Positions 1 to 64,000 of a stretch of DNA of 64,000 nt are shown piece by piece. Positions within the stretch are counted from its first letter, which is position 1. Each line of letters begins with the position of its first letter. Where the stretch lies: assembly GCA_010909165.1 (NCBI GenBank), contig MU008231.1, positions 20,995 through 84,994 of the forward strand, given 5' to 3'. The DNA is from Anthoceros angustus (taxonomy: Eukaryota > Plantae > Anthocerotophyta). The notes beneath the pieces were generated by a model, which was given only the letters and a program-made list of their open reading frames with translations, had not been told where the DNA came from and searched no databases. The position numbers and the translations under genes are program-made.

Positions 1-619
1 AATCAAGCCAAGTGGTCGAAAATTACGTTTTCAATCAGTATAATTATACTCAATTTCCTAAATAAGGTGAGTATCATTTCTAAGTATTTGCTATGATTAT
101 TTCCAGTGTTTTCTAGTATCGGCCTAATCACGGTTTGTGTCTTTGTTTCGTTTTGTTTTGTAGGTTCCATTGTTGTTGAAGTAGAGTTCAATCTAGCGAG
201 TTCAATCTATCGGTATTTACTCTTCATTAGTTGAATTTGTATTTCATGCCATTACGGATATCAGAAACTCGCAAAGAAAAGGTTTCTTTGTTGGTTTTGT
301 ATATCACGGATCCGCATGAATATTATTTAACGAAAATGTTTTTGTCGATTAGCGATTTTGGTGGGATTTCTAGAATGAGCTTCTAGACCGGTGGTATTCA
401 CTTGGTCATGTTTTCTACTCTAGTGCTCTATTTTCTACCTTGATGGTAGATGATTTTACCCACTTGTATGGTTCATTGTTTTTGTACCTTGATGGTAGAT
501 GATTTTCTACTATCTTGTAATGAATTTTACTCTGGGTAAAATAATGACCAAAAGGTCAATTTTCTCTCTCTAAAATTTACACTACCCGAAAAAAAAACCG
601 GTGGGCGTCGAGGCCCAGG

Positions 620-2479
620 CGAGGCCGCGACTTTACGTCAAAGTTCTTCACGCGACTGTACACTCTAATCCATTGCGGGTCGAGACGAAGGCTCAGTGCT
701 TGAGCGGATCGACAATATGGCGTACACACTCATCCTTCATGGCATGCGTGAAAACAAGCGCTCCCGCACATTTCTTTTGGCTGGTGTGGTTGGCATCTTC
801 CTCCATCGACAGATACAAGAAGAGCAAGTCTTGATTGGGTCGTTGTTGCACTGTCCAACTTCTCATTGTAATGTCAAATGGTGAGATCATCTTGTACATT
901 TGGTGGATCAAGTCAATATCGGACCGCTTGTAAGGACTCTGGAAAGATGCCTTGGTCGGAGGGGATGCTCTTGTGGAAGGACCCGCATCAGGTGGTGCAG
1001 TCTGAGTTGTCCTTGGAGTCAGGGATGCGGGCTCACGCCTGTTCAAGGCACATGTGAGTACCCTTAGTCTAGCCTTTTTTCTCCCGGAGCGTCACGATTT
1101 GTTGGAGTCCATCTTCCGCCTTGGAGAGCCATTACATGCAACTATGAAAGTGAGAACACAGTGTTTAGATTGATACTGCATGAGCGCAACTTCTCAAAAC
1201 ACGGGGTTGATCGTATGCGAGTTGGCGTTGATGCTCATGCGACTAGCCCTGCAGTCGAGAGCAACATAATTGCGTTCTTTGATGAGTCGAGGTCTTTGTT
1301 ATGCACTGTCGGCCTACCATTGGACAAAGTGCGGGTGAGTGTGAGAACGACCCGTTTTCTCGGTCAGCGGCAATCTCTTGCATTTCCAACACATAAGCTA
1401 GAGGAAATACATCTTCCCATAAGCGAATGAATCTACCAAGTAGAAAGAAAAGGTGGGTGTGCCTTCATGAAGGAAGACCGAGCAAGGCAGCTCTGTAATC
1501 AAGCAACTCCTTAAATGCTTTGTCGCCGGCGTCCGTGTTTTGCCTTTGTCCCGGCTAATGTGGCAAATGTTATATTGAGCATATTCTAAGGTATATGCTA
1601 GTTATGCCACGGCTAAAATAGTGTTCAGTACTGGGAGTCGTCCAAGAGCTAATGTGGACCGTGGTCCCGGATCTTTGTTTGGTGATTGTGATGCCATCCA
1701 GTTGGAGTTGCCTGAGATGATGCCTCGCGACATCCGGCCAAAAGGTGAGGATTTGCGGTAACGAACAGACCTGCTAAGCGTAAAGTACCTCCGCCAAAGC
1801 TAGAATGGATTTGGTCTTAGAGAAGCATTGTTCCAGGCTGTTTACCGAAGCATTGTTGTGACAAAAATGTTGTGTTGGCCATTCCAAATTGAAGATGATT
1901 CGTAGCATTCTTCCATGACAAAAGGAGAGCAGGAACAACATTTGCAAGACCATCCGATGGATCAAGATAAGAGGAGCATGCCCATAGTATGGATAAACCT
2001 GATTCCACATGGGAAGAAACAGGTGTGTGTGAGGGCTTTCTGTCGGGTTTTCTGCATCGGGTCACTAAGATACAAGAATGCGCAGACGAGGGTAGTAAAA
2101 AATGTTAGATGGACCATAGGCTACGGTCTCATCATCATATCCAAAAAAAAGCATGTCCCAGAAAACCATGTACGTTATTGCGGGTTTTGAAGAAATTTGG
2201 CATCCACTTTTCGGCTGGACAAAAGAACGTGGCCAAAAAATTATTGTCTTTGAATTCATTCCTCCAAAACTTCGTAAAAGTGTGGGGACCGAATCGTGGA
2301 TGCGTTTGAACATTTGTCGACAGGTCTTATCATGTGTTGTCCTAAAAAATAAGGTCCATCGAATAGAGACACTTTTGGCCGATTTGGAACATAATCGCAA
2401 ATTGTGTTGTATCATTTTGTGTGCCCATACTCGCACTTGGTTGTTTATGTCCATGGGGAACACACAACCTATCCACTGA
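620..2479 (+). pseudogene. Frameshifted ParB-like domain + beta-class N6A/N4C DNA methyltransferase-like gene (unit 1)
   Basis: Stitched by eye. ParB-like start NPLRV-RDEGSVLERIDNM (~668-720). gac cat ccg (t)at gga = DHP(Y)G at 1948-1961, a motif IV-like sequence. KNVAKKLLSLNSFLQNFVK then CGDRIVDAF at 2281-2307, the motif I lead-in, followed by KNKVHRIE. Order matches unit 2. Confidence 0.55.
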
Positions 2480-2599
2480 GAAGTGCGCCACCGGCGATAC
2501 CTTCCCACACCAAAGACTAGTAGGAGTCCATGGTCAATCGAAAACTAACTAATCAACTCCATGAACCATGTTCATCAAGTGTTTCAATGTCCTCGCCTC

Positions 2600-4805
2600 G
2601 ATGCAACATCTTCGCAACGCCATCATCCGCAGTCCTTCCTTCCATATGTTCCGAGCTTCCTCCCCGCAGAGCGCAAAACGTACATGTTTTCCGTATTATG
2701 GTTCGGTCCTTGCATTTAGTTGCTTCGCTTTGTTAGAGAAAACCCGTATGCCAAGATGAATGTGTCCGCAAGAAGCAATTTGTCGACGTGTTTCCGCAAC
2801 CTCATGCTCCGTCTGAGAGCGACCCCACGATCGCCGCTGGTGGCTGATCGTAAAATCATCTCCTCTAGGTACCGCCTTCAAATGCGCTGCATTTAGTCAC
2901 CCACCAATGGACTTTAATGAATGGGGCGCCACATTGAAGTCCACCAGAGAACTTTTGCGAGCCGAATGGTCGATTGTCGATCTGCCACAAGGCACCGCAA
3001 TCATGTGACTGTTTGTATCTCCAACACATCGCCGCTTCAAGCTTTCTTGTTCCGCCGCGCATCATCCCGCACGCTCCAACATACATGTCCACGGGCACTT
3101 GCGAACGATTGATGCTGTAAAATCTCACCTGTACAACCAACAGGCGATGCAACTCTTCATTATGTGTTCTATCGCATTGCCAAGGGGTCTTCAATCAAGA
3201 TGCTCACATGCTATCTTGTCCACGATGGTGATTGCTCACCTAATTCCTCCCACCAAATATCCTCACCGCGCCCAAATGGGTCCCGAGTTTTCCTCTAGTT
3301 TCCCACGCATTGCGCAAGACTTCTTTCGGATCTCTCCTCTCGCAACCGCTTTTTACTGGACCTCCAAATGAACCAAACGACTTGAATAGGAGTAGATGGG
3401 ACATTATTCAAAACTCCAAACCCTCGTCCGGTGACCAGATTCACTGGAATATTGTTTGCCCCTCATCAGAATAAGTCCGCTCACCTCGCTTTCTCGGGTT
3501 ATTTTGAACCGATGTCGAAAAGATATATTGTGCAACTGCTTTCACCGCAAGAACTTTTATAGCCACCTTACCATAAGGTATTGGCCACACAAACTTTAAG
3601 TCCGAACTTCTTTCACCTCCATAATTTTGGTTTGGGCGATATGCATTCTCCAAAATACCGCTTTGGGCAACGTAAAGCTTCCTTCGCAAGCACTGAAAAC
3701 CTCGAAAACATCCGTCAACTGGTCATGAGTGTGCCCAACCGGAGGAATCCTACTTTTACCTTCTCAAAACCTTAAGCTCTACCAACATATTCGTGCGAAT
3801 AGCGGCATTCTTATTCTCCCGCAAGATTGTCGAGTTGAAGATAAAGAACCTTTGGTAGTAGTCCTCGTAATTTGAAATGACATGCGGATATTGGCTATAG
3901 TCGTTTGCATCGTTCGGATGTTCCGTATGCCATGAAGAGTTCCGACATGGTGTAGTTATAAATCATGCACCCCACAACATGGACGCCGATCAAACCTACA
4001 TCCGACAGTCCTTGGGTAAACGCGTGAAATGTGGAAGCTGGTCTTCGTTGGTCCATCCTGGCCGATGGATATCCCGATATACTTTGCCGGGTCTCCATAA
4101 CATTTCACGCTTGATGCATTTTCTCTCTCGACTTGAGTGTGCCGCCTCGATCGCCTTCAAATGCTTCGCAAAATAATCACCCAAACAACGTTGAGGAATA
4201 AACCGCCTGGAAGGAATACCAACGAATACCGAGGCGCACCGCGACTTCACAACCACGCCTCCGGCCGCAGCAGACAGGCGCCCGAGATTATCGCCGAGGC
4301 GCCCGACCGACACGCGCCGCACGCCGCACCATCCCCCTCGCATTGCCAAAACACAATTTCACATCAAGCCTCACCTTGTTTTCTCTGTTTTCTCGCTCTT
4401 TATATTTCGTTTGAGGTAATCGCAGTTGTGCACAAGGCAAACCGATTGCTCTTGAATTTTCACCTTGTGAAGTGCGAGCCCAAAGTGACAAAAGTAGGAA
4501 TGAGAAACATCAGATCAAAGCGCACGCATATGTTGCTTGTATTCTTGAAACACCTCGCCTTTTGAGTAAGAGTCGGAAGGTGATACACTTCAATGTTTGG
4601 CATTCTCTCGGCAATAAGCATAAGCAGTTGGTTCATCCACGCCAGAGTCAAGCCGATCTTGGCCGCCTCACGCGTATGGGCATCACGCAATGTTTCCGAC
4701 CGCCTCGCCGCTTCTTCGCACTGCCAGACCCGATACAAACGCGGCCTCAAGGCCTCTACAACAATACACTTTTCCTCGTCCGACAAGAAACGAGTCTACT
4801 CCTAA
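2600..4805 (-). pseudogene. Sola-like DDD DNA transposase, 3' part (unit 1), interrupted at 4805 by LTR element B
   Basis: Minus strand, stitched: GISI-DGMDQ..QLPHFTRLPKD (~4070-4010); LPKVLYLQLDNLAGENKN..MLVELKVFEKVKVGFL-VGHTHDQ (~3860-3715). C-terminal GAPFIKVHWW and LAYGFSLTK match the unit 2 transposase (VPFMIVHWW, LAYDFALTR). Confidence 0.75.
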
Positions 4806-7800
4806 TGTGGTAGGGAGAACCGGGCACTCCCTGTGTCCTCCCACTATAGCGGCCACACTTATCCCACTGCCGCCAGACGCTGGGTTTCCCCATGAGACTT
4901 GTGTGAAAGTTCGAGGTCTTGTGATGCCCGATCGCTACCTGCGTGACACACTTCTCGGCCTTCTCAACAGCAAGGCGCCTCTACTCTCCCTCTCACTGCA
5001 CCACTTGCCTGCTGATCGCCAACCCTCGACCCAACGACACAAAACAATTGGTCCTCGCCAAGAGGAGCCTACCACGGCGCCTGTGGACCCCGATTCACAC
5101 CGCGATTTCGTCCCTACTTCTAAGACCAAACTTCACCTACAACGACACAACACAATTGGTGTGTCCCGCCAAGAAGAAGAAGCCTACCACGGCGCCAGGA
5201 CCCCCGGTTCACACCGCGATTTCGTCCCTACTTAAGACCAAACTCACCCACAACGACACAACACACCAGGTGTCCCGGCCAAAGGAGCCTACCACGGCGC
5301 CTGTGGACCCCCGGTTCACACCGCGATTCGTCCCTACTTAAGACCACTCTCTCCACCTGTGGAGCGCTTTACTTGCAGATTTGGGATCTGGCCCTTAGGC
5401 TCGTGGCCTTCCACTAACACCTACACCTCTAATCCTCTACTCATCTTCTCATCTCCTCATCCTCTTCCTCCTAGTCTAACCTCGATCGCTTCGACCGCCT
5501 CTGCAACCGCCTGGGTCCGCCTCCACCAGCAAGTTCTTCCTTGGGCGGCTATGAGTTTGACACAGACAATGAGAACCTCCGTGGAGTCTTTCCTGTAGTC
5601 TACCCTCAAGCCGAGAGTTCTCGGGCATTTGCCACACACCCAAAGCAAAGCAATTTCACAGCCATTCACAAGGGAGCAACTCGTTTAGGCACTTGCATGA
5701 GCAAGTCCTCCACCAAGCACTCACCACCGCGACTTCCTCTCTACCACATGTGTTGGCTCACACGACGAAATTCCTCTGAATGGCAAAGGACTCTGAGCGG
5801 AAGCGCAAGACATGATACTTTACTTTGTGAAATCCTCCTCCTCTTATAGGAGGCCTTCCACATACAACCTCCCTTGGGTGACCCGCCGCAGTCACCTTTT
5901 CCAATATTCTATTATTTCCTACCAAGATTTAAGGCTGGCATCTAAGTCTATGTCGATCCTAGGTAAATTCTATTCTAGCAACTTCACCTATGGCCACTCT
6001 TTAATGTTGCCAACCTACACCACCTATCCTTCCCATTCCCCAAAGCTCATTTATGGTCATTGACAATTCTAGTCCTTATCTTGCAGGGTGGCGTTCCCTT
6101 CCGTTGGTCTTCTCATCCCCTTTTGCTGGTCTTCCCGCCCCTCCTCGACTTTTGGGGCACCACCTTCCGCCCTTCCGACCTTCTTCTCTCCGGGCGGCGC
6201 CCGATTCCTCTTGCCATCCAGGCAATCGCGCCCCTTCCGCGCACTCGAATGGCCCATCTTCTAGCCTCCACTGACGGCGCGCTCCTTCAAAGGGCACCCT
6301 ACCGCGGTAGTCTGGCAGACTACCGGGGTAGGCTGACTACCTACCATGGTAGTCTGGTCCCTATCTCCTTCCCTCTTCCTCATCGGTGATGGTCCCTGGG
6401 GTTGAGATCCTTTTTGCTCCTTTCCTATTGTTTGATTTGTCCATACCTATCATGGAGCATGTCTTCAAAGGTTCCTCCCCCCATTTGCTGACCGATGTTG
6501 TCACCTCGCTAATTCCTCCGGGCCTTCTTTGCGTTGGTCTCCTCTCTTGGCCCTGGCTCCTCCCTTATCCGTGGGGTGAGGGAATTTCTTACCCTCCCTT
6601 CCTACGGTCGGACCATACCCGTCTTCCACCGGCATTGCTCTCAACCACCTTATCTCCTCTCGGGGGGTCATGCCGACCCCGCCCTTCATCCTCAATCGGG
6701 CCTTCGTGGCTGGCTCCCCTCCCACGCTCAGGGTCGCACCGCGTAGTCGCGACTACCGGCGAGTGGACTACGGTGAGTCGGCAGACTACGTGGTAGGTGG
6801 TCACTCACCGTAGGGTGACCCACCTTGCTCTGCGCCATCTCCTTCCTTGGCCCGAGGACTCATCCTCCTCCTTCACTTGTGGAACAAGTGACCTCCTTGC
6901 TCTGCACTTATGTTGGTAGGTTGAGCTCCTCTTTGTGATTTTCATTCTCCTAGGGAGACAACCTCCTCCTTAACATCTCTGTGGGGCCAAAGTCGCCTCT
7001 ACCATCGCCTCCCTCAATAGCACTTGCATCCATTGCCTCCTTGACGACCCTGCACGTGGTCTGCACGCGCCAGGCTGCCTCAGCTGGCGCCTCCCTATGG
7101 TGAGTTGCCTTCTTCCTCCTGTTCCTTATGGCACTATGGGCTCCTCTCTCGCCATTTCTTCTCCAAACTCCTCGGAGTCCATATCGCTTGTGACCTCATC
7201 AAAATCTAAGGCCCCGGCTTAATGCATGAGGGCCTCCCTATCATCATCGTGTGGCCCAAGCATCCTCCTCTTCACAATTATTGTAGGCCTCCACACACAC
7301 CATGCCATCGCCCAATATTTTTGGCAATGGGTTTACACTCAAACTACCACCATGCGCTTCATGAGTTGGGGTTTCTTGGCCTTGAAACCCTTCACGGCAT
7401 CCACACCCTCCTCGAACCAGCCTCATCCTTGCCTTGGCTCTTAGCAATCCCATGAGGAGAACAAACACCAAGCTAAGCACCAAGAACACTAAGGACGTCC
7501 CCTCTTAGAAGAAATTCACTCTCAAAACCAAGCCAAGGCACACCAAGACCCAAGAAATTGATGCCACAAGAAAAGAGAACACCAAGAGGAGATGGGCATC
7601 ACTCTTAAGAAGGCACACACAGGCGCACACAAGCTCTAGCTCCCCTCTGCACTTTTAGACAGGCTCCGGTCTTCTCATGCGACAATTATAGCAGAGCTCC
7701 TAAATTGCAGCCATAGATTTGAGTGGTTTTGCAAGCATGTGGCCATATCCCATCCATTATTTCACACCAGCCATAACCTCTAATTTCTATCGTAGCCATC

Positions 7801-9975
7801 AATCCCCACCATGAATCTAAGGATCCTTTCCATCCATCTTGCACAAATTCAAGACCCTAGTTGGTTTGCACCAAGAAGGCTCTTAAGTCATCAATCCTTC
7901 ATCTTGTGCAAGAGCAACATTCCCCATCTCCTTGGCCCTAGGCTCCCATAGAGACCATCCTACCCATCAAAACCCAAGGAAAAGCTCAATCCTCAGCCTC
8001 CAACCAGGCCGTCACCTGCAACTCCCTACTAAGAACTTTCCCAATCAGCTCTGTGTCTTTTGCAAATATAAGCTCATACTCCTCACAAAGGCACCCCATC
8101 CGATCTGATCCGCCCAAGGACGCTTAACTCGAGTTCTTATATCCACATATCCAACACACCAAGTTCCCTTCATGCATTTTGCCATACATTTTTCATTATT
8201 GAACTCCTCACCAAGCTCCTTCTCCACATTTCTCCTTAGCGAACTCCTTGACCAACTCTCGAATCAGCCTACCTTGCTGCCCAATTCTCCTCGCGGCCAC
8301 CACAACGACCTCCCTTCACACCTACTTGCAGCCCACAATTTTGCCTTCATGATGCACACCCCATTGCGATTCCTTCACCATATTGCAGCCCATCCGCACA
8401 CTGGCTGTGCCACCTCCATCTGCAGCCCACTGCAAATTCAGCTTGCCATGAGCTCTACCATCTCCTAGTTCGACACGGCCCTATCATGCCATCCTCACAT
8501 CATTACTCCACCGCAAGTACTTCCACCTTCGCACCGCCATGGCCTCCTCTTGCAAATGACTAGCATTTGGTGCACCATAACTCCGCTTCTATCTTCTTCA
8601 TCCTTCGCCTTGTGGCCTTCACCGCGCAACATGTGCTAGGCACTCTCAATTCCCTTCCTGCCGAGTGCACCTACCAACGAGGCTGCCTACCTACCTGGTC
8701 TTTGGGTACCCAGGCTATAGTGGGTACCCCACTCACCCTTGTACGTGTTGTTCCTATCACGGTAGGGTGTGCACCTACCATGGTAGGCGTCTCCCTATAC
8801 ACCATTTGGCCCTATCCGGCTGCATCTCTTGAGCTCCTCTCTGGGGCTCGCTCATGGAGGTTTCCTCCTCCTCGGCAACCCCTCGGGTTCTACCACGCTT
8901 CCTCCTCTTCCTTGAGTCCTCCAGCCTTGATGCCGCAGCTTGACGATGCTTGTCCTCAGTGTCTTCTTCAACATAAAGGCAATGGTCTTTCCATGCTTGG
9001 CACGAGATGGACAATCTCGAATGGATGCCAAGAACCTTCCAGCTCCTTGCAATTTCCACACACACCGGCCTTGACCTCGCCCTTGCTCACAATTCCCTAG
9101 CTCTTATACCCTTGCTTTTCCATACGAGTTTCCAATTCTGTGATTTGAAAGAAGGAATTCTCTAAGGGCGTTCACGATTCTTACATCTTCTCCAGCAAGT
9201 TGAGAGTCCCTTCTCGCAATTTCTCTTCAATTTTGACATGCCTTGCTCTTCCCAACACTCCTTTGGGCTTGGGCAAGCATTGCCTTCTTCCTTCCACCCG
9301 GCCCTTTCCTTCCTTCTTCTTCTCTTGTTGCACCCCTTCTCTATTTTCCTCCGCACAGCTTGCATATCTATCCATGGGGCTCTTCTCTGACTCTTGGTGT
9401 GGCGGCGCCTTCTGCAGTGTTGGCGCTTCCTCACCTTCAAGTTGTGACCTCCTACACATTATAAAGATAACTTGGGGTTAGGAATGGTAACTACCAATCT
9501 ACTCGCCTTGGATATGCACCACGTGGCACCTTTTCTACCGTTGATTGGAGTTTCCCAATTCCTCTTATACTAAGATACTATTTTCCCCCTAGTTTCCTAA
9601 TGGCCCAATCTAGCTTTTAATTTCCTATTCTGACCCATTTATCTAGTCCACTATTGGTGGGCATATATAGTGGATATCTCCCTATCCTAATTTCCCTTTT
9701 GTCCGAGATCTCGTCCACCACCGTGGTAGTCCGCCCCTTCTCACCTACGTAGTGTGACCTACGTAGTCCACCTACCCTTCTGCCTTCCACGCGCGTGTTT
9801 TGACCCGTTCTTCTTCTCGGATATCCTCTTCGCCTTCCTAACAATATCCTACAACTCCAGCTTCAAGATTCTCGAAAATTTTCTGCATGCTCCTCTTCAA
9901 TCGTTCCTAGCCAAAAAAAATCAAACTTGTTCGTCTTGGGCTCTTTTGGGCTGGTTGCCCAAACTTTGCTCCACA
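4806..9975 (-). repeat. 3' LTR of element B (5170 bp)
   Basis: Colinear with 14932-21777. Bounded by TGTGG (4806) and CCACA (9971-9975), with the PPT adjacent. Confidence 0.9.
5055..5345. repeat. Tandem subrepeats inside LTR B (gagcctaccacggcgcc...cacaccgcgatttcgtccctact)
   Basis: Three imperfect copies here, with further copies at ~15230-15370, 16085-16265, 16955-17145 and ~53815-53890. Confidence 0.85.
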
Positions 9976-9988
9976 TACTCCCCACCTC
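9976..9988 (-). promoter_or_regulatory. Polypurine tract of element B
   Basis: Reverse complement GAGGTGGGGAGTA directly precedes TGTGG of the 3' LTR. It ends the same way as the element A PPT. Confidence 0.8.
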
Positions 9989-9989
9989 A

Positions 9990-10870
9990 CTGTTTGCGTC
10001 CTCAAACAACAGTACCTCGGGTTGAAGGTACTTCTTAACCTTCCACCCATTCACCCTGGTTGGCAGGAAGTCCCCGTCCAGGACTTGCAATTGAGCGGAT
10101 CCATTCACATATACTACCACCACCTGAGAAGGTTCCATCCACCTCAACCTAAGCTTCCCTGGGAAGTCCATATAACGGCTATCATATAGAAGAACTAAAT
10201 CCCCGGCCACGATAGCCTCTTGTTTCCTCAACTTCCCATCATGCCTATCCTTTCGGATTTCTTGAATTCGCTGGGTTTCTTCTAAAGCTTCCTCCCTATG
10301 CTCCTCCTGCTCTATGAAAGATTCTAGCCTAGCTACCCGGCTATCCTCTACGTTCATCCTCCATAATCCTTTAAGTAGGTACTTCAAATTCCACGGGCAT
10401 CACAGGAGACATGCCATATGTTAAATAATATGGAGTCTTCTTTGTTGTCACCTTCTCCACTGTCCAATCTATGATGTTCTAAGAGAAACTTGCCACTAGG
10501 GTGCATCATCCTTCCTTGTTGCTTGACCTCCACCATCTTTGTGCAATAGTCCATTGCCACCAAGATATATTGTTTCCTTGTCCATTTTTGTGGGTGGCTT
10601 GATTGGACCCACAAAGTCTAAGCCCACTTCTCAAATGGTGCCAATAGATTAAGAGGCCCTTGTATCGAAAAGTCGGACTCCCAACCCGCTGGCATGCATC
10701 ACATAATTCCGACCAACATCCCACACATCTCCCTGCATCGTAGCCCACCAAAAGCCTGCATCCAGGATCTGTTTCACCATGATTTGCACCAAGTAATGCT
10801 CTCCAGCCTCTTTTGCATGCAGAGCTTCTGTGACAAGCGAAGCTTCCTTCGCTTCCAAACAACGTCAAAT
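9990..10870 (-). pseudogene. Gypsy integrase (zinc finger, core, GPY/F-like tail), frameshifted
   Basis: HAKEAGEHY..KQILDAGFWWATM..CDACQRVGSP; KQYILVAMDYCTKMVEV; GDLVLLYDSRYMDFPGKLRLRWMEPSQV. Confidence 0.85.
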
Positions 10871-12599
10871 TTTCTCATCCGGACCAAGCTTGTATAAGAC
10901 TCCCTTTCGTAGATATTAGGATGCGGTTTTGTGAAGAAAAACAGCACGCCCTTCCCTAGACAAACTGTCAAGCATGATTCCGTGATCCAAGAAATTTCGT
11001 ACCACCTCAACAAATAAGGTGGACATGGGAGTCCTTCACGTTCATCCTCCTCTTCCCATGCACACCTCGCGTTTCCCTCTAGCTTGTTCACCAGTGGATG
11101 TCGGTGCTGTGGCCACAGCCCGCCTTCAACTCGATTCACAAAACTAGCTTCTCCTGCGGCGTCAATCTGCAGTATCGTGCGCAGGCCGTCAATTGCATCT
11201 ATTGGCAACTTCGCCACCCCTTTCATCTCTATGCTCCCTACTCTCATGACTAGCCCTAGATCACGCTCTAGTAGCGACCTCCTCACCTTGCTGCAGTTTC
11301 TTGGCAGCAATTTCTCTAGTCGACCAAGAATCGGTCGATGCTCCTCCTTGCAATTCCACTGCAAGCACACCTTGAGGTGTGATTTCTCCACAATCCTCCT
11401 TCATACACGTCACCATAGAGCCATCCTCGCTCCTAGGCTCCAGTGCACACACCTTCTCAGCACACCATTTTTGTGTGCCACCTCTCCTTCCTCCAAATTG
11501 CGATTTCTTCGCAATTTCTCCATCGCTCCTTGCCACCATCATGGCCTCCGCTTGCAGCCCTCCTGACTGCTCACCCTTAGAGAGCACTCCTCGTTCTCCT
11601 CGTACACATGTTGCCACTTCTTTGCTTCATCTCGAACTCTTAGATTGACCTCCTGCAGCAAACCCTGCACAAAACCCCTTCCATGGACACTTGGCCCTTC
11701 TACTTGCAACACCTCTTGCTGCAGCCAATCACACCTAAACTTTGCCCACGTTCCTCTCCTTCCAAGCATACCACGTTGCCTCTTGCTAGCTCGCCTACCA
11801 GCAGCCCACCGTTCCATCCATTTTCTCCTGCTTTGTCCATGCAAGTTTCTTAGCTGCCCCGTTTGCATGCTCCTCCGACAACGTTCTGATTTCTTCCATT
11901 CTTGCTGGTCTAGCCTCGTGTCTAGGTCCAGCTCGTGCTCCCATGGCGACCTCCTCGCCTTGCTGCACCTCCATGGTGAATTTTGAGTGATTGCCTGGAC
12001 CGCCAACCTCCTTCTCTGCAGCTCAAACTTTTCAAGCGCGCATCTCCTTCTTCGCCCTCTGTGTCCATCTCCCTAGGGCTTCTCCTCGCGGCCTCATGGC
12101 GCCGGCTTGACCTCGCCAAGTGGGGGCCTTCCGTCGCTCAAAAGCGGTGCTCTCATGTCCGTTTTTGCTTCTTTCTTTTGCCAACGTGTGGCCTCCACTT
12201 GCAGCCCTCCTGACTGCTCACCCTTGAGGAGAATTCCAGCCTCCTCCTTGCGCCCATGCTGGCGCCTCTTATCCTCTCTCTCGGATTTCCAGTTGTCCTG
12301 CTTTTCTGCACAACGCTCCCTTCTTGCTCATTTGGCCTCTCACTGGCAACAAGACTTGCTGATCAATTCTTAGGCCGTCTACAACATGCTCACGTCCTCC
12401 TCCTTTGACCCGCCGTGGCAACCAACTCCTCGTCGGAAATCGGTCATCGTGGCCTCAAGCCGTTTTCGATCGAAATAAGACCTTCATTCACATGTTGCTC
12501 CCCTGCAACCTCTTCAACTCTACCATCTCCTCTACACCTAGGTACTTAGAAATCCTTGCTATCTTACGGACTCTAGCTCACGTCTTCTATAGCATCATA

Positions 12600-14100
12600 C
12601 ATTCCTCCGAACTTCCCGAACTTTTATCAGGAAAAGGTCACTCCTTCTGGCGGACGTGGTGGTACTCTCTTGAAGTAACCATAAATCCCCTCTACATAAT
12701 CATACAAAGACTCCCCCCTCCTTCTTCGCAGAGTCCTCCACCGGGCCAACGTATGATGTGCATAGCACGCCACAAAATTGGTTCAAAAATACAATTCTCA
12801 AATCATCCCAATCCAGCAGTGATGTAGTCCCATACGTGCAACTATGACCTTGAAGCACTCTAGGAAAATTTCGGAGACAATTTGCGGTTGAGGCTTCCAA
12901 ATTCGCATGCGTCACATGTTCAAAAGTTTCCACAAAAGCCTCGGCATCTTCATCTCGTTGCTTCTCCCCAAATCTCATCTCCGCTGGTATGTGGGGTGAC
13001 CGACTCACCACCTCTACTTCCTCCACTCATGGTCGAGGCGTCCACAAAATTGTGGGCACATCCCAAGAAACTCCCACACCTGGCGAACAAATGCTGCAAG
13101 CGGATGTGCATACGACTTGGGCACAAGCGCATCTCCTTCTTCGCCCTCTGGTGTGTCCATCTCCCTAGGGCTTCTCCTCCTCGCGGCCTCATGGCGCCGG
13201 CTTGACCTCGCCAAGTGGGGGCCTTCCGTCGCTCAAAAGCGGTGCTCTCATGTCGTTTTGCTTCTTTCTTTGCCAACGTGTGGCCTCCACTTGCAGCCCT
13301 CGACTGCTCACCTTGAGGAGAATTCAGCCTCCTCCTTGCGCCCATGCTGGCGCCCTCTTATCCTCTCTCAGTTCCAGTTGTCCTGCTGCGGCTTTTCACA
13401 CTGCCTCCTTCTTGCTCATTTGGCCTCTGCTGGCAACAAGACTTGCTGATCAATTCTTAGACCGTCTACAACATGCTCACGTCCTCCTCCTTTGACCCAG
13501 GCCGTGGCAACCAACTCCTCGTCAGGAAATCGGTCATCTGTGGCCTCAAGCCGTTTTCAGTCGAGAAATAAGACCTTCATTCACATGTTGCTCCCCTGCA
13601 ACCTCTTCAACTCTACCATCTCCTCTACACCTAGGTACTTAGAAATCCTTGTTATCTTACCAGACTCTAGCTCCACGTCTTCTATAGCATCATACATTCC
13701 CTCGAACCGAACTTTTATCGGAAAGGTCACTCCTTGGCGGACGTGGTGGTACTCTCTTGAAGTAACCATAAATCCCTCTACATAATCATACAAAGACTCC
13801 CCTCTTCCTTGAGTGCTCCACGACCCAGCGTATGATGTGCATAGCTCGGCCACAAAATCGTTTCAAAACTACAATTCCCATATAATCCCAATGCGTGTGA
13901 TGTAGCCCCATCGTGCAACTATGACCGAAGCACTCTAGGAAAATTTGGAGACAATTTCTGAGGCTTCCAAATTCGCATCGTCACATGTTCAAAAGTTTCC
14001 ACAAAGCCTCGGCATCTTCATCTCGTTGCTTCTCCCCAAATCTCACATCTTCTGGTATGTGGGGTGGTGACTCACCACCTCTACTTCCTCCATGGTCGAG
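12600..14100 (-). pseudogene. Retrotransposon gag remnant, present twice through a ~1.1 kb internal duplication
   Basis: RFGEKQRDEDAEAFVETFEHV...WDDLRIVFLNQF (ORF 12700-13026), repeated at ~13850-14060. 11983-13030 resembles ~13090-14100. Confidence 0.7.
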
Positions 14101-14913
14101 GCGTCCACAAAATTGTGGGCACACATCCCAAGAAACTCCCACGGCGGTAAACAAATCTGCAAGCGGGATGTCTTGTCAGACTTGGGCTGGCGCCTCGATC
14201 CTCCCTAGCAATCGGGTTGAAAGGGCAGTTGGGCAATAATCGAACAAGACCTTGGAAAGCTCGGCCATTAGATCTCGTACCCCAACTTCTCCACCTGCCA
14301 AATCTCACCCTCTTGCCTTCCTCCTCTTACGACAACCAACTCGAGCTAGAAGAGCTCAACAATCCACGAAAAGTCCTCCTCTTGCGAACGAAGATGTACT
14401 TGAAATTACTAACCACTGGCTCGGATTCTTGACCCTCACCCTTAATCGAACTCCTCGGTAACAACCTCCTTCCTCTCGTCTGTCGTGAGCACAACCTCCT
14501 CCTGCTCTTAGACAACTACCTCTTCTTCCTCAACGAACCCCACGAAGATGTTAGCACATGTAGCTTCCTCCAAGAGCTCTCTCCTCCGTTTCTTCCTTTG
14601 CACATCGGCACTAAACTTTCTTCACACACAAGATTTCTCCGTCACTCACAAATCCTTTGCAGACAAAGCGGGGCGACCGCTCTACACGTAAATTACTTCC
14701 TTCCCTCCCCAACTAGACATCTGCAAGCATCCTCATGACCTCCAACCCACTCGTTAAGAAGGAAGCAAATCACACCTTAGTGTCTCACCATTCACCCCTA
14801 TGACAACTAGACGTGAAGTTCCTTCTTCACCAACATATGGTCAACCCTCGGTCCCTTCTCAAGCATTCTACCCTAGCATGGAAACCACAAAACTTCAAAC
14901 TTTCAACAACAAG

Positions 14914-14927
14914 TCCCGACAGCGCCA
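14914..14927 (-). promoter_or_regulatory. Primer binding site of element B (TGGCGCTGTCGGGA)
   Basis: Lies 4 nt inside the 5' LTR end, starts with TGG and is identical to the element A PBS. The cognate tRNA was not assigned. Confidence 0.85.
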
Positions 14928-14931
14928 AAAA

Positions 14932-17900
14932 TGTGGTAGGGAGAATCGGGCACTCAGGGTCCTCCCACTATAGCGGCCACACTTATCCCATCGCCGTCAG
15001 ACGCTTGGGGTTTCGTCCCATGAGACTTGTGTGAAAGTTCGAGGTCTTGTGCACCGCCACTGCGACACTCTCTTCTCAACAAGCAAGGCGCCCACTCCTC
15101 CTCACACTGCACCACTTGCCGCTCAAAAATCGCCAACCCTCGACCTACAACGACACTGTCCCGCCTCGTGCACGACCATCGACCACAGCGACGTCACGAC
15201 CGACCACTCACACCTACCCGCCTCGAAGCCTACCACGGCGCCTACCTGTTCACCGCGACCACTTAAGACCAAACTTGACCTACAACGACACAACACAATT
15301 GCGGTGTCCCTCGAAGAAGAGCCTACCACGGCGCCGGGGACCCCGGTTCACACCGCGATTTCGTCCCTACTTCTAAGACTACTCTTCTCCACTCGGGAGC
15401 GCTCTTTGCATTTGGGATTCGTCCCTTAGGCTCGCTGTGGCCTTCCACTAACACCTACACCTCTAATCCTCTACTCATCTTCTCATCTCCTCATCCTCTT
15501 CCTCCTAGTCTAACCTCTCACCTGGTTTCGACCGCCCTTCAAGACAACCGCCTGGGTCCGCCTCCACCAGCAAGTTCTTCCTTGGGCCGGTTGCTATGAG
15601 TTTGACACCAGACAGCGAGAACCTCCAGGGAGTCTTTCCCTGTAGTCTACCCTCAAGCCGAGAGTTCTCTGGGCATTTGCCACACACCCAAAGCAAAGCA
15701 ATTTCACAGCAACCATTCACAAGGGGAGCAACTCGTTTAGGCACTTGCAAGGAGCAAGTCCTCCACCAAGCACTCCGACCACCGCGACTTCCTCTCTACT
15801 GACCGTGTTGGCTCACAGCAGAAATTCCTCTGTAATGGCAAAGGACTCGATGAGCGTGAGCGCAAGACATGATACTTTACTTTGTGAAATCCTCCTCCTC
15901 TTATAGGAGGCCTTCCACATACAACCTCCCTTGGGTGACCCTCTGCAGTCACCTTTTCCAATATTCTATTATTTCCTACCGCCACATTTAAGGCTGGCAT
16001 CTAAGTCTACTCTCCTCTCAGTGCACCACTTGCCTTTGCCAATCAACCTCGACCCGACAAACAATTGCGGGTCACGCCTCGTGACGAGCCTACCACGGGC
16101 GCCAGGACCCCAGTTCACACCGCGATTTCGTCCCTACTCTGACCTACAGCGACATGACCTGCCTCGACAGCCTACCAGCAGACCCCACCACCTATGGGAG
16201 GCCACAATTCGGCGCCTACGCAGCCTACCCAGGACCCCAGTTCACACCGCGATTTCGTCCCTACTTCTAAGACTACTCTTCTCCACTCGGAGGCGCTCTT
16301 ACTTGCAGTTGGGATTCGTCCCTTAGGCTGCACTGGCCTTCCACTAACACCTACACCTCTAATCCTCTACTCATCTTCTCATCTCATCCTCTTCCTCCTA
16401 GTCTAACCTCGGTTCGCTTCTTGGTTTGACTCGCCCCCTGGCACTGCAGGGTCGCCTCCACCAGCAAGTTCTTCCTTGGGCGGTTGCTATGAGTTTGACA
16501 CGGGGAGAACCTCCGAGTCTTTCCTGTAGTCTACCCTCAAGCCGAGTTCTGGGCATTTGCCACACACCCAAAGCAAAGCAATTTCCAACCATTCACAAGG
16601 GAGCAACTCGTTTAGGCACTTGCGAGCAAGTCCTCCACCAAGCACTCGACCATGACTTCCTCTCTACGTGACATGTTGGCTCACGGCACGAAATTCCTCT
16701 GTAATGGCAAAGGACTCGATGAGCGTGGGCGCAAGACATGATACTTTACTTTGTGAAATCCTCCTCCTCTTATAGGAGGCCTTCCACATACAACCTCCCT
16801 TGGGTGACCCTCTGCAGTCACCTTTTCCAATATTCTATTATTTCCTACCGCCACATTTAAGGCTGGCATCTAAGTCTACTCTCCTCTCAGTGCACCACTT
16901 GCCTTTGCCAATCAACCTCGACCCGACAAACAATTGCGGGTCACGCCTCGTGACGAGCCTACCACGGGCGCCAGGACCCCAGTTCACACCGCGATTTCGT
17001 CCCTACTCTGACCTACAACGACACAACTTGCCTCCTCTTATAGGAGGCCTTCCACTAACACCTACACCACCTATGGGAGGCCACAATTCGGCGCCTACGC
17101 AGCCTACCCAGGACCCCAGTTCACACCGCGATTTCGTCCCTACTTCTAAGACTACTCTTCTCCACTCGGAGGCGCTCTTACTTGCAGTTGGGATTCGTCC
17201 CTTAGGCTGCACTGGCCTTCCACTAACACCTACACCTCTAATCCTCTACTCATCTTCTCATCTCATCCTCTTCCTCCTAGTCTAACCTCGATTCGGGCTT
17301 CTTGGTTTGACTCGCCCCCTGGCACTGCAGGGTCGCCTCCACCAGCAAGTTCTTCCTTGGGCGGTTGCTATGAGTTTGACACGGACGGGAACCTCCGAGT
17401 CTTTCCTGTAGTCTACCCTCAAGCCGAGTTCTGGGCATTTGCCACACACCCAAAGCAAAGCAATTTCCAACCATTCACAAGGGAGCAACTCGTTTAGGCA
17501 CTTGCGAGCAAGTCCTCCACCAAGCACTCGACCATGACTTCCTCTCTACGTGACATGTTGGCTCACGGCACGAAATTCCTCTGTAATGGCAAAGGACTCG
17601 ATGAGCGTGGGCGCAAGACATGATACTTTACTTTGTGAAATCCTCCTCCTCTTATAGGAGGCCTTCCACATACAACCTCCCTTGGGTGACCCTCTGCAGT
17701 CACCTTTTCCAATATTCTATTATTTCCTACACTTGACATTTAAGGCTGGCATCTAAGTCTCTTCGATCCTAGGTAAATTCTATTCTAGCAACTTCACCTA
17801 TGGCCACTCTTTAATGTTGCCAACCTACACCACCTATCCTTCCCATTCCCCAAAGCTCATTTATGGTCATTGACAATTCTCAGTCCTTATCTTGTGGCGA

Positions 17901-20900
17901 GCCTTCCCATTGGTCTTCTCATCCCCTTTTGCTTGGTCTTCCCCTCCCTCCCTCATGACTTTTGGGGCCAAAGTACTTGCCTCCCCTACCATCTCCTTCC
18001 TTCTTCTCGGGCGCGCCCGATTCCTCTTGCCATCCGTGCACCGCGCCTTCCGCGCACTCGAATGGCCCATCTTCTAGCCTCCACCCGACGCTCCTTCAAA
18101 GGGCACCCTACCGCGGTAGTCCGCGGATCATCGGGTAGGTGACTACCTACCATGGTAGTCCGGTCCCTATCTCCTTCCCTCTTCCTCATCGGTGATGGTC
18201 CACAGGGTTGAGATCCTTTTGCTCCTTTCCTATTGTTTGATTTGTCCATACCTATCATGGAGCATGTCTTCAAAGGTTCCTCCCCATTTCTGACCGATGT
18301 TGTCACCTCGCTAATTCCTCCGGGCCTTCTTTGCGTTGGTCTCCTCTCTCTGGCTCCTCCCTTATCCGTGGGGTGAGGGAATTTCACTCCCTTCCTGTCT
18401 CGGACCCCCGTCTTCCACCGGCATTGCTCCCACCACCTTATCATCTATCGGGGTGTTGCTGGATGCCCTTCCATCCTCAATCGGGCCTTGGCTGGCTCCC
18501 CTCGATCCCACGCCCTGGCCTAGTGAGTCGCGACTCACCGAGGTGGCACACCACGGTAGTCTGATCACTGCGGTAGGGTGGTCACCACCGTAGGTGACCC
18601 CTACCTTGCTCTGCGCCATCTCCTTCCTTTGGCGCCGAGGACTCATCCTCCTCTCCTTCACTTGTGGAACAAGTGACCTCCTTGCTCTGCACTTATGTTG
18701 GTAGGTTGAGCTCCTCTTTGTGATTTTCATTCTCCTAGGGAGACAACCTCCTCCTTAACATCTGTGGGGCCAAAGTACTTGCCTCCCCTACCATCGCTCT
18801 CCCTCAATAGCACTTGCATCCATTGCCTCCTCCTTCGCCTCTGTTGGTGCCCGCCCTGAGGTTCCCTGCGCCTCCCACTAGGTGTGGTGCCTTCTTCCCT
18901 CTGCTTTCCTTATGGCACTATGGGCTCCTCTCGCCATTTCTTCTCCAAACTCCTCGGAGTCCATATCGCTTGTGACCTCATCAAAATCTAAGGCCCCGGC
19001 TTAATGCACGAGGGCCTCCCTATCATCATCGTGTGGCCCAAGCATCCTCCTCTTCACAATTATTGTAGGCCTCCACACACACCATGCCCCAATATTTTTG
19101 GCAATGGGTTTACACTCCAAACTACCACCATGCGCTTCATGAGTTGGGGTTTCTTGGCCTTGAAACCCTTCACGGCATCCACACAGCTTCCTCCAGCCTC
19201 ATCCTTGCAGCTTGGCTCTTAGCAATCCCATGAGGAGAACAAACACCAAGCTAAGCACCAAGAACACTAAGGACATCCCTCTTAGAAGAAATTCACTCTC
19301 AAAACCAAGCCAAGGCACACAAGACCCAAGAAATTGGTGCCACAAGAAAGAGAACACCAAGAGGAGATGGCGGCATCACTCTTAAGAAGGCACACACAGG
19401 CGAGGCGCACACACAAGCTCTAGCTCACTCCCTCTGCACTTTTAGACAGGCCTCAGGTCTTCTCATGCGACAATTATAGCAGAGCTCCTAAATTGCAGCC
19501 ATAGATTTGAGTGGTTGTTGCAAGCATGTGGCCATATCCCATCCATTATTTGCACAGCCATAACCTCTAATTTCTATCGTAGCCATCAATCCCCACCATG
19601 AATCTAAGGATCCTTTCCATCCATCTTGCACAAATTCAAGACCCTAGTTGGTTTGCACCAAGAAGGCTCTTAAGTCATCAATCCTTCAGCTCTTGTGCAA
19701 GAGCAACATTCCCTGCATCTCCTTGGCCCTAGGCGCTCCCATAGAGACCATCCTACCCAGCAAAACCCAAGAAAAAAGCTCAATCCTCAGCCTCCAAAAT
19801 CCGTGCGCCGGGCCGCGCCTGCAACTCCCTACTAAGAACTTTCCCAATCAGCTCCCGTGTGTCTTTTGCAAATATAAGTTGATACTCCTCACACAAAAGG
19901 CACCCCATCTGAGCGCTGATCCACCCATAGGACGCTTAACTCGAGTTCTTATACCCCCACGTCCAACACACCAAGTTCCCTTCATGCACATTTTGCCAAA
20001 TACATTTTACTCATTCGTTATTGAACTCCTCACCAAGCTCCTTCTCCACGTTCCTCCTTAGCGAACTCCTTCACCAACTCTCGAATCAGCCTACCTTGCT
20101 GCCCAATTCTCCTCGCGGCCACCACAACGACCTCCCTTCACACCTACTTGCAGCCCAACTGCGAATTTTGCCTTCATGATGCACACCCCGTTGCGATTCC
20201 TTCACCATATTGCAGCCCATCCGCACCGCCTTCCTGTGCCACCTCCATCTTAGCCCCAAATTCAGATGAGAGCTCTACCATGGCCTCTCCTAGTTCGACA
20301 CGGCCCTATCATGCCATCCTCACATCATTACTCCACTGCAAGTACTTCCACATGCGACCGCCATGGCCTCCTCTTGCAAATGACTAGCATTTGGTGCACC
20401 ATAACTTCAGCTCTCGTCTTCTTCATCCTTCGCCTTGGCCTGGCACCCCTCGCAACATGTGCTAGGCACTCTCCACCCCCTTCCTGGTAGAGCTGCCCAC
20501 CTACCAACGTGCTGCCTACCTACGGTCTTTGGGTAGGGCTATAGTGGGTACCCCACTCACCCTTGTACGTGTTGTTCCTATCACGGTAGGGTGTGCACCT
20601 ACCATGGTAGGCGTCTCCCTATACACCATTTGGCCCTATCCGGCTGCATCTCTTGAGCTCCTCCGGGGCTCGCTCATGGAGGTTTCCTCCTCCTCGGAAG
20701 AACCCCTCGGGTTCTACCACGCTTCCTCCTCTTCCTTCGCAGTCCTCCAGCCTTGATGCAGCGCTTGACGATGCTTGTCCTCCAGTGTCTTCTTCAACAT
20801 AAAGGCAATGGTCTTTCCATGCTTGGCCGAGATGGACAATCTTGAATGGATGCCAAGAACCTTCCAGCTCCTTGCACACACACACACCCGGCCTTGACCT

Positions 20901-21777
20901 CGCCCTTGCTCACAATTCCTCTTATACCCTTGCTTTTCCCGCACGAGTTTCCAATTGTGATTTGAAGAAGGAATTCTCTAAGCGTTCACTGATTCTTACA
21001 TCTTCTCCAGCAAGTTGAGAGTCCCTTCTAATTTCTCTCTTCAATTTTGACATGCCTTGCTCTTCCCAACACTCCTTTGGGCTTGGGCAAGCATTGCCTT
21101 CTTCCTTCCACCTCCTTCCTTCCTTCTTCTCTTGTTGCACCCCTCTTCTTCCTCGGATATCCTCTTCGCTATCGCACGCATCGCATACCTGTGGGGCTCT
21201 TCTACAGACTCTTGGTGTGGCGCCTTCCTGCAGTTGGCGCTTCCTCACCTTCAAGTTGTGACCTCCTACACACAGATTATAAAGATAACTTGGGGTTATG
21301 GTAACTACCAATCTACTCGCCTTGGATATGCACCACGTGGCACCTTTTCTACAGATTGATTGGAGTTTCCCAATTCCTCTTATACTAAGATACTATTTCC
21401 CCTAGTTTCCTAACGGCCCAATCTAGCTTTTAATTTCCTATTGACCCATTTATCTAGTCCACTATTGGTGGGCATATATAGTGGATATCTCCCTATCCTA
21501 ATTTCCCTTTTGTCCGAGATCTCCCTAGTCCGCCTACCGGTAGTCCGCCTTTCTCACCCCACCTCGAGGTTCTCGTCTACACCCTACCCTTCCGCCTCTG
21601 GGGGTCGTTTTGACCCGTTCTTCTTCCTCGGATATCCTCTTCCTAACAATATCCTACAACTCCAGCTTCAAGATTCTCGGGAATTTCTGCATGCTCCTCT
21701 TCAATCGTTCCTAGCCAAAAAAAATCAAACTTGTTGCCTTGGCTCTTTTGGCCGTTGCCCAAACTTTATGCTCCACA
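14932..21777 (-). repeat. 5' LTR of element B (6846 bp, expanded by internal tandem duplications)
   Basis: Same sequence as 4806-9975 plus extra copies of a ~0.9 kb block between ~15330 and ~17750. Confidence 0.9.
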
Positions 21778-22401
21778 CCTAACCCTTCCATCGCCTCTCA
21801 TAATCGACATCAAAAGGGATTGTAGGTGCATCTCCGCCTCCCGCCGCACATTCTAAGGAACCGATACCTCAAATCTCGAAAGGTTGCCTTCCTATTGTCC
21901 TCAAGCATTGTCTACCACAACAGTTTTGCGAAAATCACGTAATACGAACCTCTTCACATTTCATCTCGTGCACTTTAGATTGCCGTCACTTGGGCGCCTA
22001 CGTGGTGGTCCATGCTCGATAAATGATTCGGACCCGGCTTCAAATTGTATGTACGCCTTTGGAGGTGGATGTTCAAATGCACCGTCATCCGAGTCCTCTT
22101 CCTCCACAACAGTTCCACCGAACGTGCCAGCAGTGGAAATGTATCTTCTAGATACAACCGGCCTCAAAACCGAGTTGGCATTCACCCCAACTAAGCGGCC
22201 ATATCCGACCGCGGTCGTCCGGCGTGGAGCACTTCCCAAAGGAGTAGTCTTGTGGATGGCCGGAATGTACGGCGAGGCCTGTCCTGGCGGAGAAGGACTT
22301 CCGTGAATGGAATCCAACATACCGAAACGGCGGTGTGTCGGAATGGATGCGCTTATCGGCGGAAGTGGTGGAGGCCGTGCACCGCAGATAATAACACACA
22401 T
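21778..22401 (-). pseudogene. 5' part of the unit 1 transposase gene, on the far side of element B
   Basis: The CCTAA TSD joins 21778-21782 to 4801-4805, so this sequence was contiguous with the transposase 3' part. ORF 21961-22401 is on the same strand. No diagnostic motif was seen in this piece. Confidence 0.45.
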
Positions 22402-22929
22402 CCGGAATCATGTTCAAGAGCCTTTGAATGCAATCGATTTCGCACGAGTTTGCACGACGACCTTCATCTACTTCTCCTCTTCAACTTGAATACCTTGACG
22501 CCGATAGGCATTTCAAGCTGGGAACCGCGCCGTTGATGCCTCTGACCGGAGTGTTGCATATCGGGAGGAATCTCGCGTTCTGCCCGACCGATAGCATCCA
22601 AGTCCTTTGACTTCAAGAACTCCTTCCACTGCTTCAACATCGGCAAATTTTCAAGAGCTACCTGTGCATGCGAGGGAAGAACTGCACTTTGAATCAAGAT
22701 CAAAGTCACACCCACAATTATAGACATGTGACATAAGGTGGTACCGTGTGGTGTTGGATGATTTATAATTGCGACTCGATGGATGATGGCGAACGGTTAA
22801 TCGATGGACCTTGAATGAGAGTGCACCAATGCCTTAGAAAATGATGGCATAAGATGAGGTGGATGCATCGAATTTGTAATGGGCCTATTTTAGGCATTTG
22901 AGGTTAAATGAATGATGACCGTGTTCGGA

Positions 22930-23440
22930 CTCAACTGCTACAACTTCGAGCCGCTTTTAGAATTCAGTGTGTTAAGGCTTTATCGTAATCCCGCTGATGC
23001 GCTTCAAACATCCATATTTCATTTCCACGTAAGCTCGAGCCTCCTTTTCATCAAGAGTTCGAGAGTCCGGACACTAATTCTCTTACTTCCTCCCGCCAAC
23101 TTCCCGCATGCAGGTTTTGAAGATTGCAGGATGGTGATCGCGAGGACGCCACGGAGCAATAAGCATGCAGATCGACCCCGCTGCTGGAGGCGCCGCCACG
23201 CATCGAAGCTGGAAAAATGCGGCTACGCAAGAGCAGCAGGATCGCAAGGGCGCAGACTGATGAGGGGATGCATCCCCGCGAATGTAACAGAACCCCACCG
23301 CTATTATGCAATTGAGAGAATCCTCTCATGGTAGTGTCCGGACGTCCACCTCAAAGGGTACTCAACGGAGAGGATATGAAGACATTGATGGCCGAGGGAG
23401 CACCAACCTCGGTGGAAATGCAACAGCGATTCCTCATGCT
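22930..23440 (+). pseudogene. Degenerate chromovirus-type integrase tail with chromodomain-like remnant
   Basis: LYRNPADALQTSIFHFHVS resembles YRLxLP..IHPVFHVS. YYAIERILS..KGTQ..RGYEDIDG..TNLGGNATAI resembles a chromodomain. Confidence 0.4.
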
Positions 23441-23972
23441 TTTAACTTTGTGGAGCAGGTGAAAAAGCTCCGTGATTCTCTTCCAAGCGGTACAACATGC
23501 ATAAAGAGTGGAGCGTTGTTGCGTAAGAAGAACTCAAGATCCAGTCGCCTTGGATTCCACCATCGGCCTTATGGATTAACGGTTACAATGGTATTGAGGG
23601 GATTCCTGCAAGAGTCGGATGGATTCTATAACAAAGGACTGAATGGGCGAAGATATGCACATACGCTTTTGGTCACCAAGAAACCTCATTTGCACATAAA
23701 CGATGACATCAACACACATCTCCTCACGATAATGGATGCCAAGATAATGCCTCGTCTAGAGCCCAGTTGAAATCGGCCTTATGTGATTCCAAAAGTGTTC
23801 AAGATGTAAGTCGCTTGTATGTCACCATGTATCACTTCCCATTTTCGCTAGGGTTTCGCCGCACGCTGGTATACTCATTGTTTTCCTCTTTAAAATGAAT
23901 GGGGAGAACAATTTTGCCGCTGTTTCTACCCGCCACCATCAAGGTGTCAAGAACAGAGGGTGATCGACGCCG

Positions 23973-24431
23973 GTGATCGGGCAGCAGGCGGCGACGCACC
24001 GCCGCGCTATCAGCGGGCTGGCTGTGTGCGCATCAAACGATGCCCGGATTATGCAACCGGAGATGGAGGAGGACGAGGTTCCGGGTGCCGAGCCGAGCCT
24101 CCGGAAGAGGAGGAGCGCCTCGCCTCGTGGTCCGGCGCGAGGCGAGCTCGGACGAGGCCCCATGGCTCGCAACATGTCCAGCCTTTCTCTAACTGAGGCT
24201 TTTGAGGAGGAGGTGACCCTCCTCGTCCGAAGACGAGGCCGGCAGCGCACTGTGAAAGAAGAAGAAGGAATCAAACTGCCCAGTCACCAAGTGAAGATGA
24301 GAAGGCGAATGGTCAGTAAGAATGCTCCTGCCTTCTCCGCCCGAATTAACCCATGTAAGAATTGAAGCATCTTGTTTTGATTTCCAGAGAGCACACCAAT
24401 CAAGCGAAAGAGGAATGCAAGATCTCAGTGT
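23973..24431 (+). pseudogene. Probable low-complexity N-terminal part of the unit 2 ParB-methyltransferase gene, cut by element A
   Basis: ORF 23973-24365, then STPIKRKRNARSQ up to the LTR. This can continue as (S)GDGEEVGRGRKKLRK after 38847. A possible GT-AG intron lies at ~24316-24388. Confidence 0.35.
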
Positions 24432-27400
24432 TGTGGTGACCACATGGTACTGGACTTCGTAAAGGAGTGTTTTTTTTTTGTTTTGTGTTTAAGCTAGAAT
24501 CGTGTGGAGTTGGAATGTGAAGTAGGTTAGGAAATAAAGAAAAGTCTACTAGAGCCTAGTAGGAGGAAGAGAGTCTAGTCCCGATCCCGGATGTAACCTC
24601 GAGGGTTGGTCGCCGACCGTTGCTAACGCGTTGCTAGGGCCGTGCTAATGTGGCTGCTATGACCACAACCGACGGAGCCTGCTATGGTAGCAACCAAGTT
24701 GGAGTTTCTTTCGATGACTTCGGAAAATCCAATCGATGGAATCACAAGGAATACCCAAACGGAAGTAACGGGGTCCTATTGGCAATTAAGTCCAACATGG
24801 AAGAGTATTTGCATCGAATCCAGATCGAAGACGGCGCCGCTACCGAATTCGAGCGCGACTGGGTGGAGGCCGGAGCGAACGGACGGATGCAAGGCGAGGT
24901 GTCGCACGATCGCGAAGCCGCCAGCAGCGAGCGCCAGGAGACCAAACCGTTTGGCGGCAGGATTGAGAGGGGTCGGAGGAAGCGAGCGCAAACCGGAGGC
25001 AGCACTGGGGAGGCGGCGAATGAAGGTTCGGTGAGAACGCCTGAAGGCGCGTGGCTGCAATGGAGGTAAGCAGTGGGCGCGGCAGAAATCGCCCACCGGG
25101 CGAGTGGGGAGTAATCGGGCCGTGCAACTCGGAGAAGGCGAAGGGCGCGTGTGTGGCGATCGTGCCGCAGAAGCTAACAAGAGCAAGTCGGATAGGCCGT
25201 GAAGGGGCGGGAACTCCCGCAGGAAAAGAGAAGTGTGCAACGGGCAGCCAGAATCGGAGGCACGCACTGGGAGGTCGCGGCGTGGCAAGACAAAGCGCAC
25301 TAGGGTCGCTGCTAACCGTGGGTGGATACACCTCCAAGCCTCATACAACCGAGGTAGGTGATGGCCAGCCGATCGCCCGAGCCGAGGCAGGAGGTGTACG
25401 TGGGGTTTCACCAGAGGAGCCGTAAGCCAACACGAAAACGGTCGAAGCATAGACGGTAGCCGGACACCTTTGCTCTCAAGCTCTAAGCTTGTCATAGGAC
25501 AGTGAGCATGGCACCTAAGAAGAACCCTCCGGCCGCCATTGAGGCCATTACGACCGTCCAATGGCCCAACATGGGGCAATCGGAGAGTGAAGGCGGGTCT
25601 TTGGTAAGCATCGTCCTTCATGGACAAAAAGTGGTGCTACAATAGCCTACGTTGGTTTTGGAGTGCAGAGCGCATGAGGGAGAAGGCCATTGGGGAAGGC
25701 AACGTGAGGACCAACCCCGCACTGGAATATTCATTGTTCCAGTCGTTATGAGAGACCAAGAGGAATGTGGCGGGAATAATCATTGACCCTTTCAGAAACC
25801 ATCTCCTCAAAAGTCAGGAGGCACAAGCGGCCATTGCTCCCACATTGTCTAGAGTGGAGAATGGCCGGGGTCACCAACAAGTTAGACCCCGAAATGGCCG
25901 GATTAGCCAGTGATCCTGCTCTCACTCACTAAGAAGCTAGAGCACATTGTCGACCATTTCCTTGTCTTCTATGAGGTGGTGAGAGGGTCCAAGATAGATT
26001 GGGCCAGGATGTTCTATGACACAGGTGAGAGGGACCACTTGACCCTACCATCACCCAGCCCCTCCCTATCTCCCTTCTTAATCCACGTTTTGACCATGCC
26101 AAGTTGGAGGGAATGGAGATGGTCTCATGCCCTGGAGGCCGTGTTTGAAAGAAGGAAGCCCAAAGAGGAGTCGGAGGAAGAGGCCATCTCCAAAGGGGCA
26201 CCGGGAGTGATGAGAAGTCCAAGTGTCCATGAAGAGGAATGTGGCTGGCTAAGGTAGCATTGCTAATAAGCAACGGAGTTGCTAAGGCCCCAACAGTACC
26301 AAGAGAGCCGGGGAGCAGGGGACTCCAACCACACCTAGAGCCACAAGAGCGACGGGAGCTCACCCGGATGTAAGCAAGACAAGGCAAGGCTGTGGCAGCA
26401 CCAATATCCCAGAGCCTGTGCGGGGAAACCAGTCAACAGGAGGAATCACCAACCTTGGGCACGAGCCGATCCGAGAAAGTCACTACACTCAAGGTGACCT
26501 CAAGTATACCCGGAAGTTGTGACAGTCACCATGCGATAGGAAGGAGGGAACCCATCCCGAAGGTTTGGGGCCTAACATCACCCTGCAAGAGTTGGTTTCA
26601 GCTATGGCACGCACTGGGCGAGAGATGGAAGATCGATAGCTCGTCCTCTCTTGTTAGGTTTACAGCAGAAGGAAGCAACAGGAGCAGGAGGAGCTCCAAG
26701 ATGAAGAAGGAGAAGGAGGTCTTGAGGGACGCCTTAGCATGGAAGTGGAAATAGGGAAGGTCCGAGGAGTTGCAAGTCTAAGGACCAGAAGCCTCATGGC
26801 TTCACCGGACGCAAAGCACCATAGGAGAGCTGCAGAATGTTATTTCGGATGCATGCAGCCGAAACCTCGGATGCCTCGAGCAAGAAGGAGAGGGACTAAA
26901 GGCAAGGAAGGAGGCCAAGAGGGCTGGATTGCAAGGAGGGCCACCGTGGAAGATGCGAGGCTCCATGGAAGAATCTGCTGCCGAGTTAGCAACGAGGAGG
27001 TTGCTAAGCAACCGCCAAGCCGCCGCTAGGAAGCACAACCTGCACTGCTAAGGGAGCAACAGTGCTCCAAGACCAAAGCTACAAGGAAGAAGGGGCACAA
27101 GACGTGGAGGAGGACAACAGCTGGGGAGCGGTAAGCACCGCCTAAGAAGTCTAACTTCCCAATGGTGCATTAGATTGAGGGATGCTTATCAAGATAACCA
27201 TGTGCCCGGATTCTCCTTGGCTGGAGAAGATTGTCTCCCGAAAGTTTATGTTGTTGTGGGCTGTGGGGGACATGGAGGTACTTGATCCATGCCTTGACGG
27301 CACCGGATCCTACCTATGGGTTGGACTTGGAGGAGACTCACCGACCCATCCAGATTCAAGAGCTCACCGAGGAGGAGTCACTGCGGCGAGCACAAGAGAG

Positions 27401-28717
27401 AGGAGTCCAGCTGAGGAGGTGGAGATTTTATGGGAGAGATTGCCCAACCAGCCAAGAGGAGAGCAAGAGGAGAACATGGGCCTAGGAGGCCTGTGAGGGA
27501 TAATAGGGTAAGTGGCCTCAAATAGCTAAGGCCCATGTGTTATAGATCAAATCTTCCTCATAGTGGATAGAATTAAGAGATAGGCCTCTAGGATTGGTAG
27601 GCTAAGACCGATTGGTATTTTGGCAAGCAGCCAAGCGCTTTTGTGGGTGATCTTGGGTATAAGAGGCCCTCTTGATGAAATGTAAGCAATGTTGGCCTAA
27701 AGTCTCGGTGTTTGGGGTGAGCACGGGGTTTGGGGGGTACCTGATCTGGCCGTGAGTCTAGGCACCCTCCGTCAGGAGGAGCCGAGAAGACTACTGTTGC
27801 CCATCTGTGACCGATCCGCAAGAGTGGTGGAAAGCAAGGAGGGAACTGTGGTCTCCTTGGGGGAGTTCCCAAGGTCAAGAGGAAGTGAAGCCGGGAGGTC
27901 GGCCCATTCCTTACTCATTCCCTTCATTTGTCTAGTACTCACCTTGTGTTTGAGTTTTCTGGTGTCGGAGGTCATGTGGAAAAGGAGACAAGGCGGGAGC
28001 CCGTGTGGTGGAAGAGAAGGTCAAGTGAGACGGTGGGTTTGTATGCTTGGAAAATGTGAGCGAAAAGTGAACGTGAGAGGAGTGGTGCTGGACATGGAGA
28101 GTTGTGATTACTGGAGAAGTAAGAGGGATTGGAGAAGACCAAGTGATGTTTTGTGAGAAAGTGGAGATTGAATGAGGCCGTGAGGTGTGAGAACAAGGAG
28201 CGTTGAAGGGGGTACTGTGGAGCCGTGGAGAGCCTGGGAGGACAGATGAAGCTTGGGAGGAAAGCTGAAAGGTTGGAGGGAAGAGAGATCCGGGAAGTGC
28301 AAGAGTAAGGAGGTGGGTGTGATCGAACCCCGATTGGTGGATCTAACTTTGTGGAAGGATAGAGAGAGGGTGTCCAATCTTATCCACTTGGACCCCAAGT
28401 GGGCCCCCACCTTCTATTAATAGCCTCAACCCAGATGGGCCCCCCTACTGCTAAAATAGAGGGTGGTTGCTAAGCAACCGGTCGTCTGCTGCTAAGGTAG
28501 CAAGTCGTGCGCTAAGATAGCCAGTGTCCGAGTGTTGTTAGGATAGTAGCGTCTCAGAATCGCTAGATGTTTTGTATGTCCGTGTTTGGTTGGATTGGCT
28601 ATGTTTTGGTTGTCTTGACACGAAATCACTCCCTTGGGTACGAATCTCAAGTCTACAACGATAAAGAGGGTAAATGTGGCCTCTTTGTGACCACTTGGTT
28701 TAGAAAATCACTCCACA
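24432..28717 (+). repeat. 5' LTR of element A (4286 bp)
   Basis: Direct repeat of 34554-38847, starting TGTGGTGACCACATGG and ending CACTCCACA. Confidence 0.92.
25508..27485 (+). pseudogene. LTR-embedded ORF of unknown function (MAPKK...), frameshifted, 5' LTR copy
   Basis: ATG at 25508 (MAPKKNPPAAIEAITTVQWP), then DHFLVFYEVVRGSKIDWARMFYD..LSPFLIHV, charged segments and a stop near 27485. Duplicated at 35595-37581. Confidence 0.6.
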
Positions 28718-28720
28718 TTT

Positions 28721-28734
28721 TGGCGCTGTCGGGA
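28721..28734 (+). promoter_or_regulatory. Primer binding site of element A (TGGCGCTGTCGGGA)
   Basis: Lies 3 nt after the LTR-terminal CCACA. Confidence 0.85.
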
Positions 28735-28844
28735 GTGTCATTGTTGTCAAGACCTTAGAGTAGACTAACCTTGTCTAGTAGTGTATTGGGAGTCTTGAGT
28801 GATACATGGATGCTACCCATTGAGTCCGAAAGTTCCGACCCACC

Positions 28845-30420
28845 GTGAAGAGAAGACTCAAAGAAGAAGACAACGCTGCCGTGGAGCGAGGGCTAAGGGC
28901 CGCATCGAGAGCCGAGGAGAGCATGCAGCAACGTACTGGAGGAGCCAAGAAGCAAGCAACAGTCGCTAGGACCGATGACCATCCTTGCCTCTTCGGTCAA
29001 CTTGTGCACAGTGAACTCAAAGAACTTTTGGACAGTATGCTAACAGATCCTGTTAGACCAACAAGCGTTGTCGATAGGGACGACCGTCATGGCGACCGGG
29101 CCTTTTGCAATAACTACTGCAGCCCATACCCACCGTATGGAGAGAAGAAGGTATGAAGATCCGACGAGTTTGTTGAACGCTTTGAGCAACTAACCATTGC
29201 AAATCGTGAACTGGGATCTGCAGCAGATTCACTCTTCTACGGAGTTCTTCATGGAGGGCCAAGTGGTACAAGAGGGAGTACATCAAGACCCCAAGAACCT
29301 TCAACGAATCAAGAAAGCCTTTTGTGAGAGGTTCAGGGAATAGATGTAGAAGGCTACGTGTTGTCAAAGTTGGAGTTTTTGAGGAGAAGAAGGAAGGAGA
29401 CCTTGCAAGCTTATGTTGAGAGGTTTCTTAACTTGCGTGATCGTAGTGGTCCTCACTCGATTTACATGTGCCATTCGGTGGTTGCTAAGGTTAGATCCCG
29501 AGATGGGCCGACATGTGAGGTGCAAGCGAGAAAGACGAGACAAGGCCATCAAGGCGGCACTCAACTACGAAGAATCCAACTCCTTGGACAAGAAGAAGCA
29601 CAAGAAGGAAAAGAGCAAGAAGAAGAAGTCCAAGCGAGGGAAGAAGGACAAGGGATCTTCGTCGGAGGAGGAAACTTGAGGAGAGTGACTCCTCTCAAGA
29701 CTCAGACGGAGGACTCTTCCTGAGGATGGCAAGACGGAGGAAGAATCCTCAAGACGAGACGCAAGAAGAAGAAGGTTGGCGTAAGAAGAAACCAGAGGCT
29801 CGAGGATCAAGGGAGCTGGCCAGGCTAAACAAGAGGTCGCTAGTGCTAAGAAGGAAGTGGAACAAGTCAAGAGGAGGTCAAGCCGCAGTCAAGAAGGTGC
29901 AACAAAGAAATGAAGATGGAGGAAATGATGAGCAAATTCGAAGTTTCACCTCAACGCGTGAAGGAGCATGAGAAGAGGAGAGCCGCATCCAAAGGCTCGG
30001 GCTAACTGTTTTGTTCCACTTGTGGCCAGCCAGCCACACCAAGTCCAACCGCTGTGGCCAAGGTGCACATGCTCGCCACGAGGAGGAGGAAGAGGATCGC
30101 TGGAGGATACCTACCGATCCGTGGAGGTTTCCAGGACAACAGATTCAAGACCGCCCATCCATCGATGCCGCGAAATTCCATGGGGTATTCGTGAATAACC
30201 AAGTGCCTGTGGTTGCTAACCAAGCAACGGTGGTTCGCTACAACCGTAGGGGCTTTGGTCATTATGCAAATAGCTGCTCATCGCCAACAAGAGCCAATGG
30301 TGACTACGAACTACCGTGCAAGACCGCAAACAATGTGGTCATGTAGCGGGAGTGTCACTTGCCCAAATCCGAGGAAGACTGTTCGAATTGCTCAACCACC
30401 GTGATGGGTTCAAGCAAGCA
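28845..30420 (+). pseudogene. gag with CCHC zinc-knuckle region, frameshifted
   Basis: IKKAFCERF..LSKLEFLRRRRKETLQAYVERFLNL; knuckle-like YNRRGFGHYANSC at ~30238-30277. Confidence 0.7.
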
Positions 30421-31099
30421 TCCCAAGGAGCCGTGCCCATGCACGTGGAGGATGCCCTTATGGCTGTTTGGGAGGATGCGGAAGCCATGGTGTTGCGGGA
30501 GCTAGATGGACTGGGGTGAGGAGACTACTACGGAGAGGCTGCAGCCATGGTCAGGCGCACTAGGAATGAAAAGCTAGGAGGAAGTCATGGAAGAAGAAAG
30601 AGACGGAGGAATCACAAAAAGTCAAGAGAGCACTCCAAGCCCGGAGGGAACGGATCCGAGGAGACACTTGAGAAGGAGAACCCCGAGAAGGAAGAATCAA
30701 GGAGTGAATCGCCTGGGGCCATGCCGGAGAAAAAGAAGTTCCAAAGAAAAGGGAGAGGAACCCCGAGTTTCCACCGGACGCCGGAAGTCATGGAGATGAT
30801 AGAGGAGGAATTGACCAAGACAAAAAAACCGCCGAGCTGTGATCCCGAGATCGCAGAAGTCCTCGGTTAGCAACCGCGCTAATAAGGCGGCCGCAGCAGC
30901 AAGCAACCGACGTTGTTGCTAAGGGAGCAACCGCGATCGCAAGAAGGAGGGACCGATCGAGGACCATTTAACCTTGCCAAGCCATCATGGATCGCATCCA
31001 TCACGTTTGGTCAACTATTGAAGGACAACCCAAGTGCAACAAGTTCTGAGGGCCTTGCAAGAAGCGCAACCCAAGAGGAAGAGGCGATTGCCCAAGCCG

Positions 31100-34000
31100 G
31101 GACCAAGTGACCCTACAACAACCTAGTGTCCATGATAGACCAAGGGCCGGAGTGCAAGTGGAGATCCCGGTCATCAAGCGGTTCCCTTGGATACCGGATC
31201 CGGTGAACATCATGACTAAGGGATAGCAAGGAAGCTTGGGTTGACATTGAGCATACCACACAGTTGAGATTACCGACATGTCAAAAATGCACTGTGGAGA
31301 ATCAAGGAGTAACCACCATCATAGGGACCATTCCCTATCTCATGGACTATGTGGTTATCCAAAGACAAGGCTGTGGTATGACATCCTATTGGGAAGGACC
31401 TGTCAGATGGCTCAAGATGCAAGATGACTTGGGGAGGAAGGAAGTGGCTTTTAAGCCAATGGATTGGGACCCCAAGACGAAGGAGGCGAATTTGTTTGAG
31501 TTGGAGGGATACCACGTGGGAGACTCCTACAAAGAACGGAAGGATACACATCACCGGAGAAACATCCGACTGGAGGAAGAAGGAACTGGACAAATTTCCT
31601 TTTGCACATATCGCATGGTCGATGAGGAGGAAGAGTATAGGAGGGATATCCCTTACTCCCTCAATTTGGTGGACCGCTTTGGTTCATGGAGGACCGCATC
31701 AACAAGGAGAGCGACAAAGAACGCTGCGAGCTGTTAAGGAAGCAACATGATTCGACGGCTAAGCAACAAGACGACGGGCTAAGGAAGCAACGAGGACAGA
31801 ACAGGAAGGGTGAGCGAGATCATTCGATTCACCTCGAGGACCTATTTAGGAGTGGATGAGGGAAGAGGACCTCGTGAACCGGAGGAAGGGTTTGGTGAGA
31901 GTTCAAGACCCGTGGAGCGAGAATGGGTACAAGGACGAGATTAAGGATGTGGAGGTATTGCCCGAAGGTGAAGTTTGCACGACTGGACCAGTTGGAGGAA
32001 GGAATGAAACACCCTCCGAGTTCATCGACGTGTTTGCCGAGGTGATGATATGAAGGGATTCCCAAGAAGTGGGGAGCATAGGATCGATTTGGAGCCGGAG
32101 CGACTCCGCATTCCCCAATACAAGTCGAACCCAAAGTACTCACAAGGTGAAGGAGCAGCTTGAATTGTACTTGAAGGCGACGCCATCTATCCAATCGTGA
32201 ACACGGAGTGGGTGGCTCCAATTGTTGTGGTTCAAGAAGCACCGGAAAGATTCGAGTATGCCAAGACCGGAGGAAGCTCAACAAAGCAACCAAGAAGGAC
32301 CATTTCTCCGCCATTCATCGACAACATCCGGACTTGGTGGTCGGAAGATGTGTACTGCTCTGACGTACTGGGTACAATCACCGCACTTGAGGGAGAGTGA
32401 CTGCCTCTAACCTTCACACGGATTGGGGACCTTCGATACAAGAGGAGTGCTCGGATTGACGGGCAGGTTCCTTCATGCGGAGCATGGTTGAGATCTTCAA
32501 GGAGTATCTCCACAAGTTCATGGAGGTATTCCTAGATGATTTTGTGTGTTTGGGAGTGTGGAGGAGCACCGGATCACTTAGGCTTGGCGAGGTGTCGTGA
32601 AACTCAACTTTGCCTACATCCCGAGAAATGCTACTTTGGCATGCGGGAGGGATTTTGTTGGGCAATTTCAAAGACGAGGCATCAAGTTGATCCGCATAAG
32701 GTGAAGATGATTGTTGCCCGAAGCTCCAACAACTCTCAAGGAACTCCGGGGTTCCTTGGCATGGTGGGCTACTACCGACGCTTTGTGCCTAACTTTGCTA
32801 GGAGCTGCCTTTGACCAGCTTGTTGAGGAAGGACCAAGAGTGGACCGACAGAGGGAGGCAGATTTCAAGATTTGAGGACCACGTTGGTACCAACCCTCAA
32901 GGGACCGGATTGAACAAGAAGTTCCATGTACGTGATGTTTCCGCCGCCATTGGTACGCCTTGAGCCGGTGGATGACAAGAAGAGGGACTACCCAATCTAC
33001 TACGCAGACGGCAACTCACCGATGCGGAGCGCAAGTACACAACAATAAAAGGGAAGCCCTTGGGATGGTGTATTCAGAAGGAAGTTCCATTATCTCCTCT
33101 CCTATGAGTTTGTGTTCCATGTTGACCATTTTGCTCTCAAGCATCTTGTCAACAAGGCGGATCTCTCGCATAGCTCGTTGGATCTTGCACAGGTAAGAGT
33201 TCACATTCACGGTGGAGACACGTGAGGGGAAGCATGTGAATGCCGACTACTTGTCCCGCTTGAAGACGGAGAAGGTGGAGCGTGATCAAGAAGATCATTT
33301 TCCTGGATGAAGCTTTGCCGGGAGGAGGATGAGGAGAGTGCTAGGCCCAATGCCAAGTTGATCGGAAACGGAGGCAAAGACCAAATGAGAAGGGAGGGAG
33401 AAGTTTTGTGCCCCATGAGGAGGTCTTTCGCTTTTAGCAACAGTCGATACCAACACCGTCACAACAAAGAGGTTGTTCTATACTTCCGCACTGTTAAGCG
33501 AGACAAGCCGCATGGGGGCCGATGGAGTTGAGAGGTTGTGGGTCAAGGATGGTCAAAAGGACCGGGTTCTCGCCTTGCATGAGGAGGAGGAGGTCACTAC
33601 GCCAACGTGACTGTAAGAAGATCTTAGGTGGTATTGGTGGCCAACCTTGCACATAGATGCTAGGGAGTTCATCAAGCTGCCAGGATGCATGTCAAAGGGT
33701 TGAAGCCAACCAGACCACACAAAGGGCCATTGGTCCCTATCCTAGCCTTGGCGCCTTTGAAAAGTGGGGATTGACTTCACAATGATTCACCCAAGACCAA
33801 AACCAAAATCAATATATTCGTAGCAACGGACCACCGCACTGCATGGTGGAAGCTCAAGCCTTGCCCGTGGACACAGAATGGTGGCTGTGTTCTTGTTTGA
33901 GTACATCATTACAAGGTACGGTGCCCGTTGGAATTGGTTAGCTGGGTACCCATTTCATCAACGAGGTGATCTCACACATGGTGAAGTACTTCAACATCAG

Positions 34001-34520
34001 CCAGGAAGACCACCCCTACAACCCCAAGGCGAATGGACTCACGGAGAAAGCTAATGGATTGCTTTTGTGATCCTCAACAAGTTGAACCTCACCTACACCT
34101 ACGATTGGAAGCTTCACTCGGCCAGGGCGACAGTGAAAAGGTGACCACACACTGCACTACCTCACCTATGGGCACTCACCACCATGCCCATTGAGTTTGA
34201 AGTGCCAACGCTTGAGAGTCCAAGAGCATAAGAGGATGGAGGAGAGCCGCTTGGAGAGGCTCATAGGCTTTGTTCAAAGACATGGAGAACAAGGAAGCCT
34301 GGCCCCAAACGCCAAGAGAAGAGGAAGGAATGGCATGACCTAAGTCGCAAAAACAAGAGTACGTTGTTCGGGACTTGGCTGTCAGATGACAACAGTACAT
34401 GCACTTCGGAAGTGCATCTTAGATGGATGGGTCCCTACAGGTGTAAGTGTTCGACAATGGATCCATACACCGCGGCAACTTGATGGATTCTCGCCAATGT
34501 GGTCAATGAAGAAGTATTAC
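31100..34520 (+). pseudogene. pol (protease, RT, RNase H, integrase) of element A, frameshifted
   Basis: GEHRIDLEP; EWVAPIVVV; KEYLHKFMEVFLDDF (YxDD-type motif, ~32520-32541); LHPEKCYFG; EFVFHVDHFALKHLVNKAD; integrase PLVPILALAP..YNPKANG; HLRWMGPY. Confidence 0.88.
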
Positions 34521-34540
34521 AATAAGGGACGCCAACAAAT

Positions 34541-34551
34541 GAGAAGGGGAG
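34541..34551 (+). promoter_or_regulatory. Polypurine tract of element A
   Basis: GAGAAGGGGAG followed by TA and TGTGG. Confidence 0.85.
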
Positions 34552-34553
34552 TA

Positions 34554-37500
34554 TGTGGTGACCACATGGGTACTGACGAAAGGAGTGTTTTTGTTTTGTG
34601 TTTAAGTTAGAATCGTGTGGAGTTGGAATGAAGTAGGTTAGGAAATAAAGAAAAGTCTACTAGAGCCTAGTAGGAGGAAGAGAGTCTAGTCCCGATCCCG
34701 GATGTAACCTCGAGGGTTGGCTGCTCGACCGTTGCTAACGCGGCTAGGGCTGCTACAGTGGCTGCTTATGACCACAACCGACGGAGCTGCTATGGTAGCA
34801 ACCAAGTTGGAGTTTCTTTCGATGACTTCGAAAATCCAATCGATGGAATCACAAGGAATACCCAAACGGAAGTAACGGGGTCCTATTGGCAATTAAGTCC
34901 AGCGGGAAGAGTATTTGCATCGAATCCAAAGTGATCGAAGACGGCACCGCTACCGGAATTCGAGCGACCGGTGGAGGCCGGAGCGAACGCCGACGGATGC
35001 AAGGCGAGGTGTCGCAGTGATCGGAAGTCGCCAGAACGAGCGCCGAGAGACCAAACCGTTTGGCAGATTGAGAGGGCGGAGGAAGCGGAGCGCGCAAACC
35101 GGAGGCAGCAGGCCGAGAGGCGGCGAATGAAGGTCTGTGGAGAACGCCCAGCGCGGCGTGGCGGGGGCAATGGGAGGAAGCCGGGCGCAGAAAGCCCATG
35201 CGAGTGGGGAGTAATCGGGCCGAAACTCCGGAGAAGGCTAGCGCGGCTGTGTGGCGATCGTGCAGAAGCTAACAAGAGGTGGCAAGCGGATAGCTGTGTG
35301 AAGGGGGCCGGGAACCGGCCACAGGAAGAGAAGTGTGCAACGGGCAGCTGAAATCGAGGCACGCACCGGGAGGTCGCGGTGGCGACAAAGCGCACTAGGG
35401 GTCGCTCAACCGTGTTGCGATACACCTCCAAGCCTCATACAACCGAGGTAGGTGGATGAGGCCCCGAGCCGGTGCGGAGGTGTCCGTGGGGTTTCACGCA
35501 GAGGAGCCGAAGTCGACACGTAAAACTCGAAGCATAGACGGTAGCCGGACACTTTGCTCCTGTAAGCTCTAAGCTTGTGTCATAGGACAGGAGCATGGCA
35601 CCTAAGAAGAACTCCGGCCGCCATTGAGGCCATTACGACCGCCCAATGGCCCAATATGGGGCACTGGAGAGTGAAGGGTCTTTGGTGGCTAAGCATCACC
35701 GTCCTTCATGGACAAAAAGTGGTGCTACAATAGCCTCGTTGGTTTTGGAGTGTGCAGCATGAGGGAGAAGGCCATTGGGGAAGGCAACGTGAGGACCAAC
35801 CCCGCCGGAATATTCATTGTTCCGCTTATGAGAGACCAAGAGGAATGTGGCGGATAATCATTGACCTTTCAGAAACCATCTCCTCAAAAGCGCAGGAGGC
35901 ACAAGCGCCATTGCTCCCACATTGTCTAGAGTGGAGAATGGGTCACCAACAAGTTAGACCTCGGCCGGATTAGCCAGTGATCCTGGCTCTCACCTCACTA
36001 AGAAGGAGCACATTGTCACCATTTCTTGTCTTTCTATGAGGTGGTGAGAGGGTCCAAGATAGATTGGGCCAGGATGTTCTATGACACAAGTGTGGAGAGG
36101 GACCACTTGACCCTACCATCACCTAGCCCCTCGCCTCTATCTCCTTCTTAATCCACGTTTTGACCATGCCAAGTTGCCGGAGGGAATGGAGATGGTCTCC
36201 TTTCACTGGAGGCCGTGTTTGAAAGAAGGAAGCCCAAAGAGGAGGAGGAAGAGGCCATCTCCGGGCACTGGGGAGTGAAGATGAGAAGTCCAAGTGTCCA
36301 TGAAAGGAATGTGACGCTTAAGGTAGCACCAAGGGTTAACAAGGCAATCAGTTGCTAAGGCCCCAACAGTACCAAGAGGAGCCGGGGAGCAACGGGACTC
36401 CAACAACACCTAGAGCCACAAGAGCACGACGGGAGCTCACCGATGTATAAGACAAGGGCAAGGCCCAGCACCAATATCCTGTGAGCCTGGAAACCACAGT
36501 CAACAGAGGAATCACAACCTTGGGCACAGCCGAAATGATCCGAGAAAGTGACCACTGCTCAAGGGTGGCCTCAAGTATACCCTAAGTTGTGACAGGGGCG
36601 GCCACCGCGATGAGACAGGAAGGAGGAGCCCATCCCGAAGGTTTGGGGCCTAACATCACCCTACGAGTTGGTTTCAGCTATGGCACGCACTGTGGGCAGA
36701 TGGAAGATCTAGTCCTCCTCCTTGTTAGGTTTACAGCGCAGAAGGAAGCAACAGGGAGAGCAATGGAGGAGCTCCAAGATGAAGAAGGAGAAGGAGGTTT
36801 TGGAGGGACAGCTTGGAAGTGGAAATAGGGAAGGTCCGAGAGAGTTGCCAAGTCTAAGGACCAAGCCCTCATGGCTCAGCCTCCGACACAAAAGCACCAT
36901 AGGAGAGAGCTGCACGTCATCTCGTGATGCACAAGTGCATGAAACTGGATGCCTCACGAGCGCCAGGAAGGAGAGGGACGAGGCTAGGAAAGGTGGAAGG
37001 AGGCCAAGAGGGCCGGATTGCAAGGAGGGCCACCGTGGAAGATGAGGCTCCTATGGAAGAATCGAGTTAGCAATGCCGAGGAGGTTGCTAAGCAAGCAAC
37101 CGCCGTTGCTAGGAAGCAACCCTGCACTGCTAGGAAGCAACAGGCTCCAAGACCAAAGCCAGCTACAAGGAAGAAGGGGCAACAAGACGGAGGAGGACAA
37201 CAGCCGGGGAGCGGTAAGCACCGCCTAAGAAGTCTAACTTCCCAATGGTGCATTAGATTGAGGGATGCTTATCAAGATAATCATGTGCCCGGATTCTCCT
37301 TGGCCGGAGAGAAGATTGTCACCCCGAAAGTTTATGTTGTTGTGGGCAGGGGGACATGGAGGTACTTGATCCATGCCTTGACGGCACTGGATCCTACCTA
37401 TGGGTTGGACTCTTACGGAGGAGACTCTCACCGACCCATCCAGATTCAAGAGCTCACCGAGGAGGAGTACTGCCATGCGGCGAGCACAAGAGAGGGAAGA

Positions 37501-38847
37501 GTCCAGCTCGAGGAGGTGGAGATTTTGGGAGAGATTGCCCAACCAGCCAAGAGGGAAGAGCAAGAGGAGAACATGGGCTAGGCGGCCTAGGAGGCCTGTG
37601 AGGGATATAATAGGGTAAGTGGCCTCAAATAGATGAAGGCCCATGTGTTATAGACTAATCTTCCTCATAGTGGATAGAATTAAGAGATAGGCCTCTAGGA
37701 TTGGTAGGCTAAGACCGATTGGTATTTTTGGCAAGGCCAAGCTACTTTGTGGCTGATCTTGGGTATAAGAGGCCCTCTTGATGAAATGCAAGCAATGTTG
37801 GCCTAAAGTCTTGGTGTTTGGGTGAGCACGGGGTTTGGGGGGTACCGATCCAGGTCAGTGAGTCTAGGCACGCCTCTGCTGTGAGGAGCCGAGAAGACTA
37901 CTGTTGCCCAGATCCGTGTGACCGATCCGCAAGAGTGGTGGAAAGCAAGGGAGGGAACTGGTCTCCTTGGGGAGTTCCCAAGGATAAGAGGAAGGGGTTG
38001 TGAAGCCGGGAGGCTGTCCATTCCTTACTCATTCTCTGCCTTGTCTAGTACTCACCTTGTGTTTGAGTTTTCGTGGTGTGAGGTCATGTGGGAAAAGGAG
38101 ACAAGGCGGGAGCCTGTGGGTGGAAGAGAAGGTCAAGTGAGACGGAACCCGTGGGTTTGTATGCTTGGAAAATGTGAGCGAAAAGTGAACTGTGAGAGGA
38201 GTGGAAAATGTCACATGGAGAGTTGATTGTGGGAGAGAAGTAAGAGGGATTGGAGAAGACTGTAAGTGATGTTTGCTGAGAAAGTGGAGATTGAATGAGG
38301 CCGTGAGGTGTGAGAACAAGGAGCGAAGGGGGTAACTTGTGGAGCCGTGAGAGCCTGGGGAGGACGGAAGCTTGGGAGGAAAGCTGAAAGGTTGGAGGGA
38401 AGAAAGAGAGATCCGGGGAAGTGTGAGTAAGGAGGTGGTGTGATCGGCAACCCCGATTGGTGGATCCGACTTTGTGGAAGGATAAGAGAGAGGGTCCAAT
38501 CTTATCCACTTGGACCCCAAGTGGGCCCACCTTCTATTAATAGCCAGCCCGAACCCGAGATGGGCCCCGCCTACTGCTAAAATAGAGGGTGGTTGCTAAG
38601 ATAGCAACCGGCCCGCTGCTAAGGTAGCAACAGGTCGCGTGGCTAAGATAGCCATGTGTCCGAGTGTTGTTAGGATAGTAGCTTGGTCCGTAGTCGCTAG
38701 ATGTTTTGTATGTCCGTGTTTGGTTGGATTGGCTATGTTTTGGTTGTCTTGACACGAAATCACTCCCTTGGGTACGAATCTCAAGTCTACAACGATAAGA
38801 GGGTAAATGGGCCCTTTGTGACCACTTGGTTTAGAAAATCACCCACA
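34554..38847 (+). repeat. 3' LTR of element A (4294 bp)
   Basis: Direct repeat of 24432-28717, preceded by the PPT. Confidence 0.92.
35595..37581 (+). pseudogene. LTR-embedded ORF, 3' LTR copy
   Basis: Same start (MAPKK). The C-terminal 187 aa are open (37018-37581, ending EEQEENMG*). Confidence 0.6.
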
Positions 38848-41086
38848 CTGGTGATGGAGAAGAAGTGGGCAGAGGGCGGAAAAAATTAAGGAAGTCGAGG
38901 AAGCATGCGTAAGAGGAAGCGCTGTCTGGACAATGACCACGTATGCCGAACGATCGGAGCTCCTTTCGCAGGAGGATGACTATCTCGAGATGGTTCGCAC
39001 TGGCCTACAAGAAGCGGGTGCAAACCACAACATTCGACATTCACATATCGGTACTACGCCCCGCTCATTTCTAACGCAGATGCTCGATAAGGAAGGTGGA
39101 TGAGGCATGGATGAAGTGCCTTGTTCGATGCGCATGTGTCCTCAGAAGGAAGGGACGCCCCACTTGTGCATGATTGATCCAAGACAAAGGCTTGAAGAAA
39201 GAAGATGCACGAGGAGATCGAGCTCAAAGATTACACCCTAGGGGTGCCGGAGGGAACTATTGCTATGCCGCCATGGTAATCTCAAATGTATCCGCGGAAG
39301 ATAAATTTCAATGGCTTGAGGGCCATGTATATGCGAGTAGAGGAAGAAATGCGGTGCCGCGCTTGATCACAATGTGTATGCGCATAAGAGGAAGAAGCTT
39401 GGTTTTATTGAACAAGTACGCTACATACATGATGAGCTTGAGATTTGGCACCGGACACACCCGATGGAAAACCGATGCGGGGAAGTTCAATGTGTACAAG
39501 TTGCTGGGATGCTGGAGGAGGCTGGAAACTCCAAGGACACTGATTATGTACAGAAGATGGTGGACAGGAAGACTCTGGCGCTGAGGATTGCGAGGTGCAG
39601 GGGTAAATTGTGGGAGAACGTGGACACCATTTTCCGGATGTGGGAGAAGTGCGAACTCCCGCAGGTGAACAAAGACAATGTGACGACGGGAGCGAAGCAA
39701 ACGGAAGCCACAAGACCCAACTACAACAGTACCGGGCCCTAATCGACCCTCGTCCGGCTCCAATGCTCTAAGGGCATGGAGAGTATTCCAAGGAGTCCCA
39801 AGGACGAGAAAGGTGAAGAGATGTTGATAGCAGGACCAAGGTCATCCAAGGAAACCGCAGCTAAAAGATATGGATACGGATGTTGGCAACGGAAGAAGAT
39901 TAACCTTATCGAGCATGCCTTCGAAGGCTATGAAGTGTGCGACCTGAAGTCGCCAAACAGCTTCCCAAGCATACCGAGGCCAAGGAATTGGCGAAGTTTC
40001 ACAAAGTGGAAAGTGTATTCGAGTGCGTCCGGGCGCATTTCAGAGTGCGCGACCGGCGACTCTTTGTTGTTTGACCAGAGGCGAACGCGAGTGCGCCGGC
40101 CGCGCACCGGCCGACAAGACAGCGCGCTGGCCGACCGCGACTGGCGCCGGCCACGGATCGCGCTGGCCGACCGCACTGGAGTGCGCGGCCGACCGCGACT
40201 GCATTTGCCGCCGGGCCGTTCATGAGGGCGCCACCGACCGGCATTGCGCGCCGGCCGACGCCATCATTGCCAATGAGTTCTGCTCGACCACCGCCTCGTT
40301 GCTTGCGTAAACCGGAGACATTGAGGATTTGAAAGCTCGCCAAAACCTTTCCAAGATTTTGTTTATAGCGAATCGAAACGGATGGAAGAAGAGCGAAAAC
40401 AAATGGCCGACAAGGACATGGATGCGGTGCAGCCAGAGTGCCTCGGGTCTTGGACAAAGTGGCATATCGTGGTGCATCGAGACATTTTGGATATGAAAGG
40501 ATTTTTGCCACCGAGGAGGTATACTCTTCTTTTCTCGCGACCTCCCTCGAGGAATTGAAAGAGATCATCAGCTCTTTCAACGAGAAGACCACGAGCGATG
40601 TGTTCCGGATAATTCTTATGCATGGGGTGGATGGGGTGATTCAAGCCGTGGAGGCTTTGAGGTCTTGGTGCGGTGAAAGGAGTCATTCGACCGGTATGGG
40701 AGAAAACCAACATCCCACCTAAGCAGGCCGTGGAAACAGTGGAATATTTGAGTTGGAAGCGCAGAGGAGAGTCCAATGTCGGAAAAGCTCCTCTTTTCCG
40801 CAAAAGACATCAAACAGCCAAGAGTTATCCGACATGGACCGTGGTGAAGAAGTGATTTACCACATCGGTGATAAGATGGTCGACGCCATATCGTAAACCG
40901 GGCTTATTAGGCATGTTGGTGAACATGTTCTCCAACGAAGACGATCGATTGTTGACGCGCGGATCGTGGATCATTTTTGGTGGCCGGATACAACGGAAAA
41001 GGAACGTTGTGGCCATTGACAAAGACGCACGATGCTCAATGTATATGTCACAACGAGTGAACGGAGACGACGAGTTCAAGAAATAA
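38848..41086 (+). pseudogene. ParB-like domain + beta-class N6A/N4C DNA methyltransferase-like gene (unit 2), frameshifted
   Basis: FDIHISVLRPA..IRKVDEAWMKCL (~39035-39122); YTLGV-AGGNYCYAAM (~39232-39275); HVYA..LDHNVYAHKRKKLGFIEQVRYIH. MTase: IVVHRDILDMKGFLPPRRYTLLF then DLPRG (40539-40553); EELKEIISSF; VWEKTN (40694-40711); PYRKP-GLLGMLVNMFSNEDD-IVDA..GS-GSFLVAGYNGKRNVVAIDKD (40886-41025). Confidence 0.75.
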
Positions 41087-41199
41087 CAGATAAGTTTTCG
41101 GGGCCCTGCAAGTTTTGGGCAAAGGAGATCGCGACGGAGGCATTGACAGAAAATGCAAGTGTATAGCTTGCTTGGAAAGAAGGGTCGAATGAAGGACTC

Positions 41200-43651
41200 A
41201 GACGTGAGACGACCGCCGTTGAAGACCAACCGGCATTGACAATATGGGATGAAAACGGCACACTACCACCGCAACAGAGGCTCCGACGCTCGCTTTGCAG
41301 TTGAAGGTGATGACTTTGGTGACACGGAAAAGGCGTGATTTGGAAAATGTAGAAACGGTGCGATTCGGAGCTCAATTTGGTTGAAGTAGATGACCCTTTG
41401 GGTAGCTGTGACTTGTAGATGAGGGGGCTCGTCCGTTGACCGTATAATTCCTGCTTTTGACCCTTCGTGGAAAATGCCCGACTTTGATTTGAATGCATAT
41501 TACGTGTTTTGGACCCATAGTCTGGCACTGCCCTTTCCCCAGTAAGTCTCGGAAGGGTCGCGGACGGCCGGCGCCTGAAACAAAAGTGTGCATACATGGA
41601 AAAACCTCGATACTTACATTGTTCTAAGTGGAACTCGCCATTCAAAGACATCTCTTTAAAAACACGTGTTTTGCTTGATATGAAAGGGTGGCAACCTCAG
41701 CGAGCGCAAGAACTACCAAGAACTCCGCGAGTGAGTCGTTGAAGTATTTCCGTTGTTAAAATACCGCAGCAACGGTTTTCGATGCTGCGATGACCTAAAG
41801 AGGAAAATAAAAGACGCCGGTCGGACCACGCACAAGGTGAGATGGCGGTCCTTATTCCGCATTCACCGGATGTCCGCGAACTCAACCCCATTGCCTCATA
41901 CCCTATTCGAATGAAGGCGGGGCTTGAAACCGTGTGCACATTCTTGGCGCGACCTTGTTGTTGCGTGCGGACAAGAATGTGGAGCTCGAGACTCCACAGG
42001 AACAACAACAGAAGGAGCGAAACGGAGGCTGCCGGCACAAGTGCTTGAGGCGGCTAAGTTCATTGGTATTGCCATAGATGGTATGGACCAAAAAAGCGAG
42101 TTGCCCCATTATGATTGCCAAAAGGCGGTTGATTAGGAGCCCTTGTCGGGCTTCACGTTCTAGGTGTCTTGGTGTTCAACTACTTAGTGCGCACAGTGTA
42201 TTTGAGTTTCCGAATGTGAGAAATGATCCAATGATGGGCAGCGTGATTGATGTTATCAATACAGGAGGGCGCTCCCCTATTCTATACTTGCGGATGGACA
42301 ACATGCTCAAAACAAGAATCGGAGGTATTGGCATGTCATCCATGCTTGTGGCGAAGGTATCTTCAAAAATCAAGGTGGGGTTTCTTCTTGTTGGCCATAC
42401 CCACGATCGATTGACCAAATGTTTTCGAGGTTCTCGGTTGTGCTAGGGTTGAAGGATGCTTTCACACCCAAAATGATAGGGTTGCCGGAGCGGGCGACAC
42501 CCCATCACCGCAGATTCACATATCAAGGAGGTGCCGACTTCAAGACCTATCTATCGAAGGGGATCTGCAACGTATGACTTGCATAATCCTTTCAACACCA
42601 ATTCAAAATAACAAGGGAGAAGTGCTATCGTCGAGAGGACGGATCGTGCTAAGATGCAAGGAGTTTTCAAGTTCGATCACCGTCGGAGGGTGGTGTGCGC
42701 TATTACGTTGGGTGCCACCACGGGTGATTGTGGCGCTCCATTGTTGCTGGTCCCATCACATGCCCAAGGTAAAGGAAAGGGACATGCAAAACGAAAGGAT
42801 GCCCCTGATGTTCGTGTCAATGACGATAGTCTCCAAGGCGTAGTGGTAGTGTAGTGGCGGGAGTCCATGAAGTAAAAGCGGGCCTAGAACGCACCAGGCG
42901 ACATATGAATGTGGAGCAACTATCATGGTGGGATACGTTCTGGGATGAACAGGTAGCAATAGCCGAGAGACTTGCAGCTGGCATTCCATTCCCGTTGGAG
43001 ACAGAATGGTCTTGGTACACTCGCGATGAAGAAAACGAGGTACCACCTGTAGACCCTCCAGACTCAACTTTGGTTGATCCTGCAATGGCCAGACGGATTT
43101 TTGGACATGGTCGGGAGGTGTACAGGGGCACAAGTGCGGAGGGAGGGCAAGGGCGAGGCTCGTCGAGGTTGTGTGAAGGAGATTGAGGAGGGAATGATGG
43201 TTGGCTGCCGGGATGATCCAGAGGCGACCATTCGCTCGCAAAAGTGGTGGAGGTGGACCATGATGCTGCGGTCCCTTTCATGATAGTTCATTGGTGGCGG
43301 ACAGAGAACAATGATGCATTCGAGGGAAGGTACATGGAGGAGTTTGTGATACGAAAGCGCCCACCAGGTCGTGGGAAAAAAGTGCGGCGGTCAAAGAATG
43401 GAGGCAGAGGGCGTCAGGAGAAGCATTTGCAAAGCCTCAACTTCCCAGAGACAAATGTGCTGGCCTATGATTTCGCGCTGACAAGGAACAAGACGTTGCA
43501 GAGGACGACAATGAAGCTGATAAAGACTAAAGTCTTTGAGTTGCGTTCAGAGCCGGCTGATGAACCGGCGAGGCTTCCGCCAGCTGACACGAATGTCATG
43601 CCCGAAGACATGATTGACTTAAGACCTCGACAATGTGGAATCAACGGATGA
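41200..43651 (+). pseudogene. Sola-like DDD DNA transposase (unit 2), frameshifted
   Basis: AKFIGIAIDGMDQKSELPHY (~42052-42110); SPILYLRMDN; KIKVGFLLVGHTHD (~42366-42407); C-terminal LSWWDTFW, VPFMIVHWW and VLAYDFALTRNKTL; stop at 43651. The 5' boundary is approximate. Confidence 0.8.
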
Positions 43652-45844
43652 GTCCAGACGTGGTGGTGGACCACCGGATGGTCCGGACTGGAGAGGAGCC
43701 GGAGAGGCAACCTAATATTGTCAACTTTCCGCCTTGTACCAGAACGTTATGTCCCCTCGCTTGAATGCAGTGGATTGTTTTCGTCTTTTCGTGGAAAGGT
43801 TTAACTGCCATCATCTCTCTTTGTAGGAAGTTGACGGTGTGATAATGTCCGAGCATGTAACGGCGACTATGTAAAACCGATCCCAATGTGGTGCTCTAAT
43901 TTTAACAATGTTCGTGGTTTTGTCCAGCTTGAGAGTAGCAGTCGAGGTTTCAATGGTGACCATGCAGGTCATCTATGTTCTGAGCTTGTAGTGTGGCGAA
44001 GTGTCCCCAAAGGATGGTCACGGATGTCCGTGGCATATGTATGCCGCAGCGCGCGCAATGTCGTTTATGTGTTCGGCAAGGACGCCCTATTTTTGGAACG
44101 GGGGGACCGTAATGACTATGGGGTGGAACGGGGTCCGAAGGGCGCAGCGAACGGATGCACACCAGCGAAACTGAGTACCAAGACGGGCTCAAAACGGCGC
44201 CTTCCTCCACTGCCCACCGCCACAGAGGTTGTCTTCCACCTCCTTTGTGGTTTTGTGCACGCCATCCATCCCTCCGCGGAGAGCCGTCCTCACGCCATGC
44301 TCCTCCACCTCCTTCCACCTCGATTGTCCGGTTTTGCCTGTTGGTTCCGCCTCCTCCTTACGTCCCATCCATCCAACCTTCCTTGAACTAACCTTCGCTT
44401 TTGCAGCCTTCCGGATGAGGACTCGCAGAGGTGGCTACGAGTCACCACCTCGTATCACAAGGGAGGATGTGGAGGCAAAGCGAGCCAAGGCGGAGAAGGA
44501 TGGAAGTTGCCCATCCAGGACTTGTGTGGAGGCCATTTGGGTCTCCAGTGCAAGGTGGAAAGACGGTATGGGTGGCCATCTCCTTCCATGCAGGGTGGCA
44601 GCATCGTAGATTTTCCAGATGCAGTGCAGGTAGGTAGCCAGGGCTGGAAGAGGACTATAGGATAGCGAAGGAGGGGTTCCCGGAGGCGAAACGGGGGTGC
44701 AGAACTCCAGCACAGCAGGAAGGAGGGGTGAAGGAAGAGCCCGAGACTGCCCCGTCCAATTGTTTAGAGCTTCCGTGACCTTGCAGCTGCCCGTGAGTCC
44801 ATGCAACAGCTTACGCGAATGAAGGTTGCCGCAGAGGAGGCCGCCGCCGGAGCGGGAGTGGAAGTGAAGGAGGAGGCGTAAGCACTTACCTGCTACCTTT
44901 TCGCTTGAGAGTTGAGCATGGTTGTCATGCATGCACTAACGGGCATTGTGTGTAGACACGATGGGGACACCCTTGGCAAACCGGAGGAGCACTTGGAGAT
45001 AGGAGCGTGAAGTGGGTTACCTAGGTTTTTGCAAGCGATCTGTAGACTAGAAGCGGGGCGGAGGGGAAGGGAAGGAGGGAGAGGGGTTGGAGGTGCGTAG
45101 AATCATAGCTTTCTCATGGCTTCACCGAGTCGAGTTGGGGACGCAATCACATGATTTTGTGTATGTCAAGTTTTAGCGTCGATGTGCAAGCCATGGTCCG
45201 CCGCCAAGTGTGAAGCGGAAACGGGGTTTGAGTTTGGGGAATCGGGAATGTTTTGTCGTCACCGGACATGGCTATGAGCCAACGGTCAATGTCACATGGC
45301 ATGGACTAGAGGCGGTTATATGAACTACACCATATCGGTTTTCCAATACTTTATTAGTGAGAAATGTATTCAAGATATACTTTGTACCTTGGGGATGTAT
45401 ATTTGAATAATATTATTCCATGTATTTTACATGAATAACCCTAAGGCCCACAAACAAAGGAGCCCGCTAGTGATGCATTCTCATCAATTGTGTAACATGA
45501 CGGTCTACACTTTTCCATATGCCGTAAAGGTAGCTTTGGTCGTAATGTATCCCAAAAGTGACATGATTGAAATAAAGCCTAAATAAATGATCTAGTCTGC
45601 ACGCCATAAATTTATAAGGATCTCTACTTTTTCTCCCCAAATGCCTCTTTTGTTTAACCATGAGACATCGAGGTGTGGAAATATTGCCAATAAATTTCAA
45701 GTTTTGATGAAGTGGAATGGGTTTGGGTGTACCGTGCGTGGTATTTTTAGCAGCCGTTTCCCACAAACCCTCAAAATCAACGTTTCAAGTTTACTTAAGC
45801 TTAAATTTTGATGACAAATTTGGCCCGTCTCCTGAAAGTGGAGT

Positions 45845-47410
45845 GTGTCACTAGCCCTAAGGAGACCTTGTTTTTTGAAGACTGTACACTCCGATATCTG
45901 CGGCCCAATGAGCACACACAGCTTCGGAGGCCACTCCTACTTCCTTACCTTCATGGACGAGTGGAGCAGGTACTGCCACATTTACTTCCTTCGCCATAAG
46001 GATGAGGCCCTCACCTGTTTTCAAGGTTTTGTATTAGCAGCAGAACGACAAACTGGATTCCAAGTCTACACCCTCCGCAGTGATAATGGCGGAGAATACA
46101 CCAGCACAGCCTTTAATGAGTTCTGCAGATCCAAGGGGATCCTCCGCAAACTAACTGTACCACACACCCCAGCTCAGAACCCTTTGCAGAATGCCTCAAC
46201 AGATCCCTCCTTGAGATTTCTCGCTCCATCCTGAAGCTATCCTGTCTCTCTCGAGGCTATTGGGCTGAGGCCGTAGCTACAGCCAACTACCTAAAAAACA
46301 GGCTTCCTACAAAAGAGCTGCCAGGTACTACCCCTTTTGAGCGCTGGACAGGTCACAAACCCCGCATCTCTCACCTCCGCATCTTCGGCAGTCTTGCTTT
46401 TGCACATGTCCCAGATGCTACTCGTCGCAAATGGGATGACAAGAGCTGCAAGCTCCTCCTCATTGGCTACTCAAATCAAGTAAAAGCCTACTGCCTTTTC
46501 GCCACCAGAGAGGTAATCCTTTCCCACAACGTTCATTTCCATGAATCCCTCGTTCTCAACACTTACATCACCACCTGCACATACACCAGGTAGACGTCAA
46601 GGCTGCATTTTTATATGGGACTCTACATGAAGACATTTACATGCTTCAGCCACCATGGTTTGTGATCAACATGGGACCTCTACGCTATGCTCTAGGAGTA
46701 CAGTTCAAATTCAAGAAGGAAGAGCACACCTTTTTCATCCATCAAGAGCATTACATCAGCCAATTACTGGAAAGATTCAACCTGAAGGACGCCAAGCCAG
46801 TATCCACATCAATTGCCTCAGGAGAGAAGGTATCAGCAGAGGACTGCCCCAACACTCCAGAAGAAATGCACGAGATGAGAAGCGTCCCTTTCAGTGAGGT
46901 TGTCGGAAGCCTGCTTTACCTATCAATTTGGACAAGAACAGACATCGCACAAGCCGTGAATATAGATAGTGTCCAGATATCTCTCTAATCCGGGGAAAGT
47001 GCACTGGACCTGCGTCAAGAGAATACTCCGTTACTTAAAGAGGACAAAGTCACACGGACTTCTATACAGAGACCATCTGCACCTCATCCACTGAGGCAGA
47101 GTACGCAGCAACAACCCTAGCAGCCAAGGAGATACTATGGATTCGCCAGTTCCTACAGACATCGATGAGAAGCAGGATCAGGCAACTCAGCTGCACTGCG
47201 ACAACCAATCAGCGATAGCCATGACACACAATTCAGTGCTGCACACGAGGACCAAGCACGTGGAGATTCAGCATCACTTTATTCGACAAGTGGTGGCCAA
47301 CAAACAAGTTTCACCACGCTACATCAATACAAGCGACAACACTGCAGACCTGTTAACCAAGGGACTCCCCAAGGCTCTTCATGACAAGCATACCGAAGGT
47401 ATCGGGTGGA
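45845..47410 (+). pseudogene. Truncated, internally deleted Ty1/Copia pol (IN-RT-RNase H)
   Basis: VHSDICGP..YFLTFMDEWSRY..LRSDNGGEY; WAEAVATANYLKNR; QVDVKAAFLYG; VVGSLLYLSIWTRTDIA; LHCDNQSAI..RTKHVEIQHHFIR..ADLLTKGLP. Confidence 0.92.
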
Positions 47411-47775
47411 CAGAGACTTATCCCGACTTCAAAGACCTAGCCCTCGCCATCATCAAAGGGGAGCCCTAGTTGACCCAAAGACTAAGCCAACAGCCCCAGC
47501 TCACCCACTAATCGTGGAGAGGTTGAGTCAGCAGTCCCATGCCCTCAACTCTAGCTTGTCTCGACCCCGACTCTTCCCAACTCTGGTCTTCACCACTCTG
47601 CGCTTGGGCACTCCTCCTTGCTCGAGACTTTCAATCTTCTTAATCACCTCTTGGATTATGTGACTCGCAAGTTGGAGAAGCCACCAGAGACTAGCTAGTA
47701 CACTCAAGACCACGTTCAAGCACGCGTGGGAGATGGAGGCCATGGGCAAGAACCTGAATCTGCAGCGAGGGGGAG

Positions 47776-48015
47776 TGTTGGAGAATAGCAGCGCGTACGC
47801 CACGGATCAGGTTTTAGCACTGTGGTTTTAAGTCATGTCGCCATACACACTTTAGGGCACATTTCGTGCATAGGCCCGTAATCGTTAGTTTATCAGACGG
47901 GCATGTCGTTATGAACCATAACCGCGTGAGCGGTTAAAGAACCGACTCTGTACAGTATAAGAACAAGCTTTCATGTATCAGTAAATTACACTCTCAATTC
48001 TGTATATGGCCAGCA
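47776..48015 (+). repeat. Putative 3' LTR of the Copia remnant
   Basis: PPT GAGGGGGAG (47767-47775), then TGTTGG, ending near CCAGCA at 48010-48015. No matching 5' LTR was seen. Confidence 0.55.
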
Positions 48016-48173
48016 ATATGTGACCACTTTAATGAGAGTGAAGCAAAGTGGCGGTGCATGTTCGAGGAGCGGCTTACCGAAATTGCTGGTTACCCTCTTT
48101 TCTGTTACAAGCAAGCGCACAAAAAGAAGTTGCTTGATTCCCCTTGAGAGAGGTTGGGATGAAGTTGTGGATA

Positions 48174-48522
48174 CCGTACCCCAAGGGATGATTCGGCGTT
48201 AATTAATTAAAATTAATAAAAGTTGCAAATTTAGAAATGATTATACTTAAAATATTGAATATATAAAAATTTATGAGTTTAAGATGCCGAAAACAAGGAA
48301 ACTAGGGTTTGTGTGGAAAATTAGGGCCTGTTTAGGGGTGGTCTATACATATCCATTAGTTTTATATATATACTTATATATTTTAATAAACGTTGAAATT
48401 TGATAAAATTATTTTTCGTAAATTTTGAATTTTGGAAAAATATAAATATTTTTGTTGAACCTTATTTTTTCAAAAAATAATTATTTCGGCATTATCATGT
48501 TGAATCACCCCTCGGGGTACGG
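48174..48522. mobile_element. MITE, Tc1/mariner-type (TA target)
   Basis: 21-bp TIRs CCGTACCCCAAGGGATGATTC and GAATCACCCCTCGGGGTACGG (2 mismatches), TA on both sides and an AT-rich interior. Confidence 0.85.
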
Positions 48523-49389
48523 TATACAAAGAGACCAAATCCTCATGTTCCGCTCCCATGGAAAATTCATTACCCGGTCTGAAAATGAAAGGAATATGCT
48601 ACATTCTAATGTCAAGTCTCTACACAAGTAGGCCCGGGTTGCCTACGCATTACATAAGCACGAGCCCTGACCAAACAGGACTCGTACAGCAAAGGTATTC
48701 AATTGGACCGTTAGCATGAGCATGAAGATCCATCGGCCTTTTCCAGCCCAGGTGGTCTTCTAATTACAATGAGCTCTACGGCCCCCTCTGGCTTCTGCTG
48801 CCCAGGATGAAGGTGTCTGTGTAGCCTCGCTTTCCTGCCATCGTGGAGCTCCTTGCTTGGTTTGAAATATGCTCCCTTCATGAGGGTGGGTGGTGCTGTT
48901 GGTCTTGCTCGATCATCTGAAATCGTCACCTGCGCGCACTTGCCAGGAGGGTCCTTATACAATATGAAACTCACTTCGTTATCAAGGCTGGCCAGCCTTC
49001 GCTTTCTCTAGTCATCTAACTGAAAGCTGATTGCAGCTTTTCCAGAAACAAACCAACAGTCAGCGACCAGCTTCTTCAAATAACAAGCCTAAACCTTCTA
49101 GCTGACATGCAACAAATGGGGTCCTGCCAGCACCACGCCGTGTGATCGGAAGCACCATATCACACGCAAGCCTCTGGAAGGCTCTCTGAAGTCGCTCTTG
49201 AAACTATGGAAAAATCAAGTCTGAGCGCCGGGTCCTCTATCTGGATGCATCCTGCGAAGCAACAATGTTGAACATTTCGAAAAAGTGCTTGGAATTTCAG
49301 AACGCAAGCGAATCACAACTCAGCTTATCATGAGTAGCATGACCAGCAGTAGATTGGAGGTGAAGAATTGATTAGATTGTACACAGCAC

Positions 49390-50742
49390 TTACCACCGCT
49401 TCGGTCCAGTCTGTGGGATACTCACGATTTGGCATCTTGCGGCACCGACAAGCTCCTCCATCACCTTCTCTATGGATGCCTCACACATCACCTCCCTCAT
49501 CATCCAATCTACAGCCCACTGGGGGGGCAGCCGAATGTTCTCCGCTTCCGGCACACACACCACCGGAGGAGCCAGAATCCCTGTAAGCCTGTCTACTGTC
49601 CTGGGCAAATATTGATTATCATCGGCCTGAAGTGCTTCACCTGTGCACACTTTCTTCAGCCTGTGAGCAGTCGAGTCAGTGCTCGGGGCCGAGCACCACC
49701 AGTTGTCCTCGCCCTCAAGCTCCCAGAAATTCTCTCCCCCACCATATTTTCCCCGCTCTGCTCCTACGTTATGCTGCTCCATCCGAGGTGGCCTCACCTG
49801 TTCCATGCTGACAGGTAAAGACAATTGACAACGGGAATTGATATGTGAAGGGGTACTACCTGAAGCTCTAAATACCTTGAACAACGTTGTTGGATTCAGA
49901 TCGTCTTCAATAATACCCTGATGCCGATTATCCTCGTGCTGAATAGCTTGATTAGGATCAATTCCCTCATTCCCAACCCATTGAACATCCTCTTGAATGG
50001 CCTGTTGGTTCACAGCAGCATGCTGGCTGCATGATCCTTTATAACGCTGAAACCCACCCTGCATACTAAGGTTATGTCCTTTAAGAAATAGCAGATCAGT
50101 GGAATTCAAGGTGACAGATGAGCGCTTGAACGACGTTGTTAAGTTCAGATCGCCTTCAGGGTTATCCTGATACCGATTATCCTCGTCCTGAAGAGCTTGA
50201 TAATTAGGATCAATTCCCTCATTCCCAACAAAGTGAACAGCCTCTTGAATGGCCTGGTTGTTAACGGCAGCGTGCTGGCTGCATGAACCTCCGTAACGCT
50301 GAACGCCACCCTGCATCCTAAGTCTCCGAGCTTCAAGAAATGCCATAGCAGTGGAATTCAAGGTGACGCCCTTCAGGGTGGTATCCAAATGGTGGCTAAC
50401 ATCACCAGGGGCTTCGGCGCCGTCCCTTAATTCTTTGGGTTTGTTCTTAGATCCCATGGGTCGACCGCGGCGCCGGGGCATTGTCACAACAGTTGCGGCT
50501 TCTGCATTCCTGGGGCTGGCTACGGCGGCGTGCCCTAATTCTTTGGGTTTGTTCTTAGATCCCTTGGGTCGACCGCGGCGCCGGAGTGTTGTCGCACCAG
50601 CTGCATCCTCTGACCTCGGGACTCCAGCTTCTGGATCCATGGACATGACATTTGCAACCGGGCGCTCCTTCCGTGTTTCGCAGAGCTCGGGATCTCCACG
50701 GCCCCCGTCTGCAGCTGTGGATGCGGAGAAGCCGAGCATCAC
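49390..50742 (-). CDS. Uncharacterised protein or large exon with two AT-hook motifs and an internal ~80-aa duplication
   Basis: Uninterrupted 450-aa ORF. RRRGRPKGSKNKPKEL and RRRGRPMGSKNKPKEL. The block VTLNST...GSCSQHAAVN.QAIQE...VGNEGIDPN occurs twice. The 5' end probably extends to ~51300. Confidence 0.6.
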   Translation of the reverse strand: MMLGFSASTAADGGRGDPELCETRKERPVANVMSMDPEAGVPRSEDAAGATTLRRRGRPKGSKNKPKELGHAAVASPRNAEAATVVTMPRRRGRPMGSKNKPKELRDGAEAPGDVSHHLDTTLKGVTLNSTAMAFLEARRLRMQGGVQRYGGSCSQHAAVNNQAIQEAVHFVGNEGIDPNYQALQDEDNRYQDNPEGDLNLTTSFKRSSVTLNSTDLLFLKGHNLSMQGGFQRYKGSCSQHAAVNQQAIQEDVQWVGNEGIDPNQAIQHEDNRHQGIIEDDLNPTTLFKVFRASGSTPSHINSRCQLSLPVSMEQVRPPRMEQHNVGAERGKYGGGENFWELEGEDNWWCSAPSTDSTAHRLKKVCTGEALQADDNQYLPRTVDRLTGILAPPVVCVPEAENIRLPPQWAVDWMMREVMCEASIEKVMEELVGAARCQIVSIPQTGPKRW

Positions 50743-53559
50743 ATCCCAATCACTGCTGCTTCTGCATGCCTCGGGTTGGCTGCACCTGTCGCACCCTCTG
50801 ACCTCGGGACTCCAGCTTCAGGATCCATGGCCATGGCATGTGCATTATGCAACCGGACGTTCGTTCCGTCCTTCGCATAGCTCTACATATCCACGCCCTC
50901 CTTCTGGACCTGTGGATGCTCTGCAGAAGCCGGGTCGTCTCGCATCCCATCACCACCAAGAGTTTCACAGAAGGGCAATCGCTCCGGCTCTGCAGGAGAG
51001 GAAGACCCAGAGCCCGAATTTGCGTGCCCTGGTAACGGCTTCAAATCATTCAGCTCCAAATCACTAACACTCATATTGTAGCGTTCCATGCGATTCAACC
51101 ACTCCGTGTCCACTCCACTCGATGCTCTGCAATCCGTTTCATTCCTTGGCCCAACATGTTTGATTGCGCATATTGCGTCCCATTCGGTGTCAATCCCACG
51201 GCCTTCCTCCCATGAGCCTTCCACACTTTTTGGCCATTCAAAGCGCGTCCTTCCAATCATCTCCTCACTCGCCAATTCTCCTATTCTCCTCCTCCTCAAA
51301 TAAGGTTATATAGATATAGTGAATATAATTTTATATTCCAAACCTTAGTAGAAATCATCAAAATTTGGTGCAAAGGTAATTTAAGCATTTTCTCTCCATC
51401 ATTATTTATTCATGTTAAAATATAATCATGATATGGATTTCTTATGCTTTCTATCATAACAAACCTCCAAACCCCCATAAGACTACTTTTTATGACAGAC
51501 TTGTATCTAAATCGATGCCACCAGTTGCCAGCTCAAACTTATAACTTGAGCTCAAAATAGGGGGCTCAAACTTGATCTCGAAGCTTGAATTACCCTTCAA
51601 AATCACTTTCTGCTCCCAAAAGGCTCAACAATGGTGCCTACTCCTCTAGAAAGCACGAGTAGTGTAACTTCTAAAGCTATCTTCTCACTCTTTCCAAATA
51701 TTATACATACACAAACTTAGGTAAGCTGAATATGTATGCATTTTTCTATAAGTATAGAACATACAATATAAGGGTTCTCACAAGTGTATTTGTGAGACAT
51801 GTGAACACAATAATCCGCTCTCCACCGGGCTCTAGCACATATAGTGGAGGGTGAGGATCATGAGGAGTGAATTAGATGGCTCCCTTTATTCGTGAGACCT
51901 TACTCCATGTACCATAGTTGATATAGCTATTAGGCACGCAAAGTGTCTAATAGATAATTTTTTTTGGGTGCAGGCCATTAGGCAAAGTAAAATTATTTTA
52001 TAAAATTATGCACTTCAAAATATTGTATAATTATATATTTACATATAACTATACGCACATTATTTCCACACTAAAGATTTGTTGAAGGGATCATGAGGAG
52101 AAAGTCGTCAGCACGGTCTGACACCATGATATTTGCCGGGAGAGGGCTTGTGTGTCATTTCCAGAGTCAAGGCCCGTGAGAGAACAATGTTCAACCAAGA
52201 TACGAATGACTACACTCAGGGGAAAACCTTGATTCCTGAAGGAGTGTCCAGTAGGTGCAGCTTGTGCGTGTTATCCGAAAGCTGTGGAACGAGCAAGCTT
52301 GGCCAACCAGCTGTGGCGCTCCTAGATTGCCCTTACACGAGCTGGAAGGTAGCCGAAATAAAATGGCTTGATCCAACCGCCGACATGCCTCATGTACATA
52401 CCCTACCCCAAGAATTTTGCAAAAGAAATAGCGATGTGGCCTCGACCTGGCGGATCCATCTTCGCCTGAAGGACTTGAGTGAAAATAGGAGGCCAAACAT
52501 GAGCTCGGGTCCACCGACTTAGCGTGGTGAGCGCCTCCCCACACATGGTAGTGCATGCACACTGCTGTTGAAAATGTACAAAAGACATCCGCCGGGTTTG
52601 CGACATCCCCAACATGGCTTTCCCCGCACCACGCCCGAGCTCCGCCTCGTGTGTCGCTCGCCGTGCAGGCCCGAATACCGACAATGTAGAATCGATCGAT
52701 CGGAGCAGTTACACTAACTCGCTAACAAATCGGTGTGCGGGCTAGCCGATGGAGCTTCTCGCCTTCCCGCCATTTTTCGCCTTCAATACCAAGCGCTTCC
52801 TTGAGGACTTGCATTGCTCTCACTGCAACAAGACCCACTAATGGTTACAGCAGTGTTTCTGCATATCCAGCGCAGTATCGCCAAGGAGGGACAATAACCC
52901 AACCGGGATACCTACAATGGTGGCTGGCAGTTCAACTACTTCAAAAGGCCAGCCACAGCGGAATGGAGCCAAGGCCAAAGGAGCAGGCAATGTAGACAAG
53001 ATTGTTGCATTGAGGCGCAGGGTGGCTAGCAAGGTGACTCACAACTCGCTAGGAGCATGCCGCAGCATGCCTCTACCCCAAAAGGACAAATGCCCATGTT
53101 TGCCTACCGTGAGGAAGAAGGAGGATTATGCATCCGCCACATGAAGCTATGCGTTGTCAACCGCCTAGACCGGAACTTAATTCAACCTTGCCTGCCACAT
53201 GGGTGGGATGCAACCTGAGGAAGGCACACTTGGATGCCGCAGCTAGATCCTTTACACCATTGCCCCTGTGAGTGACTATTCTCAGGATGACCGGCCCTGA
53301 TGGAGCCGAGAGGCAACTTCCATCCAAACAATGGGGTCACCAGGCAAGACATTTGCCACCGGCATACACCCCAGCCCTGCTTATGCAAAAGGTGCTAGAG
53401 ACCCCCTCGATCACCTTATAGGACATGGGTGTTGGGCGTGCTCAATTGTAAGTGTGTGCTTGGCGACAAATGAGAGGGCAACTCTACCATCCCATACTGG
53501 ATTGCCAAGAGAGATCCGCCAGCTCCCACAATCTGGACCGCCAGAGATCCATGGGGCTC

Positions 53560-56500
53560 TACATGGAAAACCGGGCACTGAGGTCCTCCCACTATAGCGC
53601 CACACTTATCCCACGCCGCCAGACGCTGGGTTTCGGCCCCATGAGACTTGTGTGAAAGTTCGAGGTCTTGTGACAACCGATCGCCACCGCAGAGACACAA
53701 CTCAGCCTTCTCAACAAAGGCGCCTCTACTCTCCTCTTACAGTTGCACCACTTGCACGCCCGAAAATCGCCAATCCGACCTACAACGATAAAACACAAGG
53801 TGGTGTCCCGCCTCAGGAGCCTACCACGGCGCCTGTGGACCCCCGATCCACACCGCGATTTCCCTACTTAAGACCACTTCTCCACTGTGAGCGCTTTACT
53901 TGCAGATTTGGGATTGTCCCTTAGGCTCACTGTGGCCTTCCACTAACACCTACACCTCTAATCCTCTACTCATCTCTCTTCTCATCCTCTTCCTCCTATT
54001 CTAACCTCGATTCGGGCTTCTTGGCTTTACGCACAAGCTGCACAGGGTCGGCCTCCACCCAAGTTCTTCCTTGGGCGGTTGCTATGTGGGTTTGACACCA
54101 GAGAACCTCCAGTCTTTCCACTGGTACCCTCAAGCCGAGTGTTCGGCATTGCCACACACCCAAAGCAAAGCAATTTCCAGGCAACCATTCACAAGGGGCA
54201 ACTCGTTTAGGCACTTGCGGGAGCAAGTCCTCCACTCACCACGCGACTTCCTCTCTAGACTGCGTTGGCTCCACGGCCGGCACGAAATTCCTCTGTAATG
54301 GCAAAGGACTCGATGAGTGGGCGCAAGACGTGATACTTTACTTTGTGAAATCCTCCTCCTCTTATAGGAGGCCTTCCCCATACAACCTCCCTTGGTGACC
54401 CTCTGCGGTCACCTTTTCCAATATTCTATTATTTCCTACACTTGACATTTAAGGCACCTAATCTATTATTATCGATCCTTGGTAAATTCTATTCTAGTAA
54501 CTTCACCTAAGATCATCCTTAAAGGATGTCGATCTACACCACCTATTCTTCCATCTAAGCTCATTTATGGTCATTGACCATTCTTAGTCCCTTGGTGGTG
54601 GCCTCCTTGTGGATTGGCTCCCTCGCCCTCCTTTGCTCTTCCCTTCCCGATCTTGTCGCCTTCCTAATGTGTGGGGCAAGTACAATCTGCCCCTTCCTCC
54701 ATCTCCAGCGGGCGGCCTTCCTCTTCCATGAAGCGCCCCTCGCGCTAGGCGCCCTTTTCTCCTCCGCGCGCGCCCGTTCATCCACCCTACGCGGTAGTCG
54801 CGGACTACGGGGTGCCTACCATGGTAGTCGGTCTATCTCCTTCTTCTCTTCCTCTCCATCGGTGATGTCTCAGGTGATCCTCTTTGCTCTCCTTCCTTCT
54901 GTTTGGTTTGTCCATACCTATCATGGAGCATGTCTTCAAAGTCTTCCCCATCGGGATGTCTAACTCCGGGCCTTTTGCGTTGGTCTCCTCTCGCCTGGCT
55001 CCTCCCTTATCGTGGGGAGAACTTCTCACCCTCCCCTTCCTCGTGGGTCGGACCCCGTCCTTAGTCTCCTCGGTGGGGTTGTCTCCCCACCACCACTCCT
55101 CAGGGGTATACTCGGACCCCGGCTCCTTCATCGGCCGGGCCTTGGCGGCCCGACTCCAGGCTCTGCGCCCGGCACGCCCTACCCGGTGATGGCGGACTAC
55201 CGGCGTATGTGTGTCTACCCGCAGTCTGGCGGACTACCGTGGTGAGGTCACCCTCGTGGTAGGTTGACCCCGGAGGTGGGCTCCCCTCCTTGCTCTCGCG
55301 CCATCTTCCACCTTTGGCTCACGCTCCCTCATCTCCGACTCCTCAGTTCCTCGGAGTCCATTTTGATGGCCTCATCAAAATCGGAGGCCTCAGCTTTTTA
55401 TTGCTCCTTTGTCATCATCATGAGGACCCAATGTCCTCCTCTTGGCCAAGCGCAAGACTCATTGTTGGCCTTCAAAATCTATTGTGGAGGTGAGCCCCAA
55501 GCTATGATATTGCATTTGGAGATCATCAACTCCGTGGGCCACTCTCCATCTTCACACCTACCTTTGTAGGCATCCCTTGAGGTGGTCAATTCCCCACCTT
55601 GACATGGAGGGTCCTCCTCACTCCCGCACTTGGCCATCTTTGAAGGGCATAGTCCGCCCAAAATCTCCGCTTCTCACCACCAAGATTCTGTGCACCACCT
55701 TCTTGTGGTGCTCCTCCTCGGAACCTCCTTTGTTCCAGGCCACCGCTTGGCAAGTCTCTCCTCTCTCCCAAGCACTCTCAAGGCCCAACTCTTGCAGTCT
55801 TAGGTCTTGAGCCTCCAGCTCCGAGCGCCTCTCTTCCAGATTGTACCGGGTCCGCCGCAATTCTTCTCTCATGTCCCGGTTTTTGATGGCTTGGGTAGCC
55901 ATCACCGCTCTGCGGCGTCCCGGACCGCTTCTCCCTTCCTAGAGCCTCTTTGCCCTTTCTTGCTCCAATTGGGCAAAATGCTCCTCCGCCTTTTGCCTCC
56001 ATGAGTCCTTGGGTTGTTGCCGAATAGGCTCTTTCTGCTGAACCTTCCTCCAGATTTTTCCCCGCTCATCCATGAGGTCCGGAGCTTCTCCAGCCCCTTT
56101 CCAACTTGGCTCTCGCTCGGACTCCATGGCCTCCAATTGCCATTTAGTCCCCGCCTCCGCCATGTCTTGGGATTTCACTCCTCTTGGCATGCCCACAAGG
56201 AGGCTGCTAGCTCCTAGCCCTTCACACGGCCGAGTGCTTCACAAGCACTCAAGAATTCTCCTAGGGGTCAAAGTCCAGCTTTTTGCCGGAAATTCCAGCT
56301 CTCCCGCACTGGACCATCGCACGGCGCGGTCCCTCACCGCCGCCTCCATCCGCTCTTCCTCCGCTGCCTCGTGATTTCATACTCCTGAGCCCGCTTCCGT
56401 ATCCGCTCATGTGGAGAGACGCCTTCAAGGCCTCCGCCACCGCTGTCCAAACTTGGCTCCACGGCCCCGCCGACAAACCTCAAGAATGCAAATTAGAGAG

Positions 56501-56825
56501 AGCAATGGTGGCAGTGCACGCAATGAGCTTACCGCCGCCGGAGCCCGTAGCACCGCCGCAAACAAGCAGCTTTTGAGATGTGCGCCGAATCACACGTGAG
56601 GTCGCCACACACTGACGGCATGGACAAAACATGTAAACCTCATTTGTAAATCGGGGCATCTTGCACGTGGTCCCGACTTGTCGACGACAAGCAGAATCAG
56701 CGGCACGCACAGTAAACCTATGAATGCAGACTGCAGACCGTGAATTCATGTCCAATTCACAACGACTCCATCGACATTGTAGGTGCAGTATCACGCCGCA
56801 GCGCACGCCACCTCCAAATCGAGAA
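53560..56825 (-). mobile_element. Partial LTR of a diverged B-related family, running into the assembly gap
   Basis: 53565-54900 matches LTR B (ccgggcact...tcctcccactatagc, subrepeat, CTACCATGGTAG). ORF remnant RRTLGPHDDDK..FDEAIKMDSEE matches LTR B RRMLGPHDDDR..FDEVTSDMDSEE. Confidence 0.75.
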
Positions 56826-57249
56826 NNNNNNNNNNNNNNNNNNNNNNNNNNNNNNNNNNNNNNNNNNNNNNNNNNNNNNNNNNNNNNNNNNNNNNNNNNN
56901 NNNNNNNNNNNNNNNNNNNNNNNNNNNNNNNNNNNNNNNNNNNNNNNNNNNNNNNNNNNNNNNNNNNNNNNNNNNNNNNNNNNNNNNNNNNNNNNNNNNN
57001 NNNNNNNNNNNNNNNNNNNNNNNNNNNNNNNNNNNNNNNNNNNNNNNNNNNNNNNNNNNNNNNNNNNNNNNNNNNNNNNNNNNNNNNNNNNNNNNNNNNN
57101 NNNNNNNNNNNNNNNNNNNNNNNNNNNNNNNNNNNNNNNNNNNNNNNNNNNNNNNNNNNNNNNNNNNNNNNNNNNNNNNNNNNNNNNNNNNNNNNNNNNN
57201 NNNNNNNNNNNNNNNNNNNNNNNNNNNNNNNNNNNNNNNNNNNNNNNNN
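56826..57249. other. Assembly gap (424 N)
   Basis: Run of N. The long ORF calls spanning it are artefacts. Confidence 0.99.
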
Positions 57250-58195
57250 GGCGGCGGGGCCGGCCGGCAGGAGCTCGGGCGGGTCCCGCCTGTGTAGACG
57301 GCGTCGCCTGCGAAGGCGCGCCAGCGCGCGATCGCGGTCGACTTGAGAAACAGTCCGGACGTCAGGCTGGCGCCGGTCCTGCGGTTCGCGAGAAACCTCG
57401 TCATCGTTCGTCGCCCTTCGACTCTAACCCTTACACGCACCATTGGTGGCCACTGCGATGTCCAATTGGCAAAGGGTTTGCACATGCCGCGCCACAACTC
57501 GTCTGACCCCCCGAACCGCCCCATGGCAGCTCCGCTTCTTGCATGACATCCTTGGACAAAACAATGTTCATGAAAGTTTGCGAGCTCTCAACTTGTCCGC
57601 AACTTGCACACTTTGTAGACTCCTCATAGGCTGATGTTCTCGAGCTTGATTTGTGGCTTTTCGAGTCCGGCTTCCTCCCCTTAGCACTGCGAAATCTCTT
57701 GAGCGAAGTGTAGAAACGCCTCAAAATCCTCCTCCTCCCCACTAAAGTGGCCAGTCCTCATAAAGAAGGACCCTAACTCCCGAGCAACGCTGCAGCCTTC
57801 GTCGGAGGGCTCCCTTAACCCGGAGGTGTCGAGCAACTCCTTCGGCTCGACACGCCTTGACCTTTCGATGGGCGACAAGCGTGATGATCACGGCGGCTCC
57901 TTGCAGTGCCACCCGAACTTCATGTGTCTCTGACTGATTTTCTTGAGACCACGGATGCACAATCTCTCATAAGCGGTGTGAGATGGCAACAATTCTTCCA
58001 GCGCATTGTTGATCATTGTCCGTTCACTTGGTTGAGCTGGTGTTTGTTGATCATTGCCCCCCACAGCATGGTGACAGCTGTCACTCTACTAGCCGATGGG
58101 TGAGGAGCACTGGGTGGCAATCGCCACACCTGCCGCATGTTTAGCTCACGTGGCGCGACTTTTGTTGACCAGCGGGCGCGCACAATCCGTGTCGT

Positions 58196-61100
58196 TGTGG
58201 AAGGAGTCCGTTCCCAAAGGGAATGTGACAGCTCCGTTTGCCGTTGGTGATTCTCGTCTTACTTTGCGTCCGTTATTTCGCGCACACATTCGCCGATTCC
58301 GTCTAACTACTACGCGTTCGCACACGGGCGGTATGGCCAAGCGTTTGAGACCCGTTCGCGTCCGTATCGTTCACGTTCGTCCTCACCACCTCGTCCGTTC
58401 CTCTCTCCACTCACTACACTTATCGGTCTTAGGAAGGGCCGGGTTACGATCCGGACCTCCTCCTCGTTCGGGCCTCTCGTCCAAGACTCTGGCCCTCCAG
58501 TCCCTCGGCTCCGTTCGGTCCGTTCGGCGGGCGCGCTGGGCGAGCACGTCGATCACCCTCCCACCGCGTTAGGTCGTCACGGGACCACAGTCAATCTCTC
58601 GGGATCGTGCACCTTTCGGTGACTCGGGACTCACGTTAGCAGAAGACACACAAGGTGAGTGAGCGGCATCAACACCAAGAGAAGATGATTTATTGGCGTG
58701 ACCCTCTTATACTACGAGTCGGCGTCTTTATTACACCTATTACGGTGATGGCATTTCGGTATACCGGCCGCCTACCATCCTATTCCTCCCCTATCTCCTT
58801 CGTCGGTGGTGGGAAGGTCCGGGTTCCCTTGGGATTGGTGGTCCAATCTCCCGTCTGGCGATTTGCGGCGCGCAATCGGATGATCCGGGCGGGACCTCCT
58901 CTCTCCGGAATCACAGCCGGGTTGGGCTCGTGGCGTCGGCGCCGTTACCCTACGTCATCCTCCACGGCCTCCCGTGGGTCCCCCTCGGTGGGGCCTATCT
59001 GCTCCCCTAAGCGTAAGTCGAGAGGGGCTCCTCCTTCTTGCCGTCGGACCAGGTCGGTCTCGACTCAGTCTGAACTCCAGGGAGTGTCTTATTTCACAGT
59101 CCGGTCTGGGTCGGCCTCGTCTGAGGTTCGGACCTCGGGGTCGAACTTATTAGTCCGGTCCCCAAGCTCCGGACCCCTTATCTGGACCTCGTCTTGCTGG
59201 GTCCTCATCCCTACCCAGGCCCTTGTCTTGGGTCGGGTTGGCTCCTCCCGCCCCTTTCGGGCCGTCACCTCCTTCTCCGGCGGGTTGCGGTGAACTTACC
59301 ACAGGGTCCGTTCGTCTCGCTCCTCTTGAGGCTCTTCTCCCCGTGCCGTCGTCTCAAGCAGGGGCCACTAGAGTCCCGTCTTTGTCCCATGCCCTTCTTC
59401 CCCTCACCTTCCGGGGTCCGTCTGCTGGAGGGAGGCCTCTGAGGGCTCGGTGGTAATAGGCAAAGTCCGAATCCACTTGTTGGATTGCCTCTTCCACGTG
59501 TGCGGGCACCGATACTCCGCCATAGGTGCTCGGGTAGCGTCTTTGCCTTGGACCACCTCCCGGTTTGATAAACGGGCGTGCCGCGGTACATCTCTCTCCT
59601 CCTGGCCGTGTTGTTGCTCCACTGCTCCAACTCCCGTCGCTTGGCTGCTTACCCGGCCATGTGTTCCCCTTCCTTCCTCAAGCTGGACCGGGCTTCTTAT
59701 GCTTCCGGTGCTCGCCTCTCGTCCATTACGTAACTCCCATCTCCCTCTCAGACGGTCGCACTCTGCGGTGCGGGCTTCCCGGGCCCTTCTCCATCTCGGC
59801 GTCCACTCCTGTTCCATCGGTCGCCTCAGTCAGCAGTGGAGCCGCTCTATTTCGTTCGCGTTCGACCGTCCTGGACCATTCCTCTCAATGGTAGTTTGGG
59901 CTGACTCAAGGTCTCCTTGCGGTCTTCCATCTCACTGTTCTTGCTCCACCTCCGGGGAGTCAGGAGATCCTCCATCTCCTCCTTGTCATGGCTTCACAGG
60001 CTGGTGGTCGCTTGCTCCGCGCCTCCTGCTCCATCTTGAGGTGGGCGCTCTATCTCACTCGAAGTCTTGGATTCTCTCGTTGAGAACCCCTTGCTTGCTC
60101 CGGCGTCTTGGGTTGTAACTCCAAGGTGTCCTGTCCTCCGGCTCCTGCCGCCTCCCTACCTCCTGCCTGCGCCAGGGTCCCCGATTTCCGGGTCTTGGCC
60201 TCAGTGTTTGCAGCTCGTCCGTGCTTGCTCTCTTCTGCTGCTCGGCCTTGATTGGCCGTGGCTAGCCTCCTCCAGTTCGATCAGCGATAGTGATCGCGGT
60301 CGCTTCTTGTGGCCCGCCTCCACAGCCACCTTCACACAGGCTTCTCGCTTGGCGGTCTGGTCGGGCCGCCTCGCGGTCCAGAGCCCTCTCACTTGCGGGC
60401 CTCTTCCGCCTCTGCGCTACCCCTCACTGCGAGGTCCTCGGCCCGCTTGGGCCTCCTTAGCACCTTGTGCTCCTCGGTGAAGGAATTTAGTCCGGTCCTT
60501 GCGGATGGACGGACTTCCCTCTCGGCCTCCCGTTTTCCTCAATCAAGCCGAGGCTTGGCCTTCCCTTGCCTCCTGGGCCCCTCAGCCCCTCACGGAGGAG
60601 TACCATCGCCTCGGGTGGCTTCTACCTCCACAGGTCTTCTCGGCCATCCAGAGACCCCAAAGCATCTGTCCATGGCGGTAGCAGGACCGCCGTGTTTCTT
60701 CCCGGTGAGGCTCCCACAAAGTCCGTAGTGGGGCCGGCATCCGCGAGGACCTCCATCTGTGTCGGAGTAAGTCGGTGGGTTCTCGGACCTAATCGGGACC
60801 CTTAGGTCTGAGTCTTGACTCAGGAGCTTCACCCTCCTTGGCCCTTTTGGTCGAGCCCTTCTCTCCGCCTTTTTCTCCCTGGGCCTTGAGGAGGTGAGGG
60901 GTCCGGAGCAAGCCTTTTGCCCCTTCCTCCGGAGACAGACTGCCCGGTGCGGCCGCTGCTGTCCTCGCCTCCTCGGGCGGCCTTTCTCGCCTCCTTACCG
61001 CCCTCCGCTTGCCACCTGCAAGGTGGGTACTGCACCGCCCGAGGTGTCAGACGCCTTGCGCTCTTCGCCTCCCGGTCCGGGCTCCGGGCCGTGGTTGTGG

Positions 61101-62571
61101 CCGTGGCCGGGCTATTGAGCTGGGGCCGCCTCGCCTGGACCGGGCCGCCTTGACTGAGGAGGGAAGCGGGATTTCTCCCATACTGGGTGGTGAGGGGTCC
61201 GCTCTGCACGATGGAGTCCGGACCTCCCGCTGCCCTCCTCCCGGTCCGCTTGGCCTTCGAGGTCGGCCTCCACCGGGCGCCTTGCCCGCCTCCACTTCCA
61301 GGGCCTCCACCTTCCCGAGCGCCGCCAAGCCTCCTCCTTCAGAGTCGAAATGTCCCCATACATGGATCGTATGGGGATGCCTGATGGCGAGGGCTTCTGC
61401 CCGAGCTATGCCTCGACTAAACCGGCGAAGATAATCCTTCCCCACCCCGCCTCTTCCCCGCCGAGCGCATGCAGAATACTATCAGTTATCACCAAGGTGA
61501 TCCACCTTGGTGAGCGTGTTCCAATGGACAATGATCCGGCTACCGCCCTTACTCGACCGTCCAAAGAGGTCGGATATCAACCACCGCTGGTCCTCTGTGC
61601 CTCAAAGATCGCTGCCGGCCCTATCTTCCCTTCGCCTTGAGGGGCCCGACCACCACCCCTTCTTCCTCCTTTGGGCGGTTGTAGGCCGCCTCAGACCTCC
61701 AAGGTCCATCGCCTGGGTCCTCCCGAGGTTCTTGACCGCACCTCCTTGTTGACCGCCGCCAACATCTTCCGGCGAACTCCCGACCAGAGTGACCTGCCGA
61801 ACGTCTGCATCCTCGAACATCCAGTGCCACCTCCACTAATTCTCCCGCCTCCGCCAGGCCCAAAGTCCGATAGCGCCGGTCACAATGTTGCGCCACGAGG
61901 TTCCATGGCTCCCAAACTTCCGCAGCTTTTTGGGTGCCATCGCCTGCCTCCCTTCCGCCAGAGCCGCCGACCGAGTTCACCGGGCACGGCGCGCGCTCGC
62001 CGCTGCCGCCTCCAACCCCGCAGGAACACGCCGAAGGTGCTTGGGCGCCAAAGAGATAGCGCCAGAGCCGGTTGCGAGCGCAAGAGACCGCGAGAATTGT
62101 CTCGAGGTCGCAGTAAATGACCTTCCTTCGCGCCGGAGTAACTGGGAAGGCGCCTCTTCCTCGTCCAGAATCGCGAGGTCCGCATGGCTTATTCTCGACC
62201 TTACGCCTCCGCTTACTCGCCTTACGCCGCCACAGCCGGCACGCGGGCGTGAATACCGCTATAACGGCCGGCAGGGCTACGGCTGCATCTGCCCACTCGT
62301 GGCCGCCCACGTGGCGCCGCCTACCGTCCCTCACGGCTCAACTTCTAAGTTTCCGGCGATTTATCCCGCTTGACTGGAGTGGGTCCGGACTTATCCTGCT
62401 ACTCGACGTAGTCCGCGCCATAGTAGGTCCGGCACGCTCCTCCCCGGAGTATACTCCGAGTGCACCGAGTGCTATCCGTGCTTATTCCTCCTTTCGCCTT
62501 ATTTTATCCTCCGCCCTACAAAAACAAAACCCTACTTATTTCTTAACCCCAAGGGAAGTCCGTAGTCCACA
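58196..62571 (-). mobile_element. Solo-LTR-like segment of a third Gypsy family (C, ~4.4 kb) with an internal ORF remnant
   Basis: TGTGG at 58196 and CCACA at 62567-62571. Size is similar to LTR A. On the minus strand, TATA-like TATAAGA and AATAAA lie at ~58690-58713. AGWGRIIFAGLVEA..IHVWGHF at ~61450-61340. No matching TSD was found. Confidence 0.55.
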
Positions 62572-64000
62572 CTCCCTCTGCCATCTCCAACGACGCCTTC
62601 CAAGCGTGCGTATACTTCGGCATGTCGGCCCGTCGTTGCGCGTTGGAGCCATCTCTTGGGTTGTTTGCCAGCAAACCACTTAGGATCCTGGTGACAAGTG
62701 TGTCGTGAGCCCGCGAGCCTTCGTGACCTGGAGCAGAGGAGGCGGTTTATGCCCCATCATCTCCCTTGGCGAAGAGGTATGGAGGGTTTGAATTTTAAAT
62801 GTCAAGTGAGTTCCCACCAATAAACTCTTTGACAAAACTAGACTCCCTCTTCCATTAAGAGAACATCTCACATTCAAATTTTGATCGATATTCTCTCCCC
62901 GTTTTTGATGTGGACTCACCGCATATCTAGTGGTCCGTATACCTTCAAAGGGAATATCCAGAATATAGTTCAAAGCCTAATCCTACTTATTTTGCGCTGG
63001 AATTTTTGTGTACTTGACATTTGGGTGACTCTTAGCTGCAAAGTTTCAAGCCATTAGGATCAAAATTACAATATTTAAAATTTTCCTTCAATAACATGTC
63101 CACATGTGGACAAAAAACGTGTTGCATCCGTTGCACTTGTATGGAACACCAAAGCTTGCATCTACCCAACTCCACATGAGAAAAACCAGATGGCACGGAT
63201 GTGTTCACGGTCTCAATTTGGAGTCGCCTCGGGTGGTGGAAGGCTATGAGAAGGTGTGCATGTGGGCGTGCAGTTGATGTGCACACCCATATGTGTGGGG
63301 AGGGAGAGGGTAGGTGGTGCTCCAAGTCATGGAGGCGGCAGGTTGCCGGGTGCATCATCGGTTTGTCACAGAGCAAGTTTGGAGGATGATGGGCGTTGCT
63401 GTCTTTGCCTAAGCGACATCGGCCGAGCAGGAAAGTTTGGGAGCTTACTTGCGAGAAAGGTTGGGTCTTGGGTTCTGGGTTGAGCAAAGGAGCTACGTAA
63501 TATTCATGCACCAAGCGGATTGAGGCACTCAGGAGAATTGGCGTGAACACATCGTCGTCCTCAGTTGAGGCGCAAGGGAGAAATTGTATTGTACGCCATG
63601 TTGGGAGAGCACTTGTTCACACGCCGGTGGTGCGGAAGGTGGTGGAGAAATTACCTCGGCACCCAAGGCTAATTTGGATTGGTGGGAACTTGCAGACGTC
63701 ATTGCGGGAGGCGGTTTCTGGCCGGATGTGGGAAACACATATATGTGCAGAGGGCCCTATTGGGATCAACGTCGTTACCTTATGGGTGGCCCAGTTATGC
63801 GTTAAGGTCCATGCTTACACCCATCTGACATGTGCATTGTCACTATTGTAAAATTGAATGAGGCGAACTTCTACGGTATCGATCGAGGCTTTGTTCCTCA
63901 CCCAGGGTGGACCATTTCTTGCATGTCTGATTTCAAAGTGAATGGCGAAGGCCATTACGACTCGGAGGCGGCATGATCGTTGAGGCACCCTTCACCTTGG

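Follow-up and report, generated by a model that had tools for sequence, protein, structure and literature searches.

A probable transposon-borne pseudogene of a ParB-like and amino-DNA methyltransferase protein in Anthoceros angustus

We analyzed a 64,000-nucleotide stretch of the Anthoceros angustus genome (contig MU008231.1, positions 20,995 to 84,994 of the forward strand), hereafter called the window. A first-pass annotation had described a ParB-like region followed by beta-class amino-DNA methyltransferase motifs, directly upstream of a DNA transposase. The motif strings quoted in it were all located on the plus strand where stated. The features of the window are as follows.

2700-4900, minus strand: separate Sola1-type transposase remnant (copy 2), N-terminal region included (160.8 bits with the transposase profile)
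24432-38847, plus strand: nested LTR retrotransposon (LTRs 24432-28717 and 34554-38847, 86% alike, with TG..CA ends, identified by self-BLAST and junction alignments)
39087-39478, plus strand: ParB-like N-terminal remnant (GGNYCYAA aligned with GGNHGARA of the family, and LDHN with SHNID)
39551-39821, plus strand: decayed helical middle region that separates the ParB-like part from the methyltransferase part (49.7 bits; frameshifts at 39710 and 39742)
40040-40300, no strand: GC-rich segment in which short direct repeats occur, among them GGCCGACC (three copies in 66 bp)
40481-40559, plus strand: motif IV region (DILDMKGFLPPRRYTLLFS, frameshift at 40538, then DLPRG; 18.1 bits)
40549-41086, plus strand: methyltransferase core remnant with motifs V-VIII (WEKTN), PYRKP, motif I and the post-I strand (VVAIDKD); 5 frameshifts
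42047-43534, plus strand: Sola1-type (Pfam DUF7869) DDD/E transposase remnant (copy 1; IDGMDQ, LYLRMDN, GHTHD..IDQMFSRFS; ~18 frameshifts)

The retrotransposon, an old element, ends directly before the region from 38848 and lies about 240 bp upstream of where the methyltransferase gene can first be recognised, at ~39087. The stop codon of this gene is at 41084-41086. Coordinate 38848 itself is the first base past the 3' LTR.

We located the motifs in stop-free pieces of the plus strand. RKVDEAW lies at ~39090, GGNYCYAA and HVYA in 39174-39581, and LDHN in 39341-39739. IVVHRDILD was found in 40325-40555, DLPRG in 40497-40673, VWEKTN in 40661-40852, and both PYRKPGLLGMLVNMFSNEDD and VVAIDKD in 40856-41083. 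The permuted order IV, V-VIII, X, I is kept in the window, with DLPRG at 40539-40553, WEKTN at ~40690, PYRKP at ~40886, GS/GS at ~40960-40990 and VVAIDKD at ~41005. The GC-rich stretch at 40040-40300 occupies the position at which the intact relatives described below have a gap or intron with palindrome arrays.

The copy in the window is dead, and function is gone from both the methyltransferase gene and the transposase. The frameshift-tolerant alignments required at least 9 frameshifts in the methyltransferase remnant, and those at 40967 and 40989 divide motif I between two frames. At motif IV, the family reads ...YTLAVADIPYG and the window DLPRG, with Arg in place of the catalytic Tyr. The canonical (D/N/S)-P-P-(Y/F/W) is thus absent in the window, which has D-L-P-R and has lost the aromatic residue. 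The Arg of the GxxR patch in the ParB-like part is also lost (GGNYCYAA). We considered the unshifted frame at motif IV (LLFSRPPSRN, then a stop) as a degenerate xPPx and rejected it, as ADIPYG of the family matches DLPRG after a +1 shift.

Homology was assessed with a frameshift-tolerant profile alignment program written for the present analysis, using other window tiles and dinucleotide shuffles as controls. The intact relatives were taken from metagenomic eukaryotic contigs and were located via the neighbouring transposase. Against the profile of this intact family, the methyltransferase core (40549-41059) scored 43.9 bits (z = 17 and Gumbel p ~6e-10 relative to the shuffles), compared with 20.8 bits for the best other tile on either strand and 14.8 +/- 1.7 bits for the shuffles. 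The middle part (39551-39821) scored 49.7 bits (z = 18.7, p ~3e-11) and was also matched by tblastx with the relative L009. Every other tile of the window stayed at 22 bits or below in the profile scan, whereas these two parts stood at z = 17-19 relative to the shuffles. The ParB-like part at 39107-39430 (22.0 bits, local p ~1e-3, the top tile of the window) and the motif IV part at 40481-40559 (18.1 bits, local p ~1.4e-3) were each marginal individually, and both lie in the correct order. For the ParB-like part, the profile was made from L009, L013, and L014, and softer gap penalties extended the match to 39087-39478. When the family HMM was run against 2703 six-frame pieces of the window, 40369-40719 ranked first (E 0.002) and 40856-41083 second (E 0.03), in colinear order.

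Direct searches with the decayed sequence returned little. Ten stop-free pieces of the window had no N6_N4_Mtase or ParB match in Pfam at E up to 1, and Pfam likewise gave no relevant match for 20 such pieces drawn from copies 1 and 2. Two window pieces had no match in the PDB by phmmer, and the piece 39341-39739 had none in the Atlas or in a homologous-protein search. In tblastn, five bona fide methyltransferases, two of them phage ParB fusions, gave no match in the region. An HMM built from E. coli YhdJ (PF01555 seed) and its close orthologues, which were the sole returns, found nothing in the window. The window pieces are linked to the relatives, which pass the N6_N4_Mtase threshold, by the 43.9-bit frameshift-tolerant alignment (p ~6e-10).

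The intact protein would consist of an N-terminal ParB/Srx-like module, a helical middle and a C-terminal beta-class (circularly permuted) amino-DNA methyltransferase. Four relatives (P0136, P0137, P0139, and P0144) matched PF01555 at 30.4-32.9 bits against a gathering score of 26.7, with the match spanning only the C-terminal half of the model (positions 128-217 of 221). The family also matched the DNA methyltransferase profile phrog_67 over residues 83-301, with an E of 1.8e-12. The motifs run ADIPYG, WEK(T/P)N, NPYQKP, CCGTGST, and AVDK, which is the permuted order. By hhalign, the relatives aligned with a bona fide phage ParB_N and N6_N4_Mtase fusion over 194 columns (E 1e-4), in which the order is GD..DPPY, IWKK, HPTMKP, and GSGST. 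Motif I is conserved among the relatives as C-(C/S)-G-T-G-(S/A)-T, and motif IV reads D-[I/V]-P-Y-G, agreeing with the DxPYG that the first-pass annotation had expected. Across 16 sequences the D, P, and Y do not vary; the relative L009 reads D-I-L-Y. This motif departs from the canonical (D/N/S)PP(Y/F/W) in that the first Pro is replaced.

An AlphaFold model of P0136 was of moderate confidence (pTM 0.54, core pLDDT 70-90, mean pLDDT 53.7). The top 38 Foldseek matches of this model in the PDB were all beta-class N6A/N4C DNA methyltransferases, led by CcrM (2e-13) and followed by TTHA0409, M1.HpyAVI, M.PvuII, M.RsrI, M.BceJIV, M.MboIIA, and rotifer N4CMT. The predicted fold of the relatives is that of a beta-class Rossmann-like methyltransferase.

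The closest pair of relatives gave a dN/dS of 0.12 for the methyltransferase and 0.17 for the transposase; these ratios rest on that pair, as dS was saturated in the others (dN ~0.2). They indicate that the methyltransferase of the relatives evolves under purifying selection. Pairwise identity among the metagenomic relatives is 59-90%, so that they count as one lineage rather than as independent cases. Uncultured eukaryotes also carry intact copies of the module.

We then considered the transposase remnants of the window. The remnant at 42047-43534 scored 205.4 bits with the transposase profile of the relatives, and 42078-42446 matched Pfam DUF7869 with an E of 1.4e-7. Its signature DN..ENKN...GHTH..IDQ.FS is common with the published Sola1-1_Ec32, as read by eye in the supplement of that paper. 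When copy 1 was compared by tblastx with the remaining sequence of the window, the match to copy 2 was confined to the C-terminal tail of the transposase. A second ParB-methyltransferase claimed at 620-2479 was rejected, as both profiles scored ~16 bits, which is background. No convincing pair of terminal inverted repeats was found in 38848-45900, and no target-site duplication in the window; a search for tandem repeats likewise gave nothing convincing. The element has probably lost its borders, or they fall outside, past the nested LTR elements.

In a DNA run of the organism, 429 contig pieces fell on 38848-43700 at a likeness of at least 80%, and the summed word depth was 100-330 across most of both gene remnants. 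None of the stretch was found in an RNA run of the same sample.

Taken together, 39087-41086 on the plus strand is very likely a pseudogene that derives from the accessory gene of a Sola1-type cut-and-paste DNA transposon, with a transposase of Pfam DUF7869. The sequence comparisons support its assignment to a gene for a permuted, beta-class amino-DNA methyltransferase that is preceded by a ParB-like region at the N-terminus. The methyltransferase is transposon cargo, since both genes are linked and selected in the intact relatives. The earlier proposal that a cut-and-paste transposon carries the enzyme holds for the relatives; at the locus 39087-43534 there is no live cargo, because both genes are pseudogenes with ~9 and ~18 frameshifts.

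Several other explanations were weighed against this assignment. That the motifs are chance resemblances, and that there never was a methyltransferase gene here, would suit the stop-free pieces, which had no direct Pfam, PDB, BLAST, or Atlas match; this explanation is refuted by the colinear scores of 43.9 and 49.7 bits, compared with a window maximum of 22 and a shuffle mean of 15. Eukaryotic host genes of bacterial N4C/N6A type do exist, and a decayed gene of the Marchantia DN4MT1 or rotifer N4CMT kind could merely lie beside a transposon. We consider this highly improbable in view of the closest relatives, which share four contigs with DUF7869 transposases, the multi-copy state of the sequence in the DNA run, and a motif IV of D-x-P-Y as opposed to TSPPY in DN4MT1. 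It is less far-fetched, though still improbable, that the methyltransferase-like domain of the family is catalytically inert and serves only as a DNA- or SAM-binding module. The methyltransferase-like domain of DIRS1 and METTL14 have been proposed as such inert binding modules. A motif IV of D-[I/V]-P-Y in place of DPPY and a Pfam match limited to the C-terminal half of the model (128-217 of 221) would be consistent with inertness, and because the first Pro of the canonical form is missing, enzymatic activity cannot be taken as given even in the intact relatives. However, strong purifying selection has preserved the D, P, and Y of motif IV together with the glycine-rich motif I, the relatives retain the catalytic Asp and the aromatic residue, and phrog_67 and hhalign cover the whole domain, motif IV included.

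The explanation with the most weight among these, which we nevertheless judge unlikely, concerns the gene order: two truncated copies, or remnants joined by a deletion or inversion, could have produced the same-strand adjacency secondarily, and "directly upstream" would then not be the native layout. The two remnants share a strand in the window, whereas in all the relatives the methyltransferase gene and a DUF7869 transposase, or the C-terminal end of one, converge tail to tail (L009, L011, L012, and L013), and the two Ectocarpus genes also lie on opposite strands. Insertions are nested on top of one another in the window. Moreover, the transposase N-terminal region, which is kept in copy 2 (40.2 bits with the N-terminal ORF profile), was undetected in 41000-42150 (15.4 bits, background), including the ~960 bp between the remnants; the gene order may therefore be secondary. 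Against this, the word depth of the DNA run is high over 40468-41439 and 41764-43700, which may fit one repeated unit, although the depth has a hole at 41440-41763. The earlier placement of the gene directly upstream of the transposase is therefore correct for a same-strand, Sola1-type neighbour, but it is questioned as a native arrangement by the convergent relatives and by the transposase N-terminal region, undetected in between.

Of the two domains in the original reading, the methyltransferase was borne out by the 43.9-bit alignment and by the PF01555 match and predicted fold of the relatives, but the ParB part lacks confirmation by a profile HMM. The ParB-like label consists of leads from protein-language-model neighbours and the motif pattern. 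ParB_N profiles in Pfam, PHROGs, and NCBIfam did not match the ORFs of the relatives at E up to 1, hhalign to the phage ParB-methyltransferase found nothing in the N-terminal part of the relatives, and a PDB profile search with the ParB-like alignment returned a single weak and irrelevant match. The AlphaFold prediction for the ParB-like ORF from 4 sequences was unusable (pLDDT 39), with a strand WKYQVL followed by a helix NHGARAKL. Among the 100 nearest named Atlas clusters of residues 34-185, 69 carried ParB_N or DUF6551, and the model of the nearest cluster aligned to ParB_N proteins with a TM of 0.58-0.65.

The relatives also have a conserved palindrome of ~38 bp, arranged in arrays around and inside the gene. 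Its core, GAGCGA(G/T)AC-NN-GTCTCGCT, had 22 matches, both strands counted, on five contigs; the palindrome was not found in the window. In an intact element, the ParB-like module may bind these arrays, and this contact would hold the methyltransferase on the DNA of its own element, which it could then methylate. SPPY/F at motif IV is typical of N4-cytosine methylating enzymes. N6-adenine would be the likelier target here, because motif IV starts with Asp (DPPY-like) and not with Ser. The methylation might act as a self-made signal that times or limits transposition or interferes with host silencing.

Eukaryotic transposons with a DNA-modifying enzyme of their own are rare, and such enzymes bear on self-marking and on the evasion of host silencing. 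The intact copies offer testable parts, namely an enzyme under selection whose motif reads an unusual D-[I/V]-P-Y, and conserved arrays of a palindrome as a candidate binding site. It is doubtful that less decayed copies in the same genome encode an active enzyme that its ParB-like domain tethers to repeat arrays within the element and that writes 6mA or 4mC on this element. If so, a land-plant lineage would have an epigenetic mark written autonomously by a transposon, and such elements might have been a source from which plant amino-methyltransferases were domesticated.

We compared the module with known systems. The first-pass annotation had found no description of this cargo in a Sola-like plant element; its novelty is lower than this implied, as the same cargo has been published for Sola1-1 of the brown alga Ectocarpus (PMC12477816). 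Sola1-1_Ec32 is a 21.5-kb Sola1 transposon with an accessory gene for a 1104-aa ParB-like and N4C/N6A DNA methyltransferase protein, located on the strand opposite the transposase (Genome Biol 2025, PMC12477816). This complete element is bounded by 282-bp terminal inverted repeats and a 4-bp target duplication, and similar accessory proteins are cited for green and red algal transposons (PMC12477816). The window copy is similar to it in the transposase type and in the order of a ParB-like part followed by an amino-DNA methyltransferase, the accessory proteins being likened by description, and in both cases the accessory protein is proposed to bind and mark the element that carries it. In contrast to this complete brown algal element with genes on opposite strands, the window copy is a same-strand pseudogene without borders.

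Phage and plasmid fusions of ParB_N and N6_N4_Mtase at the ParB-terminase locus (Wolbachia phage WO and Streptococcus phage Javan320) share the domain order and the motif order IV, VIII, X, I with the eukaryotic relatives, together with the hhalign match (E 1e-4, 194 columns) and phrog_67. They are, however, only ~24% identical to these relatives and cannot be aligned with them over the ParB part. The eukaryotic proteins are also much longer, contain a helical middle region and apparent introns, read D-[I/V]-P-Y instead of DPPY, and are carried in a eukaryotic DDD/E transposon. CcrM (6pbd), M.RsrI (1nw6), M.PvuII (1boo), and rotifer N4CMT (8s9o) resemble the predicted fold of the relatives (Foldseek E 2e-13 to 1e-8, for a model with a mean pLDDT of 53.7) but are 13-21% identical to them.

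In the red alga Bostrychia, the Plavaka (KDZ-related) accessory genes PAG2 and PAG3 include a fusion of ParB to a 2OG oxygenase and, in a separate gene, a fusion of an N6A-methylase to a SET domain (10.1101/2025.02.11.637652). This is likewise a DNA-transposon cargo that combines a ParB-like domain with a DNA-modifying enzyme, and inverted-repeat arrays adjoin the ParB-like gene as in the relatives L013 and L014, although the transposon superfamily is different. MpDN4MT1a/b of Marchantia are host genes with a function in sperm and a TSPPY motif IV making 4mC (10.1101/2021.02.12.428880). They are land-plant proteins of the prokaryotic beta-class amino-methyltransferase type, whereas neither a transposase link nor a ParB module is reported for them. 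The module of Sola1 and ParB-like methyltransferase is present in Anthoceros angustus as decayed multi-copy relics, which extend a known module to this genome rather than representing a new kind of system.

We searched the methyltransferase remnant at 38848–41086 (+) directly. All of the motif strings quoted in the first-pass annotation were found on the + strand. The stop-free pieces of this region were all short and spread over three frames. They had no match in Pfam or in a PDB sequence search, and a stop-free piece had none in the protein Atlas or in a collection of 5.8 billion proteins. An HMM built from E. coli YhdJ orthologues did not match the window, and tblastn with five genuine N6_N4 methyltransferases gave no match in this region; the query set included two phage ParB_N + N6_N4_Mtase fusions, the domains of which were confirmed by Pfam. 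Thus, until relatives were found, the motifs were the sole support for a methyltransferase.

Intact relatives were reached through the adjoining transposase. The piece at 42078–42446, downstream of the methyltransferase remnant, corresponds to Pfam DUF7869 (E = 1.4e-7), and 13 DUF7869 proteins were recovered with it from 1.84 billion representatives. The DUF7869 protein P0127 is the transposase of L009, a 6.1-kb metagenomic contig in which a series of ORFs lies on the opposite strand, tail to tail with the transposase. The final ORF of this series matches PF01555 (positions 177–214), and tblastx of L009 against the window gave colinear matches in 39554–39821 and at WEKTN. Using the L009 core ORF as the query, 22 proteins were recovered. 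The full-length relatives (340–366 aa) all share ...YTLAVADIPYGFNAPGSEFD..., ...GIWEK(T/P)NIN... and ...NPYQKPVALG.WFV.HFSE.GDWVADLCCGTGSTLVAALL....GSAVDK.... The contigs L013 and L014, found by scanning JGI metagenomes with the L009 ParB-like ORF, both encode ParB-like and methyltransferase ORFs.

The intact relatives matched Pfam N6_N4_Mtase at 30.4–32.9 bits (threshold, 26.7), with the match confined to the C-terminal half of the model. PHROG 67, "DNA methyltransferase", matched residues 83–301, including the catalytic motif IV (E = 1.8e-12). Alignment of the relatives with the ParB-methyltransferase of Streptococcus phage Javan320 using hhalign (E = 1e-4, 194 columns) paired GD...LAVADIPYG with GD...LVVTDPPYN, IWEK with IWKK, NPYQKP with HPTMKP, and CCGTGSTLVAA with FLGSGSTLIAA. 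The AlphaFold model of an intact relative (P0136; 16 sequences) was of moderate confidence (mean pLDDT 53.7, pTM 0.54, core blocks 70–90), and its best 38 Foldseek matches in the PDB were all beta-class amino-DNA methyltransferases. CcrM ranked at the top (2e-13), followed by TTHA0409, M1.HpyAVI, M.PvuII, M.RsrI, M.BceJIV, M.MboIIA, and rotifer N4CMT. Across the 16 aligned sequences, the D, P, and Y of motif IV do not vary. Where the canonical (D/N/S)PP(Y/F/W) has its first Pro, the family has Ile or Val, and it departs from one textbook feature in this respect. An Asp at the first position of motif IV is typical of N6-adenine enzymes, and a Ser is typical of N4-cytosine enzymes. Because motif IV of the family starts with Asp, we would lean toward 6mA as its product.

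The window was then compared with this family. When all 2703 six-frame pieces of the window were searched, with every filter disabled, using an HMM built from the full-length methyltransferases, 40369–40719 ranked first (E = 0.002) and 40856–41083 second (E = 0.03); 40661–40852 also matched, and the matched pieces are colinear. We further used a custom local profile-to-DNA aligner that allows frameshifts, with HMM match emissions as scores and penalties of 7 bits for gap opening, 1 bit for extension, and 7 bits for a frameshift. The methyltransferase profile scored 43.9 bits at 40549–41059 (+), compared with at most 20.8 bits among 254 other 1-kb tiles on both strands and 14.8 ± 1.7 in 300 dinucleotide shuffles (z = 17, Gumbel p ~6e-10). 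The ParB-plus-middle profile, made from three sequences, scored 49.7 bits at 39551–39821 (other tiles, ≤ 22; shuffles, 15.1 ± 1.8; z = 18.7, p ~3e-11). The traceback contained five frameshifts in the methyltransferase part (40672, 40730, 40885, 40967, and 40989) and two in the middle part (39710 and 39742), and the former part is ~30% identical to the family consensus. Sub-profiles of the ParB-like N-terminus (22.0 bits, 39107–39430) and motif IV (18.1 bits, 40481–40559, one frameshift at 40538) each had a local p of only ~1e-3, and both lie exactly where colinearity demands. In motif IV, the window has YTLLFS, a frameshift, and DLPRG aligned with YTLAVADIPYG of the family; the DLPxG reading was therefore correct, and the Tyr is lost. 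The GxxR patch reads GGNYCYAA against GGNHGARA, with loss of the Arg. The assignment as a beta-class amino-DNA methyltransferase remnant holds in substance, and the function implied for this locus was overstated: the window copy is a relic.

The ParB-like assignment is the weakest link of the whole case. No HMM library recognized this part in the upstream ORF of the relatives, hhalign aligned nothing between it and a phage ParB-methyltransferase fusion, and its AlphaFold model (four sequences) was unusable (pLDDT 39). The ORF shows a strand WKYQVL, then GGNHGARAKLA, resembling the GxxR helix of ParB/Srx, and then VEAWVFAGL...SHNIDQ. In a protein-language-model search with residues 34–185 of the L013 ORF at 198–1163 (+), 69 of the 100 nearest named clusters were ParB_N or DUF6551; the top-ranked cluster (score 0.97, 201 features in common) is confidently modelled, with ParB_N proteins as its structural neighbours (TM 0.58–0.65). 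The homologous Ectocarpus cargo is likewise termed ParB-like by its authors (PMC12477816). On balance, the upstream part of the relatives is probably ParB-like; the first-pass reading keeps the support of the pattern and the language-model neighbours, and lacks that of the HMM libraries. The nearest Atlas clusters of the same residues also include fungal DUF3723 proteins (0.95–0.96) and a cnidarian cluster (0.97), so that DUF3723 may be a ParB-like domain belonging to mobile elements of eukaryotes.

The window is eukaryotic, rich in repeats, and ~50% G+C, and self-comparison showed that it is composed of nested retroelements. Its other features are as follows.

~2700–4900, minus strand: second transposase remnant (160.8 bits; N-terminal region, 40.2 bits)
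5309–21777: LTR retrotransposon, LTRs of 4.7 kb, 88% alike (self-comparison)
24432–38847: second LTR retrotransposon, LTRs at 24432–28717 and 34554–38847, 4.3 kb, 86% alike (self-comparison)
From ~45845: Ty1/copia integrase and reverse transcriptase

The 24432–38847 element starts with TGTGG and ends with CCACA, and a polypurine tract precedes its 3' LTR. Position 38848, where the first-pass annotation began the gene, is the base immediately past this LTR. The LTRs of both elements are unusually long, and more partial LTR copies of the 24432–38847 element occur at 14930–17760 and 53565–55054.

The transposase remnant at 42047–43534 (+) scored 205.4 bits against a profile of six relatives, with ~18 frameshifts, and retains IDGMDQ, LYLRMDN, and GHTHD..IDQMFSRFS. 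It shares the ...QVDNTVAENKNN...MMVGHTHIQIDQIFS... signature with the published Sola1-1_Ec32 transposase (paper supplement), and the "Sola-like" label can therefore be sharpened to Sola1. The best BLAST match of Sola1-1_Ec32 was Repbase Sola1-1_PPa according to its authors (PMC12477816). The stretch 620–2479 (+), suggested to be a second, strongly diverged ParB-methyltransferase homologue, was not recognized by the methyltransferase and ParB profiles (16 bits, background) or by Pfam; the adjoining minus-strand transposase is real (160.8 bits). Upstream of the DUF7869 core, L012 and L011 have a conserved ORF, also recognizable in the second window copy.

L012 3993–5612 (−): ORF of ~540 aa
L011 4358–5929 (−): ORF of ~540 aa

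No Pfam family matches this ORF, which contains a Cys-rich stretch (KYPCCEGLC...) and probably represents the Sola1 transposase's N-terminal exon.

A gap of ~960 bp separates the methyltransferase and transposase remnants, which share a strand. The N-terminal region of the transposase is kept in L012, L011, and the second window copy. It was undetectable in 41000–42150 (15.4 bits, background), and the side-by-side layout may therefore be rearranged or composite. In DNA run X1 from this organism, 429 contig pieces were at least 80% alike to 38848–43700, 173 of them at least 99%. The summed word depth was 100–330 over 40468–41439 and 41764–43700, with a hole at 41440–41763, and 0–34 over the ParB-like part. 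The family is clearly multi-copy, and these figures count against the layout being a unique accident. No X1 contig spanning the junction was found. The low depth in the ParB-like part may mean that this part is missing from, or strongly divergent in, the majority of genomic copies. Nothing of 38848–43700 was found in an RNA run of the same sample.

In L009, L011, L012, and L013, the methyltransferase gene end faces the transposase 3' end. At least four samples contributed these contigs, yet with proteins 59–90% identical they represent one lineage. The methyltransferase–Sola1 pairing is seen in three deeply separated lineages, namely these relatives, the window (~30% identity), and, from published work, Ectocarpus. 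For the closest pair, L009/L012, dN/dS was 0.12 (methyltransferase) and 0.17 (transposase); in the remaining pairs dS was saturated with dN ~0.2. These values indicate that the cargo is kept by selection in the relatives.

A ~38-bp palindrome forms tandem arrays between the ParB-like and methyltransferase ORFs of L013 and L014. Its core, GAGCGA(G/T)AC-NN-GTCTCGCT, has 22 matches (both strands counted) in all five contigs, located ahead of the ParB-like ORF, within the gap between the two ORFs, or directly past the methyltransferase stop codon.

L013 83–101 and 1341–1405: palindrome sites
L014 1746–1968 and 3220–3407: palindrome sites
L009 4253–4358: palindrome sites
L011 1169–1250: palindrome sites
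L012 139–157: palindrome site

The palindromes are candidate binding sites for the ParB-like domain that the element itself encodes; this domain would load onto them and bring the methyltransferase to the element. These arrays parallel red-algal Plavaka, where inverted-repeat arrays adjoin ParB-like genes. The palindrome is absent from the window; where the relatives have arrays, between the middle and methyltransferase parts, lies a GC-rich stretch (40040–40300) containing short direct repeats: GGCCGACC appears three times in a span of 66 bp, and GGCCGACCGCGACTG appears twice.

Literature text searches found no land-plant report of a Sola1 and ParB-like-methyltransferase module and no mention of "DUF7869". 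The intact relatives, unusual motif IV, and palindrome arrays provide a testable system. ParB-linked N6A methylases were described in chlorophytes, chytrids, and haptophytes by Iyer et al. 2015 (PMC4738411). In the 2025 Ectocarpus transposon survey, the 21.5-kb Sola1-1_Ec32 carries, on the opposite strand from its transposase, a 1104-aa ParB-like + N4C/N6A methyltransferase accessory gene. Drawing on Iyer et al. 2011 and Petroll et al. 2025, the authors suggest that such accessory proteins form a class, acting on the element that encodes them by binding and modifying it (PMC12477816). With this precedent, the kind of system is already known and the novelty suggested at first was overstated; the window copy is a new, decayed member of that kind in another lineage.
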